Origin: Candidatus Scatocola faecigallinarum
GTDB taxonomy: Bacteria; Pseudomonadota; Alphaproteobacteria; RF32; CAG-239
DNA length: 64,000 nucleotides
Assembly: GCA_018713605.1 (NCBI GenBank)
Contig: DVOM01000018.1
Coordinates: 6,557 to 70,556, forward strand
Direction of reading: 5' to 3'
Part shown: positions 1-64,000 of the stretch, in pieces
How the letters are laid out: every line of letters begins with the position of its first letter
Numbering within the stretch: the stretch's first letter is position 1
Program-made: the position numbers and the translations under genes
The notes under the pieces: generated by a model
What the model was told of the DNA's origin: nothing
Databases searched by the model: none
The model's input: the letters and a program-made list of their open reading frames with translations, nothing else

Positions 1-1081
1 CGCGGTCTTCCGGTTTCAGACCATCGAGAACAATCTGCCGGTCTTCCAGCGTATCGCCCAGGACGACGCGTCTTTCTTCGGCGATGTTGTTTTCGTTAAC
101 GACCATGACGTAGTTGCCGTGTTCGTCCTGAGCGACGGCAGCCTGCGGAACCAGAATGGCGATTTTGTCTTCTTTGTTGCCGAGACGAATGTCAACATAG
201 TTGCCCGGAATAAGCAGGCTGTCTTTGTTGTTGTATTCGGCGTAGACGGCGATGGTTGCGGTGTCGGAATTAATTTCGTTGTCGTTGAAACGCGATTTGA
301 GGTGGTTGACCAAGACCTTGCCGTTGGGAAGCACCAGTTCGGTTTTGATTGAGGCGCTTCCCTGAGAAATCCGCTGTTCGCGCATATTCAGAAAATCTTT
401 GTCCGAGACGGAGAAAGCAACGCGAATCGGGTCGGTTTGGACAATGCGGGCCAAATTCTGGGTGGTGGAGTTGACGTAGTTTCCTTCGGTAACCAGAGCC
501 TTACCGATGTAGCCGGTAATCGGCGCCTTGATTTCGGTATAGTCCATGTCGATTTTGGCCAGTTCAAGGTTGGCTTCGGCCTGTGCAACGGCCGCCTTGG
601 CCTGCAGGTAGTTGCTCTCCGAAGTGTCCAGCGTGGCTTTGGAAGCGTAGTTCTGGCTGCTCAGCGATTTCTGTCGTTTGTAGTCGCGTTCGGCGCGAAC
701 CAGATTGGCTTTGGCGCTGTCCAGTTCGGCTTTGCGGAGTTCGACGGTTGCCAGATAACGTTTCTGTTCAATAACGAACAAAATGTCGCCTTCGTTAACC
801 AGAGAGCCTTCCTGGAACAGGACTTTCTCGACATATCCCGTAACCTGAGGGCGCAGGTCAACCGCCTTGATGGCTTCGACATGGCCGATGTAGCTCTTTT
901 TGGGGGAAATGTTGCGCTGTTGAACCTGCTGAACCAGAACATAGGGATCGCCGGCGTCGGCTCCCATCATCGGCATCTGCGGGGTCAGCCGGCTTTTCAG
1001 ATACCAGCCTGCGGCTACGCATAAAAGCAGAACAGCGGTTTGTTTGAGAACTTTTCTATTACTTACCTTACCTAATTTCAT
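1..1081 (-). CDS. Efflux-pump periplasmic adaptor (membrane fusion protein, HlyD/AcrA family), partial: C-terminal end lies beyond the left window edge
   Basis: Absent from the ORF track because it has no stop codon inside the window. My translation of the minus strand from ATG 1081-1079 gives an uninterrupted 360-codon frame: MKLGKVSNRKVLKQTAVLLLCVAAGWYLKS...KAVDLRPQVTGYVEKVLFQEGSLVNEGDILFVIEQ...MDYTEIKAPITGYIGKALVTEGNYV. It has an N-terminal anchor helix, split lipoyl-like hairpin and coiled-coil segment as in AcrA/MexA adaptors. The start overlaps the tetR stop by 14 nt. Confidence 0.85.
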   Translation of the reverse strand, partial: MKLGKVSNRKVLKQTAVLLLCVAAGWYLKSRLTPQMPMMGADAGDPYVLVQQVQQRNISPKKSYIGHVEAIKAVDLRPQVTGYVEKVLFQEGSLVNEGDILFVIEQKRYLATVELRKAELDSAKANLVRAERDYKRQKSLSSQNYASKATLDTSESNYLQAKAAVAQAEANLELAKIDMDYTEIKAPITGYIGKALVTEGNYVNSTTQNLARIVQTDPIRVAFSVSDKDFLNMREQRISQGSASIKTELVLPNGKVLVNHLKSRFNDNEINSDTATIAVYAEYNNKDSLLIPGNYVDIRLGNKEDKIAILVPQAAVAQDEHGNYVMVVNENNIAEERRVVLGDTLEDRQIVLDGLKPEDR

Positions 1082-1703
1082 TTTCAGACCTTTCGTCCTT
1101 CAGAGCTTTTACTATTAAATCGAAACTTGTGCAAAACAAGTGCGGAAAATTTACCAAAGAATTACTGCTTATGGCATAGGAAAGCATGCCCTGCCATAAA
1201 CTGAAGATGGTTATAACTGTATCGTTGATGTTCAAGTCTGCAGATATTTCTCCACTTTTTTGCGAATTAGTCAATGCCTGTCTGATGATATTCAAAGGAA
1301 AATCGCGAATTTCCTTGACTGAACTCCCGATATGGGTAAACAGGGTTTCGGACCATTCCATCTGGAAAAGCATGAAAAACATGAATTTCCGGTAGTTGGG
1401 AATATCGCGCACCAGTTCGGCGATACAGTTGAAATGGGCGCGCAAATCGCTCAGCGTGTTGACAACCGGCACTTTGCGGGCAATCGCTTCGTTGGTGCGG
1501 TTGAACGACTCTTTTATCAGTGCGGCGATGATGTCCGGCTTGTTGCGAAAATGCCAATACACGGCTCCTTTGGTAAGGTTGATGCGTTTGGCTATCTCGT
1601 CAAAGGTTGTTTTGGAATAACCTTTTTCATAAAATATATCAAGCGCGGAAAACAGAATTTCCTGTCTTGTCTTCTCGGCCTCTTCCTTGGTTCTTCTGGG
1701 CAT
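1068..1703 (-). CDS. TetR/AcrR-family transcriptional repressor
   Basis: N-terminal HTH TTFDEIAKRINLTKGAVYWHFRNKPDI is the TetR signature. It lies directly upstream of, and overlaps, the efflux adaptor gene (classic acrR-acrA type layout). Confidence 0.9.
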   Translation of the reverse strand: MPRRTKEEAEKTRQEILFSALDIFYEKGYSKTTFDEIAKRINLTKGAVYWHFRNKPDIIAALIKESFNRTNEAIARKVPVVNTLSDLRAHFNCIAELVRDIPNYRKFMFFMLFQMEWSETLFTHIGSSVKEIRDFPLNIIRQALTNSQKSGEISADLNINDTVITIFSLWQGMLSYAISSNSLVNFPHLFCTSFDLIVKALKDERSENEIR

Positions 1704-1806
1704 ATTTCTACCGTTTTGCTGTTGTTTTATATATACTTGCCGGTAGGTATGTATAACAAAATCATTTTAATTTGCAAGTTTTTTTTGCAAAGAAAACAGA
1801 GATTTT

Positions 1807-3471
1807 TTATTGCTTCCGGCAGCCGGAGAATATGTCGAGCGCGGGTTCGTAATCGATGGTTTCGATACCGGCCAGTCCCAGAACGGAGTGGAAAAGGTTG
1901 TCGTGCGAATGCGGCTGTCCGGCGGTTTTTTTCAGACAATGGCGGTTGATGCCGAAAGCCCGGGCCGAACTGTCGGGAAGCCAGACCAGCATTGGGATTT
2001 CCTTTTGATAAGCCGGTGCTGTTTCATATGGCTGGGCATGGAGATAAATGCCGTTCTCTCCCAAAGATTCGCCGTGGTCGGAAGCATAGAGGAGCGCGAC
2101 GTTGTATTCGCCGGACAGGGCGGTCAGTTCGTCCATGACTTTGCTCAGAAACATGCTTGTGTAATAGACGGTGTTGTCATAAACGTTGACCAGTTCTTCG
2201 GCCGAGCAGCGGCTGAGGTTTTCGGTTTTACAGACAGGCGACCAGCGGGCGGCCTCTGCAGGATAATGTTCAAAATAAGCCGGACCGTGGCTGCCGGTCT
2301 GGTGCATGACGACGAGGATGTCCTTGCCGGTTTGGCGGACTTTGGCGGAAAAGTTGGTAAGCATTATTTCGTCGAGGCAGGACTTTTTCGTGCAGAAGTC
2401 TTCGATTTCGACCCGGTCGCAGTTGTTTTTGCAGCCGGTGTTGTTTTCGCGCCAGAGAACCTTGTAGCCGGCTTTCTGCAGTACGTCGAGCAGATTCTCG
2501 GTATATTCTTCGGAGCCGACTTTAAAGTTTTTGCGGCCGCTGCGCGAGAACATACAGGGAACGGCGACGGCGGTAGAGGTGCCGCAGGCGGTCGTATCGC
2601 CGTAATAGACGATTTCCCGGCGGTGCTTGTCCAGCGGTGCGTTGGTCGGGCGACCGTAGCCGCCGAGCGAAAAGTTGGCGGCGCGGGCGGTTTCGCCGAC
2701 TACGAGGACAAACAGGTTTTTCTTGCCGTTGTTCCAGTAACGGTTCAATTTGGCGTCGTCAGCTATCGTTACGAACGGATGGTCCGACTTGCGTCGCATT
2801 TTCCAAACCGAAAGCGAGGCGCTGATATAATTGACCGGGACCAGATAATATTTGGCGTCGCGGTGGTTGCGGAAGAATTGTTCGGTTGCGGTGTAATTGC
2901 CGAGCATGACGGCGGCGCAAAGGGTTGCCGAAGCGGCGATGACGGTTGCTGTGGAAAGCAATCCCTGTTTGAGGTTCCCGTAATCAATCCTGATTTTCAT
3001 GATTATCAGAGACGGCAAAAGGCCGAGCAGAGTAAGGAATGTCAGCAGTTTCAGTCCCAGAAGGTCCTGAACTTCATAGATGTCGGTTTGGACGACGTTC
3101 AGAAGCATAATCTTGTCAATCGGCGTGTTATAAGCGCTCATAAAATAAAAAACCAGCGCGTTCAGAATACAAAAGAAGATTGCCAGCGGTTTGGCGGTGT
3201 ATTTGTTGAACAGAAGCGAAACAGCCGCGCAAAGCAGCATAAAGGCACAGAAAAGTCCGCCGGCAACAAACGAAACCGACGGCGAAATGCTCCACAGTTT
3301 GCGGGCGAAAGGCAGGTTATAGGCGGCAAGCAGAAACAGTGCGAAAAGCAGGTTGAAACGGAGGCCGGAGATGCAAAACCACGGCTTGGCTGAGAAAATC
3401 GTCTGCAGATGTTTGGACATTTCAGTTCTTTCGGTCGTAGAGTTAGAAAAGTTCTCCCTGATGGTCGTCAT
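1807..3471 (-). CDS. eptA: Phosphoethanolamine--lipid A transferase (EptA/MCR family sulfatase-fold enzyme)
   Basis: N-terminal multi-TM region followed by a sulfatase-type domain. Motifs: VVGETARAANFSLGGYGRPTN, TACGTSTAVAVPCMFS (catalytic Thr region), YASDHGESLGENGIYLH. An alternative start at ATG 3420 (MSKHLQT) would remove the 29-nt overlap with hda. Confidence 0.85.
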   Translation of the reverse strand: MTTIRENFSNSTTERTEMSKHLQTIFSAKPWFCISGLRFNLLFALFLLAAYNLPFARKLWSISPSVSFVAGGLFCAFMLLCAAVSLLFNKYTAKPLAIFFCILNALVFYFMSAYNTPIDKIMLLNVVQTDIYEVQDLLGLKLLTFLTLLGLLPSLIIMKIRIDYGNLKQGLLSTATVIAASATLCAAVMLGNYTATEQFFRNHRDAKYYLVPVNYISASLSVWKMRRKSDHPFVTIADDAKLNRYWNNGKKNLFVLVVGETARAANFSLGGYGRPTNAPLDKHRREIVYYGDTTACGTSTAVAVPCMFSRSGRKNFKVGSEEYTENLLDVLQKAGYKVLWRENNTGCKNNCDRVEIEDFCTKKSCLDEIMLTNFSAKVRQTGKDILVVMHQTGSHGPAYFEHYPAEAARWSPVCKTENLSRCSAEELVNVYDNTVYYTSMFLSKVMDELTALSGEYNVALLYASDHGESLGENGIYLHAQPYETAPAYQKEIPMLVWLPDSSARAFGINRHCLKKTAGQPHSHDNLFHSVLGLAGIETIDYEPALDIFSGCRKQ

Positions 3472-4168
3472 TTAACACGGCCAGGGCTTCTTTGACAATG
3501 GGAATGGTTACGGCGCGTTTGCGGGCCAGCGAAATGTTGTCGGTTTCGGCAACGAGTTTGCGGGCAAAAGCGTAGGAGCGCTGCATATTGGCAAGGATGT
3601 AGCTGAGCACTTCCTGCGAAATGACAACCTGCCGGTCGTTGAACAGCTTGACGATCAACGCCTGCAGCAACTCGTCGTCCGGTTCGCGGATTTCCACCGT
3701 GGGAACGATATTCAGTCTTGAGCGCAAATCCGGCAGCGCAATGTGCAGGCGGGCAGGAGCGATTTCCGAGGTAAAAAGGATATAGCCGTTTTCGTTGCGG
3801 TACTGATTGTAAAGATGAAACATCGCTTCGTTGTCGATATTGTCGTTCATATCTTCGACAATCAGGCAGGGATGCTGTTCGAACAGCCGCAGGGTTTCCG
3901 TCCCGACTTCCGAGGCGCGAACGCGGGGAATTTTATACGGATAACGGGTTTTGACGGATACGTTGTCGGAAAACATGTGAGCCAGATGACTTTTGCCGCA
4001 GCCGGCCGGGCCATACAGGCAGACGGCGAAAAACGGCCAGTCGGGCCAGTTTTCGACATAAGCAAAGGCTTCGGCATTACAGGAGGCGACCATGAAGTCC
4101 TCTTTGCCGAGAAACGGTTGGTGTTCGAAAGCCAGCGGCAGCTGTCTGATGTCGGTGTTTTTGTTCAT
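3443..4168 (-). CDS. hda: DnaA-related regulatory inactivator (Hda/HdaA)
   Basis: 241-aa AAA+ protein with Walker A LYGPAGCGKSHLAHMF and Walker B LIVEDM, and no DnaA DNA-binding domain IV. Size and layout match Hda. Confidence 0.8.
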   Translation of the reverse strand: MNKNTDIRQLPLAFEHQPFLGKEDFMVASCNAEAFAYVENWPDWPFFAVCLYGPAGCGKSHLAHMFSDNVSVKTRYPYKIPRVRASEVGTETLRLFEQHPCLIVEDMNDNIDNEAMFHLYNQYRNENGYILFTSEIAPARLHIALPDLRSRLNIVPTVEIREPDDELLQALIVKLFNDRQVVISQEVLSYILANMQRSYAFARKLVAETDNISLARKRAVTIPIVKEALAVLNDDHQGELF

Positions 4169-4178
4169 CTTTTGTCCG

Positions 4179-6830
4179 TCAGTTTCTGCTCAAAACGTCA
4201 AAAACCTTTTTGGTCAGGTCGCCGAGGCTGAATGGTTTGGCCAGAAAGTCAAAATCCTGCGAGCCGGCAAGTTCGCGGCGGGCAATTTCTTCCGAATAGC
4301 CGGAGGCCAAAATGATTTTGACGGCGGGAATCTGTTCGCGGACGCGGGCGGCCAGTTCGGCGCCGTTAATGCCGGGCATTACCATATCAGTTATCAGCAG
4401 GCCGAAGTTTTTGTCGTGCTCCAATTGTTCTAGCGCATTCTCGGCCGAATTGCAAGCGACAACGTCAAAACCTTTTTTCTTTAAGGCGCGGACGCCGAAA
4501 GCCCGAACCGAATCTTCATCTTCGACGAAGAGAATGCGGGTTGAGGCAGCGTCCGGATTTTCCCGGACGCTGCGGTCAATGGCCGAAACGTTCAGGCCGA
4601 ATATCAGTTTCTGGCTGACGGCGACGGGAGAGGTAATTTTCTCCTGAACGGTCAGAACCGGCGAACCGTCTTTGGCTTTGACAGTGTCCTGTTCGTCGCC
4701 GCGTTTTTCCTCTTCATCGTCGACGGCGGCGTCAAAACGCGGCAGATGAATGGAGAAGGTGGTGCCTTTGCCGACAATGCTTTCGACTTTGATGAAGCCT
4801 TCGGTCTGGCGGACAATGCCGTAGACCATGGCCAGACCGAGGCCGGTGCCGGAGCCGACGACGTTTTGTTTGGTGGAGAAGAAGGGTTCAAAGATGCGGG
4901 TAAGGTTTTCAATCGGAATGCCGCAGCCGGTGTCTCTGACATCGATAACCACAAATTCGCCGGGTTTGATTACGTCGGCGCCGAACCGGTAAGGTTCGGA
5001 GAGCGTTTCGGTGCGGGTGGAAATGCTGAGCGTGCCGCTGCCGTTCATGGCGTCTTTGGCGTTGACGGCCAAGTTGATGATAACCTGCGAAAACTGAACC
5101 GGGTCGACGCGGATATATCCCAGGTCGCTGCCGTGGTAAAATTCAAGCACAATCTGTTCGCCGAGAATCCGTTTGAGCATATGGCTGAGTTCGACGAAGT
5201 TTTCGGTAACGTCGATCAGTTTCGGCTTCAGGGGTTGTTTGCGCGAGAAAGCCAGCAGCTGGCGAACCAGCCCGGCGGCACGATTGGCGTTTTGCTTGAT
5301 TTGGATCAGGTCGGTAAAGGACGGATCGCCGACGCCGTGACGTTGAAGCAGCAGGTCGCAGAAGCCGATCATGGCGGTCAGCAGGTTGTTGAAGTCATGG
5401 GCGACGCCGCCTGCCAACTGGCCCATGGCCTGCATTTTCTGAGCTTGGGCAAACTGCATCTCCAGCGTTTTTTGTTTGGTGGCGTCAATCATATACAGAA
5501 CCAAACCGTCGATTTCGCTGATGTCGAAAGAATAGAAGCGGCGCATCGGACTGATGTAGAGCTGAATGATGCGTTCTTCGCGGCCGAGACTGACGTGGAC
5601 GTCCAGCGAAGCCGAGGCATCGGCGGAAGCGTAAATGGCGGAAAAGTGTTTTTTGAGTTCGGCGGCGTCTTCGGTTTTGACATAGTCAAAGATGCTTTTG
5701 AGCAAAATGTTTTCCTTGGCGGCGCCAAGAAAACTCCGGACTTTGGCATTGCAATCGGTTATTTGACCGTCGCGGTTGATGAAGACGATGCCGACCGGCG
5801 CGTAATTGAAAAGCCAGCTGATTTTATCCAGCGAAGCGCTGAGTTCTTTTTTGACGTCGCGGTCGGACGGAATGCCGGCGACGGCAACGCCGCGAATCTT
5901 GTACTCCCGGTTGCCGCGGAAACTTTCCTGAGCGACGAAACATTCGATCGTTTCATGTGCGGTGCTGACAAAAAACAACCTCCCTGACCAGGTCGTGTTC
6001 TGCGGCGTTTCGACGTTTTCGCCCAGATATTTGCGGAAATCGGTGCCGATAAGGTCTTCGCGGGCAACGCCGACAATGCGGGCAAAGGCGTGGTTGGCGT
6101 ATTCGATTTGAAAATCGCGGGTGCAGGTATAAAGCCCGACCGGGAGATCGTCAAGAAAATCGTGAAGGTTTTTACGCTCTTCCTGAAAAACGTGCTCCAT
6201 GTTTTTGGCGGCGGTAATGTCCTGGAAGTTCCAGTATAAATAGGTGTCTTTTTTGATTGCTTTAATTGAAAAAGGGCCTTCGAAAATGTCGGTTTTTTTT
6301 AAGAATATCGGCCGGACGGTAATTTCGAACCATTCTTCGTCGGCAAAAATTCTGTCCCGGTCATGGTGCAGGTTTAACGCCAGCGTGACTTTTTCGGCGG
6401 CAAGGTCGCGGCAGGCGGTCTGCAGGCGGTAGAAAGCCGCTTTGTTGAGGCGGTTCTCGCTGAGCTGTTTTTCCAGATATTCGAGAATCGGTTCATTTTT
6501 GAGCAGTTCTCTGGCGACGTCGTTCTGAATGACCGGTTCTCCGGCAGCATTGTCAATCCGGCGGGCTTTGAAGTCGTTTTTGATAATTTCGTTGGCAAAA
6601 CCGCCGTAGCTGATGGCTTCTTCGCCGGCGCGGAGGGTTTTGATGGTAAGCGCAAGGCAGAAGATGCACAGTATCAGCATGGACAGAATCAGATAAAGGT
6701 AATATTCCGGGTATACCATAAACAGGATTATCGCCGCGGCGAGGGCGATGAGCGAATAGGCAAGCTGCAGCAAACGCTTTTGCAGCAGTTTATCGGGCCT
6801 GTGGGTTTTTAAGCTGCATAACATATCCAA
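4179..6830 (-). CDS. Hybrid sensor histidine kinase/response regulator with two N-terminal TM helices and PAS domains (CckA-like architecture)
   Basis: H-box [27 protein letters not shown]-box [12 protein letters not shown]-boxes DTGCGI and [11 protein letters not shown], and a C-terminal receiver [13 protein letters not shown]...[16 protein letters not shown]. The TM-PAS-PAS-HK-REC order matches the alphaproteobacterial cell-cycle kinase CckA, but I cannot prove orthology. Confidence 0.8.
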
Positions 6831-7866
6831 TTACCTCGGCAACGGCCTTGAAGTGTTCGGCCGGAATCGATTGATCCAGTTCTACGGAAGCGAAAAGCGC
6901 GCGCGCCAGCGGCGGGTTCTCGACAATGGGAATGTCGTGTTCTTCGGCTATTTCCCTGATGCGCAGCGCCAGATTGTCCAGACCTTTGGCAACGACAACC
7001 GGCGCGTCCATTTTTTCCATTTTGTATTCCAGGGCGACGGCATAGTGCGTCGGGTTGACGATAACCACATCGGCGCGGGGGACGGCATCCATCATGCGGT
7101 GGCGGGCGCGTTCCATGCGCACCTGACGGATACGCGATTTGACCAGCGGGTCGCCTTCCATCTGTTTGTATTCGTCTTTGACTTCCTGTTTGGTCATGCG
7201 CAGTTTCTTCAAATGCTGATATTTCTGATAGGCGTAGTCGGCAACGGCGATGACCAGAACGGCGATAACTACCGTAAAAATCAACAGTACCACAATTTTA
7301 TGAATAAAAGATAAAATTGCCATGGTTTCCATGCCCGGCATCAGGTTGACCTTTTCCAGATAAGGGCGGATGACGAGAACGCCGATAAATGCGATGACGG
7401 TAATTTTGATGATGCCTTTTAAGCTCTCGACGATTTTTTTCATGTTTATAAACTGGGTCATTGCCGCAAAGATGTTCAGCTTGTTCCAGTTCGGTTCCAG
7501 TTTTTTCGGCGCGTAGACGAAACCGGTCTGGGCAACGCTGGCAAAAATGCCGAGCACCATGAAAATGGCAAAGGGAATGCCGAGAATTTTCATGAGGGCA
7601 ATGACCGTATTGTAAAGCAGGAGCCTGATGTAGCGGCCGTCGGTGGGAATGGCGTCCGGATTTTCGACGAACTTGAGCGAAAACATATAGAACCATTTGA
7701 ACATCAGCGGCAGCACCAGCCAGATGACGAACAGCATGCCGAGCAGCATGATAAAGCTTTTGGCATCCTGAGAGATGGCAATGTCGCCTTCTTCTTTGGC
7801 CTTGCTTATTTTTCGTTCCGACGGTTCTTCCGTTTTTGAGGCTTCGTCATCATCTTCGGCAATCAT
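6790..7866 (-). CDS. flhB: Flagellar type III export switch protein FlhB
   Basis: N-terminal SKTEEPSERKISKAKEEGDIAISQD, four TM helices, and the autocleavage motif NPTH in VIVNPTHYAVALEY. Confidence 0.92.
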   Translation of the reverse strand: MIAEDDDEASKTEEPSERKISKAKEEGDIAISQDAKSFIMLLGMLFVIWLVLPLMFKWFYMFSLKFVENPDAIPTDGRYIRLLLYNTVIALMKILGIPFAIFMVLGIFASVAQTGFVYAPKKLEPNWNKLNIFAAMTQFINMKKIVESLKGIIKITVIAFIGVLVIRPYLEKVNLMPGMETMAILSFIHKIVVLLIFTVVIAVLVIAVADYAYQKYQHLKKLRMTKQEVKDEYKQMEGDPLVKSRIRQVRMERARHRMMDAVPRADVVIVNPTHYAVALEYKMEKMDAPVVVAKGLDNLALRIREIAEEHDIPIVENPPLARALFASVELDQSIPAEHFKAVAEVIGYVMQLKNPQAR

Positions 7867-7868
7867 GC

Positions 7869-8639
7869 TCAGCTCCCGGAAACAAATTTCATCAGGCCGC
7901 CTTCATAATATTTGACGAACCAGAGAATCATTATCGGCGTGGTTATAAAAAGCAGTCCCAGTCCCAGATAAATCTGCAAAGGCAGGGAGAGGAAAAAGAT
8001 GTTCAACTGCGGCATCAGGCGCGAAACGAGTCCCATGCCGACATAAAAGACGATTGAAAAAGCAATGAACGGCGAGGCGATTTTGAAGCCGATGACAAAA
8101 CTTGCGTTGACGGTCTGGCTCATGAAGTCGGAGAAGTCGCCGAGCGGCAAGGGCAGACCGACCGGAAACAGCCGGTAACTGTCGACGACCGCGGAAAGCA
8201 TCAGATGATGCAGGTCGGTGATGAATATGACGGTCAGGGCAATGATGCTTAAAAAAGTTTCAAGAACGATGCTTTGGGTTTGGAAAGTCGGGTCAAAAAT
8301 CTGGGCGTTGGAAAAGCCGATGGCCTGTCCGGCAAAGTTGCCGACGAGACTGAGCGCGGCATAGAGCGCCTGCATGAACAGTCCCATGAACACGCCGCAG
8401 GTAATTTCGAACAGTGCCAGTCGCAGAAAGTCAAGAAAATCGGCCGGTGCCGGCGGCAGAAAACCGCTCAGAAACGGTACCAGCACTACCGTTATTGCCA
8501 GAGCAATCGTAAGCCGCTGGCGTTCGGTAACGTAAGAAACCGCGAAGCCCGGCATTAACAGTATTGCCGAGCCGATACGCAGAAAGACGAAGATAAACTG
8601 ATAAATTTCCAGATTCAGGAGCTGGGTCATTGCCGTCAT
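7869..8639 (-). CDS. fliR: Flagellar export apparatus protein FliR
   Basis: 256-aa polytopic membrane protein lying between fliQ and flhB. Overlaps fliQ by 4 nt. Confidence 0.88.
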   Translation of the reverse strand: MTAMTQLLNLEIYQFIFVFLRIGSAILLMPGFAVSYVTERQRLTIALAITVVLVPFLSGFLPPAPADFLDFLRLALFEITCGVFMGLFMQALYAALSLVGNFAGQAIGFSNAQIFDPTFQTQSIVLETFLSIIALTVIFITDLHHLMLSAVVDSYRLFPVGLPLPLGDFSDFMSQTVNASFVIGFKIASPFIAFSIVFYVGMGLVSRLMPQLNIFFLSLPLQIYLGLGLLFITTPIMILWFVKYYEGGLMKFVSGS

Positions 8640-8911
8640 CCGCCGTTGACTATCTTGTCAAACAAAGTGTCGGAAAGCATCCGCATTTGGTTGAGCATAA
8701 ACGGAAAAAGCAGGATAAGCGTGAAAAAGACGCCGAGAATTTTCGGGACAAAAGCCAGCGTCATTTCCTGAATCTGGGTCAGAGCCTGAAAAATACCGAT
8801 TATCAGACCGATGAACAGCGCAACCAGCAGTACCGGGCTGACGACTTTTATCAGCGTAAAAATCGCTTCGCGGGAAATGTCCAAAACTTCTACTTCGTTC
8901 ATGTCGGTCAA
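8636..8911 (-). CDS. fliQ: Flagellar export apparatus protein FliQ
   Basis: 91-aa two-TM protein containing ALTQIQEMTLAFVPKILGVF (FliQ/YscS family). The fliQ-fliR-flhB order is the one known for Caulobacter-type operons. Confidence 0.9.
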   Translation of the reverse strand: MTDMNEVEVLDISREAIFTLIKVVSPVLLVALFIGLIIGIFQALTQIQEMTLAFVPKILGVFFTLILLFPFMLNQMRMLSDTLFDKIVNGG

Positions 8912-8912
8912 C

Positions 8913-10082
8913 CTATTCTAACGGGGTTTGTTTTTCAAAGTAAACATGGTTTTCGAGGCCGGTCAGAAAAGCGCCGTCATAGCCGCTGTCGACAATGCCT
9001 TTGAAATAGAGGCCGCTGACTTTTTTCCAGTTTTCGTCCCAGTATTCGGTAATGACCGCGTCAGAATCGGTAAAGGATGCGCGAGCCAGCCACGGGGTCT
9101 TGTCGATCTGCCAGCCGTCCCTCCAATAATAGTCGCGGCGGTTGGCTTCGCTGACGTTCATTTTGGCAAAAATCAGCCGTTTGGTACCGTTTTTCTTGAA
9201 CTTCAGGCTGTCGACATCTTCTCTTGAGAGCGGTTCCCGATGGCGGAAAAAAGGCTCAATGACGACAATGTCATAGTTGGAATCCCTGATGTCCTGCAAA
9301 AAACGTTCTTTGTCATCATAAAGACTGTCGTCAATGAAGAACGAGATGTTGGCCGCGTCGGCAACTTTATAGATGTTGCGGGCATTTTCGTTGATTATCG
9401 GCTGCTTTTTTATTTTGCGGAAGGCGGTTTCCGGTTTGACGAAAGCATAGAGCAGGCTGCCGAAACCTGCCGAGTTCATGATTGCTTCGTCCAGTTCCGT
9501 TTCCGAGGAACAGCTGTCGATGGAAATAATTTTCAGGCCGTGTTCCTTTATATGCGGACTCAGTTTGCGGCTGCCGCAGAAACGATTGTTGACGGCAATA
9601 CCGCTGAGATGCCGTCCGTAGTTTTCGGCAGAGGCGGAATAAGCCAAATCCGGTTCGGTTTGTTTCAGATGCGCCAGAAAGATCGGGTCGTCGGCATTAA
9701 TGCCTTTGCGTCGCGCTTCGTTGTAACCGTCAAGATGGTATTCCCACAGGCTTTTGTGCAGAAGCTCTTCTCCTTCGTGGGCGATGATTTCAAAGTCCTT
9801 GTTTTCGGCTTTGGCAAACTCGGCCAGAGCCACAACGTTATCACGCATGGCTTTGCGATAGTTGACGATAGTTTTCGGCGCGACCTTGATGTCCAAAATC
9901 TGCTCTTCGTAGGTATAGGGGTTGGCTGACGTAAAACCGTACAAACCGGCATACGCACTTGCCGAGAAGGCAAGTGCGGTAATAAAGCCGGTTAACGTTA
10001 TGTACGGTCTATGTAATGACATCGGGTTGCTGTTTTCCTGTACGGGGTTCGATTTCGGCAATGTCCGCGGCAATTTTGGCAA
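8913..10082 (-). CDS. Secreted TIM-barrel-like glycoside hydrolase candidate (GH114 / endo-alpha-1,4-polygalactosaminidase-like)
   Basis: Signal peptide if translation starts at ATG 10022 (MSLHRPYITLTGFITALAFSASAYA). The C-terminal pattern NVSEANRRDYYWRDGW...VITEYWDENWKKV...GYDGAFLTGLENHVYFE resembles the COG2342/GH114 signature from memory. This is a weak assignment. Confidence 0.45.
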   Translation of the reverse strand: MPKLPRTLPKSNPVQENSNPMSLHRPYITLTGFITALAFSASAYAGLYGFTSANPYTYEEQILDIKVAPKTIVNYRKAMRDNVVALAEFAKAENKDFEIIAHEGEELLHKSLWEYHLDGYNEARRKGINADDPIFLAHLKQTEPDLAYSASAENYGRHLSGIAVNNRFCGSRKLSPHIKEHGLKIISIDSCSSETELDEAIMNSAGFGSLLYAFVKPETAFRKIKKQPIINENARNIYKVADAANISFFIDDSLYDDKERFLQDIRDSNYDIVVIEPFFRHREPLSREDVDSLKFKKNGTKRLIFAKMNVSEANRRDYYWRDGWQIDKTPWLARASFTDSDAVITEYWDENWKKVSGLYFKGIVDSGYDGAFLTGLENHVYFEKQTPLE

Positions 10083-11628
10083 TGTCTTTCAGCATTGTCA
10101 ACGGTTCTTCGCGGAGCTTGTCTTTTTCGAACTTTTCCATGTAAACGCGGAGCGTGGCGCCGCTGGTGCCGGTTCCCGAGAGACGGTAAACGATGCGCGA
10201 ACCGTCGGCGAATTTGACGACCAGACCGTTTTTGGTCGAAGAACCGTCAACCGGGTCGTTGTAAACAAACGGGGCGGCTTCGCTGACTTCAAAGCTGCCG
10301 AACTTTTTGCCGTTCAGTTCCGGGAGCCTGTTTTCCAAATCGGCCATCAGTTTGTCGGCAACGTCTTTGTCTATGCCTTCAAAGTCGAAACGGATATAAT
10401 AGCTGCGGCCGTATTTTTTCCAATGGTCGACGGTAATTTCCTCAACCGATTTGCCTGTAGCGGCAATAATGCTCAGCCAGAACAGAATGGCCCAAATGCC
10501 GTCTTTTTCGCGGATATGGCTGGAACCGGTACCAAAGCTTTCTTCGCCGCAGAAGGTAATGCGGTTGGAATCCATCAGGTTGACAAAGTATTTCCAGCCG
10601 GTCGGAACCTCGTAGCAGTCCATGCCCAGCGCTTTGGCCGTGCGGCAGACGGCCGTAGACGTCGCGGCAGATTTGGCCACGCCGTAAATGCCGTTTCTGT
10701 AAGCCGGAATCAGTTTGTAGTTATCGGTAATAATCGACAGGCTGTCGGAAGGCGAGACGAAAAATTTTCTGCCCAGAATCATGTTGCGGTCGCCGTCGCC
10801 GTCATTGGCCGAACCGAAGTCGGGTGCGCCGTCGCCGTACATGATACCGATGAGTTCCTTGGCATAAACCATGTTCGGATCCGGGTGCAGGCCGCCGAAA
10901 TCCGGTTTGGGAACCGCATTGATGACCGATCCCGGCGCGGCGCCGAGGATTTCTTCAAAAATGCGCTTTCCATAAGGGCCGGTAACGGCGTTCATGGCGT
11001 CGAACTTCATGGTAAAGCCGGATTTGAAAAGCTTTTTCAGCGCTTCGAAGTCGAAAATCCCTTCGAGCATTTCGACATAGTCCTTAATCGGATCGATGAC
11101 TTCAATCGTCATGTTCTCCAGTTTCTGAACGCCGATTTTGCCAAGGTCGACGTCGGGCGCTTCGAGAATCTTGTATTCGTTGATGGTTTGAGAGTTTCTG
11201 TAGATGGCATCGGTAATCGATGTCGGAACCTGACCGCCGGTTTCGTCGGAATACTTCACGCCGAAATCGTTGTCGATGCCGCCCGGGTTGTGGGAAGCGG
11301 AGAAGATAAAGGCGCCGTTGGTTTTGTTCTTGAGCAGAACGTTGGAACCGGCCGGCGTTGACATGAAACCGTTCTGGCCGATGATGAGTTTGGCTACGCC
11401 GTTGGCCGCGGCCATTTTGATAAATTTCTGAATGGCAACGTCGTTGTAATAACGGCCGTCGCCGCCTACTACATAGGTTTTGCCTTCTACGCCGCCGATG
11501 GTATTGAAAACGGTTTGAATGAAGTTTTCAAAATAGTTGGGCTGCATCATGACCTTGGTTTTTTTGCGCAGGCCGCCGGTACCCATTTTCTGGTCGGTGT
11601 AGGGGGTAGTAGCAACTGTTTTTATCAT
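10009..11628 (-). CDS. pgm: Phosphoglucomutase (alpha-D-glucose phosphate-specific)
   Basis: Active-site loop FIFSASHNPGG, metal loop GSANDGDGDRNMI, 539 aa. Confidence 0.92.
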   Translation of the reverse strand: MIKTVATTPYTDQKMGTGGLRKKTKVMMQPNYFENFIQTVFNTIGGVEGKTYVVGGDGRYYNDVAIQKFIKMAAANGVAKLIIGQNGFMSTPAGSNVLLKNKTNGAFIFSASHNPGGIDNDFGVKYSDETGGQVPTSITDAIYRNSQTINEYKILEAPDVDLGKIGVQKLENMTIEVIDPIKDYVEMLEGIFDFEALKKLFKSGFTMKFDAMNAVTGPYGKRIFEEILGAAPGSVINAVPKPDFGGLHPDPNMVYAKELIGIMYGDGAPDFGSANDGDGDRNMILGRKFFVSPSDSLSIITDNYKLIPAYRNGIYGVAKSAATSTAVCRTAKALGMDCYEVPTGWKYFVNLMDSNRITFCGEESFGTGSSHIREKDGIWAILFWLSIIAATGKSVEEITVDHWKKYGRSYYIRFDFEGIDKDVADKLMADLENRLPELNGKKFGSFEVSEAAPFVYNDPVDGSSTKNGLVVKFADGSRIVYRLSGTGTSGATLRVYMEKFEKDKLREEPLTMLKDIAKIAADIAEIEPRTGKQQPDVIT

Positions 11629-11718
11629 ACTCTCTCCTTTTAATACGTTTAATAATTTTATGTCAGGAGTTTATCACTATAAGGATTAAACTCAAGTCTA
11701 AACATAGTTATCAAATGT

Positions 11719-12243
11719 TTATTTTCGAGAGAGCGCGGCGCGGAGTTCGTCGATGAGTTCGGGCAGGTAGGGAAGGTCGGGGGTTTGGGTCGAAAAGTCG
11801 GACAACAGTTTCAGACGTTCGGCAATTTGCGGGCTGTCGTCATCGATGCCCGCGGGCAGGCCGAGCAGGCGAAGGGCTTCGCCGCGGGTATAGGGGCGGT
11901 TGAGGCGCCGGTCGTTTTCCTGCTGCCGGTTCAGCCGGCGGCGCAGGTCGTTAACGATAAAAGGCGAAACCGGCGTGACAAGATTTTTGCGCAGTGCTTT
12001 GTAATATGCCAGAAAAAACAAAATGGCGGCGATTGCGGCCAGGGGCCAGATTTTGTGATGAGAATGGAACACGAGGGCGGCAAAGCCGAAGTAAAAGGCA
12101 AATCCCCAGAGCAGATTACTGTCGGCTTGCGACGGAATAAAAAAGTTGCGCTGCCGGACGCTTCCGGCGGCAAAACGGTTGAGAAAGCGCCCGAGGACGT
12201 AACCGCAGGCAACGACAAACATCAGCAGGCTGAGTTCTTTCAT
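11719..12243 (-). CDS. Hypothetical membrane protein
   Basis: 174-aa ORF with three hydrophobic helices and a charged C-terminal domain. Tightly spaced after mipZ (9-nt gap). I recognise no family. Confidence 0.55.
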   Translation of the reverse strand: MKELSLLMFVVACGYVLGRFLNRFAAGSVRQRNFFIPSQADSNLLWGFAFYFGFAALVFHSHHKIWPLAAIAAILFFLAYYKALRKNLVTPVSPFIVNDLRRRLNRQQENDRRLNRPYTRGEALRLLGLPAGIDDDSPQIAERLKLLSDFSTQTPDLPYLPELIDELRAALSRK

Positions 12244-12252
12244 CTTTTGTTC

Positions 12253-13059
12253 CTATTCGGGGCAGATGAATTCGGCCAAAGCGCGAATCTCGCGTTTGGC
12301 GGCAATGTGGGAAACGCTCATTTTGAAACGCAGGTCGGGGTGCTGCATGTCCAGAACCGTCAGCCCTTCAAGAAACAGTTCGCGGTAAATGACGCGGTCT
12401 TTGATAATTTCGGCCAGACGGAAACCGTAAAGTTTGGACATTTTTTCAAGATAGTTGAAAACGGTTTGTTTGTTGCGGGAGTTGTATGATGACAGCTTAT
12501 TGCCGACGACGATCCAGTTCAGGTACGGTTTGCCGAGCGAGGCCAGGTATTTTTTCACTTCCCAGATGTAGTTGGCGTAATGACCGGGCTGGCCGATTTT
12601 TTCGTTTTCGAAGTCGATGTCGGCCAGAACGTTTAAGTCAATCAGACTGTCGGAAATCGGCGTAATCAGCGTGTCGGCGAAGCGGTGCGCTTCTTCAAAA
12701 AGATAGTTTTTGGTGCCGGGGGTGTCGATGATGACCGCGTCGTAATTGTCGAGCAGTTTGGAGATCTGCATGCGGATATTGGCGCGATCGGCCGGAATCA
12801 GGCCGTAATCTTCCTGCGGCGAGAATTTGTAATGAACGGGTATCGGCAGTGAGATTTTATGCCGGGCGCAGAAAGTTTCGCGGTTTTCGAGATATTTGGA
12901 GAGCGTTCCCTGACGGCCGTCCATGTCGACCGTGGCGACCGAAAAACCTTCCTGCATCAGTTTGATGGCCAGATGCATGGAAATGGTGGATTTGCCGGTG
13001 CCGCCTTTTTCGTTGCTGATAACAATAACGTGGGCTTTTTTCTGAATCGGGTCGTTCAT
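12253..13059 (-). CDS. mipZ: Division-plane positioning ParA-like ATPase MipZ
   Basis: Deviant Walker A SNEKGGTGKST, followed by VDMDGRQGTLSKYLENR and KDRVIYRELFLEGLTVLD. These closely parallel Caulobacter MipZ (NEKGGAGKST, DLDLRQRT, RDRVIYRELFPFGLT) as I remember it. Confidence 0.85.
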   Translation of the reverse strand: MNDPIQKKAHVIVISNEKGGTGKSTISMHLAIKLMQEGFSVATVDMDGRQGTLSKYLENRETFCARHKISLPIPVHYKFSPQEDYGLIPADRANIRMQISKLLDNYDAVIIDTPGTKNYLFEEAHRFADTLITPISDSLIDLNVLADIDFENEKIGQPGHYANYIWEVKKYLASLGKPYLNWIVVGNKLSSYNSRNKQTVFNYLEKMSKLYGFRLAEIIKDRVIYRELFLEGLTVLDMQHPDLRFKMSVSHIAAKREIRALAEFICPE

Positions 13060-13062
13060 GGT

Positions 13063-14286
13063 TTAATACTGCTGCTGATAACGGTTATGCGCCAAAATGA
13101 GCTGTTTGTTTTCCTGTTGTGCGACCACTATACAGGATTTGTTTGATTTTTTCAAACTTTTACAGGCGGCGTCGGCTTCGTTCTTTGCAAAGCCGGTAAT
13201 TTTGGAGCGGTAGATGATGGCCGCGCCTGTGGATACGGGTTCGATATCAATCGGTTTGTCAGCCAGTTTGCGCGACGCTTTCTTTTTTATCTCAAGCGCA
13301 TAGTTGCGCGCTTTGGTGTAATTTGAAAAAGCGCCGACCTGAATGTCCCAGAGCTTGGCATCTGCTGCGGTTCCTTCCAGCGAAGCAAGTTTTTGTTCCG
13401 GTTCGGAGCCGATGTTTTTTTCTTCCAGTTCGGCATACATGCTGGACGTGTTGACTTTATCGTTTAGGGCCAGTTTGCTCAGCCCTTTGTTCATCATCTG
13501 GGCGACTTTTCTGTCGCGCTCGCGGGCGGTGTTGTGGCCCATGGTTACGGCAATGACGCGGTGACCGTCGCGTTCTGCCGAAGTGATAATGTTGTAGCCG
13601 GAAGCGTTGGTAAATCCGGTTTTCAGACCGTCGGCGCCTTCAAAGTTTTTGAGAATGTGGTTATGCGTGTATATGGTTCGGCCGTCGTAGGTAAATTTTT
13701 TGGCGGAAAACCATTTGTAATACTGCGGAAAATGGTGGTACATGGCGGCGGCCAGCAAGGCCATGTCGCGCGCGGTGGTTTTCTGCTGTTTGTTGGGCAG
13801 GCCGGAGGCGTTTTTGAAAGTGGTGTTTTTCATACCGAGTTCGCGGGAAACGCGGGTCATCGATTTGGCGAAATTTTCTTCGCTGTAACCGAGGCCTTCA
13901 GCCAAAACCGTAGCGCAGTCGTTGGCAGATTTGACAATGACGGCCATGATGCAGGTTTTAACGTCAATGCTTGAACCGGCGCGGAGGCCGAGCTTGGACG
14001 GCGAACGGTTGGCCGCATGCCGGGAAACGGGAAGTTTGTCGTCAAGTTTGATTATGCCTTTTTCCAAGGCGTCGAAAGTGATGTAAAGCGTCATGACTTT
14101 GGTCAGAGAGGCGGGATAGCGCAACGTGTCGGCCGCGGAAGAGGACAAAACCTCGCCGGACGCGGCGTCGATGGTAATTGAAGAAACGGAGGCTCCGGCT
14201 TCGGAAGCAGAATATGCGGCAAAACCGAGCATGAGCAAAGCATACCCGAAAACGCGCCGTAATTGCCTGTGAAAACTGCTTTTCAT
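13063..14286 (-). CDS. D-alanyl-D-alanine carboxypeptidase (S11 PBP) with C-terminal SPOR domain
   Basis: Signal peptide; SxxK (ASLTKVM), SxN (KSANDCA) and KTG (LKTGFT) motifs. The C-terminal WDIQVGAFSNYTKARNYALEIKKK...IIYRSKITGF is SPOR-like. Confidence 0.85.
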   Translation of the reverse strand: MKSSFHRQLRRVFGYALLMLGFAAYSASEAGASVSSITIDAASGEVLSSSAADTLRYPASLTKVMTLYITFDALEKGIIKLDDKLPVSRHAANRSPSKLGLRAGSSIDVKTCIMAVIVKSANDCATVLAEGLGYSEENFAKSMTRVSRELGMKNTTFKNASGLPNKQQKTTARDMALLAAAMYHHFPQYYKWFSAKKFTYDGRTIYTHNHILKNFEGADGLKTGFTNASGYNIITSAERDGHRVIAVTMGHNTARERDRKVAQMMNKGLSKLALNDKVNTSSMYAELEEKNIGSEPEQKLASLEGTAADAKLWDIQVGAFSNYTKARNYALEIKKKASRKLADKPIDIEPVSTGAAIIYRSKITGFAKNEADAACKSLKKSNKSCIVVAQQENKQLILAHNRYQQQY

Positions 14287-14452
14287 CTTTTTTCTTTCTC
14301 TTTTTCTGGAGTTATTTGTACTAATTTTATAAAGAAAAAGAAAATAAATTATTAATTTTTGCCGTTGATAATTAGTTTTAGAATAAATAATTTTTTTGCG
14401 CTTTTTGTCTTGACTTTAAGGAAGATTGTTTGTAAAAACGCATAAGTCCGAT

Positions 14453-14529
14453 GGCGAACTTAGCTCAGTTGGTAGAGCCCCGGTTTGTGGTACCGGTTGT
14501 CGTGGGTTCGAGTCCCATAGTTCGCCCCA
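14453..14529 (+). tRNA. tRNA-His (anticodon GTG) with encoded G-1 and CCA
   Basis: Hand-folded. G-1 pairs with C73. Acceptor GCGAACT/AGTTCGC, D arm GCTC-AGTTGGTA-GAGC, anticodon arm CCGGT-TTGTGGT-ACCGG, T arm GTGGG-TTCGAGT-CCCAT, then C-CCA. Confidence 0.95.
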
Positions 14530-14538
14530 GATAAAAAA

Positions 14539-14565
14539 AGCACCTGTTAAAAGGTGCTTTTTTTG
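14539..14565. terminator. Bidirectional intrinsic terminator after tRNA-His
   Basis: AGCACCT-gttaaa-AGGTGCT stem, flanked by an A-run upstream and TTTTTTT downstream. Confidence 0.8.
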
Positions 14566-14600
14566 TGCGAAGCGCGTAATGTTTGTTTAACTGCTCTTAA

Positions 14601-15308
14601 TCATGTCAACCATAGAATGAATAAAGAGAGCAGTATGGCAGAGATAATTATGCCAAGAAATGTTAAAACTGTTATCCATTCTTTCCAAAATGGAAGCACA
14701 GTAAATGCTACGCGGATGTCACCATAGGGTTGTTCTGTGGAGCCTCTCATAGTTTGGCCTGAAGCTAAGTCGAAATAATAAGCCGTATAACTGTCCGGTT
14801 CCTTGGAGCACAAAATCATTCCACTGTAGGACGAGGCGTGCCAATAGCCATTTTCTCTCAGAACATTAGCAGTTGCATCAAATTTTGCTTTTTCTTCAGT
14901 GCCCCAATATTTTTCCAAGACATTTTTAGACGGCAGATATACTCGTCTGTTACGGAAACGCATCTTTGAGATAGTCCATATAATATCACTTTTCTTCTGA
15001 TACACGTGCTCATCGCGTAGAGAAATCATTACGCCGGACAACAGCTGAATTCCCCATACGTCGTCCTTGTAGTTCAGATCCAATCCCTTTGCAATGTCGA
15101 GTTTTGTTCCGCGGCGATATACTATGGGAAGTTCCGTTGGTATCAGATTGGTAACATTCTTGTTGGGCGTGTTAACTTTGTTTGCAACATTTTTACCCCG
15201 GTTGTTAACCCAGTCTATCAGTTCTTTGTCACTGATGTTCAGTTCCGAAAGAACTTTTTCCAGTTTTTCAAATTTTTCCATAATAAGATATTTTAACGTA
15301 ATAAACAA
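14601..15308 (-). CDS. Hypothetical tail-anchored protein, visibly AT-rich orphan
   Basis: Long ORF (probable start ATG 15281, MEKFEKLEK) with a C-terminal TM helix VLTFLGIIISAILLSLFILWL. Its composition is clearly more AT-rich than its neighbours. There is a loose resemblance to DUF1566/Lcl-like domains (YLPSKNVLEKYW, GYWHASSYS) only. Confidence 0.6.
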   Translation of the reverse strand: MFITLKYLIMEKFEKLEKVLSELNISDKELIDWVNNRGKNVANKVNTPNKNVTNLIPTELPIVYRRGTKLDIAKGLDLNYKDDVWGIQLLSGVMISLRDEHVYQKKSDIIWTISKMRFRNRRVYLPSKNVLEKYWGTEEKAKFDATANVLRENGYWHASSYSGMILCSKEPDSYTAYYFDLASGQTMRGSTEQPYGDIRVAFTVLPFWKEWITVLTFLGIIISAILLSLFILWLT

Positions 15309-15402
15309 TTTTATAAATAAGTTCTTTATTCATAGCATTAAATTGACGAAAAGTCAATTTTTTTTGTCAATTAAGGCCGGCGATTTCATTGTCATAAGGC
15401 GG

Positions 15403-15435
15403 TTGACAATATGAAAAAGGCATGTTATCTATAAT
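15403..15435 (+). promoter_or_regulatory. Sigma70-like promoter of the HMA/P-type ATPase operon, followed by tandem TGAACAAT boxes
   Basis: TTGACA (15403-15408), 17-nt spacer, TATCTA overlapping TATAAT (15430-15435). Immediately downstream lies ATATGAACAATTGAACAATTAT, which resembles ArsR/SmtB half-sites. Confidence 0.5.
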
Positions 15436-15486
15436 ATATGAACAATTGAACAATTATTTAATTATTGATGGGATTGGAGGAAAGAA

Positions 15487-15705
15487 GTGAAGAAGACTTT
15501 TGTATTGGACGATTTGGACTGCGCCAACTGCGCGGCAAAAATAGAGAACGCTGTTCGGGAAATTGAAGGCGTGATTTCGGCTTCGGTTTCCTTTATGAGC
15601 GGAAAGCTGGTCTTGGAAGCGGAAGAAGAACGTTTTGAAGAAATTCTTAATGCTGCGGAGAAACTGATTGCCAAAGTCGACAGCGACGTTACTCTGGTTC
15701 GATAG
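15487..15705 (+). CDS. Stand-alone heavy-metal-associated (HMA) domain protein / metallochaperone
   Basis: GTG start 6 nt after GGAGG. CxxC metal site in LDCANCAAKIENAVREIEGV. 72 aa. It ends 15 nt before the ATPase ATG. Confidence 0.85.
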   Translation: MKKTFVLDDLDCANCAAKIENAVREIEGVISASVSFMSGKLVLEAEEERFEEILNAAEKLIAKVDSDVTLVR

Positions 15706-15714
15706 TCAGGAGGT

Positions 15715-17562
15715 TTGGGCATGAAGCAGAAAAGACAGCTTTATAAAATTATCGCCGCTGCCGTTTTGTTTGCGGTGGCTTTTATGCTGCCGGTTTCCGG
15801 TTACTGGCGTCTGGCTGTCTGGTCTGCCGCATATCTCATTGTCGGGCTGCCGATTGTGCGCAAGGCATTCAGAAATATCGGCCATGGACAGGTTTTTGAC
15901 GAGAATTTTCTGATGACGGCGGCAACGGCCGGCGCTTTTGCTTTGGGAGAATATTCCGAAGGCGTGGCGGTAATGCTGTTTTATCAAATCGGCGAACTGT
16001 TTCAGTCCTATGCTGTCAACAAGTCGCGCAAGTCAATTGCGGCGTTGATGGACATTCGTCCCGACTACGCCAATATCGAAAGGGACGGCAAGGTTGTCAG
16101 GGTAAGTCCCGAGGATGTGCGTCCGGGCGAAGACATTATCGTGACTGCCGGAGAAAAAATTCCGCTGGACGGCCGGATCGTCGAGGGTTATTCGTTGATT
16201 GACACGGCGGCGATTACCGGCGAATCGGTGCCTCGGGAAGCGGCCGTCGGCGACGAGGTTATCAGCGGCTGCATTAATTTGAACGGCCGGCTGAAAATAA
16301 AGGTTACCCGTGATTTTGGCCAATCGACGGTGGCTAAGATTTTGGATTTGGTTGAAAATGCCAGTTCCCAAAAGGCTTCTGTTGAGAACTTTATTACCCG
16401 TTTTGCACGCTATTATACGCCGGCGGTGGTCTTTCTGGCTTTGGCTATTGCGGTTTTGCCGCCGTTGCTGGTTGATGGCGCGGCTTTCAGCGACTGGCTG
16501 TATCGGGCGCTGACTTTTCTGGTCATATCATGTCCGTGCGCGTTGGTTATTTCCGTTCCGCTGGGTTTTTTCGGCGGTATCGGCGCCGCTTCGCGCAACG
16601 GAATTCTGGTTAAGGGGAGCAATTATCTTGAGGCTTTGGCGGCAACCGAAATTGCGGTTTTTGACAAGACCGGCACCCTGACAAAAGGCTGCTTTGAGGT
16701 CAGCCGGGTGCAGGGCGAGGGCATTGACGATGACACGTTGCTGGAAACGGCTGCGTTTGCCGGCGGCAATTCAACGCATCCGGTTTCACAGTCAATCCGC
16801 AAGGCATACGGTAAGGAAATTGACCTGAGGCGGGTGGCTGATTTTGAAGAACTGCCGGGTCGCGGTATTAAGGCCACAATCGGCGGTAAGACGGTTTTGC
16901 TCGGCAATAAAAAGCTTTTGGACGAGTATGGGATAAAATTTAATCCCGTAAACGGAGCCGGAACGGTTGTCTATATTGCGGCAGGGGGAATTTTCAGAGG
17001 CTTTATCCTGATTGCGGACGAGATAAAGCCCGATGCGCCGGCAGCGATTGCGGCTTTGAAAAAAGCGGGTATCAGGGAGACGGTCATGTTGACCGGCGAC
17101 AATGCCGCGGTTGCGGAAAATGTTGCGCAAACACTGGGTTTGGATAAGTTTTTTGCCAATTTGCTGCCGGCACAGAAGGTCGAAAAGGTTGAGGCGCTGA
17201 TGAAAGACAAAAGCGATGGCGGAAAACTTATTTTTGCCGGCGACGGTATTAATGATGCGCCGGTGCTGGCTCTGGCCGATATTGGTATTGCCATGGGCGG
17301 CGTTGGTTCTGACGCGGCGGTTGAGGCGGCGGACATTGTGATTATGACTGACGAACCGTCTAAAATTGCGCAGGCGATTAAAATTTCACAACGAACTTTG
17401 CGAATCGTGCGGCAGAATATTGTTTTTGCGTTGGGTGTCAAGTTTTGGGTTCTGTTGATGGGTGCCGAAGGACTGGCTACCATGTGGGACGCTGTTTTTG
17501 CCGATGTCGGTGTGTCGGTTATTGCCATTATCAATTCCATGCGTGCGTTAAAGTCTGTCTAA
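15715..17562 (+). CDS. Heavy-metal (Cd/Zn/Co-type) translocating P1B-type ATPase
   Basis: CPC transport motif SCPCALVIS, phosphorylation site DKTGTLT, hinge GDGINDAP. The likely true start is ATG 15721, after CAGGAGG. There is no fused N-terminal HMA domain; that domain is encoded separately upstream. Confidence 0.9.
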   Translation: MGMKQKRQLYKIIAAAVLFAVAFMLPVSGYWRLAVWSAAYLIVGLPIVRKAFRNIGHGQVFDENFLMTAATAGAFALGEYSEGVAVMLFYQIGELFQSYAVNKSRKSIAALMDIRPDYANIERDGKVVRVSPEDVRPGEDIIVTAGEKIPLDGRIVEGYSLIDTAAITGESVPREAAVGDEVISGCINLNGRLKIKVTRDFGQSTVAKILDLVENASSQKASVENFITRFARYYTPAVVFLALAIAVLPPLLVDGAAFSDWLYRALTFLVISCPCALVISVPLGFFGGIGAASRNGILVKGSNYLEALAATEIAVFDKTGTLTKGCFEVSRVQGEGIDDDTLLETAAFAGGNSTHPVSQSIRKAYGKEIDLRRVADFEELPGRGIKATIGGKTVLLGNKKLLDEYGIKFNPVNGAGTVVYIAAGGIFRGFILIADEIKPDAPAAIAALKKAGIRETVMLTGDNAAVAENVAQTLGLDKFFANLLPAQKVEKVEALMKDKSDGGKLIFAGDGINDAPVLALADIGIAMGGVGSDAAVEAADIVIMTDEPSKIAQAIKISQRTLRIVRQNIVFALGVKFWVLLMGAEGLATMWDAVFADVGVSVIAIINSMRALKSV

Positions 17563-17731
17563 CGGTTTTCTAAAGCGATTCGGTGCAGTCTCGAAAAATT
17601 CATGTACCTTGTTGTACACTGGAATTTTTCTCGCTTTCCGAATCACTTTATAAATTCCGCTATCCGGACTTTAAGAGGGAAGAAAACGGTTTTCTAAAGC
17701 AATTTGGTGCAGTCTCGCAAAATTTACATGT
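17561..17731 (+). repeat. Two copies of a roughly 45-nt direct repeat with a 124-nt period in the cadA/arsR convergent spacer
   Basis: Copy 1 (17561-17605) is AACGGTTTTCTAAAGCGATTCGGTGCAGTCTCGAAAAATTCATGT. Copy 2 (17685-17731) is AACGGTTTTCTAAAGCAATTTGGTGCAGTCTCGCAAAATTTACATGT. Copy 1 begins inside the ATPase stop codon. Confidence 0.85.
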
Positions 17732-17767
17732 CGCAAGGCATACTGTATCAGCGGTTTTTCTTAAATT

Positions 17768-18160
17768 TTATAATTTGTTTTGCGGACAGCTCATTTCGAA
17801 AACGTCGTCAATCATTTTATGGATGAGTCGGGCGGTGCGGGTGTCCGCGAGTTTGTAATAAACTTCCTTGCCGGCGCGTCTGTTAACAATGAGACCGGTC
17901 TGGCGCAGAATGCGCAGATGATGGGAAACGGCGGAAGTACTCATGCCGACGGCAACCGCGACGTTCAGGACGCAGGCTTCGCAGTGAGCCAGCAGCCACA
18001 GAATACGCAGGCGCGTCGGGTCGCACAGCTGCTGAAAGATGTCGGAGGCTTTGTAAAAAGCTTCTTCGTCCGGCATATGTTCCAAGAGCTGTTCCAGATT
18101 TCCGCCATGGTCATGAAACTGTTCGCCAACGGTACGGATATGCGGTTTGTTTTCCGGCAT
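17768..18160 (-). CDS. ArsR/SmtB-family metalloregulatory repressor
   Basis: Winged-helix core DPTRLRILWLLAHCEACVLNVAVAVGMSTSAVSHHLRILRQTGLIVNRRAGKEVYYKL. Confidence 0.88.
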   Translation of the reverse strand: MPENKPHIRTVGEQFHDHGGNLEQLLEHMPDEEAFYKASDIFQQLCDPTRLRILWLLAHCEACVLNVAVAVGMSTSAVSHHLRILRQTGLIVNRRAGKEVYYKLADTRTARLIHKMIDDVFEMSCPQNKL

Positions 18161-18238
18161 AGTGCCTTCTTTCGTGTCAAAAAGATAATCAAAAAGCTAA
18201 ACAGCAAGATATAAGATATTGCTTTGCTTGTCAATAAT

Positions 18239-18688
18239 TCAACGTGTTGCAGCGACCGCGTGGTCATAAAAGATTTTGAGAAATGCCGCAAGGCTTTCGG
18301 TTTCGATGACCGGGCGCAGGTTGATACGGTCGGTAACCGAATAAACGTTTTCGGCGCCGTCGTAAAGCAGGATGTTTTCCGATATGCGGCCGATAACCAG
18401 TTTGCGGATGAAATAGTCATAATTGAGATAATATTCGTTAACGGTTATAAGGTTCGGAAAAGTGTAGTTCCTTTCTTCACGGTAATGAGGGATTGAGCCG
18501 TAAAATTCGATGCCGTTGAAGATGAGGCCGTCGTTTAGTTTGAGAAAATTCCGATATTCGCCGGGAATGGCGGAAAAATTTCTGGCCGTAAGCTCGGCGT
18601 CAATCTTGGTCAGATTGGCGTCAACGGCCGGTTCGAAGACGACGCTGCCGGGCAATTGGCGGAAGTGGTTCAGATAACGGCTAATCAT
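18239..18688 (-). CDS. SUKH-superfamily (SMI1/KNR4-like) immunity-type protein
   Basis: Start trimmed to ATG 18688 (MISRYLNHF), which lies inside the last codons TATTATGATTAG of the upstream ORF. Pattern LTKIDAELTARNFSAIPGEYRNFLKLNDGLIFNGIEFYG...LVIGRISENILLYDGAENVYSV matches the SMI1/KNR4 layout from memory. Confidence 0.65.
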   Translation of the reverse strand: MISRYLNHFRQLPGSVVFEPAVDANLTKIDAELTARNFSAIPGEYRNFLKLNDGLIFNGIEFYGSIPHYREERNYTFPNLITVNEYYLNYDYFIRKLVIGRISENILLYDGAENVYSVTDRINLRPVIETESLAAFLKIFYDHAVAATR

Positions 18689-19304
18689 AATAAAACTTTC
18701 CTTCAAACCAGGGTAAGAAAATTTTTTTATGCAGGCGCAGAAAATTGTTTTCAATCTGCATGTCGATAATCCGATGAATGCCGGCATGATGCGGCCGGGT
18801 CTGAATCAGGCTGAAATTGTCGAAATCGAGACTGCCGCCGAAGTCGGCAGGAACTTTGAGATGAATGTTGTAGTTTTCCGGAGCGAAGCCTTCGCGCAGG
18901 CAGGCGATATCATTGTCGTTGAGGCCTGCGTAACGGCAGTCTTCGGCATCGGCATAGCCGATCAGTTTGAAAAAGCGGCTGCGCAGGTTATGATAACGGT
19001 CAAAAGAGCGGTTCATTTCCTGCCAGGATTGCGGCGCATATTCCTTTTCAATAATCCGGGTAGAGGCGGGCAGGCCGAATTCGGCAATTTTTTGCCTTAC
19101 CGTTTCGTACAAAGCTTCGGGGTCGGGGGCGGTTATTCTTTCGTCAACGGGCGTTTCGGCAATTTGAATGTCGCGAATGCGGCTCTGATAAGCCGAATAG
19201 CCGCTGCCGATGAGATCGTTGTATGCGGCGAGCAGGGATGCGGCGTTACGGTCCGTTTTTTCCGGGGGCTTTTTTTTGACTGTCCGGTTTGACCATTCCC
19301 ACAT
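18681..19304 (-). CDS. HNH/beta-beta-alpha-Me nuclease-like protein (toxin candidate), 207 aa
   Basis: Core NIHLKVPADFGGSLDFDNFSLIQTRPHHAGIH fits the pattern His - GG turn - N-hydrophobic-x-L-I - H-x3-H. It is a paralog of the core of ORF 37343-39184. Starts 23 nt after the virD4 stop. Confidence 0.55.
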   Translation of the reverse strand: MWEWSNRTVKKKPPEKTDRNAASLLAAYNDLIGSGYSAYQSRIRDIQIAETPVDERITAPDPEALYETVRQKIAEFGLPASTRIIEKEYAPQSWQEMNRSFDRYHNLRSRFFKLIGYADAEDCRYAGLNDNDIACLREGFAPENYNIHLKVPADFGGSLDFDNFSLIQTRPHHAGIHRIIDMQIENNFLRLHKKIFLPWFEGKFYYD

Positions 19305-19327
19305 CGCATTGCTCCCGTGCTGCAGTT

Positions 19328-21544
19328 TTATCCGTTGTCGCTTTCGTCGTCGTCGAACTCGTCGTCGCCGTCGTCGGCTTCAGGATCATAATCGATGCCT
19401 AGTTTGGCCAGCATGTCTTCGTTGATGTCTTCGCGCTGAGCGACAATCCAATCAGGAACGTACGGAGACGGCGGAAGCGCCGCCAGTTTTTTCATGGTCG
19501 AGTCAAGATACCAGCGCGGAGAATCGGCCATAATCGGCCGGTCGATGAAACCCTGCATCAGGACAACCTGTTTCAGCATCGGCAGGCTCAGCAGCTGGGT
19601 CGTACTGATGACCGAAGTACCCTGCAGCTGATAAGACACGTTTTTGGCGAACGGGTTGGAACCTTTGCCCAGGCCGCCTTCGTTTTTGGAATAGGAGGTG
19701 GTCTGCACGGTTTTGTTGCCGATCATTTTGGAAAAACGCTGGGCGGTTTGTTCGTTGTTCTGCGACAGAATGATTTTGCATGCGGTTGTGGAAATAACCG
19801 TTTCAAGGTCGTCCTTGCCGTATTTTCCCGAAATCTGACCGAGGTCCTGTCCGATAAGCAGATAAGAAACCTTTTGTCCGCGGCCGACCGCCGGGCCGTC
19901 AATAATCGCTTTCAGTTTCGGCATTTGCGGAAACTCGTCAAGGACGAACAGGCATGGGAAAGGCCCCATTTGTCCGTCGGTTTTGTTGACGAACTTCGGC
20001 GGGTTGGCAATCAGATAAGAAGACATAAGTTCAATAAATGTGCCGCTGATGACGCCCAGAGCGCGCGCGTCAACCTGGTTGACCGAAAGATATACCGAAA
20101 TCGGTTTCCATTCGCCGGTAATCGGATCTTTCATGCCGCGCAGGTCTTTAAATTGCAAATCGGAGAAGCTTGTTCTGGACACAACCGCCGAGTTCTTGAA
20201 AATGCCGATGCCGGCAAAACCGGTGGACAATACCGAACCGCGCTCTTTGTCCGGCATGGACGAAAGCTGGCTCAGCTCCGTGATGCAGCGCGGCGAATAG
20301 CCGAAGCGACGGGCTTCGTCGACGGCTTCTTCCAGCATGGTGCGCATCGGGTCGGACATGGCGGCCATCTGGTCGCCTTCTTCAATACGGCGTTTGATGT
20401 CCTGCGCCTGCTTAATCTGAGCTTCGGTAATCCATTCCAGAATCATCGCCAGACAGGATTCATGGCCAATCCATTTTTCCGGGAGCAGCTGCCAGGTGCC
20501 GATCGGCAGGTAGTTGTCGATGGTAATGTTATTGTTGCGCAGGTTCTGAATGGCGCGCGCCGACATCGGGTCGCGCATGTCCAGATAATAGCCTTCAAGG
20601 ACGCGTTTGTCCTCTTCGTCAAGCTTGCCTTCGTAAATGCGGCCGATGAAGTAGTCGTTGGCGCGGGCGCGCTCGCATTTGGAAGCAATAAAGTGAATGA
20701 AGCCGGTCAGTGCGGCACGGCCGGTTTTTGACCAGTGCGGGTCGGCGCCGCCTTTGGGGTCTTCGACCAGAATATTGCACATTGAGTCGACATACATGTC
20801 GCGATCCGGGCCGGGGGCGGGCAGAGCGTTCGGCGACAGCGGATTCCAGCTCGGGTAGTAAATTCCCTCGGCCGGGTTGTCTTCCGCGCCCCAGTTGATG
20901 ACAAAAACGGGACCGTCTTTGGCGCGGGCGCCGGTGGTGGAATAGCACAGTTCCGGTTTCGGGTCGTTGACAACGATGCTCAGGCCGTGCGAGTTGAAAA
21001 TGGTCGGAATGACCACGCCGACGGTTTTACCGGTGCCCGGAGGCGCGCAGCAAAGCGTGGAGAGGGTTTCCTTCAGCATCAGCAGCCGTCCTTTGTATTT
21101 GCCGACAACCATGCAGAAACCGTCAAACAGTCCCATTTTTTTGATGTCTTTATATTCGGCGATGCGGGCCGAACCGTGAATGTTGGACTGGAAACGGTAA
21201 GGATTGGTTACCGCACCGATGATCAGGCCGGCAGGCAGGGCGACAATCGGCAGAATCGGAAGCCAGAGGCTGACCGAAAAGCTGCCGTGATATGCCGAAA
21301 GCTGACGGAACCAGTTCCAGTAGCGGGAAAACAGATATGACGGGTTGTCGAAAACGGTGGAGACGAATTTGCCGACGTCATTCAGCGAATCTTTGGAAAT
21401 GCCCGAACCGATGAGATAGCCGAGCGGCATTGAAACAACCGCGAGTATGATGGTTACGATAAGGGTAATAACGACGGTCATTACCATCCACTGGACGGCG
21501 TGGTCGTATTCTTCCCATTCTTCTCCTCTTGATTTCAGAGCCAT
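19328..21544 (-). CDS. virD4: Type IV secretion coupling protein (VirD4/TraG family)
   Basis: Two N-terminal TM helices, Walker A CCAPPGTGKTVGVVIPT, Walker B CLFVLDEFPQMPKL, and LLIGQDLGQISGKYG. Unusual acidic tail PEADDGDDEFDDDESDNG. Confidence 0.9.
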   Translation of the reverse strand: MALKSRGEEWEEYDHAVQWMVMTVVITLIVTIILAVVSMPLGYLIGSGISKDSLNDVGKFVSTVFDNPSYLFSRYWNWFRQLSAYHGSFSVSLWLPILPIVALPAGLIIGAVTNPYRFQSNIHGSARIAEYKDIKKMGLFDGFCMVVGKYKGRLLMLKETLSTLCCAPPGTGKTVGVVIPTIFNSHGLSIVVNDPKPELCYSTTGARAKDGPVFVINWGAEDNPAEGIYYPSWNPLSPNALPAPGPDRDMYVDSMCNILVEDPKGGADPHWSKTGRAALTGFIHFIASKCERARANDYFIGRIYEGKLDEEDKRVLEGYYLDMRDPMSARAIQNLRNNNITIDNYLPIGTWQLLPEKWIGHESCLAMILEWITEAQIKQAQDIKRRIEEGDQMAAMSDPMRTMLEEAVDEARRFGYSPRCITELSQLSSMPDKERGSVLSTGFAGIGIFKNSAVVSRTSFSDLQFKDLRGMKDPITGEWKPISVYLSVNQVDARALGVISGTFIELMSSYLIANPPKFVNKTDGQMGPFPCLFVLDEFPQMPKLKAIIDGPAVGRGQKVSYLLIGQDLGQISGKYGKDDLETVISTTACKIILSQNNEQTAQRFSKMIGNKTVQTTSYSKNEGGLGKGSNPFAKNVSYQLQGTSVISTTQLLSLPMLKQVVLMQGFIDRPIMADSPRWYLDSTMKKLAALPPSPYVPDWIVAQREDINEDMLAKLGIDYDPEADDGDDEFDDDESDNG

Positions 21545-21571
21545 TGTTTTGCTTTTACACCTGTATTGTTG

Positions 21572-22834
21572 TTATGCTATGCTGCGAACGAGTTTTTTGA
21601 CCTTTTCAAATTTGTCTTTGTCAATATGCCCGCCGGCCTCTTCCAGCGTTTTGGAGAACAATTTTAGTTCCTTGGGTGTGCCCCTGTCAATCCTGGTAAC
21701 TGAAATATTCATTTCGTCCCAGGTTTCAAACATGTCTTCGGCATTGATAATATTGCCTATTTGAACAACGACGAAAGCCCTTATTTCAAAATTCATGTCG
21801 GACTCGGCCAGTTTTTCGGAAAGAATCTTGCGGGCAAGGTCAACTTTACGTACCGGCGAAATACGGTGGCTGCTTTCCGAAAACCACAGCGGTTCTTCGT
21901 CATTGAAACGTTCTTCGTCGGCCAGCCAATCGCCGGGTTCCTTATCGAGCAGACAGAGGTTTATCTGTTTGTCTGAGACGCCGATAAAGTCGATGACGCT
22001 GTTTTTGACGGTGGCGGCGGTGATGACTTCATAACCTTTTTGTTTCAGAACGTCGAGGGTGGAGTTTCCTGCCGGGCGGGGTTGTGCGGGAGACGGGGCA
22101 TCATTGCGCTGGGCGTTGTTTTTTTTGTCTTTGCTGTTTTTGCTTTTGGCCGGCGCCGGTTTGGGCGTTTCTTTCGGTTCCTCTTTGGGGGCTTCTGCGG
22201 GTTTGGCGTCGCTGAATTTTTTGTCGAACGAATCAAAGTCGAAATCAAAATCGTCATCCGTATCTTCGTCAAATTTAAACAACGAATGGTCAAATGTCGG
22301 GGAAACGGCCGGTTCCTCTTTTTTGGCGGCGGGTTTGGCCGGTGCTGCGGGTTTGGCCGAAGCGCTCAGTACGCCGGGACGAACCGGATCGCTGTAGTCG
22401 GTAATCGGAGCGCGGGTTCCGCGCGGGCGGATTTCCTTATAGGATTTTTTCTTCTTGACGACGGGGACGCCTGCGGTTTTGGCAATAATCTTGACCGGTT
22501 TATAGAAAAGGCTGCGAAAGGCGCGCATGGGAAAAAGAATGACGTTTAAGAATATTTTTCCCCACGGAATCAGGCTCAAAGCGGCCCAGCTGGTCAGCCA
22601 CAGCGGAATGAACGTAAGAATGATGAGCACAAACGCCCATTCTTTCGGATCGTCGATAACCCATCCGTCGTTCCATTTTTCCCAGGCATAGTTCCAATGT
22701 GCGGCATTAAAAATGTCAAAGCGCCAGTTGCGGAGCATAACAACCCTTATGCCTTCCAGGAAAAAGATACTCCAGAAGCATCCGACAAAAATGATTCTTG
22801 TTAAGATGAATAAGGGTTTCAAACTGTTCTCCAC
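21572..22834 (-). CDS. Hypothetical membrane protein: Trp-rich N-terminal module, Pro/Ala/Lys-rich and acidic linker, globular C-terminal domain
   Basis: 420-aa ORF ending 27 nt upstream of virD4. Its N-terminal roughly 110 aa are paralogous to ORF 22947-23441. Linker: AKPAAPAKPAAKKEE...FDEDTDDDFDFDFDSFD...KPAPAKSK. The C-terminal domain shows a NERD/PD-(D/E)xK-like pattern, VIDFIGVSDKQINLCLLDKEPGDW. Confidence 0.75.
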   Translation of the reverse strand: MENSLKPLFILTRIIFVGCFWSIFFLEGIRVVMLRNWRFDIFNAAHWNYAWEKWNDGWVIDDPKEWAFVLIILTFIPLWLTSWAALSLIPWGKIFLNVILFPMRAFRSLFYKPVKIIAKTAGVPVVKKKKSYKEIRPRGTRAPITDYSDPVRPGVLSASAKPAAPAKPAAKKEEPAVSPTFDHSLFKFDEDTDDDFDFDFDSFDKKFSDAKPAEAPKEEPKETPKPAPAKSKNSKDKKNNAQRNDAPSPAQPRPAGNSTLDVLKQKGYEVITAATVKNSVIDFIGVSDKQINLCLLDKEPGDWLADEERFNDEEPLWFSESSHRISPVRKVDLARKILSEKLAESDMNFEIRAFVVVQIGNIINAEDMFETWDEMNISVTRIDRGTPKELKLFSKTLEEAGGHIDKDKFEKVKKLVRSIA

Positions 22835-22946
22835 ATTTCCTGTTTTTCCGTCCCGCGGGCGGATTCTTCACCTTTATGACAGAGTATACTCTGAAATTGG
22901 TTAAAAAGTGTTTAGTAAATTGTTAACGCAACATTCTGTTCTGCCG

Positions 22947-23441
22947 CTATTTCTTTTCGGAGGCGGATATTTTCTCCTGAATCGAACGACGGATTTTTCC
23001 GGTTTCCTTTTCCCGGGGTTTGGCGCTTTCTTTCAAACGCTGTTCAATAATTTCTTCCATATTGGGTTTGCTTTTGGCTGCGCCCATGTTTTTAAGAATG
23101 ATACGCGGCGTGTTTTCGCCGTATTTTCTGATCATACGGTTGTTATACCAGGTAATCGGAAAGAGCAGGATTTTGACAAAGCTGAGACGGTAGAAAAAGC
23201 GCCAGCCCCAGAACCACAGCGGAATAAGCGCCAGCAGCATGCCGACAAAAAGGTAGTCCCTGCCGGTTTTGATTTTGCCGCCGCTTTCCCAGAAAGTGTT
23301 GATAACCTGCCAGTCGCGCATGTTCAGAATATCAAAGTTCCATATTGAAATCATTATTATCCGGGCTGCATAGACGAAGACGACGGTCCAGACGGCTCCG
23401 ACGATTGCGGCTTTGAGTATTTTAAATAATTTTCTTATCAT
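22947..23441 (-). CDS. Hypothetical small membrane protein, paralog of the N-terminal module of ORF 21572-22834
   Basis: RIIMISIWNFDILNMRDWQVINTFWE...LIPLWFWGW...LLFPITW aligns with RVVMLRNWRFDIFNAAHWNYAWEKW...FIPLWLTSW...ILFPMRA. ATGA overlap with the upstream ORF. Confidence 0.75.
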   Translation of the reverse strand: MIRKLFKILKAAIVGAVWTVVFVYAARIIMISIWNFDILNMRDWQVINTFWESGGKIKTGRDYLFVGMLLALIPLWFWGWRFFYRLSFVKILLFPITWYNNRMIRKYGENTPRIILKNMGAAKSKPNMEEIIEQRLKESAKPREKETGKIRRSIQEKISASEKK

Positions 23442-24934
23442 CTGCCTTCAGTTCCTATGCGCCCCAAAGCGGCGACGCCGGAGAGCGAGTCTGCCATGCG
23501 CTGATTGCGTTCGATGTTTTCAACCTGATGCCTTTTGTCTTTGTATATTTTGGTAAAGGTATCAATGTTTTCGTCGGTAAGGCCAAGTTTCTGTTTGAGC
23601 AGGGCGACGCGGTCGCGGCGCTCGTTGTTCTGGTCTTTCTGAACAAGGTTTGCGGCAAAGGCGCGATTGACTTCTTCCATGGAAGCGCTGCTGCCTTTGT
23701 CAAAGTCCATATCGGCAACGGCGGCTTCGTAGAGACCGCGTTTCTGTCCGGGTTCCGGCGTCGCGACCTTTTTCAGTTCGTCACTCAGAGCTACGACTTC
23801 CACGGCCAAATCGCCGCGCGGCTTTTTGTCCCGTTCGGTAAACTTGCGTTTGCTCATGGTTTTCTGCGCTTCTTTAACGGCGCTCTGAGAACTGTTAAAC
23901 AGTTTGGCGGCAAGTTTTGCCGGATTGCCGCCGTTGGCTGCCTCCATATCCATCCGGCGGGCAAAAAGCTGCATGGCGTGGGCTTTTTGTTTGTCAAACT
24001 CTGCCTTAAGGTCTTTGCCCTGATAATAGTCTTTATCTTTGGCTAAGTCGAGCGTCATGCCGGCGCGGGCATAGTTGGAGGCGAATTGCTCGGCGATGGC
24101 CATGTTTTCGTAAAAGTTTTTAATACCCTGTTCGGCAACTTTGAAAAACTGCTGTTTTTCTTTTTCATCCATATTGGCGAGCAGAACTTTGGTCGAATCC
24201 GAAACTTTGGCTTCGTTGAGTTTGCCTTCCTTAATCAGTTTCAGATTCTTGAGCTGTTCTTCCTGATGTTTGTCGATCAAATCGGAATTGGCCTGTCCGG
24301 AAGAAAGGGCATGGTCTTCTATCTGGTTGTAGCGGGTCTCGGTTTCATAGGTTTTGCCTTTTTCAATCTGTTTTTCGCGCATTCTTTCCAGCATTTTGCG
24401 CTGTGCCCAGTAATAGCCTTTGTCAAGTTTGGCCGCAGTTTTGGTCCAGAGCCAGTTGGCACCTTCCAGCAGCCAGTCCTCGTACATATATTTGATAACG
24501 TCTTTTTCCTTAAACGGACCTTTTTTCTCCGGATCGGGATCTTGGTTTTCGTCACCGTCCTTGGAACCGGCGTCGGCAATTTTTTTGTCGCCTTTTTTAT
24601 TCTGATCTTCTTTGGCTTTGTTGTAGACGGCCTGTTCGTCGACAGAGAGCAATCCGCGTTTGTTCTTTTCTTCCAGAATGTTCAGGTAATCCTGCTGTTC
24701 GCTGACGGAAAGCGTATCGTAAGTCGGCGTTTCGTTAACGTTGGCCGTGTTTTCCGGACCGTTGTTTTCACTGACCTGAGCGATTGGTTCGGCGGTATTG
24801 GCATTTTCCCGGGCAACGGGTTTGATTTCGGAAACCGTCGCGGTCGGTTCCGGACGGGGAGCCGGTGCAGGTTGCGGCGCGTCCGTGCGGGGCGTCTGCT
24901 GCGGTGTCGGGTTGGTGTTCTGGTTGTCTGCCAT
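23438..24934 (-). CDS. Hypothetical soluble protein: Pro/Thr/Asn-rich N-terminus followed by long charged helical (coiled-coil-like) regions
   Basis: 498-aa ORF with no TM helices, preceded by an AT-rich spacer (24935-25022). I recognise no family. Confidence 0.7.
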   Translation of the reverse strand: MADNQNTNPTPQQTPRTDAPQPAPAPRPEPTATVSEIKPVARENANTAEPIAQVSENNGPENTANVNETPTYDTLSVSEQQDYLNILEEKNKRGLLSVDEQAVYNKAKEDQNKKGDKKIADAGSKDGDENQDPDPEKKGPFKEKDVIKYMYEDWLLEGANWLWTKTAAKLDKGYYWAQRKMLERMREKQIEKGKTYETETRYNQIEDHALSSGQANSDLIDKHQEEQLKNLKLIKEGKLNEAKVSDSTKVLLANMDEKEKQQFFKVAEQGIKNFYENMAIAEQFASNYARAGMTLDLAKDKDYYQGKDLKAEFDKQKAHAMQLFARRMDMEAANGGNPAKLAAKLFNSSQSAVKEAQKTMSKRKFTERDKKPRGDLAVEVVALSDELKKVATPEPGQKRGLYEAAVADMDFDKGSSASMEEVNRAFAANLVQKDQNNERRDRVALLKQKLGLTDENIDTFTKIYKDKRHQVENIERNQRMADSLSGVAALGRIGTEGR

Positions 24935-25022
24935 TATTTTTGTCCTGTCAGTCTTTTAATTGTTTATATTCTAGCACTAAAATTCTTTTTTGTCTATATT
25001 TATTATATTTTCGCTAAAAGGT

Positions 25023-25994
25023 TTATGCCTTTATTTTCTTAAGGTAGCAGCCAAGTTCACGATTGACGCGGATACCGTCCTGCGGCGTCGGCTTTATCAG
25101 GCCGAAAAAACGGGGCTGAAGCTTGGACGTGTCAATCGGGGCGTAGACCGCGGGGTTGTTAATCAGCACCTGATAGGCGCCGTCAGGATCTTTCTGAGCC
25201 GTTTTGAAATAGTTGTTGACGAGCCGCTCGGCGTCGACGGGGAACTTTTTCTTCCGTATAGCCTCAATGTACCGTTGCTTGCGCTCAATGCGGCGTTGGT
25301 GTTCTTCGTAAATTTCACGTTCTATTTTGCGGCGTTTGGCCTTCAGACGGCGTTCTTCCAGAGCGATTTCGCAGCCTTCCATTTCAATCAGGATTTCCAC
25401 ATAGGAGATGACTGCCAGCTGGAGAATTTCATCTTCGCAGTGTTCGGCAAAGTCGAGCAGTTCTTCATCGGAGGCTTCGGGATTAAGGCCGGCCAGTACC
25501 GGGCCGTGAACCTTGAACATAATTTCCCAGCCCTTGACGGCGTCATCGGCGATCTGCGAACCTGTCCGATATTTGTAATGCGGCGAAAGAAGCGAAGCGT
25601 CGACGCGAAAGTCGGGCGCTTCGGCGTCATTCATTCCGGCCATCATAACGATGGCGTTGCTAAAGTTTTTGTAAGCTTCAAACAGGGCTTTTTCGCCCTC
25701 GTCAAGAACCGGTCCCGCGTTTTTGGGTGCCGCGGCCGGAGCGGCTGCGGGCGCAGGTGCCGGCGGTTCTTCCGTTTTTTCTTCAAGGCCGGTATCAACG
25801 TCTTCCAGTTCGGAACTGATGAATTGGTTTAACAGCCGTTCAAACTCGTCGTCTTCGGCAACTTGGTCGTCATAAGACTTTGTTTCTGCCGGCAGGACGA
25901 TATCTTCTTCGGGCGTTTCAACGGCGGGGCTGACCGGCGCGTTTTGCGGTTTCTTTTTGAACACTTTGATTTTCTTGGGGCTGTTTTCGCTCAT
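25023..25994 (-). CDS. Hypothetical protein with acidic N-terminus, a PAPAPAAAPAAAP linker and a helical C-terminal half
   Basis: 323-aa ORF, 9 nt downstream of ORF 26004-26285. I recognise no family. Confidence 0.7.
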   Translation of the reverse strand: MSENSPKKIKVFKKKPQNAPVSPAVETPEEDIVLPAETKSYDDQVAEDDEFERLLNQFISSELEDVDTGLEEKTEEPPAPAPAAAPAAAPKNAGPVLDEGEKALFEAYKNFSNAIVMMAGMNDAEAPDFRVDASLLSPHYKYRTGSQIADDAVKGWEIMFKVHGPVLAGLNPEASDEELLDFAEHCEDEILQLAVISYVEILIEMEGCEIALEERRLKAKRRKIEREIYEEHQRRIERKQRYIEAIRKKKFPVDAERLVNNYFKTAQKDPDGAYQVLINNPAVYAPIDTSKLQPRFFGLIKPTPQDGIRVNRELGCYLKKIKA

Positions 25995-26003
25995 TTTTAA
26001 CCT

Positions 26004-26285
26004 CTAATCAACGCGGATGGTGGAAATTTTGCGTCCGGACGCCGTATCAAGAATGATGATGCGGTCGCCTTTGCCGCCGTCGGAAATGCCGATATACAAC
26101 AGGTTGTCCCTGATTTGGATTTTCTGCAACGTGCTGCCGGCCGGTTCGCCGAGGCTGATTTCTTCCGGCAGACGCGGCGCGGAATGCGTTTTTTTTAATA
26201 AGGTTCCGAGCAGCATGAGACTGCCGAAGACCAGCAGGAAAGTAAGTATGAAAACGACGGTTTTAACCAGCTTTAATTTGTCCAT
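26004..26285 (-). CDS. Small membrane-anchored protein (one TM plus a beta-rich ectodomain)
   Basis: 93 aa. TM helix VVFILTFLLVFGSLMLLGTLL, followed by LLYIGISDGGKGDRIIILDTASGRKISTIRV. Divergent from rluD. Confidence 0.65.
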   Translation of the reverse strand: MDKLKLVKTVVFILTFLLVFGSLMLLGTLLKKTHSAPRLPEEISLGEPAGSTLQKIQIRDNLLYIGISDGGKGDRIIILDTASGRKISTIRVD

Positions 26286-26371
26286 GCGAATCTATCCTTG
26301 CCAAATTGCCTTTATCCATATATGTTAGCAGCTATTGGTAACTATATCGTAAATTTTTTGTTTGCGCAAAT

Positions 26372-27358
26372 ATGAATGAAGCTTCCGACAATATTTTTCT
26401 GAGCGCTCCGGTAGAACCCGAAGACAAGGGTATGAGGCTGGACAAGTTTTTGGCGCGGGCTTTTTCCGAGATTTCGCGTTCGCAGCTGCAGCGGCTGATT
26501 GCGGCCGGCTGCGTTACCTGTGACGACGATACGGTGGCCGACAATTCGTTTAAGGTTCGGACGGGCGACGTTTATCAGCTTTATGTTCCCGAGGCGGCTG
26601 ACGCTGAGCCGGAAGCGGAGGATATTCCGCTGAAAATCGTTTATGAAGACGCCGATTTGCTGGTGGTTAACAAGCCTGCGGGTATGACCGTGCATCCGGC
26701 GCCCGGTGCGCGCAGCGGTACGCTTGTCAATGCGCTGCTCTGGCATTGCCGGGACAACCTGTCGGGCATCGGCGGCTTCAAGAGACCGGGAATCGTTCAT
26801 CGAATCGACAAAGACACGAGCGGTTTGCTGGTGGTTGCCAAAAATGATTTGGCGCATCAGGGACTTTGTGCACAGTTTTTTGAGCACAGTATCGAGCGTA
26901 CTTATTACGCGGTGGTTTACGGTCTGCCAAATCCGCTCAACGGCCGGATTGAAGCCAATATAGGCCGAAGCCGCTTTGACCGCAAGAAGATGGCTGTCCT
27001 GGAAACGGGCGGCAAGGCGGCGGCAACCAACTACAAAACGCTGGAGAACTTCAACAGTGCGGCGGCTTTGGTTCAGTGCAACCTGGAGACGGGGCGGACG
27101 CATCAAATTCGCGTGCATATGGCGTCAATCGGTTGCAATCTGGTCGGCGATCAGCTTTATGTTAAGAGCAAAAAAACTTCGCTCAAGGGGCTTGACGGGG
27201 AAACGAAAGCCTTTGTCAACGCCTTTCCGCGTCAGGCGCTGCATGCGGCGTCACTGGGGTTCGTTCATCCCCGCAGCGGCGAAAAACTGCAGTTTTCCTG
27301 CGGGTTTCCGGACGATTATCTGCTTTTGCTCGACAAGTTGCGCGGCAGTCGGATATAG
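26372..27358 (+). CDS. rluD: 23S rRNA pseudouridine synthase, RluD (RluA family) with S4 domain
   Basis: S4-like MRLDKFLARAFSEISRSQLQRLI. Catalytic motif GIVHRIDKDTSGLLVVAKN. Also HQIRVHMASIG. Confidence 0.9.
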   Translation: MNEASDNIFLSAPVEPEDKGMRLDKFLARAFSEISRSQLQRLIAAGCVTCDDDTVADNSFKVRTGDVYQLYVPEAADAEPEAEDIPLKIVYEDADLLVVNKPAGMTVHPAPGARSGTLVNALLWHCRDNLSGIGGFKRPGIVHRIDKDTSGLLVVAKNDLAHQGLCAQFFEHSIERTYYAVVYGLPNPLNGRIEANIGRSRFDRKKMAVLETGGKAAATNYKTLENFNSAAALVQCNLETGRTHQIRVHMASIGCNLVGDQLYVKSKKTSLKGLDGETKAFVNAFPRQALHAASLGFVHPRSGEKLQFSCGFPDDYLLLLDKLRGSRI

Positions 27359-27433
27359 AACTAAAGGATAGGTTGCTTTTAAAGGGCGTTTTCTCTAAAT
27401 TGGAACGGTCAACATTTCAAGAGGAGAATCCTT

Positions 27434-28303
27434 ATGGATAATACTTTCGCTCTTAATGGACTTGACTTCTCGCCAGAAATTAACATGGCACGCTACTTAC
27501 AGAGTATCCGCAAATTTCCGATTTTGGAACAGGACGAGGAATTCGAACTGGCAACCAGATACAAGGAAACCAAGGATGAAAAAATCGCTTACAAACTGGT
27601 TACTTCACACCTTCGTCTGGTGGTTAAGGTCGTATCCAAATACCGCGGATACGGATTGCCGCTCGGCGAAATGATTTCGGAGGGCAATATCGGTCTGCTT
27701 TATGCGGTCGACAAATTTGAGCCGTCCAAGGGGTTTCGTTTTTCCACCTATGCTCTGTGGTGGATTAAGGCCTCGATACAGAAATATATTCTCAATTCGT
27801 GGTCGCTGGTCAAAATCGGTACAACGGCCGCGCAGAAAAAACTCTTTTTCAATCTGCGCAAAATCAAGAACAAGCTTAATTTGATGGATGACCGCGAACT
27901 TTCGCACGAAATATTGGGTAATATCGCCTCTTCTTTGGACGTTACGGTTCAGGACGTTACCGATATGAACATGCGCCTGAAGTCGCATGACGGTTCGCTG
28001 AATGCGGTTTTGGACACTTCGTCCGAGAGCGGTACCGAGTGGATTGATTTTATTTCCGACTCAAAGCCCAATCAGGAAGAGGTTCTTGCGTACAGTGAGA
28101 CAATGCAATACCGCCGCCGTCTGTTCAACGAGGCGCTCGGTTGTCTGAACAAGCGTGAAAAAGACATTTTGTTCAAAAGGCGTTTGGCCGACAAGGCGGT
28201 AACTCTTGACGACCTCAGCAAGGCCTATTGCATTTCCAAGGAACGTGTCCGGCAGATTGAGCTGAACTCGATTAAGAAGATAAGGAAGGCAATAGCTCAA
28301 TAA
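27434..28303 (+). CDS. rpoH: Heat-shock sigma factor RpoH (sigma-32)
   Basis: Region 2 GNIGLLYAVDKFEPSKGFRFSTYALWWIKASI. RpoH box TTAAQKKLFFNLRKIKNKL. Region 4 ISKERVRQIELNSIKKIR. Confidence 0.92.
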   Translation: MDNTFALNGLDFSPEINMARYLQSIRKFPILEQDEEFELATRYKETKDEKIAYKLVTSHLRLVVKVVSKYRGYGLPLGEMISEGNIGLLYAVDKFEPSKGFRFSTYALWWIKASIQKYILNSWSLVKIGTTAAQKKLFFNLRKIKNKLNLMDDRELSHEILGNIASSLDVTVQDVTDMNMRLKSHDGSLNAVLDTSSESGTEWIDFISDSKPNQEEVLAYSETMQYRRRLFNEALGCLNKREKDILFKRRLADKAVTLDDLSKAYCISKERVRQIELNSIKKIRKAIAQ

Positions 28304-28331
28304 AACTTTGTATAATGGTCATCTAGTACAG
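28298..28331 (+). repeat. Dispersed short repeat, copy 1 (spans the rpoH stop codon)
   Basis: CAATAAAACTTTGTATAATGGTCATCTAGTACAG aligns with CAATAAACCTTGTATAACGGGAAACTAATACAG at the spoT stop (62786). Confidence 0.7.
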
Positions 28332-28337
28332 AAACGT

Positions 28338-28499
28338 CGGGGAAAAATTTTTAGTTACGCACTACACTTGGCTCAGGAACCTAAGCTCGCTGTGATCGCG
28401 GTTGCCTCCTGGCTCGCATAAGGTTTTCTGAGATGTTGCAGATAAAAAAGCGACGTTGGTTGTTTTTTTACTTAACCGTTGCTCAAAAAATTTTCCCCT
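28338..28499. repeat. Roughly 160-nt ORF-free segment closed by a 13-bp inverted repeat
   Basis: GGGGAAAAATTTTT (28339-28352) pairs with AAAAAATTTTCCCC (28485-28498). There is an internal helix CTCAGGAACCTA / TAAGGTTTTCTGAG (28372-28383 with 28419-28432). Confidence 0.6.
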
Positions 28500-28537
28500 T
28501 ATTTCTTACTATTTGCCTCACTCTCCGAGGTCTTGGT

Positions 28538-28645
28538 AAAACCTTGTATAGAGGGGAACTATCCGGGATTAGCTGGAAAAATGAATGTTTGCGTACTTCT
28601 TTGTATGCTTAAAGATCTATTCCTAAATCCTTACTGTTTCCTTTT
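28538..28645 (+). repeat. Dispersed short repeat, copy 2 (longer form)
   Basis: AAACCTTGTATAGAGGGGAACTATCCGGGATTAGCTGGAAAAATGAAT...CCTAAATCCTTACTGTTTCC aligns with 62789-62853, AAACCTTGTATAACGGGAAACTAATACAGGATTAGCGGGTAAAATAAATCCTTATTATTTTC, if a roughly 45-nt insertion is allowed. Confidence 0.7.
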
Positions 28646-29143
28646 TTAGTCTTTTTGGCGGTCAATGAGTTCGGTGCCCCAGTCTTCGGCCAGATGCGTC
28701 AGTTTGGCGTCGATATTCTTGAGCCTTTTCTGTGCCGAGGCTTTGGAAAGGAATATAAACAGATTGGGGATTTCATAATAAGCGACCAGTCCGAGTCCCG
28801 CCGAACCAAGCATGATAATCAGATTAAAAATGTCGCCGACGATGAAAAAGGCATTATGTATCGTAAAAGTGTTGATAATGCTCATCAGATAAATAAAGAC
28901 GCCGGCAAGGTTAAAACTGCCGACAATTACCAGTTTGTCGGTGTTTTTGGGGTCGGTAATCAAAATCGTAAAAGTCGGGAGCAGGCCGATAAGCAGAACC
29001 ATGACCGCCGGCAGGGTGCTGATGACGATGAACATCAGGCCGATGAACAGAATCATCTTTTGGACGACCGAAAGTTTGCGGTATGATTTTTTGAGGTTGG
29101 CCAAAGGTTTTTTGGTATTTTCTTTTTTCATTTGATTACCCAC
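28646..29143 (-). CDS. Hypothetical 4-TM membrane protein, translationally coupled to the kinase-like gene
   Basis: 165-aa ORF with four hydrophobic helices and a basic N-terminus. Overlaps the upstream ORF by 16 nt. Confidence 0.7.
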   Translation of the reverse strand: MGNQMKKENTKKPLANLKKSYRKLSVVQKMILFIGLMFIVISTLPAVMVLLIGLLPTFTILITDPKNTDKLVIVGSFNLAGVFIYLMSIINTFTIHNAFFIVGDIFNLIIMLGSAGLGLVAYYEIPNLFIFLSKASAQKRLKNIDAKLTHLAEDWGTELIDRQKD

Positions 29144-31170
29144 AGAATGAGGTTGAAGACGAAAGAAGCCAACATGACCATGATGGCCAGAATGGACGTG
29201 AACCGGATGGCCAGACTGCGGGCTTCTTCATCCATTTTATAACTGTTGTTAACCAGCTTGTTTTTTTCGGCCAGCAGAAAGTTGATGTCGCTGACGGCTT
29301 TTGTGTAGTTGGCCTTGTCCTTGTTGCGAGCCTCTTCGTTTTCGAGAATGTCGCAAAGTTCGTGCAGTTTGCCGTTTTTGTTGATTTTGAGAAGTTCGCG
29401 TTCCAAAAACTTCTGGTATTTCAGGTTATGGTAGCTTTTGATGATTGCAACCGAAGAACTGGCCAGCCATTGAGAAAGGTGGGGCAGCTGTGCCGGACCG
29501 AATTTGTTTTGCATGCTGGTATACAGGCGCAGAATGGCGCTGGCCTGCAGATAATCCTTACCTGAACCGAGGTCGGTAAGAATACCGTCGATTTTTTTGC
29601 CCATTTTGCAACGCAGGTAGGCAATGATGTTGCGGTCGTAAGGCATGCTCTTGACAATCTGCCGGGCGTAGGTGTTGTCCAGCGCGCGCAGTATCCGGGT
29701 CGGCGAATTGACGAATTCGTCGCCGAGCAGCGGACTGACACAGGGAATGTCATCGTCGAAGTCATACATGATGCGATCAAGGCCGTAACCGATGTCCTGA
29801 CGGTTGATGTATATGCGGAATTCGGCGGCATTGGCCGGCGAACGCATGTGTTCCTGTTCCAGATACCAGAGCTTTATCAGTTCGGAAGAAAACAGTTCAT
29901 GAAAAACCTTGGTGTCGGAGCCTTTGCGCAAGGCATAGAAAATGGCTTTCGGGGCGCCGTCGGGAAAAAGGCACAGGTCGCGGAGACGGAGAGGCAGCTC
30001 CGGCGCCAGCATGATGCTGATTTTAGCAATGATGACGTCAGTGCTGGTCGAGCCTTCCGGCGAAGCCGTGAGCATTTTTTCGATTTTGCCGGCCAGTTTT
30101 TCATTTTCAAGGCCGTTTTTAATCCAGTCGAGCAGTTTTCCCGAGCGTACGAGTTCGTATGCTTCCTGCGGCGCCGCACTGATGGCGATGGCAAAATCGC
30201 GTGCCGCGTAGAATTTTTCGCCGTTGAAGGAGATGGTGCGCTTGGGGCGGTCGGTTGTGCCGCTGCTGGTGTAATTGTTTGATTTGCCGTCCAGCAGATT
30301 ATAGGCCTGGACGTAATTGAGGCGCGCATCGACGTTATCGTTGAGCAGGCTGCGGAGAACGGGCGAAATCTGGTTGGGGATTTTGTCGTCGCCGAGCAGC
30401 GCCTGATAGCTGCCTTTTTTCTGCTTGATGCGCAGGAGTTCGGGCGTGCTGATGTCGCCGCCGAGTTCATGTCCGAGGTAAAGCGCGGTCATGACGGCGC
30501 CGATAGCATAAATGTCGTTTTTTTCGCTGCCGTTGCCGCGGCCTTCCGGTATGGACAGCATGTCTTCGATCGTTTCGTAAGCGGCCGGTTGGTAGAAGGC
30601 CGGAAAAGAAGCGGCACAGTCGCCGATGAGGATTTCGGTTTTTTCGGCGTTGGCATAATAAAGGTTGTCGGCGCGGATGGCGCGATGGGTAATGTTGTAG
30701 TTTTTGAGAGCTTCAACGGCGGAAAGCAGGCTGATGAGCGTGTTCTTGAACTTTTCGGAGCTGCGGATGTCCAGTTCGGTTTTGCCGCCCTCGAAAACTT
30801 TGCCGTAGGGGATTTTATAAATGAGAGCCAGATTGCGCGACTTTTCGGGCAGCCAGGTAACGATGCCGAATTCGACAAGTTTCATCAGGCTGCGGCATTC
30901 GATGGATTTGACATAAGGAAGAATGGTCGAGCGCGGGCAGGTGGCGTTGCTGCAAAGCAGGGCAAAAAGGCCGCGTTTGGTATCTATGCGGTCTATGACG
31001 CGAAAGGCTTTGGCGCCGTTGCTGTCAAGCCAGGGTAGCGGCTGGGCGTAGTCTATTTCGTATCTTTCCTTGACCAGAAATCTGTTGGCTCCGATTTCGC
31101 TGCTGCTTTCTGCAGGTTCCGCGGTGTTTTCGGGAGCCGTTTCCGGGGCTTCGTTTTCTTCTTCTGCCAT
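29128..31170 (-). CDS. Tail-anchored protein with a Hanks-type Ser/Thr kinase fold, predicted catalytically degenerate (pseudokinase candidate)
   Basis: Catalytic loop ITHRAIRADNL has HRD changed to HRA (codons at 30664-30693). DFG position reads IGDCAAS, APE position reads SIPEG, subdomain IX reads NDIYAIGAVMTALYLG. No clear GxGxxG loop. The C-terminal TM is ILAIMVMLASFVFNLILWVI. Confidence 0.7.
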   Translation of the reverse strand: MAEEENEAPETAPENTAEPAESSSEIGANRFLVKERYEIDYAQPLPWLDSNGAKAFRVIDRIDTKRGLFALLCSNATCPRSTILPYVKSIECRSLMKLVEFGIVTWLPEKSRNLALIYKIPYGKVFEGGKTELDIRSSEKFKNTLISLLSAVEALKNYNITHRAIRADNLYYANAEKTEILIGDCAASFPAFYQPAAYETIEDMLSIPEGRGNGSEKNDIYAIGAVMTALYLGHELGGDISTPELLRIKQKKGSYQALLGDDKIPNQISPVLRSLLNDNVDARLNYVQAYNLLDGKSNNYTSSGTTDRPKRTISFNGEKFYAARDFAIAISAAPQEAYELVRSGKLLDWIKNGLENEKLAGKIEKMLTASPEGSTSTDVIIAKISIMLAPELPLRLRDLCLFPDGAPKAIFYALRKGSDTKVFHELFSSELIKLWYLEQEHMRSPANAAEFRIYINRQDIGYGLDRIMYDFDDDIPCVSPLLGDEFVNSPTRILRALDNTYARQIVKSMPYDRNIIAYLRCKMGKKIDGILTDLGSGKDYLQASAILRLYTSMQNKFGPAQLPHLSQWLASSSVAIIKSYHNLKYQKFLERELLKINKNGKLHELCDILENEEARNKDKANYTKAVSDINFLLAEKNKLVNNSYKMDEEARSLAIRFTSILAIMVMLASFVFNLILWVIK

Positions 31171-31333
31171 GGTTCGTGTCCGTGTTTTGCTTAAACCAGT
31201 TTAGTTTATCCTAAACAATTAAGGTTAACAAAGAGCAAATATTTTGCGCGAACATCCGCAATAATTTAATTGTCTTTTGCAAATAAAAACCTTAAGATGA
31301 GGTTCATAGGTAGAATGTTTGTGGAATTTTGCA

Positions 31334-32446
31334 ATGGATAACGCCAATCACAGCCGGGTTTTTGACACCGAAACGATTAATTTTCTGGAAAGCGTCAGCG
31401 ACAAAGCGCACGGCAAAAGCGTCGATCTGGGGATTCTCAGTTCGGCCGGCAGTCTGAATATTGATCTTAACGCGCTGGAGAGTTTGGACGGCACGCCGAA
31501 GCTGAAGTCCATCAAGCAGAGCCGGAAAGCGGATCGGGACGACGAAGAGGAGATTGCTGTTCAGGATTTCATCGAAGAGGCGGACATTCATCTGAAAGAC
31601 ATTATCAACAAGGTTTTCCGTAATTCCGAACGTTCGTTTGTAATCGTCCGCGACGATAAAATCGAATATGCCAACAAGACGTTTTTGAAGGTTCTCGGCG
31701 TGGCCGGCGAAAGCGACGTGTTAAAGAAAAATTTTCTCAAATTCGTGGTTAAGGAAGATTGGAACCTGCTGGCCGAGAATATCGGCGAAATGCTGACCAA
31801 CGACAAAAACCTGATGGTACGTCTGCGTCTGGCGGACAACAAAGTGCAGCGGATGAACTTTGAAGCGGTGTATCTGCCGGACAATCAGCATTTTACGTTT
31901 ATTCTCATCGGCAGCAGGATTATGACCAAGGCCAATCTGGTTTCCGGGCTTTACGACGACCTGACCGGTCTGCCCAATTTTTATCTGCTGGAGGACCGCG
32001 TGCAGATGGCGGTCAACGCCGAAAACTACAAAGATATCCGCCAGAAGAAGAACATGATTGCGTTGGCCGGCATCAGCATAGACAATATGAAGGTTTTTAA
32101 GAACATGGGCATTGACGACCTGATTCTGCGCAAGCTTTCGGAACGGCTGGTCCTCAGCCTTAGAAAGACCTTTACGGTTGCCAGCGGATTAAAGTATCAG
32201 TTCTGGGTTCTGATTCCGAATGTTGACAATATGGAAAACCTTGATGTGGAAATCAAGCGCATTAAGGCGGCTTTTGACGAGCCGGTGGCCGACAATTTTA
32301 CCGAACACCATCTTGACGCCAGCATCGGCGTAAGCATTTTTCCCGAGCCGGCAACTTCGGCCAAAAAACTTATCGAGCAGGTTATTCTTTCCATCCAGAA
32401 GGCTCAGCGCGACGGGGGCAAACGCATCGTCGTTTTCGGAGCTTAA
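31334..32446 (+). CDS. PAS-domain protein with a degenerate GGDEF domain
   Basis: Start set to ATG 31334 (the ORF track begins at TTG 31319). GGDEF-domain entry YDDLTGLPNFYLLEDR. The GGDEF position reads SGLKYQF (32183-32203), so the active site is not conserved. Confidence 0.75.
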   Translation: MDNANHSRVFDTETINFLESVSDKAHGKSVDLGILSSAGSLNIDLNALESLDGTPKLKSIKQSRKADRDDEEEIAVQDFIEEADIHLKDIINKVFRNSERSFVIVRDDKIEYANKTFLKVLGVAGESDVLKKNFLKFVVKEDWNLLAENIGEMLTNDKNLMVRLRLADNKVQRMNFEAVYLPDNQHFTFILIGSRIMTKANLVSGLYDDLTGLPNFYLLEDRVQMAVNAENYKDIRQKKNMIALAGISIDNMKVFKNMGIDDLILRKLSERLVLSLRKTFTVASGLKYQFWVLIPNVDNMENLDVEIKRIKAAFDEPVADNFTEHHLDASIGVSIFPEPATSAKKLIEQVILSIQKAQRDGGKRIVVFGA

Positions 32447-33195
32447 GGTTTCAGCGCTTCTTCCAGCGAAAAGCCGAGGCGCAGTATTTTGTGCGCGGCT
32501 GGCGTGTAACTGCCGTCGGAATTATGCACGGTCAGGCCGGGGCAGATGACGGCGGGAGCCTTGGAATCTTTGCGAGCCGCGACAATAACCCGTTTGGCGT
32601 CCTGACCGGGTTTGGAAAACAGCGGAACAATGCGTACGGCTCCCATTCGGCCATGCAGGCAGGCCAGAATTTCGGTTATGGCTTCGGCGCGGTTAATCAT
32701 ATAAAAACACCCCTGCGGACGAAGCATTTTCAGACAAAAGCTTATCCAACCCGAAAGGCTGAAGTTTTTGCCGTTGTGGGCAAAGGCCTTGCCGGGGTTC
32801 GGCGAGGGCATGTCATGTTCGGAATATGGCGGATTGGTAATGACGTGTGAAAAAGCGCAGGGCGGCGGGCAGTTTTTTTTGTCGGCAATATCGGCGTTGA
32901 CGAAAGTCAGAAACCCGTCGAACCCGTTGGCGGCGGCGCTCATGTTTGACAACTCGGCCAGTTCAGCCTGCAGTTCAAGTCCCGTAATCCCGGGCCGCAG
33001 CGTTTTGAACCTTTCGGCCAGGCAGAGGGCGACGGCGCCGGTGCCGGAACCGACGTCGAGAACGGCGTCGCCGTCTTTTATCCGGGCAATCAGGGATGAC
33101 AGAATAACCGCGTCGGTCGAAGCGCGGTAACCGTTCAGCGGCTGAAAAATTCTGACCCTTTTGTCGAGCAGATAATCCTCGGAATATTCCTGCAT
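32443..33195 (-). CDS. SAM-dependent N6-adenine methyltransferase (TrmN6/YfiC-like, NPPY class)
   Basis: SAM motif VLDVGSGTGAVAL and catalytic HVITNPPY. Confidence 0.75.
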   Translation of the reverse strand: MQEYSEDYLLDKRVRIFQPLNGYRASTDAVILSSLIARIKDGDAVLDVGSGTGAVALCLAERFKTLRPGITGLELQAELAELSNMSAAANGFDGFLTFVNADIADKKNCPPPCAFSHVITNPPYSEHDMPSPNPGKAFAHNGKNFSLSGWISFCLKMLRPQGCFYMINRAEAITEILACLHGRMGAVRIVPLFSKPGQDAKRVIVAARKDSKAPAVICPGLTVHNSDGSYTPAAHKILRLGFSLEEALKP

Positions 33196-33254
33196 AAACC
33201 AAACTCTCCTGTTGCTTTGTCATAAACGCTGATATAACATAACGTATAAAATTT

Positions 33255-34088
33255 ATGAAAGGAAGAAAAAAGATGAAGACCTTGATTGCCATTCCGGCGC
33301 GTTACGGCTCGACCCGCTTTCCAGGAAAGCCGCTGGCAAAAATCGCCGGCAAGGAGATGCTGCTCCGGGTTTGGGAAAACGCGCAGAAGACGGCGGCAAA
33401 ATTTGAAGACTGCCATGCCGTGGTGGCGACCGACGACGAGCGGATTGCCGATTTCTGCAAGAGCAAAAACATCGCCTGCGTGATGACTTCGCCGGATTGT
33501 CCGACCGGAACCGACCGCGTGGTCGAGGCGGCTGAGAGTTTTGCCGACAGGCCGGAATTCGTCGTCAACCTGCAGGGTGACAATCCGATTTGTCCGCCAT
33601 GGTTTGTTGAGGCGGTCATTGCCGAATACTACAATAACAACGCGGTGGAAACGGTCACGCCGGTGGTTAACCTGAGCTGGGAACAGCTGGACAAGCTGCG
33701 CGAGAACAAGAAAGCCACGCCGTTCAGCGGTACGACGGCCGTATTTGACAAGAACGGCGACGCCTTTTATTTTTCCAAAAACATCATTCCGGCTGTCCGC
33801 AAGGAAGAAAAGGTTCGCGCGGCAATGCCGATGTCGCCGGTTTGCCGCCAGGTCGGACTGTATGGTTACCGGATGGACATTCTGCGCAAAATAGCCAAAC
33901 TTCCCGAGGGTGTTTACGAAAAGCTGGAAGGACTGGAACAGCTGCGCTGGATTGAAAACGGCATTAAGGTTCGCTGCGTGAAAGTCGATTATCGCAATTT
34001 TGAGAAAATGTCTTCGCTTTCCGGGGTTGATTCGCCGGAAGACGTTGCCAGAGTGGAAGCGGTTTTGGCTGAGACGGGAGAGTTTTAA
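33255..34088 (+). CDS. kdsB: 3-deoxy-manno-octulosonate cytidylyltransferase (CMP-KDO synthetase)
   Basis: MKTLIAIPARYGSTRFPGKPLAKIAGKEML (likely start ATG 33273, after AAAGGAAG); VVNLQGDNP. Confidence 0.9.
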   Translation: MKGRKKMKTLIAIPARYGSTRFPGKPLAKIAGKEMLLRVWENAQKTAAKFEDCHAVVATDDERIADFCKSKNIACVMTSPDCPTGTDRVVEAAESFADRPEFVVNLQGDNPICPPWFVEAVIAEYYNNNAVETVTPVVNLSWEQLDKLRENKKATPFSGTTAVFDKNGDAFYFSKNIIPAVRKEEKVRAAMPMSPVCRQVGLYGYRMDILRKIAKLPEGVYEKLEGLEQLRWIENGIKVRCVKVDYRNFEKMSSLSGVDSPEDVARVEAVLAETGEF

Positions 34089-34804
34089 TGACAACGAGAA
34101 TTATCATTGCCAGACACGGCAACACTTTTGCAAAAGACGAAACGCCGCGGCGCGTCGGCGGACGGACGGATTTGGATTTGGTCGAGGAAGAGCGCGGCCG
34201 GAACGTGGGGCGTTATCTGAAAGCCAAAGGCCTGATTCCGGCGTTGGTTTTTGCCGCTCCTCTGAAACGGACCGTCAATACTGCCAAACTGGCGATAGAG
34301 GAAATGGGCGGCGGCATGCCGCTGGAGATTGACGACTCTTTTCGCGAAGTTGATTATGGGCCGGACGAAAATAAAACCGATGACGAAGTCATGCTGCGTC
34401 TGGGGCAGGTTTATGCGGCCAAAGAAGGCAAAAATCCGGCGGAGATGAGCGAAGACGCGCTGACGGATGTCGGCCGGCATGTCATTGACCTATGGAATGA
34501 AAAGGCGATAGTGCCGGACGGCTGGAAAGTTTCGCCGGAAGACTGTATTCATGCCTGGATGAAGTTCGGCGAAAAGGTTTTCAAAAATTTTCACGGCGAG
34601 AACATTATGGTGGTATCCAGCAACGGCGTTATCCGTTTTGCGCCGTATCTGACTGGTGATTTTAACGGTTTTGCCGGAGAACATGATATAAAAGTGACCA
34701 CCGGCGGCGTCTGTGTGTTTGAACGCGAAGACGACGAAGAGAACTGGCATTGCACGGAATGGAACGTTAAGCCGAAGAAATATTTTGAAAGTCTGCCTGA
34801 TTAG
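34088..34804 (+). CDS. Histidine phosphatase superfamily protein (phosphoglycerate mutase-like)
   Basis: RHG motif IIARHGNT. The start overlaps the kdsB stop (TAATG). Confidence 0.75.
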   Translation: MTTRIIIARHGNTFAKDETPRRVGGRTDLDLVEEERGRNVGRYLKAKGLIPALVFAAPLKRTVNTAKLAIEEMGGGMPLEIDDSFREVDYGPDENKTDDEVMLRLGQVYAAKEGKNPAEMSEDALTDVGRHVIDLWNEKAIVPDGWKVSPEDCIHAWMKFGEKVFKNFHGENIMVVSSNGVIRFAPYLTGDFNGFAGEHDIKVTTGGVCVFEREDDEENWHCTEWNVKPKKYFESLPD

Positions 34805-35161
34805 ACAATATTGTAAAAAAAAGGTTGTTTTTTGTCTGAAAGTAAAGTATCATTAACCGTGATATAAGTTTTTTTGTCTATTGTTAATGATATAAAACCG
34901 GATTTTAAATTTACAAGGCATTGAAAAATTCGTTTCAGCGACGATTTTTCACTTAGCAGGTTTTGGTCAAAGAGTTATACGCGATAACCGCCCGGCTGTT
35001 TTTCAGTATGGAACCATGTGTTTCAGGGATCAGGATATAAAATCAAAAGCTGTTATTTAAAATGTGCAATGTTTTTTGAAAGAACGTTTTATTGTTTTAA
35101 TTTTATTTTTATGTACGGATATGAAGATCGCGAAAGTAAGAATTGGTCTGTTAAGAAAATT

Positions 35162-35935
35162 ATGAAGTGGGTTGGTGCCGGTATCGGCAGCCTTTTGGTG
35201 CTTATTGCCCTGATTTCGGCCGTTTACTCCATAAGCCCGGGATACCGAGGCGTTCTGATTACGTTGGGGAAGGTCAGCCAGCACTCGTATATAAACGGTG
35301 TCGGTTTTAAGTGGCCGTTTGTTTCTTCAATGATAAAAATGGACGTTCGAACCCGGAAAATGACGGATAAAACCTCAACATACACTTCGGATATTCAGAC
35401 GGCCGATTTGGAGTATACGTTTACGTATGACTTGAATCCCGAAAATATTCATATATTGTATGAAAAAGTGGGTTTGGATTATGAAGCAAAGGCAATCCTT
35501 CCGAGTTTGAACGACGTTCTCAAGGACGTTATCGGCAAATGGCAGGCACAGGAACTGGTGGCAAACAGAGACAAGGCCAGAGTAGATGTGGTTGCCGGTT
35601 TGCAGGAGCGTTTGGACAGACGTTTTTTTCAAAATATAACTTTTCAGTTTATCAATATAGATTATTCGGATAAGTTTGAGGGAGCGATCGAAGACAAGGT
35701 TATTGCCGAGCAAAAGGCTCAGGAGGCAGTAAACAACACCAAACGCATAAAGGAAGAGGCGGAGCAAAAGCTGATTTCCGCCAAGGCAGAGGCCGAAGCA
35801 ATGGAAATTAAGTCGGAAGCTTTGTCTAAAAACAAAGGCCTTACGGAGTATGAGGCTGTGCAAAGATGGGACGGAAGATTACCGCAGTATATGCTGGGCA
35901 ATTCGGTGCCGTTTGTAAATTTGGGCGGAAAATAA
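35162..35935 (+). CDS. SPFH/band-7 (prohibitin-like) membrane protein
   Basis: Start trimmed to ATG 35162 (MKWVGAGIGSLLVLIALI); ATG 35111 is also possible. YRGVLITLGKV...DIQTADLEYTFTY...AEQKAQEA is a typical prohibitin-family layout. Confidence 0.8.
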   Translation: MKWVGAGIGSLLVLIALISAVYSISPGYRGVLITLGKVSQHSYINGVGFKWPFVSSMIKMDVRTRKMTDKTSTYTSDIQTADLEYTFTYDLNPENIHILYEKVGLDYEAKAILPSLNDVLKDVIGKWQAQELVANRDKARVDVVAGLQERLDRRFFQNITFQFINIDYSDKFEGAIEDKVIAEQKAQEAVNNTKRIKEEAEQKLISAKAEAEAMEIKSEALSKNKGLTEYEAVQRWDGRLPQYMLGNSVPFVNLGGK

Positions 35936-35954
35936 TCTGTCCGACGTTTGAAAA

Positions 35955-35986
35955 AGAGGTTCTGTTTTATCAGAACCTCTTTTTTT
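35955..35986. terminator. Bidirectional intrinsic terminator between the SPFH gene and tsaC
   Basis: AGAGGTTCTG-ttttat-CAGAACCTCT with a flanking A-run and T-run. Confidence 0.85.
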
Positions 35987-36932
35987 AAGCCTTGTATGAA
36001 GCGCGGCGGATGCGGTCGTTGATGGCCAGTCCCAGTCCGTGTTCGGGAACGGGCGACATGGCAAGTCCCGTATAACCGGGAGCAGCATCGGCCCGACGAA
36101 GAAAGGCAAAGAGATTGGCGGCCGCTTCGCGGAGATCTCCGGCAGGGCTGAGGTTCAGGTCGCAGTCGGCGATTTTGCCGAAACCGATGAAAAACTCGCC
36201 GGGTTGGCGGGTCGCGGCGTTTATGCGCAGCGGGTGGTTGGGGGCATAATGTTTGAGCAGCTGTCCGGGAGCGCTGGGCTGGTTGGGATTGCCCTGCGAA
36301 AGCAGAACTTTCTCGTTGAGGAATTTTTCCAAATCTTCTTTTGATGTGCCGCCGGCGCGCAAAATGACCACATTTGAGCCGGTAACGTCGATGATGGTTG
36401 ATTCAACGCCAACCGCGCAGGGGCCGCCGTCCAAAATCATGTCGACCTTGTCGCCGAGACTGTCGAATACATGCTGTGCCGTGGTCGGGCTGATGGATTT
36501 GAATTTGTTGGCAGAGGGCGCGACAATCGGCACGCCGCTTTTTTTGATGAGATCCAGAGCGACCGGATGCGCCGGCATGCGAACGGCTATGTTGGGCAGG
36601 CCGGAACAGGCCAGGTCGATAGCCGCGTTGTTGTCGCTGCGTTTGAGCACCATGGTCAGCGGTCCGGGCCAGAATTTCCGGGCCAAAGCCATAATGCGTT
36701 CGTCGGTCCGGGCATAGGTTTTCAGAAAATCGGTTTCGGCAATGTGGGAAATCAGCGGGTCGAAAAACGGGCGCTGTTTGGCTTCGAAAATTCTGGCAAC
36801 CGCCGCGGCGATATAAACGTTGGCGCCGAGACCGTAAACGGTTTCGGTCGGCATGGCGACGAGACCGCCGCTTTTGACGGCCAGCGCCGCCCGTTCAAGA
36901 TTATGTTCGTCGGGTTGAAAAATGTTGTTCAT
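35985..36932 (-). CDS. tsaC: L-threonylcarbamoyladenylate synthase (Sua5/YwlC/TsaC family, long form)
   Basis: YrdC-domain motif GGLVAMPTETVYGLGANV plus a C-terminal Sua5 domain (315 aa). Confidence 0.85.
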   Translation of the reverse strand: MNNIFQPDEHNLERAALAVKSGGLVAMPTETVYGLGANVYIAAAVARIFEAKQRPFFDPLISHIAETDFLKTYARTDERIMALARKFWPGPLTMVLKRSDNNAAIDLACSGLPNIAVRMPAHPVALDLIKKSGVPIVAPSANKFKSISPTTAQHVFDSLGDKVDMILDGGPCAVGVESTIIDVTGSNVVILRAGGTSKEDLEKFLNEKVLLSQGNPNQPSAPGQLLKHYAPNHPLRINAATRQPGEFFIGFGKIADCDLNLSPAGDLREAAANLFAFLRRADAAPGYTGLAMSPVPEHGLGLAINDRIRRASYKA

Positions 36933-36935
36933 GGC

Positions 36936-37346
36936 CTAAATCTTCAAAATGTGCAGGATTGCCGGTTCAATGTCCGAATATTCTTCTAGCACTTCCATAT
37001 CTTCTTTGTCAATGATTTGATACCGCCGGCATTCGGCATTGTAAGCCAGATAGTCGAATTCGTCGCGGCCGAGTATAACAAGTTCGGGGCGGCCGGAAAA
37101 AGGACTCATTTGGTTGGCCGGGACAATGTCGAGGAAAATTCGCCCTTCGGGAGCAATGCCGAAAATGCCTGCACCGTCGTAGGAAATGCCGTTGCAACGG
37201 TGTAAAAACTCCAGAAAACCTTCGGGAAGCGGGGCGTTGCGGTTTTGAGCCAGTTCTTTTTGAGCCAGAATTATTTTTTGGACATTTACCGGCTTGCCGA
37301 GGTATCCGGGACGGATTTTGCGCAGGCGTTCAAAAAGCCGGTTCAT
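36936..37346 (-). CDS. SUKH-superfamily (SMI1/KNR4-like) immunity-type protein, second copy
   Basis: QKELAQNRNAPLPEGFLEFLHRCNGISYDGAGIFG...LVILGRDEFDYLAYNAECRRYQIID. ATGA overlap with the upstream HNH-like gene. Confidence 0.6.
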   Translation of the reverse strand: MNRLFERLRKIRPGYLGKPVNVQKIILAQKELAQNRNAPLPEGFLEFLHRCNGISYDGAGIFGIAPEGRIFLDIVPANQMSPFSGRPELVILGRDEFDYLAYNAECRRYQIIDKEDMEVLEEYSDIEPAILHILKI

Positions 37347-39184
37347 CTTTTGCCTCTCTGTGCACGCAGCGTGTATTGGATGAGTTTTTCGAACTTCTGT
37401 TCGTCTTCAAACTGGCTGATGGTTTTAATGGCGGATTTCTTGGCGGCACGCAGTGCCAGATATTGTTTGCGTTTTTCAATCAGCTCGTTGCGAAGGCTGA
37501 GGTATTCGTCTTTTTTGCGGGAGATTTTTTCAATGCGTTTCAGCAGCCCTTTCGGTTTTTTTCTTTTTTGTTTGGGGAGCGCTGCTTCTGCGGCAGCGGT
37601 TTGTCCTTTTTCTTCTTTTTTTGGCGGCTGCCGGGTTTCCGGTTGGGTTTGAGTCTTCGTTTCCGTAATTTCCTGCAAAATTTTGCCGAGTTTTTCCTGT
37701 TTTTGTTTCAGTTTTTTCTGCTGTTTCTTTTCGCGGCGCGAAATTTTGGCTTTGGGCTGCCAGTATTCGTCGCTTTTTTCGAGCAGGAGCTGTTTGCTGC
37801 GGAAAGAGTCCAACGCTTCTTTGTTGTACTGTTTGTAATGCGTTTGTCCGAAGTCGCATTCTATTTGGAAAAGTTTGTTGAAACCGCCGTAGAACGCAAG
37901 GTTTTCGCCGATTTCGATGCGGGAAACGTAGTATTCGGCGCCGTTGACCATGCCGGTCCGGTCAAGAGAGTGGGCAAAGAAGTGATAGGGCTCGATAATC
38001 AGGCAGAGGTTTTTGAATTGGTTTACTTCGGCAAAATTGGTCTTTTCGCCGCTGTCCTGAACGGCGACCTTATGATGTACGGTAAGTTCGGGTCCGGTAA
38101 CCGGATTGCCGTTTTCGTCCCGGGCCAGAATGACGCTGATGAGCCCGGCGGCACGGATGCCGGCCGCCTGTCCGTCGGTTATCGGATCTCCGGCGCGGGT
38201 TTCTTCGGGAATAAGTTTGCGCTTTTTCAGCGGTTCCAGCATTTCCTGCGTATAATTCGTTTCAAGGACGTCAAAACCGCCGGTTACGCCGTATTGTTCC
38301 ATGTGGCGGATGAGCGTTTCGGTATAGCGCGGGTCGTAACCGCGCAGTTCCATGATGCGGCGCAGCGATGTCTTGTTGCGGCGGATAAAGGCTTTGACAA
38401 AACGGTATTTGGCTCCCAAAAACAAATTAGCCCGCTCATCCTTTTCGGCGTCGGGCTTGCTTTTGGCAATATAGCGGTTGTAGAGTATCTGAGAGAAGTC
38501 GTAGGCATTCAGGCGCTTGAAGTCCTGAGGCGAAATGCCTTCCTTTATCAGCAGCTCGGGAAGGTTGCGTTCCAGCAGCCGGAAACTGCGAAACTGCCGG
38601 AAGACCGTCCAGGACGGCGACTGGCTCAAATCGTAATCGGCGGGTCTGACGCCGGCGGTTTTTTCCGGGTTTCGCTGCCGATAGGTTTCGGAGAGCTTTT
38701 TGGAACTTTTGCCGTCTTTCTTTTCGTCGATTTTATCGACCGTGCCGTAAAAATCCATGCGGATAATATGTTTTATTTCGCGGGGCAGAGCGTAGTGGCG
38801 CTTGTTGATACATTTCATGCCCCAGGCGTGGAGCTGTCCGGCCAAATCAAGGCGGAGCTGTTCGCGCGCGTCGTCCTCGGTTATGTGCGAGCGGGCGGCA
38901 AACTCGCGGACAAAGCTTCCCTTGTAGAGGTTTTCGATATCGGCCTGAACGATGGTTGCGGCGTTTTTCTCCAGCATGAGAATATCGTCACAGGTTTCGG
39001 ATATCTTGTTTTGATAGAAGCTGTCAAAACTGTTGATGTCGCTGTGCGGGGCGGCGGCATTTTCGTCGGGAATGGGAAGGTTTGAAGCGGTAATGGAGTC
39101 GAGAATCCGGTCAAGAGAAAGGTCTGCTTCGTCGACGAAGTCAGGAAACGCATCGTTTAATTTCTCCACTCGTTTCTTAGCCAA
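37343..39184 (-). CDS. Large HNH/beta-beta-alpha-Me nuclease-like protein with a lysine-rich C-terminal tail (toxin/effector candidate)
   Basis: Core at aa 368-405 (about 37970-38080) is LTVHHKVAVQDSGEKTNFAEVNQFKNLCLIIEPYHFFAH, fitting HH - SG turn - NL.LI - H-x3-H. Tail aa 476-613 is Lys/Arg/Gln-rich (KAKISRREKKQQKKLKQKQEK...KQKRKKPKGLLKR...RAQRGKR). Confidence 0.6.
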   Translation of the reverse strand: MAKKRVEKLNDAFPDFVDEADLSLDRILDSITASNLPIPDENAAAPHSDINSFDSFYQNKISETCDDILMLEKNAATIVQADIENLYKGSFVREFAARSHITEDDAREQLRLDLAGQLHAWGMKCINKRHYALPREIKHIIRMDFYGTVDKIDEKKDGKSSKKLSETYRQRNPEKTAGVRPADYDLSQSPSWTVFRQFRSFRLLERNLPELLIKEGISPQDFKRLNAYDFSQILYNRYIAKSKPDAEKDERANLFLGAKYRFVKAFIRRNKTSLRRIMELRGYDPRYTETLIRHMEQYGVTGGFDVLETNYTQEMLEPLKKRKLIPEETRAGDPITDGQAAGIRAAGLISVILARDENGNPVTGPELTVHHKVAVQDSGEKTNFAEVNQFKNLCLIIEPYHFFAHSLDRTGMVNGAEYYVSRIEIGENLAFYGGFNKLFQIECDFGQTHYKQYNKEALDSFRSKQLLLEKSDEYWQPKAKISRREKKQQKKLKQKQEKLGKILQEITETKTQTQPETRQPPKKEEKGQTAAAEAALPKQKRKKPKGLLKRIEKISRKKDEYLSLRNELIEKRKQYLALRAAKKSAIKTISQFEDEQKFEKLIQYTLRAQRGKR

Positions 39185-39325
39185 AACTTTTCTCGTTTGT
39201 CAGAAATTATTTATTTTGTCTAAATTTTACATTATTTTTTTGATTTTTACCAGTTTAAATTAGGGTTTTGTTATTTATTTCTGTGTATAATCTGCAAAAA
39301 GTTTACCATTGTAGGGGGAAGACGT

Positions 39326-40816
39326 ATGCTCGAGATAATTTTCAATAGAAAATGCACGGAAAAGTGCGATGTGAAAGTCATCGGGCTGGCAGAAAAGCAG
39401 AGTTTTTGCGACTCGGCTTTTGTGAAATTTTTGGACAAAGAGGAGTGCCGGATTCTGCATCAGGCGATTAAGGCCGAAAATTTTACGGGCAAAAGCGGCA
39501 CCTGGGTTGACAGCTATTCCGCCAAAGGGCGACTGATAGCCGTAGGTCTGGGCTGCCGGCCGCAGAAGCTTGATTTGCGAAAAACCGGCGGACGCCTTGT
39601 GCGCCGGCTTTCAAAAAACCGGGTGGCGAAATTCTGGGTCGGCGACGTCAAGGGCTGCCGCCTGAGCCAGGAGGAAATTGCGCATAATGTTGCTTTCGGC
39701 ATGCTGCTGGGGTCCTATCGTTTTGACAAATATTTTACCAGAAAACCGGCAGAAGACTATCCGGTTCTGGAGAAGGTTTATTTCGACAGCGCTGAAAAAG
39801 ACAAAATCTCGCTGGGGGATTTTGTGGATATGGCTTCTTTGGCCAACGCGGTGCGCTATGCGCGTGACCTGGTCAACGAACCGGCCAATTTTCTGACGCC
39901 GGAAGCCTTTGCTTCGGACGTAGAACGGCTGCGGTATCTGAAACTGGACGTGGAAATTCTGGATGAACGGGAACTCCGCAAGCAGGATTTCAACATGCTG
40001 CTGGAAGTTGCCAAAGGTTCGGAAGCCAGGCCCCGGGTCGGCGTGATGATATGGCACGGCGACAAGCGCCGCAAAGAAATGGATGCGGTGCTGGTCGGCA
40101 AGGGCGTAACCTATGATGCCGGAGGAATTAACCTGAAAGACCGCAAGAACCTGACGAATATGTATGCGGATATGGCCGGTGCGGCCGCCGTTGCGGCAAC
40201 AATGAAGTCAATTGCGCTGGAGCGCCGAATGGTAAACGTGGCGGCAGTGGTCGGGCTGGTAGAAAACATGCCTTCCGGCCGGGCGCTGCATCCGTTTGAC
40301 GTTATCCGGTCAATGTCGGGACAAACGGTCGAAGTGACGAATACGGACGGCGAAGGGCGCCTGTTGCTGGCCGATCTGCTCTGGTATGCGCAAAAGCGTT
40401 TTGAGCCGGCGCGGATAATCGACATCGCCACGTTGACCGGAACCGTCGCTTATGCGCTGGCCGGGCAATATGCCGGAATTTTCGGCAATGACAAAAAGCT
40501 GATTGCCGCGTTGACCGAAAGCGGCGCCGAGTGCGGCGAGCCTTTGTGGGAACTGCCGCTGAACGATGAATTTGACAAGTGGATTGATTCGGACGTCGCG
40601 GACATGAAAAACGTCGGCAAAGACGTTGGCGACGGCTCGCAGGCGGCGGCTTTTCTGCAACGCTACATTCGGAAAGGCGTCAGCTGGGCGCATATCGACA
40701 TGGCGGATATGGAGATTGCCGGCGAAGATACGGCGTTGTGCCCGAAAGGGGCGACCGGTTTCGGCGTGCAGCTGCTGAATCGGTATCTTAGAAATCTGGA
40801 ATCGGAGAAAAAGTAA
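39326..40816 (+). CDS. pepA: Leucyl aminopeptidase (M17)
   Basis: VGKGVTYDAGGINLK, and NTDGEGRLLLADLL (the NTDAEGRL signature). Confidence 0.9.
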   Translation: MLEIIFNRKCTEKCDVKVIGLAEKQSFCDSAFVKFLDKEECRILHQAIKAENFTGKSGTWVDSYSAKGRLIAVGLGCRPQKLDLRKTGGRLVRRLSKNRVAKFWVGDVKGCRLSQEEIAHNVAFGMLLGSYRFDKYFTRKPAEDYPVLEKVYFDSAEKDKISLGDFVDMASLANAVRYARDLVNEPANFLTPEAFASDVERLRYLKLDVEILDERELRKQDFNMLLEVAKGSEARPRVGVMIWHGDKRRKEMDAVLVGKGVTYDAGGINLKDRKNLTNMYADMAGAAAVAATMKSIALERRMVNVAAVVGLVENMPSGRALHPFDVIRSMSGQTVEVTNTDGEGRLLLADLLWYAQKRFEPARIIDIATLTGTVAYALAGQYAGIFGNDKKLIAALTESGAECGEPLWELPLNDEFDKWIDSDVADMKNVGKDVGDGSQAAAFLQRYIRKGVSWAHIDMADMEIAGEDTALCPKGATGFGVQLLNRYLRNLESEKK

Positions 40817-40817
40817 A

Positions 40818-41939
40818 ATGAAGAGAGACGAAAGAATTGTCAGGCTGGCTGAAAACGTCGTTAATTATTCGGTCGGCGTGCAGAAGGGCGAACGGATTTA
40901 CGTTGAATGCTTCGGCGCGTCGGCGCAGTCGTTGTTTGAGGAAGTGATTGCTGCGGTAACGCGTGCCGGCGGCGTGCCGTTTTATTACTGCAACGACAAT
41001 GCCTTTATCCGCGATTTTCTGCGCTGTGCGGACGAGGCGCAGATTAAGGCCTATGCGGAAATGCACCGGGGGCTGATGGAAGACTGCGCCGGATATGTCG
41101 GCATCCGCGGTTTTGACGATATTTTTGCGCTTTCCGAACTGCCGGCGGAAAAGAACGCGCTCTGGGCTAAATATTTCTGGGAGGCGGTACATACCCGCGT
41201 GCGGCTGAACAAGCGCTGGTGCGTCATGCGTTATCCGAACGTGACGATGGCGGCAATGTCGAAAATGTCGCTGAAGGAATTTGAAGACTTCTATTTTGAA
41301 GCCTGTCTGCTTGATTATCGTAAAATGGGCGCGGCGATGAGCGGTTTGCAGAAACTGATGGAAAAGACCGACAGGGTCAAAATCATTGCGCCGGATACGC
41401 ATCTGGAATTTTCGATTAAGGGAATTCCGGCCGTCAAAAGCGAGGGAAAGCGCAATATTCCCGACGGCGAGGTTTATACGGCGCCGGTTAAGGATTCGAT
41501 TAACGGTTATGTGCAGTTTAACACCGACAGCGCCTATCACGGTTCGGTATTTTCGCGCATCAGGCTGGAATTTAAGGACGGACGGATTGTAAAGGCTTCG
41601 TCACAGGTTAACGACGAGCTGTTTCAGAAAATCCTGGATACGGATGAGGGGTCGCGTTATATGGGCGAGTTTGCGCTGGGCGTGAATCCGTACATAACGC
41701 ATCCGATTTTGGACATTTTGTTTGACGAGAAAATCGGCGGCTCTTTTCATATGGCCATCGGCAACGCCTATGAACACGCGTTTAACGGCAACCGTTCCGC
41801 CAACCACTGGGATTTAATCCAGATGCAGGACGGTAAACACGGCGGCGGCGAAATCTGGTTTGACGACGTGTTAATCCGCAAAGACGGGCGTTTTGTGCTG
41901 CCGGAGCTGGAAGCTTTGAATCCGGAAAATCTGAAATAG
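40818..41939 (+). CDS. Aminopeptidase, M29 family (AmpS/PepS-like)
   Basis: N-terminus RLAENVVNYSVGVQKGERIYVE and C-terminal GEFALGVNP...GGSFHMAIGNAY...SANHWD are typical of M29 thermophilic-type aminopeptidases. Confidence 0.8.
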   Translation: MKRDERIVRLAENVVNYSVGVQKGERIYVECFGASAQSLFEEVIAAVTRAGGVPFYYCNDNAFIRDFLRCADEAQIKAYAEMHRGLMEDCAGYVGIRGFDDIFALSELPAEKNALWAKYFWEAVHTRVRLNKRWCVMRYPNVTMAAMSKMSLKEFEDFYFEACLLDYRKMGAAMSGLQKLMEKTDRVKIIAPDTHLEFSIKGIPAVKSEGKRNIPDGEVYTAPVKDSINGYVQFNTDSAYHGSVFSRIRLEFKDGRIVKASSQVNDELFQKILDTDEGSRYMGEFALGVNPYITHPILDILFDEKIGGSFHMAIGNAYEHAFNGNRSANHWDLIQMQDGKHGGGEIWFDDVLIRKDGRFVLPELEALNPENLK

Positions 41940-41947
41940 AAAAGCGA

Positions 41948-41980
41948 AGAACCGCGTCCCGGTCAGGGAGGCGGTTCTTT
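41948..41980 (+). terminator. Hairpin terminator candidate for the aminopeptidase operon, overlapping the 3' end of the convergent gene
   Basis: AGAACCGC-15 nt-GCGGTTCT followed by TTTG. The T-run is weak. Confidence 0.45.
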
Positions 41981-42739
41981 GCCGACGGAAACGGACAGCC
42001 CTTCCGCAAAACAGTAGCCTTTTTCCGGCGAATCCGAAACGACATAATACTTTTTGTCGCGCAGAAAGCCTTTGCCGGGCGGGACGGGCTGCCAGTTGAG
42101 CGTATTGAAGTCATACATGTCAAACAGCACGTAATCGTCGGTAAAGGCAGCCAGCAGACGGAATTTGTTGGCTTCGCATCTGATTTTCCAGACCGGAATA
42201 ACGTAGTTTTCGCATTTGGAAAATTCAGTGTTGAGCCTGCCGTCGTTGATGATGGTGCATTTGTTCAGCGTGGCGCTGAGCGGTTTTTCTCCCCAGACCA
42301 TGGCGACAAACTTGGCCATTTCTTCGTTGTCGATATACGCGAGGGAAAATATGGTCCAGTCTTCGAGTTTCTGTCCGTCGATTTCAACGGTTTCGTATTC
42401 GAAACAGAAGATTTCCTCGTCACAGACGAAAGTCGTGCCGGCGGGAATTTCGCAAAGCAGGCGGATGTCCCTGTAAGGCGCATAGCTTTCTTTGTGATAA
42501 AAAGCCGGAATGGTAATTATGCCAAAGGTTCCGGCATAGCAGACCCATTGAATGACGCGCAGCTGTTCGGGCGGTTTGGAGCCAATGAACAGTTTGGGCA
42601 GCGGTTCGGTACGAGTCAGCAGGGTTAATCCGAGAACAATCTTACCGTAATAACCGTTTCGGGCGAATTCCTTTTTGGCGGCGGACCACGATTTGAGCAT
42701 GCAGAAATCGTCGGTCGGGCGCAGATACTTTTTTTCCAT
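41963..42739 (-). CDS. Hypothetical protein
   Basis: 258-aa ORF with a coherent, soluble-looking protein sequence. I recognise no family. Confidence 0.6.
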   Translation of the reverse strand: MEKKYLRPTDDFCMLKSWSAAKKEFARNGYYGKIVLGLTLLTRTEPLPKLFIGSKPPEQLRVIQWVCYAGTFGIITIPAFYHKESYAPYRDIRLLCEIPAGTTFVCDEEIFCFEYETVEIDGQKLEDWTIFSLAYIDNEEMAKFVAMVWGEKPLSATLNKCTIINDGRLNTEFSKCENYVIPVWKIRCEANKFRLLAAFTDDYVLFDMYDFNTLNWQPVPPGKGFLRDKKYYVVSDSPEKGYCFAEGLSVSVGKEPPP

Positions 42740-42948
42740 AGGCTGTTATTTTAGAATAATGACTATAAATTTAGAATATTTTGTCCAAACAAAATAGCGC
42801 GTCCCTTGTCAAAATGCAATAAAAAAGATGAAATTTTGCGAAGAACGTCATTTTTTGACAAAAGTGGTTTACAATTCGGCAAAAGATGATACATTAGCAG
42901 GCCTGTGATTAGTTTTTTAGATATATTAACTTTTTAAATGTTTTTATC

Positions 42949-43383
42949 ATGGAACATTTTATTATTAGCGGTCTTAACGAACAACAGACCCTGGTGTGTT
43001 TAATTGTTGCGGCTTTTGCCTTTATCGGCGCTGCGGAGTATTTAATCGGCCTTATGGCTGCGAAGAGCGTTGTCCCTGCTTTTGTTCCGGCTTTTTGGCA
43101 ATCCGGCGACGGGGACGGCGGCTGTGGAAATCGTGTTGTTAAATGCGATTTGATGTCGGCTCGCAGCGGTTCGGTTTCGGCGGCAAAGGCGACGTCCGGC
43201 AAGAAGTTTACCCGCGTGACCAGTTCACATGTTTCTTATTCCGGTGAGGAACTTAAGAAATTGAGAGCCGAGTTTAACCGTCTGAAAAATCAGATGCTGA
43301 CGCAGGGAAAACTCAGCCCCGAACAACAGCGCGACTATGAACGGACGCGTCAAATTCTGGCTCACTACGGTCTGAAAGTCTGA
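42949..43383 (+). CDS. Hypothetical protein with an N-terminal hydrophobic helix
   Basis: 144-aa ORF followed by a strong terminator. I recognise no family. Confidence 0.55.
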   Translation: MEHFIISGLNEQQTLVCLIVAAFAFIGAAEYLIGLMAAKSVVPAFVPAFWQSGDGDGGCGNRVVKCDLMSARSGSVSAAKATSGKKFTRVTSSHVSYSGEELKKLRAEFNRLKNQMLTQGKLSPEQQRDYERTRQILAHYGLKV

Positions 43384-43403
43384 TAAACTTTGTTAACCTT
43401 GAA

Positions 43404-43443
43404 AACGCGGCGGCTTTTGTGAAAAAGCACCGCGTTTTTTTTT
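43404..43443 (+). terminator. Intrinsic terminator
   Basis: AACGCGG-C-GGCTTTT-gtga-AAAAGC-A-CCGCGTT followed by T9. Confidence 0.85.
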
Positions 43444-43444
43444 C

Positions 43445-43850
43445 GTTGCCTTGCAAGCTGTTGCCGGCTTGACAAGGGGACGCCCTTGAGCGCAAGCTGG
43501 CTGTGGCGCGAACCTTTGTTGAAGCGCGCAAGCTGTTGCTGAGGCCGAGCCTTGTATTTTCTTTGTCATCCTCGGGCAAGCGCAGCACGACCCGGGGAGC
43601 CATGGATGTCCGGGGCACATGCTCAGCGTGTTTCCCGAGTTTGTCTTGTAAGCCTCGTGGCTTTCGCTGTCGCTTGACCGCTCGCCAACAAGACTACACC
43701 GCAGCCGGCTCGCAGCTTCACCGGAGCTGCTCCCCACGCTGCGCCTGAACATGACAGTAATAAAAAGGGATCTCTTGGATTGTCGGATCAAGTCCGACAA
43801 TGACGAGGGAAAGAGGCAAGCCGACAATCTCTCGGCTATTCATAAAAAAA
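43445..43850. other. GC-rich ORF-free segment with repeated GCAAGCTG boxes and REP-like hairpins
   Basis: GCAAGCTG at 43453, 43492 and 43528; the first and third extend to GCAAGCTGTTGC. Hairpin CCTTGCAAGC...GCTTGACAAGG. Perfect hairpin ATTGTCGGA-tcaag-TCCGACAAT (43779-43801). GTCATCCTCGGG...CCCGAG inverted repeat. Confidence 0.6.
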
Positions 43851-43854
43851 GCCG

Positions 43855-43882
43855 TTGCAAAATAGCTTTTAGCCTTTATAAT
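43855..43882 (+). promoter_or_regulatory. Near-consensus sigma70 promoter
   Basis: TTGCAA (43855-43860), 16-nt spacer, TATAAT (43877-43882). Confidence 0.55.
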
Positions 43883-43888
43883 CATTTT

Positions 43889-44067
43889 TGCCGATGGAAA
43901 TGGTTATGCCAGCGGCGGAGTATACAAACTCCTTACGAGAAACCAATAAGATAACCTCCTTTGTGGAGGATGGTGCGATATAAGCCGCTTTCAGCGGACG
44001 AATAAGCACACTGTTCTCGTACAGTTTGTAACTCCTCCGCTCTCATTTTGAGAGCGGTTTTGTTTTT
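43889..44067 (+). ncRNA. Candidate structured RNA of about 175 nt (sRNA, or terminated 5' leader of the downstream HTH gene)
   Basis: Bounded by the promoter above and an intrinsic terminator CCGCTCTC-atttt-GAGAGCGG-TTTTGTTTTT (44037-44067). Internal hairpins CCTCC-tttgt-GGAGG and CCGCT-ttc-AGCGG. No convincing ORF or RBS inside. Confidence 0.4.
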
Positions 44068-44090
44068 AACAAAACATGAAGGAGTTGGAA

Positions 44091-44333
44091 ATGAACAGAG
44101 AAATTACGAAAGCTCAGGTCAGAAACGAGTTTTACAAAGATTTTGGTTTTGCGCTTTGGCTGGAACGTCGCGGCCGGCGGCAAAAACTGGTAAAAGCCGC
44201 GCAGCGTTCCAATCTTCCGCAAGGGCTGATTGACCGAATGGAAAGAGGCTGCTGCCGAGACCTTTATAAGTTTTTCAGGCTTTGCGCCTATTATCAGAAG
44301 AAGATAAAAATTACGCTGGTTGACGAAACTTAA
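44091..44333 (+). CDS. Small XRE-like helix-turn-helix protein
   Basis: Start set to ATG 44091, 6 nt after AAGGAG (the ORF track starts at 44076). LWLERRGRRQKLVKAAQRSNLPQGLIDRMERG is HTH-like. Confidence 0.55.
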   Translation: MNREITKAQVRNEFYKDFGFALWLERRGRRQKLVKAAQRSNLPQGLIDRMERGCCRDLYKFFRLCAYYQKKIKITLVDET

Positions 44334-44341
44334 AAAAAAAC

Positions 44342-44365
44342 AAAGCCCTCTTTGCGGAGGGCTTT
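44342..44365. terminator. Hairpin terminator between convergent genes (strong on the minus strand)
   Basis: AAAGCCCTC-tttgcg-GAGGGCTTT. Read on the minus strand it is followed by GTTTTTTTTT. Confidence 0.8.
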
Positions 44366-44370
44366 AATAT

Positions 44371-44682
44371 TTAATTTCTTGCAAAAGGGTCATAATAGCG
44401 GTTGGCGTTAATGGCATTTCTTTGTTGTTCGGTAAAGCGGCTGCGGTTTTTATATAACTCTTTATATTTCTTGTCTAATGTGTCTTCCGTATAGAGATTG
44501 GCAAAGTTGTTATATAAGTCAAAACGCTGGTGCGGGCCAATCTGCCTGCCTTTTGCTTCGGCACGCTGAATGTAAAGTTCGGCCAGCAGGCTGATGACTT
44601 CCTTGTGCTCTTTGGAAAGCTGGAAATACATTTTGCGGGGCTGTTCGCGGCGGAGAGGTTTATTATACTGGGTCGGGGTCAT
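44371..44682 (-). CDS. Hypothetical small basic protein, possibly ribbon-helix-helix-like
   Basis: 103-aa ORF. KMYFQLSKEHKEVISLLAELY has a beta-strand plus helix pattern like CopG/Arc. This is a weak assignment. Confidence 0.5.
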   Translation of the reverse strand: MTPTQYNKPLRREQPRKMYFQLSKEHKEVISLLAELYIQRAEAKGRQIGPHQRFDLYNNFANLYTEDTLDKKYKELYKNRSRFTEQQRNAINANRYYDPFARN

Positions 44683-44831
44683 AATGTTGTCTCCTTGAAA
44701 AGTTGATTATGGCGTAAATATATCATATTTGGAAAATTTTGTCAAATATTTGTATAAACTTGTTTCCGCATTTCAGAAAAAACCCCTTAACCGTGAGGTT
44801 AAGGGGTTTTTGTTCGGTTTGGGGAGGGAGC

Positions 44832-47800
44832 TTATTCAGCGCCTTCCTTAATGGCGAATTCGGCCATATGTTCATACAGAGAACGCTTTTCCTTAACGTT
44901 TTCCTGAGCCTTGTTCAGCAGGGTCTCATAACGCTCGGGGTTCATCTTGTTGACGACCTGGAAACGCGTTTCGTTGGACATATAATCGGACAGCGGCTTG
45001 CTCGGCGCTTTGGAATCCAAAGTCAACGGCGCTTTGCCCTGAGCGATGTTTTCCGGATTGTAACGGTACAGCGGCCAAGAACCGGTGTCGACGGCGGATT
45101 TCTGGTGTTCCAGACCGTCGGCAAGGTTGAAGCCCTGAGCGATACAGTGCGAGTAGGCGATGACGATGGACGGGCCGTCATAAGCCTCGGCCTCGTTCAA
45201 AGCCTTAATCAGCTGCGTATCGTTGGCGCCGAAAGCAACCTGAGCGACATAGACGTTGCCGTAAGACATGGCAATCATGCCCAGATCTTTCTTCGGCAGA
45301 GCCTTGCCGGCCGTAGCGAATTTCGCGGAAGCGCCCATCGGGGTCGCTTTGGACTGCTGGCCGCCGGTGTTGGAGTAAACGCCCGTATCCATAACCAGGA
45401 TATTGATGTTTTTGCCGGAAGCGATGGCATGGTCCAGACCGCCAAAGCCGATGTCGTATGCCCAGCCGTCGCCGCCCAGAATCCATACCGACTTCTTAAT
45501 CAGGTAGTCGGCCAGTTTGGACAGGGACTTGGCTTCTTCCGTACCGATGCCGGCCAGCTTGTCGCGCAGAGCTTTGACATTGGCGCGCTGGTCGTCGATT
45601 TCGACGTCGGTAGACTGCGGATTGCTCAGAATCTTGTCTGCCAGTTCGCCGACTTTGTCCTTTAAGCCTTCAAGCAGGGTGCGGGCAAATTTGGTCTGCT
45701 GGTCAATGGAGAATCTCATGCCCAGGCCGAATTCGGCGTTGTCTTCAAACAGCGAGTTTGCCCAAGCCGGACCGTGGCCTTTTTCGTCCTTGGTGTAAGG
45801 CGTGGTCGGCAGGTTGCCGGAGTAAATCGAAGAACAGCCGGTTGCATTGGCAACGACCATGCGGTCGCCGAACAGCTGGGTCAGCAGTTTGATGTACGGC
45901 GTTTCGCCGCAGCCTGCGCAGGCGCCGGAGAATTCGAACAGCGGCTGAATCATCTGCGTGGTTTTCGGCAGGTTCTTGGCAACTTCGGTACGCTTTACGT
46001 ACGGCAGGGTTTCAAAGAACTTCCAGCAGGCCTTCTGTTCCTCCAGATGGTTTTCAATATGATCCATATTGATTGCCTTTCTGGTCGGATCGGCCTTGTT
46101 TTTGGCCGGGCAGGCGCTGACGCAGATGCCGCAGCCGGTGCAGTCTTCGGGAGACATCTGCCAGATGAACTGTTTGCCGGCAAATTCCTTGCCTTTGTAC
46201 GGCGCAGACTTAAAGCCCTGCGGCGCGTTTTTCAGTTCGGCCTCGTCGGCAACTTTCATGCGGATAACGCCATGCGGGCAGACCAGCGAGCATTTGCCGC
46301 ACTGAATACAGGTATTGGGATCCCAAACCGGAATTTCGGTGGCAATGCAGCGCTTTTCGTATTTGGTCGTGCCGGTCGGCCAGGTGCCGTCGACAACCGG
46401 TTCAAAAGCGGAAACCGGAAGCTCGTTGCCGCGGTCGGCGATAATTTCGCCGGTAACCTTTCTGACAAATTCCGGAGCATCGGCCGGAACCGGAAGCTGA
46501 CGGTGGAATTTGGAGGTAACGGAAGACGGATATTCGACCTTGTGCAGATGTTCCAGAGAAGCGTCAACAGCCTGGAAGTTTTTCTGAACAATGGCGTCGC
46601 CTTTTTTGCTGTAGGTTTTCTTAATGGCGTTCTTAATCTGGGCAATGGCCTCGTCCTTGGGCAGGATGTTGGAAATTGCGAAGAAGCAGGTCTGCATAAC
46701 GGTGTTGATGCGCTGACCCATGCCGGTTTCGCGGGCAACTTCGACCGCGTTGATGGTGTAGAAGTTCAGCTTTTTGCTGATGATTTCTTCCTGAACTTCG
46801 ATCGGGAGATGATCCCATACTTCCTCGGCCTTGTACGGCGCGTTCAGCAGGAAGGTTGCGCCCGGTTTGGCAATTTTCAGAATGTCAACCTTGCTCATGA
46901 ACGGGAACTGGTGGCAGGCGACAAAGTCGGCCTTGTTAATCAGATAAGCGGCCTTGATCGGATTATCCGAAAAACGCAGGTGCGACGTCGTCATCGAACC
47001 GGATTTGCGGGAATCGTAAACGAAGTAGCCCTGACCGTACTTGCCGGCGTCTTCGGCAATAATCTTAATCGAGTTTTTGTTGGCGCCGACGGTGCCGTCA
47101 GCACCCAGACCGAAGAATACGGCGCGGACGACGTCTTTGGGCTCGGTGTCAATCGAATCGTCGAACGGCAGCGAGGTCTTGCTGACGTCGTCGGTAATGC
47201 CGACAGAGAAGCCGTTGAGCGGTTTGGCAGCAGCGCCGTTGTCATAAACGGCCTTGACCATGCCCGGCGTAAATTCTTTGGAGGACAGGCCGTAGCGACC
47301 GCCGTAGATACGCGGCATCGAAGCGATTTCATTGTTGGCAAAAGCCTGAGTCAGCGTAGCGACGACGTCCAGATACAGCGGTTCGCCGATGGAGCCGGAT
47401 TCTTTGGTACGGTCCAGAACGTTGACGACCTTAACCGACTTCGGCAGAGCCTTCAGGAAGGATTTGGTCGGGAACGGACGGTACAGACGGACTTTAACCA
47501 GGCCGTATTTGCCGCCGTTTGCATTGAGGTAATTGATGGTTTCTTCAACCGTTTCGGCACCGGAACCCATGATGACGATGACCTGTTCGGCATCGGCAGC
47601 ACCGACATAGTCAACAACATTGTATTTGCGGCCGGAGATTTTGGCAAACTTGTCCATTTCTTCCTGAACAATGCCTTCAACCTTGTTATAGAACGGGTTG
47701 CAGGCTTCGCGGCCCTGGAAGAAGACGTCCGGGTTCTGCGCGGTACCGCGGATGACCGGCGCTTCCGGACGCAGAGCGTGTTCGGCGTTGAACCGGTAGT

Positions 47801-48398
47801 TTACGCTTTCAAGCATGGCGCGAAGGTCGTCGTCGGACAAAAGTTTGATTTTCTTGATTTCGTGCGAAGTGCGGAAACCGTCAAAGAAGTGCATAAACGG
47901 AACGCGGGAACGCAGCGTGGAAGTCTGGGCAATGGCCGCGAAATCGTGGGCTTCCTGAACAGAGTTGGAGCACAGCATGGCAAAGCCGGTCTGACGGCAG
48001 GACATGACGTCGGTGTGGTCTCCGAAGATGGACAGCGCATGGTAAGCCAGAGAACGGGCGGCAACGTGCATGACGAACGGCGAAAGTTCGCCGGCGATTT
48101 TGTACATGTTCGGAATCATCAGGAGCAGACCCTGCGAAGCGGTAAAGGTGGTGGTCAGGGCACCGGCCTGGATTGAACCGTGGCAGGCGCCGGCGGCACC
48201 GGCTTCGGACTGCATTTCCTGAACTTCGGGAACAACGCCCCAGAGGTTCTTCTGTTTGGCAGCAGACCACGCATCGGCCCATTCGCCCATCGGAGACGAC
48301 GGGGTAATCGGGTAAATTACGCAGACTTCATTCATGCGGTGGGCAACGGAAGCAGCGGCTTCGTTACCGTCCATCATTTTCATCTTAACGTCAGACAT
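44832..48398 (-). CDS. nifJ: Pyruvate:ferredoxin (flavodoxin) oxidoreductase
   Basis: 1188 aa. N-terminus MDGNEAAASVAHRMNEVCVIYPITPSSPMGEW. Two 4Fe-4S motifs, CIQCGKCSLVCPH and CTGCGICVSACP. TPP-domain GGDGWAYDIGFGGLDH. Confidence 0.95.
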   Translation of the reverse strand: MSDVKMKMMDGNEAAASVAHRMNEVCVIYPITPSSPMGEWADAWSAAKQKNLWGVVPEVQEMQSEAGAAGACHGSIQAGALTTTFTASQGLLLMIPNMYKIAGELSPFVMHVAARSLAYHALSIFGDHTDVMSCRQTGFAMLCSNSVQEAHDFAAIAQTSTLRSRVPFMHFFDGFRTSHEIKKIKLLSDDDLRAMLESVNYRFNAEHALRPEAPVIRGTAQNPDVFFQGREACNPFYNKVEGIVQEEMDKFAKISGRKYNVVDYVGAADAEQVIVIMGSGAETVEETINYLNANGGKYGLVKVRLYRPFPTKSFLKALPKSVKVVNVLDRTKESGSIGEPLYLDVVATLTQAFANNEIASMPRIYGGRYGLSSKEFTPGMVKAVYDNGAAAKPLNGFSVGITDDVSKTSLPFDDSIDTEPKDVVRAVFFGLGADGTVGANKNSIKIIAEDAGKYGQGYFVYDSRKSGSMTTSHLRFSDNPIKAAYLINKADFVACHQFPFMSKVDILKIAKPGATFLLNAPYKAEEVWDHLPIEVQEEIISKKLNFYTINAVEVARETGMGQRINTVMQTCFFAISNILPKDEAIAQIKNAIKKTYSKKGDAIVQKNFQAVDASLEHLHKVEYPSSVTSKFHRQLPVPADAPEFVRKVTGEIIADRGNELPVSAFEPVVDGTWPTGTTKYEKRCIATEIPVWDPNTCIQCGKCSLVCPHGVIRMKVADEAELKNAPQGFKSAPYKGKEFAGKQFIWQMSPEDCTGCGICVSACPAKNKADPTRKAINMDHIENHLEEQKACWKFFETLPYVKRTEVAKNLPKTTQMIQPLFEFSGACAGCGETPYIKLLTQLFGDRMVVANATGCSSIYSGNLPTTPYTKDEKGHGPAWANSLFEDNAEFGLGMRFSIDQQTKFARTLLEGLKDKVGELADKILSNPQSTDVEIDDQRANVKALRDKLAGIGTEEAKSLSKLADYLIKKSVWILGGDGWAYDIGFGGLDHAIASGKNINILVMDTGVYSNTGGQQSKATPMGASAKFATAGKALPKKDLGMIAMSYGNVYVAQVAFGANDTQLIKALNEAEAYDGPSIVIAYSHCIAQGFNLADGLEHQKSAVDTGSWPLYRYNPENIAQGKAPLTLDSKAPSKPLSDYMSNETRFQVVNKMNPERYETLLNKAQENVKEKRSLYEHMAEFAIKEGAE

Positions 48399-48704
48399 AT
48401 ATTTTTATCCTTGTATGGTTAACATAGAAAAGGCCCTCGGATTAAGACGATTTTATGCCTAATCTTCCGGCCTCGGGTTACTTTAAATAGAATCTTATGT
48501 ACGCGTTTTATAGCACTTTATTTTTTTAAATGCCAGCAAAAAAGATTCAATCCGGGCAGGGTCTTGATAAGTCGGAAATATCCGGTTTTGTTGATTTGTT
48601 TTGTATAGACAAAAGCGGCTGGCCGTGTTATGTCAAAAAGCCTGTAGATGATTATTGTGCGGTTGAGAGAATAAATATTATTGTTTAACTTAAATTCGTT
48701 GTAT

Positions 48705-49259
48705 ATGAATGATTTGATTATTATGGTCGCAATGTTGGCCGTGTTTGGCATCTGGCTGCTGTTTCATCGTCTGAAAAACCGAAGACCCGCTGACGATGAT
48801 CCCGGCGGTAAAGACTTTGTCCTGACAAGAGAGCAAGTTGAAGAACTTAACCGGCAGCGCGCGGAGAAAGAGATTGTATTGCCGTCGGCGCCCGCGGAAG
48901 AAAAACGTTCCGTTTCGGAACCTTCTGCCGCGGAGCCTGTTCCGGAAAAGCTTTCGGCGCCGGCAGGCGGAAGGGAAAAGCAATCCGGGGTACTTACGGA
49001 GGCGGATTTGTGGAACCAGTGGGTTGCCAGAACCGGCGATTATCGTCTGTCGAAAGACGCAATTGCGGCTGCGGCGGGGCATTTGACGCCCGAACAGGCG
49101 CTGACGCTCTGCAAGCGGTATCAGAAACAGCATCCGCAGCTTTATGCCGGCATTCGGAAATACGCCGACTGGTATGAGCGTTCCGAACCGGCGGCAAAAA
49201 TCATCGGCCTGCGTATGGAGGCGCTGATGAAGCAGGGCGGCATTATCCGCCGCCGCTGA
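48705..49259 (+). CDS. Hypothetical protein with an N-terminal TM anchor
   Basis: Start set to ATG 48705 (MNDLIIMVAMLAVFGIWLLF). Followed by a strong terminator. Confidence 0.6.
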   Translation: MNDLIIMVAMLAVFGIWLLFHRLKNRRPADDDPGGKDFVLTREQVEELNRQRAEKEIVLPSAPAEEKRSVSEPSAAEPVPEKLSAPAGGREKQSGVLTEADLWNQWVARTGDYRLSKDAIAAAAGHLTPEQALTLCKRYQKQHPQLYAGIRKYADWYERSEPAAKIIGLRMEALMKQGGIIRRR

Positions 49260-49280
49260 TTTTGCGGGACATTCAAAAAA

Positions 49281-49317
49281 AAGACAGCTGCCTGAAAACC
49301 CGGCTGTCTTTTTTTTG
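49281..49317 (+). terminator. Intrinsic terminator
   Basis: AAGACAGC-14 nt-GCTGTCTT followed by TTTTTT. Confidence 0.8.
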
Positions 49318-49410
49318 TCTAGACAGTCGGAGGGGAATGTGGTATATTGCGCACAATCAGCTAAGACTTTGAGAATGTATCATTATAAATTAACCAAAAA
49401 AAATTCAGTT

Positions 49411-49995
49411 ATGAAAAATTATCCTACAATTCTTTGGGCGAACGATGCGCTGAAAAAGGGAAGTTTCAGTTTCGTATGTGACGAAAATCTGATGCGTTTG
49501 CGGCATGAGCTTTCGGATTTTTGCGAGGAAGCTTATATCGAATACGCGGTTTTGCGGGAGAAAGACGGATTTCGGCGCTGTCTGCGGGAAGAAGGCCGTT
49601 TCTTCTCGGCTCTGGCGGTTATTGCCGAAAATATGCCGATGCTGCTTATGAATGACGATTTGCGGGAATTTCTCGGTCATATGTATCAGGAACCGGGCGT
49701 TTATTTCCAGGGCATGGTTGCGGTTTTGCAGGCTTGCGGAATCAGGGAAACCTATATTGCCGGGTTTGCCAATCTGCATATCGGCGAACCCGAAGTCAGA
49801 AACTGGTGCAAAGCGCATTTCGGCGTCTGCAATGCCGACGAGCTGTTTGCCGCCGTGAAGAAGGAGATGCCGTTGCCGGATCTGGAGCTCGTCAACCTGT
49901 GCCGTCCGCGTCATGGTTCGTGGCTGTTTTGTCTGGTGTTCTTCGTTTTGGGGCTGTTTATCGGCATGACGCTTTTAAGCGGCCTGCTGGCATAG
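49411..49995 (+). CDS. Hypothetical tail-anchored protein
   Basis: The track start at 49315 lies inside the preceding terminator, so I use ATG 49411 (MKNYPTILW); ATG 49375 is also possible. C-terminal TM WLFCLVFFVLGLFIGMTLLSGLL. Confidence 0.6.
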   Translation: MKNYPTILWANDALKKGSFSFVCDENLMRLRHELSDFCEEAYIEYAVLREKDGFRRCLREEGRFFSALAVIAENMPMLLMNDDLREFLGHMYQEPGVYFQGMVAVLQACGIRETYIAGFANLHIGEPEVRNWCKAHFGVCNADELFAAVKKEMPLPDLELVNLCRPRHGSWLFCLVFFVLGLFIGMTLLSGLLA

Positions 49996-50013
49996 CCGGG
50001 AAGAGAATTTAAA

Positions 50014-50049
50014 AGAGCGGGAAGGCGTGCGGACTTCCCGCTCTTTTTT
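50014..50049 (+). terminator. Intrinsic terminator
   Basis: AGAGCGGGAAG-gcgtgcgga-CTTCCCGCTCT followed by TTTTT. Confidence 0.85.
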
Positions 50050-50132
50050 GTGCAATAGTCCTAAAAGGCTTGAAGTTTTAAAGGTTTAATTTATATTGTT
50101 TATCAGTTAAAACTTATTTCAGGAGAAAGTTC

Positions 50133-50480
50133 ATGAGAAAACTGTTTGCCGTTTTGGCCGTATCGACCGCCGTTCTGACCGCATATAGCGCCGGCGCTGA
50201 CTTTAATTTGGTTGAAGAGGCGCAGAAGATTCAGAACAAGCAGGACGAACTGACCAAGAAAGTTGCCGACGCAAAAGCCGAGGCGGCCAGAAAATATGAG
50301 GCTCAAAAAGCCGAACGCGAAGCCAAGGCTGCCGAACAAAAAGCCGAAAGAGAGGCAAAAGCTGCCGAGCAGAAAGCCAAATATGAAGCCAAAAAAGCCG
50401 AGATAGAGGCAAAGAGAGCCGAACAGCAGCAAAAAATCGACGAAAAGAAAAAAGCTCTGGACACTCTGTTTGCAAAGTAA
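50133..50480 (+). CDS. Secreted Ala/Lys/Glu-rich helical repeat protein
   Basis: RBS CAGGAGA. Signal peptide MRKLFAVLAVSTAVLTAYSAGA. Repeats KAEREAKAAEQ x2, then KAKYEAKKAEIEAKRAEQQQK. Confidence 0.75.
   Translation: MRKLFAVLAVSTAVLTAYSAGADFNLVEEAQKIQNKQDELTKKVADAKAEAARKYEAQKAEREAKAAEQKAEREAKAAEQKAKYEAKKAEIEAKRAEQQQKIDEKKKALDTLFAK
50308..50373 (+). repeat. Tandem 33-nt coding repeat (2 units)
   Basis: AAAGCCGAACGCGAAGCCAAGGCTGCCGAACAA / AAAGCCGAAAGAGAGGCAAAAGCTGCCGAGCAG. The peptide is identical (KAEREAKAAEQ) and the units differ only at synonymous positions. Confidence 0.85.
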
Positions 50481-50485
50481 AAAAA

Positions 50486-50779
50486 ATGAAGAAAATATTT
50501 CTGATGACAATGCTGTTTTTGAACGTTTCGGCCTGCAGCGGCATGGCTCCTTTTCCCGAAGAGGACAAAACGCCGCTGACGCCGCAGGGGCGTTTGAACG
50601 CCTGTATTTTGGAACAGGCCAGGACCAAGGCCGCGGATCCGGAAACTTTCAGCAACGTTGACCTTGCCGCCAATCAGGTTGCCAATTACTGTATCCGCAG
50701 TCTGGATATGCTGGACAGCGGCTTGTACCGCCAGTCGGTTGTCAATGCAACCTCAATTATAAATTCGTATAATCAATGA
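50486..50779 (+). CDS. Small lipoprotein
   Basis: Signal peptide with lipobox LNVSAC; 97 aa. Confidence 0.7.
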   Translation: MKKIFLMTMLFLNVSACSGMAPFPEEDKTPLTPQGRLNACILEQARTKAADPETFSNVDLAANQVANYCIRSLDMLDSGLYRQSVVNATSIINSYNQ

Positions 50780-50869
50780 GTAAGCGGAAGTGTTGTCAAA
50801 ATGGCGGTGCTTTTGTTAAAAAGATGTTGATTAATTGGCAGATGCGTTTATAGTATGAATGTTTCTGCC

Positions 50870-50943
50870 GCGGGTATAATTCAATGGTAGAATGAGAGCT
50901 TCCCAAGCTTTTAATGCGGGTTCGATTCCCGTTACCCGCTCCA
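50870..50943 (+). tRNA. tRNA-Gly (anticodon CCC) with encoded CCA
   Basis: Hand-folded. Acceptor GCGGGTA/TACCCGC, anticodon loop TTCCCAA, T arm with TTCGATT loop, discriminator T, then CCA. Confidence 0.92.
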
Positions 50944-50950
50944 TAACAAA

Positions 50951-50978
50951 GCCCGCCCATCGAAGGCGGGTTTTGTTG
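50951..50978 (+). terminator. Intrinsic terminator after tRNA-Gly
   Basis: CCCGCC-catcgaa-GGCGGG followed by TTTTGTTG. Confidence 0.75.
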
Positions 50979-51181
50979 TGATTACGGACGGGAATATTTT
51001 CGTCCGCAGGACAAATGCAAGCGGTTTAATTTAATTGATTTTCTATGGGCAGTATTCTACACTGGATTGCGGTTGCAAAATGCGGTAAAGCTTGAAGCTG
51101 CAGGCCGTTTTTGTTGCATTCAGGCGTTTTCAGGCTTTGCAGTAACCGTTTTTTCTGAAGATACAAACAGAGTGAGGAATA

Positions 51182-51766
51182 ATGAGAAAAGACTTTTATG
51201 TTTTCCGGCACGGAGAAACGGAACTGAACCGGCAGAAGCGTTGGCAGGGTTCCGGCACGGACTGTGATTTGAACGCGGCCGGGGTCAGGCAGGCGGAAGA
51301 ACTTTTGGAAAAGTTCCGCGGCAAAAAGCTTGAAGTCATTTTCTCAAGTCCGCTTATTCGTGCCCGGCATACGGCCGAGGTGGTTGCCGGCGGTTTGGGG
51401 CTGCCGGTAATCGTACGCGAGAATCTTCGCGAATGTTTTTATGGCGAAGCCGAAGGGCGGCCGATTGCCGATTTGGCGGAGAGCTGTCCCGAAATATTGA
51501 ACAATTGGTATAATTCCGCCGAAAAATATCTGGACATCCGTTTCCCGGGCGGCGAGAGCAAAAAAGAGGCTTGCGACCGCGTATTGAAAGAACTTGATGC
51601 TTTGGCCGCTGAGCCGTATCAGGTTGTCGGAGCTGCCATTCACGGCGGGACCATGGGGCAGTTGCTTAATTATTATCATGTCCCTTATGACAAGATTCCC
51701 AATTGTGCCGCTTTGCATTTGGTTTATGAGGACGGCAACTGGCGTGCCGAAGGGGGAATTTTTTAA
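51182..51766 (+). CDS. Histidine phosphatase superfamily protein
   Basis: RHG motif FYVFRHGETELN. Also IFSSPLIRARHTAE and AAIHGGT. Confidence 0.8.
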   Translation: MRKDFYVFRHGETELNRQKRWQGSGTDCDLNAAGVRQAEELLEKFRGKKLEVIFSSPLIRARHTAEVVAGGLGLPVIVRENLRECFYGEAEGRPIADLAESCPEILNNWYNSAEKYLDIRFPGGESKKEACDRVLKELDALAAEPYQVVGAAIHGGTMGQLLNYYHVPYDKIPNCAALHLVYEDGNWRAEGGIF

Positions 51767-52341
51767 TGCGGAAGGACGTATATTTATTTAGGCACGGGCA
51801 AACCGATGCCAACAAGGAGCACCGCTGGCAGGGGTGCGGCATTAATCTTTCCTTGAACGAGGAGGGGCGGGTTCAGGCGTTTTCGGTTCTGGAAAAGCTG
51901 AGAAACGCCGGTTTGGAATGCATTTTTTCTTCGCCGTTGAAGCGGGCTTTGGAGACGGCCGAAATTGTTGCCGGAGCTTTAAATCTGCCGGTTAAAGTCC
52001 GGGAAGAGTTTCGGGAAGGCTGTTTCGGCGAAGCGGAGGGAATTACGACGGCCGAGCTTGACGAACTGTGGCCGGATATCAGCAACCGTTGGAAAAATCC
52101 CGAGGAACTTGACGTCGGTTATCCGGGCGGCGAAACCAAACGGCAGATTCAGGAAAGAATGTTTGTTGCGCTGAATACGCTGCTGGACGAAGATTATGAC
52201 GTTTTCGGCGTAGCGACGCATGGTTCGGCGCTGCGCAATCTGCTGCATTTATTTGGGGTTGATTTGGGCAGGATTGCCAACGGAACGATTTTTCATCTGG
52301 TTTATGAAAACGGCGGCTGGCGGGCGGAAGCCTTTGATTAA
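51766..52341 (+). CDS. Histidine phosphatase superfamily protein (tandem paralog)
   Basis: VYLFRHGQTDAN, IFSSPLKRALETAE, VATHGSA. The start overlaps the upstream stop codon. Confidence 0.8.
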   Translation: MRKDVYLFRHGQTDANKEHRWQGCGINLSLNEEGRVQAFSVLEKLRNAGLECIFSSPLKRALETAEIVAGALNLPVKVREEFREGCFGEAEGITTAELDELWPDISNRWKNPEELDVGYPGGETKRQIQERMFVALNTLLDEDYDVFGVATHGSALRNLLHLFGVDLGRIANGTIFHLVYENGGWRAEAFD

Positions 52342-52343
52342 GC

Positions 52344-53000
52344 CTACATGAACGACGGTTCTATATGAATGACGACGCGGCGGTTGCGAATGCGGTTTTC
52401 CGGTATCGGGTCGCCGAACGGGTCGAGGTTAGGATATTTGGGGCTGACGTCGTTCATGCCTGTTGCGCGCATGCGGACACGGGCAATGCCGCGTTCTTCC
52501 AGAAAACGGGCGACGGCAGATGCGCGAGCCGAAGAAAGTTCCCAGTTGGAAGGATATTTTTCGCTGGCAACTTTTTCGTCGCTGGTATGTCCTTCAATGC
52601 TGAAGACAAAGTTTTTGTAACGATCCGACTGAAGCGTGGCGGCCATTCTTTTGAGCGCGGGAAGCGCTTCGGGCTTGATGTCGGCAGAACCGCGGTTGAA
52701 CAGCATGTCACCGCCGAACTCGAGAACAATGCCCTGCGTGTCGCTGCCGATGGCGACCTTCTTTTCCAAATCCAGCGATTGAATGTCGTCATTGAGTTCG
52801 GTCATCAGCATTTCAATCGGGCGCTGAATTATCTTTTTGCCCAGTCCTTCGCTCAGGCCGGCGGAAATCTGCTCGTATTTGGCGACGTCCGGTTTGGAAA
52901 CGGAAAGCATCATGACAAAGAAGCACAGCAGCAGCGTTACCATGTCGCCGTAGGTCGACATCCAGTCTTCGTCAATTTTTTCTTCCGGTTTCTTCTTCAT
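52344..53000 (-). CDS. motB: Flagellar stator protein MotB/PomB (OmpA-like peptidoglycan-binding C-terminus)
   Basis: Plug/TM region EDWMSTYGDMVTLLLCFFVMMLS with the conserved Asp. C-terminal OmpA-like domain IEGHTSDE...NWELSSARASAVARFLEE...NRRVVI. Confidence 0.85.
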   Translation of the reverse strand: MKKKPEEKIDEDWMSTYGDMVTLLLCFFVMMLSVSKPDVAKYEQISAGLSEGLGKKIIQRPIEMLMTELNDDIQSLDLEKKVAIGSDTQGIVLEFGGDMLFNRGSADIKPEALPALKRMAATLQSDRYKNFVFSIEGHTSDEKVASEKYPSNWELSSARASAVARFLEERGIARVRMRATGMNDVSPKYPNLDPFGDPIPENRIRNRRVVIHIEPSFM

Positions 53001-53009
53001 GATAATATC

Positions 53010-53816
53010 CTATTTGCCCGAATTAAGGTCACGGTCGATGGAAAACTGCTCGCTGAGGTCGACAAAGGAGTTGATTTTGTCCTGAATGTAACGCGGGCTT
53101 TTGCGTTCGGCAAGGAGAACCAGGCCTTCCATCTGCAGATTGTTTTTGAACATGGTAACGTCGTTGCGGGCACTCATTTTGGTTGCCAGCGGAATGAAGA
53201 TAAGGCGGGCGAGAATAATACCGTAGAACGTGGTAATGAGGGCTACGGCCATACTGGGACCGATGGCGGAAGGATCGCCGCCCATGTTGCTGAGCATGAT
53301 AATCAGGCCGATGAGGGTTCCGAGCATACCGAATGCCGGCGCGTCGCCGCCCATTTTCTTAAGGGCGTCGGTTTCGCGGCGGTCGCGTTCAGCCTGAGAT
53401 TCCATCATGTGCTCCATAATGGTTTTGATTTCAGCGCCGGTATAGCCGGTAACGACCAAATCGGCACCGTAGGCCAGAAACGGATTGTTGGCGCGGATGT
53501 CATCGGTAATTTCGTTTTCCAGACCCTGCAGGCCGTTTTTCTGAATGATATATGCCCAGCGCACAATCTGGCCGACTTCGTCTTTCAGCGAGGCTTCGGA
53601 ATCCTTGTGACGGCCGAAGGCTTTGCCCATAAGACGAATAGCCTTGAGCGCGAGACCGGTTTCGTACGAAAGGAAAAGAGCAACGAAAGTGCCGCCGATG
53701 ACGATAATCATACTCGGGACGTCGACGAACGCCAACGGCTTGTCCGTTGCCGACAGGATGGAACCGAGCACGACGCAGACAGCGGCGATGAAACCAAACA
53801 GTGTTCCTTTTGACAT
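53010..53816 (-). CDS. motA: Flagellar stator protein MotA/PomA
   Basis: 268 aa. APAFGMLGTLIGLIIMLSNMGGDPSAIGPSMAVALITTFYGIILARLIFIPLA closely parallels PomA (APAMGMIGTLVGLVAMLSNM..P.AIGPAMAVALLTTLYG) as I remember it. Confidence 0.88.
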   Translation of the reverse strand: MSKGTLFGFIAAVCVVLGSILSATDKPLAFVDVPSMIIVIGGTFVALFLSYETGLALKAIRLMGKAFGRHKDSEASLKDEVGQIVRWAYIIQKNGLQGLENEITDDIRANNPFLAYGADLVVTGYTGAEIKTIMEHMMESQAERDRRETDALKKMGGDAPAFGMLGTLIGLIIMLSNMGGDPSAIGPSMAVALITTFYGIILARLIFIPLATKMSARNDVTMFKNNLQMEGLVLLAERKSPRYIQDKINSFVDLSEQFSIDRDLNSGK

Positions 53817-53853
53817 AATTTCTAAAGTCCTTTTGTTATCAGGTCGTTAATAA

Positions 53854-54336
53854 TTATTTCTTTCCGGCTTTGACGTAGGCGATGTTGGCATGTTCTTCGC
53901 AGTAGGTCTGGCCGATTTTGACTTTTTTGCCGCAGAAATGGAAGTTTTCGTCTTTGGGGTCGCCGACGGGCCAGCGGCAGGTATGGTTGTCCAGATCGGT
54001 CAGCGAAGTTTTGCCGCAGTGCGAATGGCTGCTTTTGACCGGCATTTTGGCAACCGGTTCGAACTTTTCTTCCTTTGCCGGTTCGGGACGCTTTTCTTCT
54101 TTGGCCTTGACCGGTGCCGCTTTTTCTTCTTTTGCCGGTTTGGCCGGAACGGCTTTTTCTTCGGAAATTTCGTCTTTTTTCTTAATCGGGGACGGCCGTC
54201 CGGAGAGCTGCAGGCGGTGAACTTTGCCGACGATGGAGTTTTTGGAAACGCCGAGGCGTTTGCCGATTTCGCCGGTGGTTAAACCTTCATGCCACATTTT
54301 TTTGAGGTCTTCAACCATTTGCTCAGTCCATGCCAT
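53854..54336 (-). CDS. gcrA: Cell-cycle transcriptional regulator GcrA
   Basis: Start trimmed to ATG 54336, after AAGGAG. MAWTEQMVEDLKKMWHEGLTTGEIGKRLGVSKNSIVGKVHRL, and C-terminal CRWPVGDPKDENFHFCG...YCEEH. Confidence 0.9.
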   Translation of the reverse strand: MAWTEQMVEDLKKMWHEGLTTGEIGKRLGVSKNSIVGKVHRLQLSGRPSPIKKKDEISEEKAVPAKPAKEEKAAPVKAKEEKRPEPAKEEKFEPVAKMPVKSSHSHCGKTSLTDLDNHTCRWPVGDPKDENFHFCGKKVKIGQTYCEEHANIAYVKAGKK

Positions 54337-54489
54337 GTTTTTTCTCCTTAAATTAAGCTTTTGAACCAATCTATTCTGATATTATGAAAATATCGTTACC
54401 GAGTCTAGCAATATTAGCATTTTATCACTTTTTTTTTGTAAATTTATAGATTATATTGTTCGCAAATCATCTTTTTAAGGGAGTATAAA

Positions 54490-55929
54490 ATGCGCGAAAA
54501 TTATGTTAAAATTCTGTTGGCTCTCGGCCTGCTGCTGCCTTCTTCCGGCTCTTTGGCCGCGGACAAGGAAATTATACTCGATAAAGACAAATCCGTGGAT
54601 ATGGCAATCAGTATTTACAACAACAGTCTGGGTTTTGTTCGCGATACCCGGGAGGTTATGCTCGAAAAGGGCAGCAGTTCGGTCGCCTTCGTCGGCGTAG
54701 CCGACCAGATTAAGCCCGAGACCGCCATGCTTTCCGGCAGCGGCGTTACGGTAACCGAACAGAATTACAACTATAATCTTCTGACTCCTTACAATATTCT
54801 TAACGAATCCGTCGGGCAGACGGTAAAAACGGCTCTGTACAATGAACAGACCGGGCAGACGGTTTTTAACAGCGCCAAAATCATCGACAGCAACAACGGC
54901 CGGCCGATTTTGCAATTCGATTACGGTATCGAGACCGATTTCCCGGGGCGCATCGTTTATGAAAAACTGCCGGAAAACCTTACTGCCAGGCCGACGCTGG
55001 ACATTTCGCTCAACAACAAGACGGCCGGTACCAAAAAGCTGGAACTTGCCTATCTGACTTCCGGCATCAGCTGGAAGGCCGATTATGTAGCGGAAGTCAA
55101 CGGCAGCAACACGCTGGCTTTGAACGGCTGGATTACGCTCAACAACCAGTCGGGCACCACATATGAAAATGCCGCCGTGCAACTGATTGCGGGGAGTGTC
55201 AACGAGGTACAGCCGCCGGTTATGCCGCGGATGTACGGTTTGGCAATGAAAGCGGCCGTAAATGACATGGCTGTGGCCGAAAGCGCCGCTGCCGGCGCGA
55301 GCAGCGAGGCCTTTGCCGACTATTACCTTTATACGCTGCCGGTACGGACGACGATTAAGGACAACCAGTCCAAGCAGGTAAGCCTGTTTACAAAGGAGAA
55401 GGTTCGTTTCGTCCGCGAATATAAGCTGGTTTCGCCGCTGTATGCGGGACTTAACATGCGCGAGAACGAGTTCGAAAATGCCAATCCTCAGGTTACGTAC
55501 AAGCTGAACAACGTCGAGGCTGAAGGCCTGGGGCTGCCGATGCCGCAGGGAACGGTGCGCTTTTATGAAAACGACAGCAAAGGAAACATGCAGTTTATCG
55601 GCGAGAGCGAATTTCGGCAGCTGGCCAAAGGCGACAAGACCGAGCTGCCGCTGGGCAAGTCTTTTGACGTTTCGGCCAAGGGGAGAATTACCGGCGTGAC
55701 CAGGCTGGCCAAAGACAGCTATGAAGGCGATTTTGAAATCACGCTTAAAAATGCCAAGAGCGAATCGGCCGTCGTTAATTTTGAGCAGAAATTCGGCGGC
55801 AGCTGGACGATTGTTTCGGAAAGCGTAAAAAGCGAGAAGAAGAACGCTTCGACGGGACTCTGGAAAGTTGAGGTTCCGGCAAACGGCGAAAAAGTGCTTA
55901 CCTTTAAGGCCAGAATTACGGCATTATGA
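54490..55929 (+). CDS. Secreted DUF4139-family protein (MuiA-like)
   Basis: Signal peptide. LAYLTSGISWKADYVAEV...LNGWITLNNQSGTTYENAAVQLIAGSVN is the DUF4139 signature as I remember it. Confidence 0.7.
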   Translation: MRENYVKILLALGLLLPSSGSLAADKEIILDKDKSVDMAISIYNNSLGFVRDTREVMLEKGSSSVAFVGVADQIKPETAMLSGSGVTVTEQNYNYNLLTPYNILNESVGQTVKTALYNEQTGQTVFNSAKIIDSNNGRPILQFDYGIETDFPGRIVYEKLPENLTARPTLDISLNNKTAGTKKLELAYLTSGISWKADYVAEVNGSNTLALNGWITLNNQSGTTYENAAVQLIAGSVNEVQPPVMPRMYGLAMKAAVNDMAVAESAAAGASSEAFADYYLYTLPVRTTIKDNQSKQVSLFTKEKVRFVREYKLVSPLYAGLNMRENEFENANPQVTYKLNNVEAEGLGLPMPQGTVRFYENDSKGNMQFIGESEFRQLAKGDKTELPLGKSFDVSAKGRITGVTRLAKDSYEGDFEITLKNAKSESAVVNFEQKFGGSWTIVSESVKSEKKNASTGLWKVEVPANGEKVLTFKARITAL

Positions 55930-57176
55930 GAAAAACGGGACGGATATTAGCTGCGGCAACCGCGCTGGCTTTTGCTTTTGCTGCACAGGCAGCGCCGGAA
56001 AAGACGGTCAGTTTTGACGTCGATATGGACATCGGGCAGAAACTGCCGCCTTATGAGGAAATGCTTAAAAAATATGTTGCCGATAATCGGATTGTCGATC
56101 GCGGATATGATTTTCACTGGGATATCGGCAATATTTTTGACAGCGTTTTCCGAATGACCATAGACTATTACGGGCAGACCGAGAAGCGCATTAAAAACGT
56201 TCACGAAGACGATTTGACGGCGCTGCTTTCGTCCGTTCCTCCCGAATATTACCAGTACATCGGCCCGTATCTGCATACGGTGCCGAACATGCCGGAGAAG
56301 ATTCTGAACATGCCCGGCATCAAAGAAACCAAAAACCGGTTTCCGAAAAGAATAGCCCGCGAGCTTGAGGGAATAGAGGACCTTGAGTTCGTTTCGCCGT
56401 ACCTGTATTATGTGCTGATGCCGGAAAGCTGGCCGGATTACCGGCGGACCATGGAAAAGGCGCCGCGGCCGTCAACCCGGGCGAAAGTCGAACATGATCC
56501 GGCATTTTTCGAAAAAGTTAAAGCGCTGGTGCCGGACGAAGATTTTCTGCCGGGAGCGGAAAAACAAAGCAAACTTTCACTAAGCGACCTGCGGACGCTG
56601 GAACCGACCAAAAACGGGCCGCTGACCGCCGCCGACGTGAAGGCTTTTACCGGAACGCTGGACAAGGTCAACGCCTTTACCAAAGACCTGAAAAACTATG
56701 ATCGGATTAATACCGCGGGCATCCTTATTGACGTGTGGGAAAAGGAAAACGGACGGGGACCGCAGGTCAGCCTGCTGAAAGATCTGGTTAATCCGTGCCA
56801 GCGTCTGGTTCAGAAAGTCAGGTACGCCGGATTGGAACGCGAGTTTTCCAGAATCGTCAATACGGAGGGGTTTGATGCGGAAGGCTGGGCTTATACCTGT
56901 GACAAGGCGGTCAAGGCGTATAGGGTTTCCATGCTTACGCGAAGCGTGGTAGCGGGAATTCTGATGTATCGGCAGGGCGTTTATGACGCGTTCAGGGATA
57001 TTGCCGGCGAACGTATCGGAAATCTGCAGCGGGAAACGGTGCAGGCGGTTTTGGAAATGTATGAGGCGCCGACGGCCGACGTGCTGGAGACGCGCAAAAA
57101 CCGGAGCGAACTCGGCAGAAAGATTATTGACAATAACCGATTTATAGGTAATGCTCCGATTTTAGTGCTGTACTAA
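55926..57176 (+). CDS. Hypothetical secreted protein
   Basis: Signal peptide ILAAATALAFAFAAQAAP. ATGA overlap with the DUF4139 gene. It ends at the murD start region. Confidence 0.7.
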   Translation: MRKTGRILAAATALAFAFAAQAAPEKTVSFDVDMDIGQKLPPYEEMLKKYVADNRIVDRGYDFHWDIGNIFDSVFRMTIDYYGQTEKRIKNVHEDDLTALLSSVPPEYYQYIGPYLHTVPNMPEKILNMPGIKETKNRFPKRIARELEGIEDLEFVSPYLYYVLMPESWPDYRRTMEKAPRPSTRAKVEHDPAFFEKVKALVPDEDFLPGAEKQSKLSLSDLRTLEPTKNGPLTAADVKAFTGTLDKVNAFTKDLKNYDRINTAGILIDVWEKENGRGPQVSLLKDLVNPCQRLVQKVRYAGLEREFSRIVNTEGFDAEGWAYTCDKAVKAYRVSMLTRSVVAGILMYRQGVYDAFRDIAGERIGNLQRETVQAVLEMYEAPTADVLETRKNRSELGRKIIDNNRFIGNAPILVLY

Positions 57177-57202
57177 TGCGGAAACGAACAGGGACGAAAA
57201 CA

Positions 57203-58528
57203 ATGAGAACAGTTGTGTTGGGCGGCGGAGAGAGCGGCACGGGCGCGTGCCTGCTGGCCAAAAAGCTCGGACATGAAGTTTTTCTGTCGGACAAGGGAAG
57301 CCTTTCCGACAAGTATCGTAAAGTTTTGACCGACAATCAGATTGAGTTTGAAGAGGGCGGTCACAGTCTCGACAGAATCTATAATGCCGGTCTGGTTATC
57401 AAAAGCCCGGGTATTCCCGACGACAATCCGGTGGTTGAGGAATTGCGGCGCCGGGGCATTGAGGTCATTTCGGAGATTGAATTTGCCGGACGGCACAGTT
57501 CGGCAAAAATGTGCTGCATTACCGGCAGCAACGGCAAGACTACGACAACGCTGCTGATTAAGCATATTCTGGATACGGCGGGAATTGACGCCGGGCTGGC
57601 CGGCAATGTCGGTTTTTCGCTGGCGGCACAGGTTGCTGCGGACGCGCATCCCCTGTATGTGATTGAGCTGTCGAGTTTTCAGCTGGACGGCATGTTTGAT
57701 TTCAGGGCCGACGTGGCGGTACTGACAAATATTACGCCGGACCATTTGGACCGCTATGATTTCAAATATGAAAACTATATCAATTCGAAATTCCGGATTT
57801 TGCAGAACATGCGATCGGAAGACCTGTTTGTTTACGGTTATGACAGCGACGCCGTGCGCGAAAAAGTGCGGGAACTTGATATTGTGCCGGCGCAGGCGCC
57901 GTTTACGTATCTTGACAAAAAAGACTGTGCGGCGTATATGGATGGTAATCGGCTGACGGCCAGAGAATCGGGACGGGTTTTCTCGATTGACAAAAACGAA
58001 ATAAGCATAAAGGGCCGTCATAACATTTATAATGCGATGTGCGCGGTTCTGGCGTGTATGCGGCTCGGCGTCGACAACGAAAAAATTGTCGAAGGGCTGA
58101 GAAGCTTTCCGCAGGTGGAGCATCGTCTGGAAACGGTGCTGGTAAAAGACGGCGTTACCTATATCAACGATTCAAAAGCGACAAATGTGGATTCCGCGTG
58201 GTATGCGCTGGACAGCATGACCGCTCCGGTGGTCTGGATTGCCGGCGGCAAGGACAAGGGCAATGACTACAGCGTTTTGTACGAGCTGGTTCGGAAAAAG
58301 GTTAAGGCGCTGGTCTGCATGGGGCTGCACAACGAGAAGCTGATTGAGAGTTTTTCGCCGTTTTGCAAAGTGGTTGACACCGATAATCTGGAAGATGCCG
58401 TCAAGGCGGCCAGAAACTGTGCGGAACCCGGCGACGTCGTGCTGCTTTCGCCTTGCTGCGCGAGCTTTGACCTGTTCAGAAGCTACGAGCACCGCGGCGA
58501 AATGTTTAAACAGGAAGTGAGAAAGTAA
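57203..58528 (+). CDS. murD: UDP-N-acetylmuramoylalanine--D-glutamate ligase
   Basis: Start trimmed to ATG 57203 (MRTVVLGGGESGTGACLLAKKLGHEVFLSD). ATP site GSNGKTTTT. Confidence 0.9.
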   Translation: MRTVVLGGGESGTGACLLAKKLGHEVFLSDKGSLSDKYRKVLTDNQIEFEEGGHSLDRIYNAGLVIKSPGIPDDNPVVEELRRRGIEVISEIEFAGRHSSAKMCCITGSNGKTTTTLLIKHILDTAGIDAGLAGNVGFSLAAQVAADAHPLYVIELSSFQLDGMFDFRADVAVLTNITPDHLDRYDFKYENYINSKFRILQNMRSEDLFVYGYDSDAVREKVRELDIVPAQAPFTYLDKKDCAAYMDGNRLTARESGRVFSIDKNEISIKGRHNIYNAMCAVLACMRLGVDNEKIVEGLRSFPQVEHRLETVLVKDGVTYINDSKATNVDSAWYALDSMTAPVVWIAGGKDKGNDYSVLYELVRKKVKALVCMGLHNEKLIESFSPFCKVVDTDNLEDAVKAARNCAEPGDVVLLSPCCASFDLFRSYEHRGEMFKQEVRK

Positions 58529-58532
58529 AACA

Positions 58533-59909
58533 ATGACGATTTTGGACAACATTAAAAACGTGTATTTTGTCGGTATCGGCGGTATCGGCATGAGTGCTCT
58601 GGCCCGTTATTTTAAGCTCAAAGGCTACAATGTGGCCGGCTATGACCGCACGCAGACGCCGCTGACGGAAAAGATGGCACGTGAAGAGGGAATTGCCGTC
58701 AACTATGCCGACGATGAAAATGAAATTGCCGAAATCTACCGTAATGCGGAGAATACGCTGGTGGTTTATACGCCGGCCATTCCGCGCGACAACCGTCAGC
58801 TTAACTTCTTTACCGACCGCGGCATGAAACCGCATAAGCGTTCGGAAGTTCTTGGACTGCTTTCGCATGCGGGCAAGGCGCTGTGCATTGCCGGCACGCA
58901 CGGCAAAACCACAACCTCGACGCTGCTGGCCTGGCTGCTGCATAATTCACATGTTAAATGCAGCGCTTTTCTGGGCGGCATTTCCGAAAATTTCGGCAGC
59001 AATCTGCTGGTAGACACTTCGTCGGATTACATTGTCATCGAAGCGGACGAATTTGACCGCTCGTTTCTGACGCTTAATCCGGAAAAGGCGGTTATTACTT
59101 CAATGGATGCCGATCATATGGACATCTACGGCAACCGCGACAGCATTATTGCCGCGTTTGAGGATTTTGCCTGCCGGGTGGTTCCCGAAGGCGGGCTGTT
59201 TATCAAAAAGGGACTGGAAATCAGGAAGCGCAGGGTTGACGGTTTTTACAGCCTGAACGACAAGGCTGATTTTTATGCCGATAATCTGCGTTTGGAAAAC
59301 GGTTTGTACAGTTTTGACTATCATGGACGCAACGGCGACATTCTCAATCTGAAGCTCGGGGTGCCGGGCATGGTCAACGTTGAAAACGCTACGGCGGCGA
59401 TTACCGTGGCGCTGGACTGCGGCGTGACGGCCGACGAAATTCGGGCGGCGCTGCCTGGGTTCAAAGGCGTTCATCGCCGGTTCAATATCATTTCGGCAAG
59501 CGAAGATTTGATTCTGATTGACGATTATGCGCATCACCCCAAGGAAATTGAGGCGACTCTGAAATCCGTGCGCCGGATTTGGCCGGACCGTTATCTGACT
59601 GTCGTGTTTCAGCCGCATTTGTATTCGCGGACCAAAGATTTTGCGCCGGAATTTGCTCAAAGCCTGTCGTTGGCCGACGAAGTGGTGCTGATGAATATTT
59701 ATCCGGCCCGCGAGAAGCCAATTCCGAACGTCAGCTCGAACATCATCATGGACAAGATTACGGTTCCGGTACGGCTGATGACGGAAAGCGAGATTGTCGA
59801 GGCGGCGCCCGGTTTTAAAGGAATCGCGATAACCATGGGTGCCGGCGACATCGATAAACTGCCGTCGAAAATTTATGCAAAATTAAATGCCGTAAAATCA
59901 GCCGCTTGA
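58533..59909 (+). CDS. murC: UDP-N-acetylmuramate--L-alanine ligase
   Basis: VYFVGIGGIGMSALARYFKLKGYNVAGYD; ATP site GTHGKTTTS; DDYAHHP. Confidence 0.9.
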   Translation: MTILDNIKNVYFVGIGGIGMSALARYFKLKGYNVAGYDRTQTPLTEKMAREEGIAVNYADDENEIAEIYRNAENTLVVYTPAIPRDNRQLNFFTDRGMKPHKRSEVLGLLSHAGKALCIAGTHGKTTTSTLLAWLLHNSHVKCSAFLGGISENFGSNLLVDTSSDYIVIEADEFDRSFLTLNPEKAVITSMDADHMDIYGNRDSIIAAFEDFACRVVPEGGLFIKKGLEIRKRRVDGFYSLNDKADFYADNLRLENGLYSFDYHGRNGDILNLKLGVPGMVNVENATAAITVALDCGVTADEIRAALPGFKGVHRRFNIISASEDLILIDDYAHHPKEIEATLKSVRRIWPDRYLTVVFQPHLYSRTKDFAPEFAQSLSLADEVVLMNIYPAREKPIPNVSSNIIMDKITVPVRLMTESEIVEAAPGFKGIAITMGAGDIDKLPSKIYAKLNAVKSAA

Positions 59910-60002
59910 CTGGCAAAAAAATATTTTTTTCTTGCAATCTGAATTTATTTGCGGGTATAAAGCATAAAAAATGATTTAACTCTTTCAAAAGGTATAAAGA
60001 AA

Positions 60003-60491
60003 ATGGCACGTGTTACTGTTGAAGACTGCGTTGATAAAATTCCGAATCGCTACGAACTGCTGATGGTTGCGGCTCAGAGAGCCAAAGACATCAGTGCCGG
60101 TGCGCCGATTACGGTTGCCCGCGACAATGACAAAAACCCGGTTATCGCTTTGCGCGAGATTGCCGACGAGACGGTCAGCATTGAAGAATTGCAGAAGTCT
60201 CTGGTTATGGGATTGCAGAAATATGTTGAAGTCGAGGAGCCGGAAGAAGAAGAGCTTGAAATTATGGCCGCCGAAAAAGAACTGGCCGATTTGGACGAGC
60301 AGTTCTCCGGCCTGCTGCTGGATACGGAAATGAACGACGGCATGCAGGTTCATGGCGACGATGACGATGCGCTGGATCTGGATGCGGTGGACGCCGGCAG
60401 CGACGACGATCTTTCTCTGGACGAGGAAGGCGGTCTGGACGACGGTTTTGACCTGGGCGATGACGCCGGAGAAGATTTTGACGAAGAATAG
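60003..60491 (+). CDS. rpoZ: RNA polymerase omega subunit with a long acidic C-terminal extension
   Basis: [30 protein letters not shown] is the omega signature. The last roughly 60 aa are Asp/Glu-rich ([45 protein letters not shown]). Confidence 0.9.
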
Positions 60492-60515
60492 CCTTTTCTG
60501 AGGTCGTTTAACGTA

Positions 60516-60545
60516 AAAAGCCCCGTTCTGCGAGCGGGGCTTTTG
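60516..60545 (+). terminator. Intrinsic terminator after rpoZ
   Basis: AGCCCCG-ttctgcgag-CGGGGCT followed by TTTT. Confidence 0.8.
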
Positions 60546-60640
60546 ATTGTTTAAAGTAATTGTTAATTTTTTAATTGTAGTATAAAATAGCTTTCAAAGC
60601 GCGATTTCAGAAGAATTTTATTTAGAATAATAAGGTTGCG

Positions 60641-62791
60641 ATGTTAAGACAGTATGAACTAGTTGATTTGGTTAAATCCTATGATCCCGACGCCGATGAA
60701 GACGCCCTGAACCGTGCGTATGTTTTCGCGATGAAGAAGCACGGCGCTCAGCTTCGCACTTCCGGCGACCCTTATTATTCGCATCCGGTCGAGGTGGCCG
60801 GTATCCTGACCAAGTTCAAGCTTGATTCGGTGTCTATTATTGCGGGACTGCTGCACGATACGGTTGAAGACACAGATACGACGGTCGAAGAAGTTCGCGA
60901 ACTGTTCGGCGACCAGGTGGCGCAGATTGTCGACGGTCTGACCAAGCTGGCAAAAATCGAGCAGAAGTCGGCCAACAACAAGCAGGCGGAAAATTTCCGC
61001 AAGCTGCTGCTGGCGATGTCGGAAGATATCCGCGTGCTGCTGATTAAGCTGGCGGATCGTTTGCACAACATGCGCACGCTGCATTTCTGCGCTCCGGAAA
61101 AGCGCGCCCGCATTGCCCGCGAGACGCTGGATATTTATGCGCCGCTTGCCGAACGTATCGGCATGCAGGAAGTTAAGAGCGAACTGGAGGAAATCGCTTT
61201 TGCCGAACTGCACAAGGAAGCGCATGATTCAATAGTTGCCCGTCTGAACTTTTTGCGCGAAAAAGACAGCAATCTGGTGCCGAAAATTATTGAGCAGCTG
61301 CAGAAAGACATGGAGGAGAACGGCATCAAAGCAGTGGTTTCCGGCCGAGAAAAAACGCCTTATTCCATCTGGCGCAAAATGCAGCAGAAGAACGCGTCGT
61401 TCGAACAGCTGTCAGATATTATGGCTTTCCGCATTATTGTTGACGACGTGGCGACCTGCTATCAGGCATTGGGTATCGTGCACAGCAAATATCACATGGT
61501 TCCGCGCCGTTTTAAGGATTATATTTCGACGCCGAAGCCGAACGGCTATCAGTCCATTCACACCGGCGTCATCGGACCGGAAAATACGCGTATTGAAATT
61601 CAGATACGCACGCACGAAATGCACGAAATCGGCGAAAAAGGCGTGGCTGCGCACTGGGCCTATAAACAGGGGCAAAAAGCCGAAGGCAAGAATTTCCGCT
61701 GGATACGCGAGCTGCTGGAGATTTTGGAACAGGCGTCGAATCCCGAAGAGTTTTTGGAGAACACCAAACTGGAAATGTATAATGACCAGGTGTTCTGTTT
61801 TACGCCGAAGGGCGATCTTATCGGTCTGCCGGTCAATTCAACGCCGGTCGACTTTGCCTATGCGGTGCATTCGTCGGTCGGCGATACCTGCGTCGGCGCG
61901 AAAATCAACGGCGAAATCCGTCCGTTGCGGACCGTTCTGCAAAACGGCGACCAGGTGGAAATTCTGACGTCCAAGGCGCAGCATCCCTCAACGGAGTGGG
62001 AGCGGTTCGTGGTTACCGGCAAGGCAAAAGCAGCCATCCGCCGTTATGTGCGCGCTTATAAACGCGAACAGTTTATTACGCTGGGACAGGAAATTCTCGA
62101 ACGTTTGTTCAAGGGTGAAAGCCTGGAGTTTTCCGAAAAGGGGCTGGTTAACGTACTGCCGAATTTTGAGGCGGAAACGATTGACGACATTTATGCCAAA
62201 GTCGGCGAGGGGATTGTTACCGGTTGGGACGTTTTGAAAGCGGTTTATCCGGGATATAAGCAGTCGAAGCTCGAAAAAGTGGTCAAGTCGGTCAAACTGC
62301 CGAGTTTCAAGAAAATCGTCAAGCCGAAAAAAGGCAAGGGCGAACCCTTGAAAATCAAGGGGCTGATTCCGGGGATGGCGGTGCATTTTGCCGGCTGCTG
62401 TCATCCGTTGCCGGGTGATCGCATCGTCGGTATTGTGACAACCGGCAAAGGCGTAGCCGTGCATACCATTGACTGTAAGGCGCTGGAAAAATATGCCGAC
62501 GAGCCTGAGCGCTGGCTGGATATTGCCTGGGGCGAAGAGGCCGAAAACGAAATGCATACCGGCCGTCTGAAAATTATGCTGGCCAACGAACCGGGAACTT
62601 TGGCCGAACTTTCAAACCTGATTGCGCGCAACAGCGGCAACATTGCCAATCTTAACATTGTCAACCGCACGGTCAGCTACTTTGAAATTCTTGTCGACGT
62701 GGAAGTTAAGGATCTCAAACATTTGACGGACATTATTGCCGCGCTCAAAGCGTCAAAGGTTATATCTTACGTGGCTCGCGCCGCCCAATAA
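60641..62791 (+). CDS. spoT: Bifunctional (p)ppGpp synthetase/hydrolase (RelA/SpoT homolog)
   Basis: HD hydrolase YYSHPVEVAGIL...LLHDTVEDT, followed by the synthetase domain, then TGS and a C-terminal ACT domain. 716 aa. Confidence 0.92.
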   Translation: MLRQYELVDLVKSYDPDADEDALNRAYVFAMKKHGAQLRTSGDPYYSHPVEVAGILTKFKLDSVSIIAGLLHDTVEDTDTTVEEVRELFGDQVAQIVDGLTKLAKIEQKSANNKQAENFRKLLLAMSEDIRVLLIKLADRLHNMRTLHFCAPEKRARIARETLDIYAPLAERIGMQEVKSELEEIAFAELHKEAHDSIVARLNFLREKDSNLVPKIIEQLQKDMEENGIKAVVSGREKTPYSIWRKMQQKNASFEQLSDIMAFRIIVDDVATCYQALGIVHSKYHMVPRRFKDYISTPKPNGYQSIHTGVIGPENTRIEIQIRTHEMHEIGEKGVAAHWAYKQGQKAEGKNFRWIRELLEILEQASNPEEFLENTKLEMYNDQVFCFTPKGDLIGLPVNSTPVDFAYAVHSSVGDTCVGAKINGEIRPLRTVLQNGDQVEILTSKAQHPSTEWERFVVTGKAKAAIRRYVRAYKREQFITLGQEILERLFKGESLEFSEKGLVNVLPNFEAETIDDIYAKVGEGIVTGWDVLKAVYPGYKQSKLEKVVKSVKLPSFKKIVKPKKGKGEPLKIKGLIPGMAVHFAGCCHPLPGDRIVGIVTTGKGVAVHTIDCKALEKYADEPERWLDIAWGEEAENEMHTGRLKIMLANEPGTLAELSNLIARNSGNIANLNIVNRTVSYFEILVDVEVKDLKHLTDIIAALKASKVISYVARAAQ

Positions 62792-62853
62792 ACCTTGTAT
62801 AACGGGAAACTAATACAGGATTAGCGGGTAAAATAAATCCTTATTATTTTCTT
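62786..62853 (+). repeat. Dispersed short repeat, copy 3 (spans the spoT stop codon)
   Basis: CAATAAACCTTGTATAACGGGAAACTAATACAGGATTAGCGGGTAAAATAAATCCTTATTATTTTCTTC. See copies at 28298 and 28538. Confidence 0.7.
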
Positions 62854-62875
62854 CGTTTTCCGAAGTTTTGAACAT

Positions 62876-62908
62876 CCTCTGTATAGTAGGGAACTAATTA
62901 TAAAAAAT
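62876..62908 (+). repeat. Dispersed short repeat, copy 4 (partial)
   Basis: CCTCTGTATAGTAGGGAACTAATTATAAAAAATC shares the TGTATAG-N3-GGGAACTA core. Confidence 0.55.
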
Positions 62909-62962
62909 CTTGTTGTTCTTAAATAAAATGTATATATTGCAATAAACAAAATTTTACGGGAG

Positions 62963-63532
62963 TTGGGTTTATTGTTCAAACGCCGGGAAAAACTTTCTTG
63001 GAAAAAGCGGCTGTCGGGATATTTATGGCCGCAGGGCGGGTGGAAGCGCTATGGGCGGTTTATTCTGCTTAAACTGCATCGGCTCGGCGGAACGCCGCGG
63101 TCAATTGCGGCCGGTTTTGCCTGCGGCGCGGCCATTTCGTTTACACCGTTTGTCGGTTTCCATATGATTCTGGCCGCGGCGACAGCGTTTCTGTTGCGCG
63201 GCAACATTATTGCCAGCGCGGTCGGAACGGTTGTCGGAAATCCGTGGACTTTTCCGTTTATATGGATTTCGGTGCTTTATACGGGGCGGCTGATGCTGGG
63301 AGAGACCGGGGCCGGAAAAATTGAATTTGCGCATGTTTTTGAAAAGTCTTTTCATGCGCTGATGACACTGGATTTCAGTTCTTTCGGAAAGGATGTCTGG
63401 CCGGTGCTCAAACCGATGACTGCCGGCTGCGTGCCGTATTATGTTCTGGTTTGGCTCGTGTCTTATTATCTGGTCAAGAAGGCTTTGGACAAGGTTTCGG
63501 AACACCGTCGGAAAAACAGGGTTAGATTGTGA
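62963..63532 (+). CDS. DUF2062-family membrane protein
   Basis: TTG start after GGGAG. GTPRSIAAGFACGAAISFTPFVGFHMILAAATAFLLRGN...GNPWTFPFIW is typical of DUF2062. Confidence 0.8.
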   Translation: MGLLFKRREKLSWKKRLSGYLWPQGGWKRYGRFILLKLHRLGGTPRSIAAGFACGAAISFTPFVGFHMILAAATAFLLRGNIIASAVGTVVGNPWTFPFIWISVLYTGRLMLGETGAGKIEFAHVFEKSFHALMTLDFSSFGKDVWPVLKPMTAGCVPYYVLVWLVSYYLVKKALDKVSEHRRKNRVRL

Positions 63533-63541
63533 GGGAAAAAG

Positions 63542-63946
63542 ATGATTGTCGGTATCGGCTGTGATTTGGCAAATATAAATCGTTTTGAGAAAGCGCTGGC
63601 GAAGTTTGGCGGACGTTTTGTCAACCGGGCCTTTTCCGAAAGGGAAAAGGCGGAACTGGCGCGGCGGGAACGGTTGTCGCCGAAAGAACACGCCTGTGCG
63701 GCGGCCAAACGATTTGCCGCCAAGGAAGCCTGTACCAAGGCGCTGGGAACCGGTTTCCGCGACGGGATATTTATGCGCGACATTGAAATTGTTCATCAGC
63801 CGAGCGGCAAGCCCGAGCTGTATTTGCAGAACGGTGCCCGCCGGCGGCTGGAGGAAATCTGCGGCGGAGCCGCATTTAAAATCCATGTGACGATGACCGA
63901 TGATTATCCCTGGGCACAGGCCTTTGTAATTATTGAGATTATTTAA
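63542..63946 (+). CDS. acpS: Holo-[acyl-carrier-protein] synthase
   Basis: MIVGIGCDLANINRFEKAL...RFAAKEACTKALGTG...SMTDDYPWAQAFVIIE. Confidence 0.9.
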   Translation: MIVGIGCDLANINRFEKALAKFGGRFVNRAFSEREKAELARRERLSPKEHACAAAKRFAAKEACTKALGTGFRDGIFMRDIEIVHQPSGKPELYLQNGARRRLEEICGGAAFKIHVTMTDDYPWAQAFVIIEII

Positions 63947-64000
63947 ACTTTGGGGTTGATATAATAAAAATAATCGCTAGTATGTAAGACATTGTTTTAG

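Follow-up and report, generated by a model that had tools for sequence, protein, structure and literature searches.

A VirD4-type coupling protein gene linked to a toxin-derived HNH protein and its SUKH-type partner in gut Alphaproteobacteria

In the X-Tfe/X-Tfi systems of Xanthomonadales, antibacterial effectors selected by VirD4 are encoded beside their immunity genes, whose products are periplasmic lipoproteins. The row described here, from an alphaproteobacterial stretch of 64,000 nucleotides (the window), places a 207-residue protein (p207) and a smaller partner (p150) behind a VirD4/TraG-type coupling protein; it differs from X-Tfe/X-Tfi in that p207 has no XVIPCD by Pfam, the SUKH partner appears cytoplasmic, no virB1-11 genes were found, and the coupling protein is about 35% identical to those of plasmids. 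The DNases of colicins E7 and E9 and of pyocins AP41 and S2 share the motif register of p207 (I-H-x-K/V-V-P...GG...DN...H..IH), with the three metal-binding histidines and the asparagine kept, but p207 has Leu in place of their general base and the sequence similarity is marginal (E about 0.6-1.3); p150 has the SUKH fold, not the four-helix fold of the Im immunity proteins.

Both partners are homologous to the HNH/YrhA pair in the Tra2 region of IncHI2 plasmids (BLASTP E=1e-11 for p207 with the HNH protein, 2e-5 for p150 with the YrhA protein), which has the same order, a toxin-type gene directly followed by YrhA, and has type IV (conjugation) genes around it: trhH, one with a traG N-domain and one for a lytic transglycosylase. 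The IncHI2 HNH protein carries the canonical VHHK motif and scores above the Pfam cut-off for HNH, whereas p207 has IHLK and no Pfam match of any kind; their N-terminal regions are unrelated, and the IncHI2 pair belongs to an MPF_F system of a mobile plasmid while p207 and p150 are chromosomal and vertically inherited. E. coli K-12 yhhZ-yrhA is another enterobacterial HNH/YrhA pair, YhhZ being an Hcp-fused T6SS-type toxin. On the side of the coupling protein, the nearest annotated relatives are P-type VirD4 proteins from virB8-virB9-virB10-virB11-virD4 clusters on plasmids of Alphaproteobacteria (Sphingosinicella p1, Microvirga pMVF16-3); in the window, by contrast, virD4 is chromosomal and preceded by five genes without a recognisable T4SS family.

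Polymorphic toxins with a C-terminal HNH domain followed by a SUKH immunity gene (Zhang, Iyer and Aravind 2011, PMC3113570; Zhang et al. 2012, PMC3482391) show the same gene order as p207 and p150, but p207 has no recognised trafficking domain, has lost the catalytic His, shows no C-terminal polymorphism in its clade and is a conserved orthologue, not a variable cassette. The GHH domain of teneurin/Odz is an HNH-type toxin domain kept in a catalytically inactive form (PMC3482391); it is a precedent for a toxin-derived HNH fold with a new role and no catalysis, although it belongs to an extracellular eukaryotic signalling protein with neither an immunity partner nor a link to type IV secretion.

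The virD4 gene row

The virD4, p207 and p150 genes are consecutive on the minus strand (Table 1). A sequence-only reading of the window had placed the virD4 stop at 19328 (the TAA occupies 19330-19328), followed by a 23-nt gap, a 207-aa ORF and an 8-nt overlap, all of which the sequence confirms; the downstream ORF that it gave as 150 aa is there with its motifs, but the 150 codons include the stop, leaving 149 residues. The final p207 codons, TAT TAT GAT TAG, include the p150 ATG at 18688; this exact overlap is kept in 42 of 58 distinct loci, and the spacer behind virD4 measures 0-26 nt in most orthologous loci. Because orthologues of the two genes adjoin in 55 of 56 species-level genomes (in the remaining one the contig breaks off within the first gene) and because the overlap is so widely kept, p207 and p150 are, judged by conservation, true genes and not chance ORFs; the overlap also makes them translationally coupled, as the earlier reading held. 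Its proposal of a single transcription unit stands as consistent only: the gaps are short, and the minus strand carries no terminator-like site between 17700 and 27500, which agrees with one unit and is no proof of it.

Table 1. Features of the virD4 row and of the two genes behind it (window coordinates).
Feature	Coordinates	Strand	Remarks
p150, SUKH-superfamily (YrhA-family) immunity-type protein	18239..18688	-	149 aa; NCBIfam NF038335
Gene overlap ATGATTAG	18681..18688	-	8 nt; p150 start inside final p207 codons; read from sequence
p207, 207-aa protein	18681..19304	-	47 full-length homologues; alignment; AF2 model
p207 region homologous to polymorphic-toxin C-terminal HNH domains	18690..19091	-	residues ~72-205, C-terminal ~130; profile search, Pfam, BLASTP
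Beta-beta-alpha-Me core of p207	18750..18881	-	residues 142-185; PENYN, H148, L149, N163, H173, H177
N-terminal peptide M-W-E-W-S of p207	19290..19304	-	M1, W2, W4 invariant in alignment
Spacer from virD4 stop to p207 gene	19305..19327	-	23 nt; GGGAG at 19316-19312, seven nt ahead of ATG 19304; read from sequence
Divergent VirD4/TraG-type type IV coupling protein	19328..21544	-	738 aa; N-terminal TM segments, Walker A/B motifs, acidic C-terminal tail
p420, 420-aa membrane protein directly upstream of virD4	21572..22834	-	core operon; 66/66 loci
p164, 164-aa membrane protein	22947..23441	-	core operon; 66/66 loci
498-aa charged protein	23438..24934	-	core operon; no family match; syntenic in related loci
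323-aa protein, function unknown	25023..25994	-	core operon; no family match; 64/66 loci
93-aa small membrane protein, head of gene row	26004..26285	-	orthologue of DUF6476 (PF20082) gene

The coupling protein matches the Pfam families T4SS-DNA_transf (193 bits, 1.1e-56), TraG-D_C (8e-24) and TrwB_AAD_bind (5.5e-16), and its sequence shows the Walker motifs A (PPGTGKT) and B (LFVLDEF); it stays under every NCBIfam subfamily cut-off and has no match among PDB sequences at 1e-3. Its identity to the nearest coupling proteins of plasmids is 34-35% across about 86% of its length, while orthologues of 74-97% identity occur in at least 265 species-level genomes; its acidic tail does not co-vary with the presence of the p207/p150 pair. 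With five genes of unknown function it forms a conserved chromosomal operon, likewise found in at least 265 species. In p420, a disordered linker of acidic and basic residues joins four helices at the N-terminus to a C-terminal domain in which the motif DKEPGDWLADEERFNDEEPLWFSESSHRISPVRK is invariant (alignment, AF2 model); the 951 homologues of p420 are all unannotated, it has no Pfam, NCBIfam or PADLOC match, and its modelled C-terminal domain bears a weak Foldseek similarity to restriction-endonuclease-like folds. The p164 protein is a paralogue of the p420 N-terminal membrane domain (BLASTP 28% identity, E=3e-15); the 498-aa protein evolves fastest within the core operon and has a composition suggestive of a coiled coil, and the 93-aa protein is 49% identical to a PF20082-bearing gene at a related locus (L001).

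The large ORFs of the window yield no match to a VirB-type Pfam family, as the sequence-only reading had noted, and no VirB gene lies within 8-10 kb of any of about 130 related loci. The window has no mobile-element genes flanking the pair, and the pair has no PADLOC defence-system match. That the host is an alphaproteobacterium is supported by MipZ in the window and by the record titles of relatives.

The HNH domain of p207 and its partner

The C-terminal domain of p207 descends from HNH (colicin-DNase-like) polymorphic-toxin domains. A profile search returns 492 relatives at E<=1e-3, which match within about profile positions 70-203; Pfam detects HNH in 24 of 56 of these, along with LXG, PAAR-like, RHS, PT-TG, PT-HINT, Hcp and Col-Pyo_DNase families, and the distant relatives are C-terminal domains of LXG, PAAR, RHS, PT-TG, PT-HINT and Hcp proteins. 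By tblastn, p207 matches a T7SS LXG toxin and the IncHI2 'HNH endonuclease'. The AF2 model (pLDDT 80 overall, >90 for residues 60-200) gives the domain, which contains NIHLKVPADFGGSLDFDNFSLIQTRPHHAGIH, a beta-beta-alpha topology with strands at 145-149 and 164-168 and a helix at 169-185; its top Foldseek matches are HNH domains, with weak similarity. The similarity to beta-beta-alpha-Me nucleases proposed earlier from sequence is thereby found by profile, model and BLASTP alike, except that the catalytic His is replaced. Ahead of this domain lie a conserved N-terminal MWEWS peptide with a basic stretch, then a linker modelled with low confidence (about residues 6-60) and a helical pre-domain; starts of the MWEWS type are confined to p207-type ORFs in 2.78 Mb of related loci, and long-form relatives with P/Q-rich linkers also begin MWDWS. 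Pfam recognises no known T4SS targeting domain in p207, and the C-terminus is not Arg-rich.

In the active site, H148 (codon 18861-18863), N163, H173 and H177 are invariant in the alignment; the three histidines are the metal ligands and N163 is the structural Asn. The residue following H148, L149 (ctc, 18858-18860), falls at ColE7 H545 and ColE9 H103 when p207 is aligned, without gaps, to HH-type toxins; in ColE7, H545 serves as general base, and no His is more conserved among HNH proteins (PMC4104000). This position is L, I or M in each of the 41 clade members that have both columns aligned; in the approximately 40 nearest relatives it is L, I, M, V, Q, R or K and never His, and in 100 toxin-type relatives it is His. 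Residues E143, N144 and N146 are specific to the subfamily and invariant or nearly so. Because the His triad and the Asn are kept and the general base is Leu, p207 is expected to bind metal and not to cut DNA in the canonical way; it lacks the general-base His, so it is probably not an ordinary secreted nuclease, and attenuated or altered chemistry, with canonical nuclease activity lost, is the most likely outcome. In one pair of homologues (P0066 and P0081), HI-type and HH-type cores follow about 80 near-identical residues, a possible allele swap.

The partner p150 is of SUKH type, as had been proposed: it scores 65 bits against the NF038335 cut-off of 55 and bears the motifs IPGEYRNFLKLNDGLIFNGIEFYG and LLYDGAENVY. 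Its own Pfam matches to SUKH_6, SMI1_KNR4 and SUKH_5 are weak; among its orthologues, 23 of 34 match SMI1_KNR4, 20 SUKH_5 and 16 SUKH_6 (best 2e-7), and the best PDB profile match of p150 is 2ICG. It has no signal peptide, as judged from its sequence, and it is present wherever p207 occurs.

Distribution and inheritance of the pair

The pair occurs as a single-copy orthologue in about 60 species-level genomes of gut or rumen Alphaproteobacteria, with virD4 directly upstream in 49 of 56. This linkage spans two deep clades, in which VirD4 is 55-97% identical to that of the window, and is ancient; the physical tie to the coupling protein that the sequence-only reading described thus holds well beyond the window. 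The polymorphic-toxin arrangement that it envisaged does not hold in this clade, where the pair is one orthologous pair showing neither C-terminal polymorphism nor orphan immunity arrays. The H-[LIM] subfamily is seen solely in alphaproteobacterial MAGs of the coupling-protein-bearing group, barring six motif matches in unrelated taxa that are judged to be chance.

The pair is an optional, cargo-like 3' add-on of the conserved virD4 operon. Of 66 informative loci, all of which have p420 and p164, 49 lack the pair behind virD4, and its median identity to the window is 38%, versus 80% for VirD4; since most operon-bearing genomes lack the pair, the coupling protein has another main job. In at least three genomes the pair lies on a contig other than that of virD4; at L025 and its relatives it stands alone near dacC/mipZ, with virD4 on other contigs.

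Possible roles of the pair

The straightforward interpretation, put forward in the sequence-only reading, that p207 is a catalytically active HNH DNase, delivered as an effector by a T4SS whose genes lie elsewhere, and that p150 gives classical immunity against attack by sister cells, is weakened by the fixed substitution, by the many loci without the pair and by the lack of any XVIPCD-like or other recognised targeting domain, and is now very unlikely. The kinship of p207 with genuine toxin domains and of p150 with an immunity family would suit it, as would the possible core swap and the HH-type pair inside the conjugative T4SS region of IncHI2 plasmids; and because the strict retention of p150 would be unexpected if p207 were harmless, p207 may still be an active enzyme with another base, which E143, N144 or N146 could supply. 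However, the general-base position is Leu, Ile or Met throughout the clade, the polymorphism and orphan immunity genes of such systems are missing, p150, in contrast to the periplasmic X-Tfi proteins, lacks a signal peptide, and no orthologous locus has VirB genes nearby. Nor is it probable that the pair is an autonomous selfish or addiction-type toxin-antitoxin-like cassette, or the relic of one, settled by chance at the 3' end of the virD4 operon with no functional link: although it occurs intact away from virD4, is patchy among species and has an IncHI2 homologue that is IS-flanked in some plasmids, its adjacency to virD4 is held in two deep clades, its subfamily was not seen outside the coupling-protein-bearing group of alphaproteobacterial MAGs save for the few matches judged to be chance, neither flanking mobile-element genes nor a defence-system match accompany it in the window, and a classical toxin without its general base would not sustain addiction.

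A somewhat stronger contender, though on balance unlikely, is an exapted, non-secreted accessory of the coupling-protein machine, working inside the producer with VirD4 and p420, in which the HNH pseudo-nuclease would bind DNA or protein as a module stabilised by metal and the SUKH protein would be its regulator or adaptor, for example in DNA substrate recognition or gating. The loss of the general base beside invariant metal ligands, the single-copy, non-polymorphic orthology across about 60 species, the hint of DNA handling in the p420 fold, the teneurin precedent and the character of SUKH proteins, described in PMC3113570 as general protein-binding scaffolds, all point this way; against it, the pair is dispensable and fast-evolving, and Foldseek finds no match of the p207 model to known coupling-complex subunits such as DotN. 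The account tentatively preferred here, which is plausible without being probable, is a module derived from a toxin-immunity pair, tied to the coupling protein and attenuated or altered in its chemistry. The toxin and immunity ancestry, the overlap, the linkage to virD4, the cargo-like distribution and the replaced general base speak for it; the missing T4SS signal, the lack of VirB genes in the window and at related loci, the genomes in which pair and virD4 are on different contigs, the many operons without the pair and the acidic VirD4 tail that does not co-vary with it speak against it. In this module p207 would be cytoplasmic and p150 its cognate SUKH/YrhA-type binding partner; the overlap couples their translation, so that each new p207 would meet p150 and enter a complex with it. 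p207 would bind metal and probably DNA without canonical HNH cleavage, and if it is toxic, the cause would be binding or a residual or alternative form of catalysis. The module would depend functionally on VirD4, with p207 most plausibly a recruited client or substrate and the MWEWS peptide, flexibly linked to the HNH domain, a candidate docking element; in gut and rumen Alphaproteobacteria it would have descended mainly by vertical inheritance, carried as optional cargo 3' of the conserved virD4 operon on the chromosome.

Architecture of the coupling-protein operon

The virD4 gene closes a row of chromosomal genes on the minus strand and is followed by two further genes in the same direction, which encode an HNH-like protein (p207) and a SUKH/YrhA-type protein (p150). 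The sequence-only reading, which proposed a nuclease effector delivered by type IV secretion and its immunity protein, rested on this three-gene arrangement, and the arrangement stands: coordinates, spacer and overlap were reread, and all motifs quoted for it are present. The downstream frame overlaps p207 as described, by 8 nt, but its product has 149 rather than 150 residues, the 150 codons including the stop. The immunity-type gene lies immediately 3' of the toxin-type gene; of 58 distinct loci, 42 keep the overlap at exactly 8 nt, and the spacer between virD4 and p207 measures 0-26 nt in most loci. The minus strand from 17700 to 27500 shows no terminator-like sites. The translational coupling of p207 and p150 is settled.

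Features of the window and of related plasmid loci (window coordinates unless a locus is named)
Feature	Position	Strand	Remarks
Gene row DUF6476-p323-p498-p164-p420-virD4	19328-26285	minus	chromosomal; related loci L001-L138
p164	22947-23441	minus	164 aa; paralogue of the p420 membrane domain
p420	21572-22834	minus	420 aa, membrane-anchored; invariant C-terminal motif DKEPGDWLADEERFNDEEPLWFSESSHRISPVRK
Promoter-like match	21661-21690	minus	TTGACA-18-TAAAAT, 11/12 to consensus
virD4	19328-21544	minus	738 aa; TAA stop 19330-19328
virD4-p207 spacer	23 nt	minus	GGGAG seven nt 5' of the p207 ATG
p207	18681-19304	minus	207 aa
p150	18239-18688	minus	150 codons including stop (149 aa); ATG inside TAT TAT GAT TAG
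ArsR-family regulator	17768-18160	minus	downstream of the pair
P-type heavy-metal ATPase	15715-17562	plus	downstream of the pair
Small ORF	15487-15705	plus	resembles an HMA-type metal-binding protein; downstream of the pair
680-aa and 165-aa proteins	28646-31170	minus	overlapping genes
IncHI2 HNH/YrhA pair	L210 6926-7873; L211 4371-5948		plasmids of Enterobacter and E. coli

VirD4 is recognized by the Pfam model T4SS-DNA_transf (1.1e-56, 193 bits against a cut-off of 20.1) and also by TraG-D_C and TrwB_AAD_bind; Walker A and B motifs and hydrophobic N-terminal segments are readable in its translation. The NCBIfam models of named subfamilies (VirD4, IncP TraG, Ti TraG, TraD and others) all score far below their cut-offs, the best reaching 135.7 against 250, and a PDB sequence search returned nothing at 1e-3. 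The nearest plasmid relatives, at 34-35% identity, reside in ordinary virB8-B9-B10-B11-virD4 clusters; whereas these sit behind virB8-B11, VirD4 of the window is preceded by five genes without family assignment. VirB families are absent from the large ORFs of the 64-kb window, in agreement with the sequence-only reading, and none is found within 8-10 kb in related loci. A literature search on type IV secretion in this bacterial group found nothing.

The gene row recurs in all related genomes that were examined; its members upstream of virD4 are found to different degrees: p420 and p164 are found in 66 of 66 loci, p323 in 64, the DUF6476 gene in 51 and p498 in 35, the last two diverging fast, so that some may be missed. 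VirD4 is far more conserved than these neighbors. It was found in at least 265 species-level genomes, and the best 80 of these (74-97% identity to the window protein) show about the level of conservation expected of a core housekeeping protein. An acidic C-terminal tail of VirD4, considered as a p207-specific docking site, is equally present with and without the pair and was rejected in this role.

p420 and p164 have a Trp-rich membrane domain in common (28% identity, E=3e-15). The 951 homologues of p420 carry no annotation, and a PDB sequence search with it gave low-complexity noise only; its structural model (pLDDT 64) yields weak Foldseek matches to restriction-endonuclease-like folds, namely 3FOV (probability 0.94), the N.BspD6I nickase, the R2 endonuclease domain and Card1. 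Assignment of the operon to a known anti-phage defense system was discarded, as PADLOC has no meaningful match for any of its proteins (VirD4 matches mad8 only at E=0.009).

The best promoter-like match of the region sits within the 3' end of the p420 gene, some 115 nt before virD4 begins, and may, as a consensus match only, represent a putative internal promoter for virD4-p207-p150. The window as a whole is core chromosome of an alphaproteobacterium (MipZ, FlhB, FliR, an Hda-like protein, PFOR, SpoT, MurC, Sua5; about 50% GC). Just downstream of the pair, the stretch 14300-18200 differs in content from that of relatives: it forms a lower-GC patch (42% at 14-16 kb), carries the ArsR and heavy-metal genes of the table and a 235-aa ORF without assigned function, and looks like a lineage-specific insertion; in the related loci L001-L004 the downstream genes are instead yacG, an RNase E/G-family gene and maf. 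On the other side of the operon, a 680-aa protein with a C-terminal membrane helix is encoded by a gene overlapping that of a 165-aa multi-pass membrane protein; the former has a weak PADLOC match to MkoA, its orthologues a faint Pfam match to protein kinases, and both are syntenic with sigma-factor and rluD-type genes in L001-L004.

Ancestry, fold and catalytic site of the pair

p207 itself matches no family in Pfam (E<=0.1) or NCBIfam. A word search yields 47 homologues, all of about 200 aa and of one architecture, and an HMM built from 24 of them, searched against 1.84 billion representative proteins, retrieves 492 at E<=1e-3; the nearest are p207-like, and in the more distant ones the matching region (about profile positions 70-203) lies at the C-terminus of longer proteins. 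When 56 of these matches were scanned with Pfam, HNH (PF01844) was found in 24, and HNH_3, LXG, PAAR-like, PT-TG, PT-HINT, RHS, Hcp and Col-Pyo_DNase domains also occurred. Among plasmids, tblastn leads from p207 to a T7SS LXG toxin of Cytobacillus (1e-7) and to an 'HNH endonuclease' carried by more than 400 plasmids, of which nearly all are conjugative.

The AF2 model of p207 (pLDDT 80 overall, above 90 from residue 60 onward) contains a beta-beta-alpha unit with strands 145-149 and 164-168 and helix 169-185, a block modeled at pLDDT 92-96. The profile links to HNH toxin domains and this topology bear out the beta-beta-alpha-Me (HNH) pattern that the sequence-only reading had seen in the 207-aa frame. 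The Foldseek comparison it suggested gives a divided answer: HNH domains (Cas8-HNH, Gme HNH 4H9D, McrA) rank first in the PDB, but as weak matches, at E of about 0.5-9. The ancestry of p207 in an HNH toxin domain is settled, as is, at the level of the predicted structure, its beta-beta-alpha HNH fold. N-terminal to this fold are a conserved 5-residue peptide and a linker, with no recognized trafficking or secretion domain; in long-form relatives (representatives of up to 433 aa), the N-terminal linker is longer and the C-terminus is extended by a stretch of the form GGK..DRSVYAGF...GR.

The earlier view of a plain HNH nuclease is weakened, as the general-base histidine expected where strand 1 ends (ColE7 H545 / ColE9 H103) is missing. 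In register, the window reads PENYNIH-L-KVPADFGGSLDFDNFSLIQTRPHHAGIH where toxins read PDGYQVH-H-KLPLDDGGTNDFxNLxLIxNxPYH; in the ungapped alignment with relatives that carry both histidines (HH-type), H148 is the first His and L149 occupies the column of the second, the general base. Column counts were taken from an HMM alignment of p207 homologues within and outside the clade. Of the clade members, 41 have both columns aligned, and all of these carry L, I or M in the general-base column; in the roughly 40 closest representatives from outside, the two columns read H-[L/I/M/V/Q/R/K], and in 100 more remote ones, of toxin type, H-H. The metal ligands and the structural Asn (H148, N163, H173, H177) do not vary among 24 diverse homologues, and the subfamily pattern is H-x-N-H-H. 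The substitution of the general base is settled; to judge from the fixed H-[L/I/M] in the clade and the non-His residues in the nearest relatives, the canonical catalytic residue disappeared early and permanently, with the metal site and the fold kept. Residues E143, N144 and N146, which are specific to the subfamily and invariant or nearly so, may supply a substitute catalytic base.

For p150, the NCBIfam model NF038335 (YrhA family) exceeds its cut-off of 55 bits with a score of 65.0. The Pfam SUKH models stay below cut-off on the window protein (18.3 against 27) and match most of its orthologues: among 34 translated from related loci, SMI1_KNR4 is found in 23, SUKH_5 in 20 and SUKH_6 in 16, the best (SUKH_5) at 2e-7. 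The best PDB profile match is 2ICG (E=0.054), which we take to be a SUKH-type structure. The SUKH/YrhA ancestry of p150 is in this way settled; the SUKH relationship had been proposed from sequence hallmarks. A hydrophobic signal sequence or lipobox was looked for at its start, MISRYLNHFRQLPGSVVFEPA, and not found.

Distribution and inheritance of the pair

Homologues of p207, p150 and VirD4 all come from uncultured gut and rumen Alphaproteobacteria, for example Proteobacteria bacterium CAG:495 and Azospirillum sp. 51_20. Operon contigs also occur in public MAGs labeled Lactobacillus, Lactobacillaceae, Lachnospiraceae, Bacteroidaceae or [Ruminococcus] gnavus (L023, L076, L112, L116, L118, L136), labels that are probably binning errors. 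A genome scan with the p207 family yields 56 species-level genomes. A separate scan with a degenerate DNA pattern for PEN[FY][ND]xHxK matches 69 sites, of which six, from unrelated taxa, were judged to be chance. By tblastn of the window's operon proteins against the 56 loci, p207 and p150 are adjacent in 55, and virD4 lies directly upstream in 49, including a deep clade (L046-L060) whose VirD4 is just 55-69% identical to that of the window; in three assemblies the pair and virD4 lie on separate contigs. Seen from VirD4, the pair is much rarer: among the best 80 VirD4 loci, it stands behind virD4 in only 17 of the 66 with enough downstream sequence, and p207 occurs anywhere in 23 of these 80 genomes (by intersection of the lists). 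The virD4 linkage of the pair is settled as old and non-obligatory. Relative to the window, VirD4 has a median identity of 80%, p207 and p150 of 38% each; this difference and the patchy presence mark the pair as an ancient addition to a very conserved core operon, dispensable and evolving fast.

Where the pair is absent, the genes behind virD4, judged by eye, are murA-, trpB-, xseB- and ispA-like; another effector/immunity cassette in its place was considered and rejected, as the downstream genes look housekeeping or lie on the opposite strand. In one subclade (L025 10001-11033 and its relatives L021, L024, L026, L029 and L038), the pair stands alone, with virD4 on another contig; dacC- and mipZ-type genes are a few kb away, and the pair retains its MWDWS start, H-L motif and 8-nt overlap. 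That MW[DE]W might be a signal common to other proteins was dismissed: over 2.78 Mb of related loci, only p207-type ORFs begin with it.

Relation to known systems and interpretation

The closest counterpart is found on plasmids, where those examined among the more than 400 with a homologue of the p207 domain are of IncHI2 type. Here a 353-aa 'HNH endonuclease signature motif containing protein' (motif VHHKIPLDDGGTN; 27 bits on Pfam HNH, passing the PF01844 cut-off) and, starting 9 nt behind its gene, a 'YrhA family protein' are encoded within the Tra2 transfer region, where trhH, a traG-N-domain gene and a lytic transglycosylase gene adjoin them. Because both partners match this pair (BLASTP E=1e-11 for p207, 2e-5 for p150), the pair of the window is a diverged member of the HNH/YrhA toxin-immunity lineage, which in IncHI2 is associated with a type IV system a second time, independently. 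In some of these plasmids the HNH gene is cut by IS1. No description of the role of the IncHI2 pair was found in the literature, and that on yhhZ/yrhA held nothing informative.

As in polymorphic toxins, the immunity gene follows directly downstream of the toxin gene. Polymorphic toxins, however, carry a trafficking or secretion domain at their N-terminus (LXG, PAAR, RHS or Hcp in the distant relatives), none of which is recognized in p207, and they exchange toxin tip and immunity gene, whereas here one orthologous domain and one partner family persist over about 60 species. The sole hint of a toxin-tip swap among p207 relatives comes from two long-form proteins, P0066 and P0081, which are about 90% identical over some 80 residues up to 'VKKGKAP' and lose their similarity abruptly right at the HNH core, which has H-I in one and H-H in the other; to judge from one 1.1-kb metagenome contig (L205), this looks like a recombinational swap. 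The effectors of Xanthomonadales (X-Tfe) differ in having a C-terminal XVIPCD recognized by VirD4, of which none was seen in p207 with Pfam at E<=0.1, a somewhat soft negative that presumes Pfam to include an XVIPCD model; their immunity proteins (X-Tfi) are periplasmic lipoproteins, unlike p150, and their genomes hold a complete VirB1-VirB11 set, of which nothing was found among the large ORFs of the window or within 8-10 kb in related loci. Around the HH-type 'HGGGKNEF' relatives (P0099, P0102), no virD4 lies within 8 kb. A coupling complex of Dot/Icm type, with p420 as DotM-like, p207 as Zn-binding DotN-like and p150 as IcmS/W-like subunits, was dropped as unsupported: Foldseek against the PDB returned no DotN or coupling-complex subunit for p207 and no DotM for p420.

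We tentatively favor the reading that p207 and p150 form a client or partner module linked to the coupling protein, whose chemistry would be attenuated or altered, since the subfamily is found only in alphaproteobacterial MAGs of the group carrying this VirD4, the pair has stayed next to virD4 in deep clades, it behaves like cargo rather than a core part, and p150 is never lost where p207 is present. That the pair has instead been exapted as a non-secreted accessory is rather unlikely, and that it is an unrelated selfish cassette is improbable. An active-DNase effector in the literal sense, for which a possible allele exchange between cores of HI and HH type speaks (P0066 and P0081, one 1.1-kb contig), is to be set beside the non-His residue fixed in the general-base column, and we consider it more doubtful still.

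A bolder reading, which we regard as a long shot, concerns the operon as a whole: VirD4 would be the ATPase of an unrecognized membrane apparatus, inherited vertically and order-wide in gut and rumen Alphaproteobacteria, outside conjugative and classical VirB systems, with five partners of unassigned family, among them a restriction-endonuclease-like protein anchored in the membrane and a paralogue of it; the pair of HNH pseudonuclease and SUKH protein would represent a captured module of toxin and immunity protein acting as an optional client or regulator, and together they would constitute a new coupling-protein-driven system for the translocation of DNA or protein.

HNH toxin/SUKH pairs are common and VirD4 genes equally ordinary; what is new is the combination. 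As far as we found, no described system joins an HNH/SUKH pair fixed at the end of a coupling-protein operon, here an order-wide orphan virD4 operon, with vertical inheritance across an order-level clade of uncultured gut bacteria and with loss of the catalytic general base while the immunity-type partner is retained. Export of p207 would bring gut Alphaproteobacteria into the range of T4SS-delivered effectors, antibacterial or host-directed, and with unusual chemistry; without export, the case would be one of a bacterial toxin-immunity pair turned machine accessory. The core operon may outweigh the pair in importance, and much of the upside lies there: a conserved VirD4 with partners of unassigned family and no nearby VirB genes is a concrete lead, open to testing, to an uncharacterized membrane system of a little-known section of the gut microbiota of humans and animals.

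Follow-up and report, generated by a model that had tools for sequence, protein, structure and literature searches.

In the Legionella Dot/Icm secretion system the gene order is dotM-dotL, and DotM is an inner-membrane protein with N-terminal transmembrane (TM) helices and a cytoplasmic domain; the coupling complex of this system comprises DotL, DotM, DotN, IcmS/IcmW and LvgA. The bacteria-killing type IV secretion system (T4SS) of the Xanthomonadales (X-Tfe/X-Tfi) relies on a dispersed, polymorphic set of toxins that target the cell wall or lipids and on periplasmic lipoproteins for immunity. In the rvh T4SS of the Rickettsiales, virD4 is placed directly after virB8-B9-B10-B11.

The locus studied here lies in a window (the whole stretch of DNA that was analysed) of 64,000 nucleotides from an alphaproteobacterium of the gut that is uncultured and whose genome measures about 2 Mb. 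Five genes precede virD4 on the minus strand in the order and with the spacings originally described, every ORF and every gap being reproduced (Table 1, where genes are named by the length of their products). The same five-gene architecture (about 95 / 310 / 430-730 / 162 / 404-511 aa) was present in 50 of 66 related species-level loci, the denominator being the loci that span rluD to virD4, with 80 loci fetched. In keeping with an operon, no terminator-like sites were found on the minus strand between positions 18000 and 27500.

Table 1. Features of the virD4 locus, in positions of the window
Feature	Position	Strand	Remarks
93-aa gene	26004-26285	-	ORF call; 9-nt gap to 323-aa gene
323-aa gene	25023-25994	-	ORF call; 88-nt spacer to 498-aa gene
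Promoter-like element	24968-24996	-	TAGACA-N17-(TGc)TAGAAT, within the 88-nt AT-rich spacer
498-aa gene	23438-24934	-	ORF call; 4-nt ATGA overlap with 164-aa gene
164-aa gene	22947-23441	-	ORF call; 112-nt gap to 420-aa gene
Small GC-rich hairpin	22847-22863	-	spacer between 164- and 420-aa genes, about 15 nt upstream of the 420-aa gene RBS
420-aa gene	21572-22834	-	ORF call, GTG start; 27-nt gap to virD4
N-terminal Trp-rich two-helix membrane module of 420-aa protein	22472-22834	-	
C-terminal alpha/beta domain of 420-aa protein	21575-22063	-	near-invariant signature GDWLADEERFNDEEPLWFSESSHRISPV ... GNIINAEDM..W
virD4	19328-21544	-	ORF call, 738 aa
HNH toxin candidate	18681-19304	-	207 aa
SUKH / YrhA-family immunity candidate	18239-18688	-	149 aa, gene model

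The likeness of this locus to the Dot/Icm coupling complex is one of organisation only. In both, the gene of a VirD4-family ATPase comes directly after that of an inner-membrane protein with N-terminal TM helices and a cytoplasmic domain, additional small soluble adaptors are present and substrate recruitment is the proposed role. However, VirD4 is here of type IVA (VirB/D4), with its nearest relatives in virB2-B11-D4 operons, and no sequence or fold similarity to DotM, DotN, IcmS/W or LvgA was detected in the 420-, 164-, 323- and 498-aa proteins, so that the comparison with DotM and DotL made in the original prediction stands as an analogy only. With the Xanthomonadales T4SS the locus shares a chromosomal VirB/D4-type apparatus and a toxin-immunity pair, VirD4 being the presumed receptor of the toxin. 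In contrast to that system, the pair consists here of a candidate HNH DNase acting in the cytoplasm and a cytoplasmic SUKH protein, a single conserved toxin gene is fixed beside virD4, and there is an extra membrane partner, the 420-aa family.

Judged by its sequence, VirD4 is a genuine full-length coupling protein and is more strongly constrained than RpoH (median identity of 80% across 80 species, against 77% for RpoH). The protein carries a pair of TM helices at its N-terminus, Walker A (PPGTGKT) and Walker B (VLDEF) motifs and an acidic tail at its C-terminus, and its all-alpha domain contains an insertion of about 60 aa. It matches the Pfam families T4SS-DNA_transf (193 bits), TraG-D_C and TrwB_AAD_bind, and aligns end to end with a plasmid VirD4 (32% identity, E = 9e-117). 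The nearest annotated relatives (32-35% identity) belong to conjugative virB operons of alphaproteobacterial plasmids; in the closest of them virB11 abuts virD4, and it is therefore this junction that the 420-family gene occupies. Such a kinship would also be expected if the locus were what is left of a conjugative or mobilisable element. VirD4 would then be a DNA-transfer coupling protein, the neighbouring genes would be decayed or novel DNA-processing (relaxosome-like) genes, and the HNH and nuclease-like folds would in principle be capable of nicking DNA. We consider this origin very improbable, given that no relaxase, integrase, repeats or tRNA boundary is present, the GC content is like that of the surroundings, and the genes keep the same chromosomal position, with vertical inheritance and housekeeping flanks, in at least 80 species. 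Moreover VirD4 is under strong purifying selection and the C-terminal domain of the 420-aa protein has no match in 72,556 plasmids and 50,697 phages.

No VirB genes were found in the window, nor within 10 kb of virD4 in any of about 100 loci of its clade. Elsewhere they do occur near the cassette: locus L095 reads virB9(-SPOR) - virB10 (2282 aa) - virB11 - dnaJ-like - rpmB - 420-like - virD4 - toxin - immunity, L129 carries a virB3-like gene and virB4 at 7 kb upstream, and related clades have virB9-virB10-virB11 or virB3-virB4 at 1.3-7 kb. A VirB machine in the genome of the window is extrapolated from these more distant clades, and it is plausible that the cassette is linked to a real secretion machine. 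The arrangement recalls that of rvh, likewise a chromosomal, vertically inherited VirB/D4 system of Alphaproteobacteria with small genomes, with genes scattered across several loci and some components duplicated or oddly extended. Unlike in rvh, the virB-virD4 link survives only in L095, where three genes (dnaJ-like, rpmB and the 420-family gene) interrupt it.

The 420-aa protein is the predicted core partner of VirD4. A gene of its family stands directly upstream of virD4 in all informative loci (142/142, with a median gap of 16 nt), and this holds with VirD4 identity down to 55%. The genes that flank the cassette differ by clade (BatA-D/L28, ABC-F/NhaP, SecDF) and the adjacency is invariant, which argues that it is selected and not inherited synteny; the proposed link of this gene to virD4 is thereby borne out. 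The family is present in 385 species-level genomes and has 379 cluster representatives in 1.84 billion proteins, its very distant AT-rich homologues not adjoining virD4.

The true start of this gene is probably the TTG at 22822, which has a GGAG 6 nt upstream and matches the M-K-P-L with which orthologues begin; gene callers also give the resulting product of 416 aa, and with this start 124 nt would separate the gene from the 164-aa gene. From alignments A1 and A3, the family layout was read as a Trp-rich membrane module, a disordered linker with a conserved acidic-aromatic motif (F.HSLF.FD..DDFDFDFD) and the C-terminal domain with its signature. A basic stretch (KKKKSYKEIRPR) follows the second of the two hydrophobic helices and thus places the C-domain in the cytoplasm.

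This C-domain is unnamed and very conserved, and can be tentatively assigned a restriction-endonuclease-like fold from its AF2 model (pLDDT 75-87). The Foldseek matches are weak (all E >= 1e-3) but coherent, all of them being nuclease folds of the PD-(D/E)xK type: R.BspD6I, McrC (E 0.03-0.16), R2 endonuclease, Can2/Cdn1 and AF1548. No sequence relative was found in the PDB. There is a sub-threshold match to Pfam NERD (PF08378; residues 261-356, 12.9 bits against a cut-off of 22.1), and residues 279-303 resemble the NERD core in their beta-strand pattern hD-hhh...hhhhD/E-K-x-G-x-W; nevertheless the family signature W.A[DE]E...P.W...SP...N..D....W differs from that of NERD, which matched none of the nine distant relatives scanned. 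The same type of domain was also found in TPR-Roc-COR-TIR proteins and fused to an AAA+ ATPase (P0473), which suggests a broader function linked to NTPases, or a part in conflict systems.

On these grounds the cassette might instead be a membrane-anchored motor-plus-nuclease system acting on DNA and not delivering a toxin. The VirD4 hexamer would move DNA that the 420 C-domain cuts or holds, as in McrB-McrC, and the HNH protein, checked by SUKH, would be a second nuclease, the system serving to defend the cell from plasmid or phage DNA that enters it, or to process DNA for export. McrBC (AAA+ GTPase motor and PD-(D/E)xK nuclease) does pair a nuclease-fold domain with a ring NTPase, the C-domain is elsewhere fused or adjacent to other P-loop NTPases and a TIR domain, as is typical of conflict systems, the cassette is self-contained in varied contexts, and its DNA-translocase-family ATPase is flanked by two nuclease-like proteins. 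We nevertheless hold this alternative to be quite unlikely. The wider 420 family has W-x-A-x-E, S-P, N and W as its invariant residues and does not conserve the canonical D...(D/E)xK triad, the ATPase is of FtsK/VirD4 type and the 420-aa protein is membrane-anchored, which are differences from McrBC. Moreover the PADLOC search finds nothing, the single-copy, vertical and order-wide conservation (55-97% identity) is unlike that of defence islands, and virB9-B11 lie beside the cassette in L095.

The 164-aa protein consists of a Trp-rich two-helix module, with two TM-like segments, and a basic tail. Its resemblance to the N-terminus of the 420-aa protein, already recognised in the original prediction as paralogy, goes far beyond chance (BLASTP, 29% identity over 136 residues, E = 2e-15), and the profiles of the two families match each other in every genome examined. 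In intermediate clades the 164-aa counterpart extends over the full length (357-385 aa) and its C-terminal domain is degenerate, so that the series runs from a single copy through two full-length copies to a full-length and a truncated copy. By these comparisons the 164-aa gene is a truncated tandem paralogue of the 420-aa gene. In the spacer between them, a hairpin folds at the same place with different stem sequences in six species (z-scores of -1.2 to -3.0, the weakest being the window's own copy, -1.17), and RNAalifold gave no consensus structure on the MAFFT alignment; we suggest a conserved hairpin here only tentatively.

The original prediction counted five genes in the block, none of a named family. 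The 93-aa membrane-anchored protein does belong to one, Pfam DUF6476 (PF20082; 30.4 bits against a cut-off of 24), the 323- and 498-aa proteins being without a family as claimed. In Azospirillum lipoferum a DUF6476 homologue (hhalign probability 96.7%, E = 4e-10) is divergent from rluD-rpoH with no virD4 nearby, in S. meliloti a similar small gene with a weaker match occupies the same position, and in distant clades the cassette has no DUF6476 gene. DUF6476, rluD and rpoH form a conserved alphaproteobacterial trio to which the 93-aa gene belongs. Because it keeps this synteny in Azospirillum without virD4, we rejected it as a module member and regard it as an unrelated housekeeping neighbour at the boundary; five genes were one too many.

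The 323-aa protein is a soluble acidic protein whose disordered N-terminus contains a conserved DDEFE.LL..FI helix; a helical bundle and a long helix, both modelled with confidence, come next (residues ~95-250; mean pLDDT of the AF2 model 75, above 90 across residues 100-230). No match was obtained in Pfam, NCBIfam, PADLOC or the PDB, and the Foldseek search of the PDB gave nothing below E = 0.9. The gene is a clade-specific module member encoding a novel helical protein: the window's clade has it upstream of the cassette, and so does an intermediate clade (L143, L147, L163) where rluD/rpoH are absent. Since the 420-aa gene stays at virD4 across differing flanks and the 323-aa gene accompanies the cassette in that clade, rluD/rpoH synteny, which the original prediction named as a finding that would refute it, does not account for the 420-, 164- and 323-aa genes, whose link to virD4 persists elsewhere.

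The 498-aa gene is the fastest-evolving of the block (430-730 aa in relatives). Its product is hydrophilic, Pro-rich and largely disordered or helical, with a C-terminus rich in Gly and Arg, no TM segment and no family match in Pfam, NCBIfam or PADLOC searches. In alignment A6 the mean column identity is 17% with 3 invariant columns only, the single conserved motif being F-K-x-x-D-[IV]-I-x-[YF]-M-x-x-W-[LF]-L (residues ~140-165), and tblastn found the gene in only 33 of 80 loci (median identity 32%). This protein is a candidate substrate or adaptor. Upstream of its gene, the promoter-like element has 10/12 consensus matches and an extended TG in a consensus scan; both hexamers and their spacing are retained in 9 further species, which suggests that transcription of the 498-164-420-virD4 genes starts here.

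Neither the 323- nor the 498-aa gene was found in distant clades, and both are later, clade-specific additions to the cassette. It could be that VirD4 has a functional tie to the 420- and 164-aa genes only, and that the other two encode unrelated clade-specific cytoplasmic proteins (for example for cell organisation, or a scaffold) and just happen to be located between DUF6476 and the cassette. Distant-clade cassettes work without them, the promoter-like element sets the 323-aa gene apart from the others, the 498-aa sequence is almost unconstrained and the structural search with the 323-aa model gave no informative match. We think this unlikely, as a 323-like gene travels with the cassette where rluD/rpoH are absent, and the 498-aa gene, which in the window overlaps the 164-aa gene (ATGA), occupies this position in every locus of the window's clade.

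Immediately after virD4, a match to the toxin profile was found in 77 of 133 loci, and the HNH toxin candidate is part of the ancestral cassette. Residues H148, N163, H173 and H177, those of colicin/pyocin-type HNH enzymes, are invariant in alignment A9, and the best PDB profile match is the HNH motif of pyocin AP41 DNase (E = 0.07); Pfam detected no XVIPCD-type or any other family. The candidate is conserved and not polymorphic, and the window's copy is without the C-terminal ...SGGKNKQDRSV.AGF...MPGR tail of distant clades. The immunity candidate, which co-occurs with it, belongs to the YrhA family (NCBIfam NF038335, 64.2 bits against a cut-off of 55), with weak matches to Pfam SUKH_6 and SMI1_KNR4; its gene is probably the 149-aa model and not the 182-aa longest ORF reaching 18787. 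The pair has been lost from the majority of species in the window's clade, where VirD4 and the accessory genes are still highly conserved, so the toxin alone cannot account for the system.

The ancestral self-contained cassette consisted of a 420-family membrane protein, VirD4, an HNH DNase-like toxin and a SUKH immunity protein. The 420-family gene was tandem-duplicated in the window's clade, the upstream copy, without the C-terminal domain, being the 164-aa gene, and two soluble proteins (323-aa helical, 498-aa hypervariable) were added upstream. Of the coupling module first proposed, the tie to the virD4 cassette holds for the 420-, 164- and 323-aa genes and not for the DUF6476 gene; the proteins may be coupling-complex subunits, adaptors or substrates. 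We give about even chances to the reading that the 420-, 164-, 323- and 498-aa proteins are lineage-specific inner-membrane and cytosolic accessory proteins of VirD4 in a scattered chromosomal VirB/D4 system, whose probable cargo is a DNase toxin. The 420- and 164-aa proteins would sit in the inner membrane through their Trp-rich helical hairpins, beside the two-helix anchor of the VirD4 hexamer, and the acidic linker and cytoplasmic C-domain of the former would be presented to the ATPase. In this position the 420-aa protein may take part in recruiting, holding or gating substrates. The main one would be the DNase toxin, destined for rival bacteria, with the SUKH protein keeping the producer safe. 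A role as cytosolic adaptor or chaperone could then fall to the 323-aa protein, and one as a rapidly evolving substrate or adaptor to the 498-aa protein. Four of the five genes are thus best read as a previously undescribed VirD4 accessory module, present in hundreds of uncultured gut Alphaproteobacteria.

The gene order and spacings originally described for the minus strand were reproduced exactly by an ORF listing of 17-32 kb. The true start of the 420-aa gene is most likely the TTG at 22822, which has GGAG 6 nt upstream, matches the M-K-P-L start of the orthologues and gives the 416 aa also reported by the gene callers. The immunity gene downstream of virD4 is probably 149 aa long, versus 182 aa for the longest ORF.

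Features of the block and its surroundings in window positions, with the median identity of the relatives' proteins to those of the window in 80 species
Feature	Position	Strand	Median identity	Basis and remarks
93-aa gene	26004-26285	-	44%	ORF listing; then 9-nt gap
323-aa gene	25023-25994	-	49%	ORF listing; then 88-nt spacer
498-aa gene	23438-24934	-	32%, often undetectable	ORF listing; ATGA overlap with the 164-aa gene
164-aa gene	22947-23441	-	37%	ORF listing; then 112-nt gap
420-aa gene	21572-22834	-	55%	ORF listing, GTG start; then 27-nt gap
virD4, 738 aa	19328-21544	-	80%	ORF listing; 207-aa and 182-aa ORFs next
RpoH			77%	
RluD			65%	
Small GC-rich hairpin	22847-22863	-		ribosome-binding site of the 420-aa gene ~15 nt downstream
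680-aa and 165-aa proteins	28646-31170	-		overlapping genes
613-aa and 136-aa ORFs	36935-39184	-		second candidate toxin-immunity pair
tRNA genes	14454; 50870			the two of the window

The 420-aa gene belongs to a family that is firmly tied to virD4. A profile of this family searched against 1.84 billion cluster representatives retrieved 379 proteins at E <= 1e-3, 165 at E <= 1e-10 and 87 at E <= 1e-30, and a scan with more distant members placed relatives in 385 species-level genomes, all from uncultured gut or rumen Alphaproteobacteria. In every one of the 142 loci that carry the C-terminal domain of the protein (C-domain) and at least 2.5 kb of downstream sequence, virD4 was found within 2 kb downstream of the 420-family gene, with a median gap of 16 nt and a VirD4 identity of 55-97% (a few contigs are shared by the two locus sets). 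The upstream neighbours in the distant clades, which are other gut Alphaproteobacteria, differ and often lie on the opposite strand (BatA-D, L28, ABC-F, NhaP, SecDF); those that are co-directional have sizes that would fit VirB genes, a reading that was rejected given that they are these same proteins. The conserved unit in these clades comprises four genes, encoding the 420-like protein, VirD4, a homologue of the 207-aa candidate toxin and a homologue of its immunity protein (the cassette). Since the adjacency of the 420-family gene and virD4 persists in all 142 loci despite such different neighbours, it is kept by selection, and the synteny check that had been proposed was passed by this gene.

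Additional ORFs were observed at the same junction in a few loci: one of 145-154 aa between the 420-like gene and virD4 in L112, L122 and L135, and one of 317 aa in L143 (10551-11504). In AT-rich remote relatives (28-35% GC; L172 2038-7523 and L174 5531-11329) the 420-like gene is not beside virD4 and ends a conserved cluster that encodes a membrane protein of ~160 aa, a protein of ~340 aa with two HTH_3 domains, proteins of ~150-210 and ~200-230 aa, and a ~420-aa lipoprotein. Apart from the HTH, no Pfam family was found in the proteins of this cluster. In L175/L176 (3260-6590) the VirD4 cassette is preceded, at a distance of 3-7 kb, by homologues of its ~200-230-aa and ~420-aa proteins, with ORFs of similar size on their flanks; the lipoprotein homologues have 33-39% identity, and L176 has an ORF with two HTH_3 domains at the locus edge.

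A close relative of VirD4 turned up in at least 265 genomes of a one-genome-per-species scan, and the best 80 of these (74-97% VirD4 identity) were taken with 10-kb flanks to represent the window's own clade (the near-clade loci). In the 80 loci rluD and rpoH run in one direction, and the genes for the 93-, 323-, (498-), 164- and 420-aa proteins and virD4 follow one another in the other, with a constant size pattern for the first five of about 95, 310, 430-730, 162 and 404-511 aa. VirD4 is conserved above both RpoH and RluD, which are encoded 6 kb away (comparison with 27434-28303, 80 species), and since its median identity exceeds that of RpoH it is under tighter constraint than the heat-shock sigma factor. 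Synteny breaks downstream of virD4, where the 207/182-aa pair is kept in about a quarter of the near-clade species and, in the others, housekeeping genes follow (murA, trpB, ligA, ispA and others, identified by eye). A variable effector island in the downstream region was considered and rejected because housekeeping genes stand there where the toxin pair is absent. Some of the contigs with the locus (L018, L054, L058, L060, L078, L100) bear titles such as Lactobacillaceae, Lachnospiraceae, Bacteroidaceae, [Ruminococcus] gnavus or Lactobacillales; these titles on contigs with an alphaproteobacterial locus are probably binning or labelling errors in public MAGs.

Beside rpoH, most near-clade species also encode a 680-aa protein with a C-terminal transmembrane helix and a 165-aa multi-pass membrane protein; neither belongs to a Pfam family, and the N-terminal half of the former is kinase-like by eye.

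The product of virD4 matches the Pfam families T4SS-DNA_transf (193.1 bits, cut-off 20.1), TraG-D_C (84.4, cut-off 22) and TrwB_AAD_bind (58.9, cut-off 20.5). It has an N-terminal membrane anchor of two helices (transmembrane-like segments at residues 20-38 and 91-109), a Walker A motif (PPGTGKT) and a Walker B motif (VLDEF). A plasmid VirD4 can be aligned to it over the full length (32% identity, E = 9e-117), anchor and Walker motifs included, with an insertion of ~60 residues. The best score against the NCBIfam equivalogs (VirD4, TraG-Ti, IncP TraG and others) was 135.7 bits versus a cut-off of 250, the rest falling far below, and because it stays under every one of these cut-offs the protein represents a distinct lineage of the VirD4/TraG family. 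A phmmer search of the PDB found nothing at 1e-3. The closest annotated relatives (~34% identity) stand at the end of virB2-B11-virD4 operons of alphaproteobacterial plasmids.

Plasmid VirB proteins were searched against all 3.0 Mb of fetched sequence, and no VirB gene (VirB4, VirB6, VirB8-B11) was found either in the window's 64 kb or around virD4 in the near-clade loci. One fetched locus from a related gut alphaproteobacterium outside that clade, L095 (1-8735), contains the 3' end of virB9, a VirB10/TrbI gene and virB11, then a dnaJ-like gene, rpmB, the 420-like gene, virD4, the toxin and the immunity gene. The 420-family gene thus occupies the virB11/virD4 junction. Two of the type IV secretion system (T4SS) components of L095 are unusual: the C-terminus of VirB9 runs on into a SPOR peptidoglycan-binding domain, and VirB10/TrbI has 2,282 aa and eleven beta-flower repeats. 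In another locus of a related clade (L129) a VirB3-like ORF and virB4 lie 7 kb upstream of the cassette. The virB genes of these two loci suggest that these bacteria encode a VirB-type system scattered in the chromosome and, by extrapolation, VirB genes may lie elsewhere in the window's own genome.

The 207-aa family has four residues, H148, N163, H173 and H177, that are invariant in 22 orthologues, in the pattern of the colicin/pyocin HNH DNases, and its best PDB profile match was the HNH motif of pyocin AP41 (E = 0.07), with which these residues align. No Pfam or NCBIfam match was found for the candidate toxin, and Pfam was also empty for its 21 orthologues. The immunity candidate matches NCBIfam NF038335 (YrhA) with 64.2 bits against a cut-off of 55, while the Pfam SUKH families remain below threshold. 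Of 133 loci in all, 77 have a toxin homologue after virD4. The toxins of the distant clades have a conserved basic tail (...SGGKNKQDRSV.AGF...MPGR) with an invariant ...GR end, which the window's copy lacks (alignment A9); this tail is unrelated in sequence to the XVIPCD of Xanthomonas-type T4SS effectors, a domain that Pfam likewise did not detect in the window's toxin or its 21 orthologues.

The window has a second candidate toxin-immunity pair, formed by a 613-aa ORF with an HNH-like stretch recognised by eye (...VHHKVAVQDSGE...NLCLIIEPYHFFAH...) and a 136-aa ORF that is weakly SUKH-like (24% identity over 125 aa to the immunity protein of L175, E = 6e-8); no Pfam match is on record for either.

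The conserved genes would be explained most economically as a coupling-protein module that is specific to this lineage and serves a scattered VirB/D4 system with its own dedicated DNase toxin, a reading to which we give even chances. We have reservations about it, as no VirB gene was found in the window and most close relatives have lost the toxin, yet everything else in them is conserved.

The main rival is a membrane-anchored motor-nuclease system that acts on DNA.

The N-terminal part of the 420-aa protein has two hydrophobic helices with a Trp-rich, acidic loop between them. The second helix is followed by a basic stretch (KKKKSYKEIRPR), then by a disordered linker in which an acidic-aromatic motif is conserved (F.HSLF.FD..DDFDFDFD) and finally by the C-domain of ~165 residues, which holds the longest invariant run of the block, GDWLADEERFNDEEPLWFSESSHRISPV. 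Only the helices and the C-domain are modelled with confidence by AF2 (pLDDT 75-87), the latter in the order alpha-beta-beta-beta-loop-alpha-beta-beta-beta-alpha-alpha. This secondary structure is compatible with the alpha-beta-beta-beta-alpha-beta core of the NERD / PD-(D/E)xK nuclease superfamily, and the Foldseek matches are coherent but weak (E 1e-3 to 0.3, TM-scores <=0.46 on the target); against the PDB nothing was better than E = 1e-3. Most of the stronger matches are restriction-endonuclease folds (R.BspD6I small subunit, Nt.BspD6I, McrC, R2 endonuclease, Can2/Cdn1, AF1548), and 3fov, a protein of unknown function, was matched with probability 0.99; among the unrelated matches are the top one, 9a5m (YDJA-YDIS integrative model), and several entries for purine-nucleoside phosphorylases and viral polymerases. 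The Pfam NERD model scores 12.9 bits on the C-domain, below its gathering cut-off of 22.1 (E = 0.17), in agreement with the Foldseek folds, and it found no match in nine distant relatives of the domain.

Within the gut clades D282 and D297-K298-E299 never vary, but the wider family does not keep them (alignment A12): the catalytic D...(D/E)-x-K expected on strands 2 and 3 is not conserved there, and the invariants are W-x-A-x-E, S-P, N and W. Because the catalytic residues are not conserved in the wider family, we call the C-domain a nuclease-like fold and assign it no activity. PDB profile searches with the 420, 164 and 323 families and with a broad alignment of the C-domain returned low-complexity or chance matches only.

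The C-domain, which has no Pfam model, can be recognised by the signature W-x-A-[DE]-E ... P-x-W ... S-P ... N-x-x-D-x-x-x-x-W and is itself mobile. Proteins of ~1,500 aa carry it with TPR repeats on one side and Roc-COR-A-COR-B-TIR on the other; elsewhere it precedes an AAA+ ATPase on the N-terminal side, is repeated in tandem, or forms part of a protein of 1,802 aa without a Pfam match (carriers P0417, P0438, P0473, P0449, P0475 and P0461). Searches with tblastn found no match in 72,556 plasmids or 50,697 phages, a metagenome scan for remote homologues found the window's own species only, and the remote relatives P0470, P0417 and P0403 have no relatives in the genome or metagenome collections. 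The occurrence of the C-domain in these other proteins points to a more general NTPase-coupled function and is a further reservation about the coupling module. A bolder and rather improbable proposal is that the C-domain is a new, widely used 'NTPase-partner' module, found beside VirD4, fused to an AAA+ ATPase and inside TPR-Roc-COR-TIR proteins. Through this pairing VirD4 would belong to a new membrane machine that goes beyond an accessory of a classical VirB channel, either a nuclease-gated DNA/toxin translocon or a partner of other uncharacterised envelope proteins, for example those of the ~420-aa lipoprotein cluster linked to the 420 family in the AT-rich relatives.

The 164-aa protein had been described as a paralogue of the N-terminus of the 420-aa protein, and BLASTP bears this out (29% identity over 136 residues, E = 2e-15). 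Profile searches of all ORFs found a single 420-like gene in the distant clades and two tandem full-length copies in the intermediate ones (L143, L147, L163, L175), where the C-domain of the upstream copy is degenerate (E 1e-4 to 1e-10 vs 1e-51 in the downstream copy); in the window's clade the truncated 164-aa copy and the 420-aa gene come after the 498- and 323-aa genes. This series from one copy through two full copies to a truncated copy identifies the 164-aa gene as a decayed tandem duplicate. In the intermediate clades a 323-like gene lies further upstream with no rluD or rpoH nearby, so the 323-aa gene is linked to the cassette and not to rluD. Its product is soluble and acidic and is predicted to form a helical bundle with a long helix (pLDDT >90, residues 100-230), for which Foldseek gave no meaningful match. 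The 498-aa protein, Pro-rich, hydrophilic and without a membrane segment, is nearly free to vary: its alignment has a mean column identity of 17% and one conserved motif, at residues ~140-165. In about 16 of its 26 orthologues G-R stands among the last ~six residues (alignment A6), a hint, at most, that they may share a C-terminal export signal with the distant-clade toxins, which also end in Gly/Arg.

No terminator-like site was found on the minus strand between 18000 and 27500. The 88-nt spacer contains a promoter-like element, TAGACA-N17-TGcTAGAAT, whose hexamers and spacing are kept in nine other species, and this suggests that 498-164-420-virD4 form one transcription unit and 93-323 another. 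A small hairpin occurs in the spacer between the 164- and 420-aa genes of six species with differing stem sequences; the window's copy is no better than shuffles (z = -1.17), and RNAalifold found no consensus structure in this spacer. Just upstream of the hairpin is a conserved motif, AAACACTT.TTAACCAAT. The reading of the TTAACCAAT motif as a CtrA box was abandoned, since three species depart from the spacing.

The original prediction recognised no named family among the five genes and proposed that the five could be a coupling-complex or substrate-recruitment module, or a set of effectors; this interpretation was right in spirit for four of them and wrong for the 93-aa gene. The 93-aa protein belongs to Pfam DUF6476 (30.4 bits against a gathering cut-off of 24, model positions 5-90 of 91), and a relative of identical length carries the source annotation 'DUF6476 family protein'. 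Azospirillum lipoferum has a homologue of this family (hhalign probability 96.7%, E = 4e-10), a membrane-anchored protein of 112 aa whose gene runs divergently from rluD-rpoH in the same arrangement as in the window and with no virD4 nearby. A similar small gene with a weaker match is found in the same position in Sinorhizobium meliloti. In the distant gut clades, where the cassette lies away from rluD, the 93-aa gene is not beside it. The Azospirillum arrangement and this absence separate the 93-aa gene alone from the others, and it is not part of the VirD4 module.

The block is flanked by housekeeping genes (rluD, rpoH, a P-type ATPase with an ArsR regulator, MipZ, a SPOR-domain PBP, phosphoglucomutase, PFOR, GcrA and MotA/B), its GC content is unremarkable and neither tRNA gene of the window lies at its boundaries, so it belongs to the core chromosome and not to an island. 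Gut metagenomes very commonly contain identical or near-identical copies of the window's proteins. When the eight proteins were scanned with Pfam, NCBIfam, PADLOC and PHROGs, DUF6476, VirD4 and YrhA alone came up, the rest being empty or below threshold, and our literature searches on type IV secretion in RF32/CAG-239, DUF6476, VirD4 with NERD, and orphan coupling proteins found nothing relevant.

An accessory role beside a coupling protein is a known kind of system, and the protein families here are nameless. The comparison with DotM does not extend to sequence or structure: Pfam, NCBIfam, PDB profile and Foldseek searches found no similarity to DotM, nor to DotN, IcmS/W or LvgA of Dot/Icm. 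The choice of what a type IV secretion system exports lies with its coupling protein. To our knowledge, almost no dedicated membrane partners have been described for those of the VirB/D4 type, and here an unnamed family is fixed beside virD4 in hundreds of Alphaproteobacteria of gut and rumen that are abundant but uncultured. The 420/164, 323 and 498 proteins are concrete candidates for the recruitment machinery and substrates, and the recurrence of the new conserved C-domain in NLR-like TIR proteins links secretion biology with conflict-system domains. A VirD4 conserved above the heat-shock sigma factor, together with its fixed partner family, implies that a secretion function is central to the gut life of these bacteria, and this function may plausibly be contact-dependent killing with a DNase.

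Follow-up and report, generated by a model that had tools for sequence, protein, structure and literature searches.

A candidate nuclease/inhibitor pair of the YhhZ-CT/YrhA type fixed in the core genome of gut and rumen Alphaproteobacteria

Polymorphic toxins are well known to carry HNH-nuclease/SUKH-immunity modules as their swappable tips. What role, then, does a gene pair resembling such a module play between two housekeeping genes in the window analyzed here, a 64-kb stretch of DNA? The original prediction took this pair, a 613-aa protein (X) and a 136-aa protein (Y), for the second copy of a dispersed effector/immunity cassette, possibly recruited to VirD4 through a lysine-rich tail. We favor, with a probability of roughly 50%, a YhhZ-CT/YrhA-type pair of nuclease and inhibitor that is fixed in the core genome of a clade of gut/rumen Alphaproteobacteria, with X most likely exported. 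The parts of this reading differ in strength: X and Y are probably a nuclease plus its cognate inhibitor, the chances of X being an exported effector are about even, and dependence of that export on VirD4 is doubtful.

Both ORFs and their overlap were confirmed in the DNA. Gene X (37343..39184, − strand) has a TTG start, and its N-terminus matches homologues from residue 1. Gene Y (36936..37346, − strand) overlaps X by ATGA at 37343–37346, where the junction reads '...GGC AAA AGA TGA' / 'ATG AAC CGG'; judging from this arrangement, Y is translationally coupled to X. The housekeeping flanks are those expected, namely Sua5/TsaC (35985..36932, − strand), whose gene starts 3 nt past Y, and PepA (39326..40816, + strand), whose gene is divergent from X. 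No terminator-like site was found between Y and sua5 on the − strand, and sua5 is the probable third gene of an X-Y-sua5 operon. The AT-rich stretch that separates the divergent genes X and pepA (39185..39325) carries promoter-like hexamers on both strands, which are consensus matches only.

X (37343..39184, − strand) is organized into three parts, an N-terminal domain, an HNH toxin-type domain and a basic tail, and its AF2 model is confident for aa ~55–445. The leader (aa 1–54; 39023..39184, − strand) is acidic with a net charge of −7, poorly conserved in the alignment and predicted to be disordered (pLDDT 37–50), and contains no Sec-type hydrophobic stretch. The family-specific helical N-terminal domain (aa 55–255; 38420..39022, − strand) is the best-conserved part in distant relatives; it carries the motifs HYxLPREIKHIIRMDFYG, YDLxxSPxW and NAYDFS, its residues R142, G147, Y184, W192 and D229 are at least 90% conserved across 93 sequences, and it returned no match in Pfam, PDB or Foldseek. 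The following region (aa 256–450; 37835..38419, − strand), homologous by profile to the HNH toxin domain found at the C-terminus of YhhZ and Bacillus/Cytobacillus LXG proteins, runs from pre-HNH helices through a His-Me finger to a β-sheet. By predicted secondary structure, the His-Me finger core (aa 367–405; 37970..38086, − strand) comprises a strand (LTVHH), a second strand (LCLII) and a helix (YHFFAHS). The predicted core sequence LTVHHKVAVQDSGEKTNFAEVNQFKNLCLIIEPYHFFAH is present, but it starts at aa 367 and spans 367–405 rather than 368–405, one residue off; FYGGF starts at residue 431. The K/R-rich, mostly helical tail (aa 451–613; 37343..37834, − strand; net +26) ends in RAQRGKR. Its basic motifs were located at the expected end of the protein (KKQQKKLKQKQEK from 486, KQKRKKPKGLLKR from 538 and RAQRGKR from 607), and residues 476–613 are as strongly basic as proposed (43 K+R vs 17 D+E, net +26, pI 10.4).

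Y is an acidic protein (pI 5.4; family median net charge −7.5) and a probable member of the SUKH-type YrhA family, and both motifs attributed to it, LPEGFLEFLHRCNGISYDGAGIFG and DYLAYNAECRRYQIID, were found. Its match to NCBIfam NF038335 'YrhA family' (E 1.3e-14, 54.4 bits) lies just under the 55-bit cut-off, and the Y profile reached a B. subtilis PGAP-named YrhA-family protein at E 1.8e-14 and E. coli YrhA at 81.8%. Orthologues gave Pfam matches to SUKH_6 (6/18, best 1.3e-5) and SMI1_KNR4 (5/18), and all Pfam SUKH matches, those of Y to SUKH_6, SMI1_KNR4 and SUKH_5 included, stay under the gathering score. The proposed SUKH-like nature of Y is supported. A reading of Y as DNA polymerase III chi, whose gene holC often follows pepA, was dropped once the YrhA match appeared. 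At the sequence level Y resembles the SUKH immunity proteins of Zhang, Iyer and Aravind (2011; PMC3113570): it is small and acidic, carries an N-terminal 'LPxxFxxFLxxxNG' and lies directly after an HNH-type gene; it differs from them in that its Pfam SUKH matches are all sub-gathering.

The X family, which forms 193 clusters at 50% identity (E ≤ 1e-3), is undescribed and has its own N-terminal domain; a Pfam scan of 93 members gave no match in any. Across these 93 diverged members H370, H371, N388, H401 and H405 are at least 90% conserved, making them candidate catalytic/metal residues. This conservation reproduces the residue pattern of His-Me fingers (a His ending strand 1, a hairpin Asn and helix His/Asn ligands), and the AF2 model arranges strand 367–371, strand 393–397 and helix 400–406 in the right order for a ββα-metal fold, with no HNH structure recovered by Foldseek at E < 1. 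In profile comparisons chosen through the YrhA lead, on which the homology of this domain rests, hhalign of the 93-sequence X-family profile against a toxin-CT profile (the 207-aa family described below, YhhZ and two LXG C-termini) gave 96.9% and E 1.9e-10 over X 256–411, which supports at profile level the HNH-like character originally proposed for X. Hmmsearch with the X-family profile (A6) against YhhZ and the two LXG C-termini returned E 2e-10 to 7e-10, and profile A3 matched YhhZ with a probability of 86.5%.

The same gene arrangement occurs in known modules. In E. coli K-12, yhhZ ('putative endonuclease', Hcp plus HNH) and yrhA overlap by 4 nt, and in B. subtilis the gene next to an LXG toxin with the same C-terminus encodes a 'YrhA family protein'. 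A YrhA-family gene directly after the toxin gene marks this YhhZ-CT/LXG-CT clade, and Y holds that position in 24/27 species loci, the exception being lineage L023. The HNH cores of YhhZ and X align (VHHK...GG...N..NL.LI..EPYH), although the loop from HH to N has ~7 more residues in X; in both cases the next gene matches NCBIfam YrhA, and the 4-nt gene overlap is found in both organisms. In YhhZ an N-terminal Hcp domain serves delivery by T6SS and the toxin domain is C-terminal; in X the N-terminal domain is a different, undescribed one, the toxin-type domain is internal, and a basic tail of 163 aa follows. YhhZ has been placed among the His-Me finger effectors of T6SS (PMC5714182), and Hcp-HNH toxins, which are paired with cognate immunity proteins, break down target DNA (PMC6099711); YhhZ/YrhA is of the T6SS 'Hcp-ET' type, and K-12 YhhZ may share a clan with Hcp-ET1, which has been studied experimentally. 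The T7SS LXG toxins of Bacillus/Cytobacillus and their YrhA partners share both the toxin-domain and the immunity family with X-Y (B. subtilis LXG C-terminus: E 5e-23 with the 207-aa family, 6e-10 with the X family); the YrhA-family neighbor of this LXG toxin is the protein that the Y profile reached at E 1.8e-14. The LXG toxins possess an LXG N-terminal domain, use T7SS for delivery and occur in Gram-positive hosts as polymorphic toxins carried by prophages or plasmids, whereas X-Y sits on the chromosome of Alphaproteobacteria, is non-polymorphic and keeps a fixed syntenic place. The LXG toxin at L046 was not equated with YokI of B. subtilis strain 168, toxins at that locus being polymorphic. 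X-Y presents the same two domain families in a different guise, the toxin-type domain being embedded in a larger protein whose family has no curated model.

A paralogous pair lies elsewhere in the window. The toxin-type gene (207 aa; 18681..19304, − strand) is directly downstream of a VirD4 gene and is followed by a YrhA-family gene, a 182-aa ORF (18239..18787, − strand) in which translation probably begins at the ATG at 18690–18688 (MISRYL...). By profile, the 207-aa protein is nearer than X to the YhhZ/LXG HNH toxin domain: its family profile (A2) matched YhhZ at 96.7% and E 3.4e-10 in hhalign, hmmsearch against the three toxin C-termini gave E 1e-18 to 5e-23, and tblastn matched the 207-aa protein to LXG toxin C-termini. 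The 182-aa protein exceeds the 55-bit cut-off of NF038335 (E 1.2e-17, 64.2 bits), was recovered at E 9.4e-10 when the Y profile was run against the ORFs from all six reading frames of the window, and matched Y by BLASTP at 5e-4. The assignment of the two pairs to the same families holds, since both small proteins match NF038335 and both large ones the YhhZ/LXG toxin domain. The proposed alignment of X with the 207-aa protein is significant between profiles but not by direct BLASTP (E 0.45), and the flanking matches LR..M..L.GY and FYGGF/WFEGKF were not reproduced, the profile alignment shifting the first and stopping before the second.

In the mechanism that we favor, X would be produced in the cytoplasm without a Sec signal, and its region ~256–445 would act as a His-Me finger (HNH) metal-dependent DNase, in which H371 would serve as general base, H370, H401 and H405 would bind the metal and N388 would be the Asn that stabilizes the hairpin, roles that we presume by analogy with colicin E7/E9. 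Acidic Y, translated off the same message via the ATGA overlap, would bind and block the HNH domain in the producer. X would then most likely be exported against neighboring cells that lack Y; the strongest candidate for an export signal is its conserved positive C-terminus, and a type IV route is the leading but unproven candidate pathway. What the analysis shows is that both proteins are homologous to known toxin/immunity modules, that the catalytic-type residues are conserved, that the genes are coupled and that synteny is strict; DNase activity, X–Y binding, and export with its route are what we infer.

Wherever the contig reaches, the order pepA | X-Y-sua5 is kept in 27 species-level gut/rumen alphaproteobacterial genomes, with X intact in 27/27 loci at identities from 75% down to 28%. 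Y follows X in 24 of the 27; two contigs end right after X, and the close lineage L023 has an 813-aa X, with a tail insert of ~200 aa and intact HNH residues, and no adjacent Y. Y also follows X in L037/L038, and the distant members L040 and L042 have no adjacent Y. Lineages that keep the HNH residues without Y offer a natural test of X self-toxicity. No X homologue was found in plasmids by tblastn. The idea of dispersed toxin cassettes, in the sense of mobile or variable ones, is not supported: X-Y occupies one syntenic site in the 27 genomes, has no plasmid homologue, and the second pair is syntenically anchored as well. The pair is instead inherited vertically at one locus across a clade of uncultured gut/rumen Alphaproteobacteria and is probably co-transcribed with an essential tRNA-modification gene.

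A polymorphic toxin system in the sense of Zhang et al. 2012 combines an N-terminal trafficking domain with a C-terminal toxin domain that varies and is exchanged from strain to strain. No trafficking domain (Hcp, PAAR, RHS, LXG, filamentous haemagglutinin etc.) was detected in X or its 93 relatives, every member has the same toxin-type domain in an internal position, and the locus is fixed, so the X family falls outside this definition. The lack of the usual trafficking domains and the internal rather than C-terminal toxin-type domain count against the favored reading, as does the vertical, strictly syntenic inheritance in an operon with essential sua5, which is atypical for conflict cassettes. 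Further points against it are X without adjacent Y in L023, L040 and L042 and the absence of secretion apparatus genes among the scanned window ORFs.

These features leave some room, at a tentative level, for an intracellular, non-exported nuclease checked by Y, whether a chromosomal toxin-antitoxin, an anti-phage module or a DNA-processing enzyme, with the tail as a non-specific nucleic-acid-binding arm. The strictly kept gene order despite wide divergence of X, the likely co-transcription with essential sua5, the missing trafficking domain and plasmid copy, the absence of VirB genes among the scanned window ORFs, and the members without adjacent Y (L023 and distant ones) all suit such an enzyme, and a tail length that varies from 4 to 163 aa fits a loosely constrained basic arm. 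Against it stands that all characterized or annotated relatives of both domains occur in exported polymorphic toxins (T6SS Hcp or T7SS LXG), that PADLOC returned no match for X, and that positive charge is concentrated at the extreme C-terminus in 89/93 members, which DNA binding alone does not require. If X is not exported, the locus would exemplify a conflict module domesticated into the core genome; if it is an exported effector, it would give a first handle on how abundant uncultured commensals compete and on the role of an orphan VirD4.

VirB/D4 substrates, such as Agrobacterium VirE2/VirF and Bartonella Beps, carry positively charged C-terminal signals. The VirD4-type coupling protein of the window (738 aa; 19328..21544, − strand; Pfam T4SS-DNA_transf 1.1e-56) does have the acidic tail described for it, ending in DDGDDEFDDDESDNG with a net charge of −14 over the last 30 aa, and the tail is conserved (−12 in a relative). 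The last 30 aa of X-family members have a median net charge of +4, compared with 0 in internal windows, and K/R occurs within the last 5 residues in the 89 members noted above. Together with the placement of both pairs in the same toxin and immunity families and the established signals of VirB/D4 substrates, these charges are what speaks for X-Y as a second copy of a dispersed cassette in which the lysine-rich tail would bring X to the acidic tail of VirD4 for type IV translocation. We nevertheless regard this reading as unlikely. Both pairs are syntenically fixed rather than dispersed in a mobile sense; the 207-aa family beside VirD4 has no basic tail (median +1), and its most distant homologue lies with its partner beside rpmJ, with no adjacent VirD4 in that lineage; the VirD4 gene of the window sits amid Pfam-less genes; no VirB or secretion apparatus genes were found among the scanned ORFs of the 64-kb window; and the length of the X-family tail varies from 4 to 163 aa.

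Compared with T4SS effectors (VirE2/VirF, Beps and the bacteria-killing X-Tfe/X-Tfi effector/immunity pairs of Xanthomonas/Stenotrophomonas), X shares the lack of a Sec signal, the net positive extreme C-terminus and the effector-plus-immunity layout, with a VirD4 gene at 16 kb and a paralogous pair directly downstream of it. It differs in having neither a BID nor an XVIPCD domain, in the absence of VirB genes among the scanned window ORFs, and in that the VirD4-adjacent paralogue has no basic tail. It is improbable that the X family is a new class of type IV-secreted nuclease effectors in commensal gut/rumen Alphaproteobacteria, in which an acidic-tailed VirD4 would recognize the positive C-terminus, Y would confer immunity, and co-transcription with essential tsaC/sua5 would lock the pair in the core genome. 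If so, a T4SS effector system that kills bacteria or acts on a host would exist beyond the paradigms of the Xanthomonadales and of Bartonella/Legionella.

One more point counts against the favored reading of X as a nuclease with Y as its inhibitor: neither X nor the isolated domain model matched an HNH nuclease significantly in Pfam, NCBIfam, PDB-sequence or Foldseek searches. No curated HNH model was matched by X (Pfam/NCBIfam), by 16 isolated domains (Pfam) or by the 93 family members (Pfam); YhhZ itself reaches PF01844 only at E 0.005. The sole Pfam line for X, RNAse_A_bac (E 0.052), falls in the tail and was taken for low-complexity noise. PDB sequence searches with profiles A3, A5 and A6 gave noise only (DNA ligase 3 at E 1.4; designer PPR repeats via a short 'MKEKG'), and Foldseek returned nothing at E < 0.5 for the full AF2 model against PDB and BFVD or for the domain-only model against PDB; the top BFVD match, an 'HNH endonuclease', was set aside (E 0.53, prob 0.05). 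Tox-REHH, a deeply divergent HNH toxin with SUKH partners (bioRxiv 10.64898/2026.09.22.753552), shows only that such toxins may escape fold searches. With 193 clusters, a conserved N-terminal domain and five near-invariant catalytic-type residues, the X family merits a curated model.

It is very unlikely that X is not a nuclease at all, in which case HH...N...H...H would be a metal site of structural type, X a scaffold or housekeeping protein and Y an adaptor or chaperone of SUKH type. Such a reading would agree with the absence of any nuclease among global fold matches, with the dominance of the large, conserved N-terminal domain in the family signal, with the members that have no nearby Y and with the non-immunity SUKH adaptors Syd and Smi1/Knr4 (PMC3113570), but the conserved residues and their order fit the His-Me finger signature and align column for column with YhhZ and the LXG HNH toxins, and Y specifically matches the YrhA family that accompanies those toxins.

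X, the 613-aa HNH-like ORF (37343..39184, minus strand, TTG start), and Y, the 136-aa SUKH-like ORF (36936..37346, minus strand), are arranged as in the original prediction, with ATGA as the stop of X overlapping the start of Y, and every peptide string quoted there was found. The proposed housekeeping flanks are likewise present: sua5/tsaC (35985..36932, on the strand of Y) begins 3 nt past Y, and pepA (39326..40816), followed by an M29 aminopeptidase gene, is divergent from X. X–Y is probably co-transcribed with sua5: the three genes overlap or lie 3 nt apart, and their strand shows no terminator-like site between Y and sua5. After the M29 peptidase gene lies a 258-aa ORF without a Pfam match (41963–42739, minus strand; 65–85% identical in close relatives). 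A 680-aa ORF (29128–31170, minus strand) is another conserved neighbor without a Pfam match, and its homologue at the related locus L038 has a protein-kinase (Pkinase) match on record.

The X family is absent from curated libraries, with Pfam matches in 0/93 scanned members. A word-indexed search returned 50 relatives, all metagenomic, and an exhaustive profile search recovered 193 clusters (50% identity, E ≤ 1e-3), 65 of them below 1e-30. AlphaFold2 modeled X with high confidence at residues ~55–445 and the tail as long helices. X is organized into an acidic, disordered leader (aa 1–54), a helical N-terminal domain by which distant members are most strongly tied to the family (aa 55–255), a toxin-type domain (aa 256–450) and a basic tail (aa 451–613). 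Residues conserved in at least 90% of 93 family sequences include R142, G147, Y184, W192, D229, F255 and G299, together with the cluster H370, H371, N388, H401 and H405. The anticipated His-rich core is present, spanning aa 367–405, with the earlier numbering off by one residue. Its predicted secondary structure (strand 367–371, strand 393–397, helix 400–406) fits the order of a beta-beta-alpha-metal finger. Foldseek with the full and domain-only models of X gave no HNH structure, so X is assigned to the His-Me finger superfamily by its motif and by profile homology with the YhhZ and LXG toxins. Short members (~370 aa) comprise the N-domain and finger only, and variants of ~1000 aa at the pepA, X–Y–sua5 locus (L038 6001–9099; L031 8001–10970; L033 7689–10649; protein P0050) have the N-terminal domain and the HNH finger separated by an insert of ~450 aa in which the pre-HNH helices recur in additional copies.

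The postulated kinship of X–Y with the second pair, a 207-aa toxin-type gene (18681–19304, minus strand) and a 182-aa YrhA-family ORF, was not significant for X and the 207-aa protein by BLASTP (E 0.45) but was recovered by profiles. Pairwise, Y and the 182-aa ORF matched marginally (5e-4); Pfam returned no match for X or the 207-aa protein and sub-threshold SUKH matches for the two small proteins. Against NCBIfam NF038335 ‘YrhA family protein’ (cut-off 55 bits), the 182-aa ORF scored 64.2 bits (1.2e-17) and Y 54.4 bits (E 1.3e-14), just below the cut-off. In E. coli K-12, yrhA and the end of yhhZ (‘putative endonuclease YhhZ’) overlap by 4 nt; the YhhZ C-terminus, NYNVHHKLSLDDGGTNDFENLVLIENEPYH, resembles X and the 207-aa protein alike. 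YhhZ belongs to the Hcp family of T6SS proteins and has a His-Me finger at its C-terminus (PMC5714182); target DNA is degraded by toxins of the Hcp-HNH type, for which cognate immunity proteins exist (PMC6099711). In a tblastn search of plasmid records, the 207-aa protein matched the C-terminal ends of LXG polymorphic toxins (T7SS) from Bacillus and Cytobacillus, whose genes are followed by genes named ‘YrhA family protein’ by PGAP. Profile comparison aligned the 207-aa family with YhhZ (hhalign, 96.7%, E 3.4e-10), and the X domain with YhhZ (86.5%, E 4.6e-6) and with the 207-aa family (52%, E 1.4e-4). A broad X profile of 93 sequences matched a toxin profile combining the 207-aa family, YhhZ and two LXG C-termini across X residues 256–411 (hhalign, 96.9%, E 1.9e-10), and each of the three known toxins by hmmsearch (E 2e-10 to 7e-10). 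The Y profile matched a B. subtilis YrhA-family protein (E 1.8e-14) and recovered the 182-aa ORF from all window ORFs (9.4e-10); no third such pair lies within the window. By these hhalign, hmmsearch and NF038335 comparisons, the toxin domains of the two pairs fall in a single clade and their small proteins in a single immunity family, with the X domain more diverged than the 207-aa toxin-type domain.

Scanning one genome per GTDB species yielded 27 X loci, all in uncultured Alphaproteobacteria from the gut or rumen of human, chicken, yak, deer and reindeer. X is a single intact ORF in every one (27/27), and the order pepA (divergent), X, Y, sua5 is kept wherever the contig reaches far enough. 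The same order occurs on metagenome contigs bearing members at 60%, 41% and 35% identity and a 1032-aa variant. Across the loci, identity falls from 75% to 28% for X, 82% to about 30% for Y, 91% to 67% for Sua5 and 87% to about 37% for PepA; the pepA of one relative is called as two ORFs of 316 and 144 aa (L001 4470–5857), a frameshift or assembly error. Y was found in 24 of the 27 loci. Two further contigs stop just past X, and at L023 (7725–10166, genome BRZ_CI__bin98) X is 813 aa long, keeps its finger residues, has a ~200-aa insert in its tail and ends 88 bp ahead of sua5 without an intervening Y gene; clusters P0047 (815 aa) and P0026 (810 aa) share this architecture. Very distant family members with intact HNH residues (L042 7001–8920, 639 aa; L040 267–2462, 731 aa) have no Y nearby; one adjoins adk/secY and the other clpB, in a genome encoding ankyrin-repeat and MORN-repeat proteins, and the family may extend to intracellular symbionts. 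The suggestion that toxin cassettes are dispersed does not hold for X–Y, which occupies one position in 27 species-level loci with no plasmid homologue of X found; the pair belongs to the core genome and is inherited vertically, a pattern unlike a mobile or dispersed cassette. Both domain families (HNH toxin-type and YrhA) and their pairing are already known; new are the host protein family of X, combining an N-terminal domain, an internal toxin-type domain and a basic tail, its confinement to one clade of uncultured gut Alphaproteobacteria, and the fixation of X–Y in a housekeeping operon.

We favor a nuclease and its inhibitor as the reading of X–Y (probability about 0.8). X would be a metal-dependent HNH nuclease, and Y, translationally coupled to it and acidic (the Y family has a median net charge of −7.5), would block its finger inside the producing cell. 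X would most likely be exported against cells without Y, with a type IV route as the leading candidate; we hold export itself to be an even bet. The chief alternative is a nuclease/inhibitor module that stays inside the cell and serves defence, addiction or DNA processing; it is favored by the strict synteny, the probable sua5 operon, the absence of any trafficking domain in X and the X lineages without Y.

VirD4-dependent export of the nuclease is unlikely in our estimate. A possible means is recruitment of the lysine-rich tail by charge complementarity to the acidic tail of VirD4 (19328..21544, minus strand; Pfam T4SS-DNA_transf 1.1e-56). Both charged ends are as predicted: residues 476–613 of X hold 43 K+R vs 17 D+E (net +26), with basic strings beginning at aa 486, 538 and 607, and the VirD4 homologue ends in the quoted acidic string, its acidic tail being conserved (−14 and −12). 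Family-wide, the last 30 residues of X have a median net charge of +4 (at least +2 in 77/92 members), compared with a median of 0 for their internal windows, and 89/93 members have K or R within the last five residues. VirB/D4 substrates are known to carry positively charged signals, in line with this terminus; it is, however, also compatible with a DNA-binding arm, tail length varies from 4 to 163 aa, and the VirD4-adjacent 207-aa paralogue has no basic tail (median +1). The scanned ORFs of the 64-kb window are of common chromosomal kinds (EptA, Hda, FlhB, FliR, MipZ, sigma factor, RelA/SpoT, MurC/D, PFOR), and no VirB components were found among them.

In the window, VirD4 is immediately followed by the 207-aa gene. 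A relative at 48% identity has the same arrangement and keeps the entire cluster, with four genes lacking Pfam matches, then VirD4, then genes of 200 and 154 aa. This VirD4-end cluster (21572–25994 and 19328–21544, minus strand; L034 1357–7988) begins with genes of 323, 498, 164 and 420 aa that gave no match in Pfam, NCBIfam or PADLOC; the N-terminal membrane segments of the 164-aa and 420-aa products resemble each other. The most distant 207-aa homologue (186 aa, 40% identity; L044 8001–9018, also L045) and its SUKH partner immediately follow rpmJ and have no VirD4 beside them, so the VirD4 link is not obligatory; the neighborhood matches that of the window (S11 peptidase, MipZ, phosphoglucomutase, flagellar export genes). 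In alignment A2 of the 207-aa family, a MWEWS start is invariant in 24/24 members, and all 24 have Leu, Ile or Met at the second-His site of the YhhZ/X HH pair (NxH[LIM]K). The usual HNH general-base histidine is therefore absent from this family, and the paralogue may lack activity or rely on a different base.
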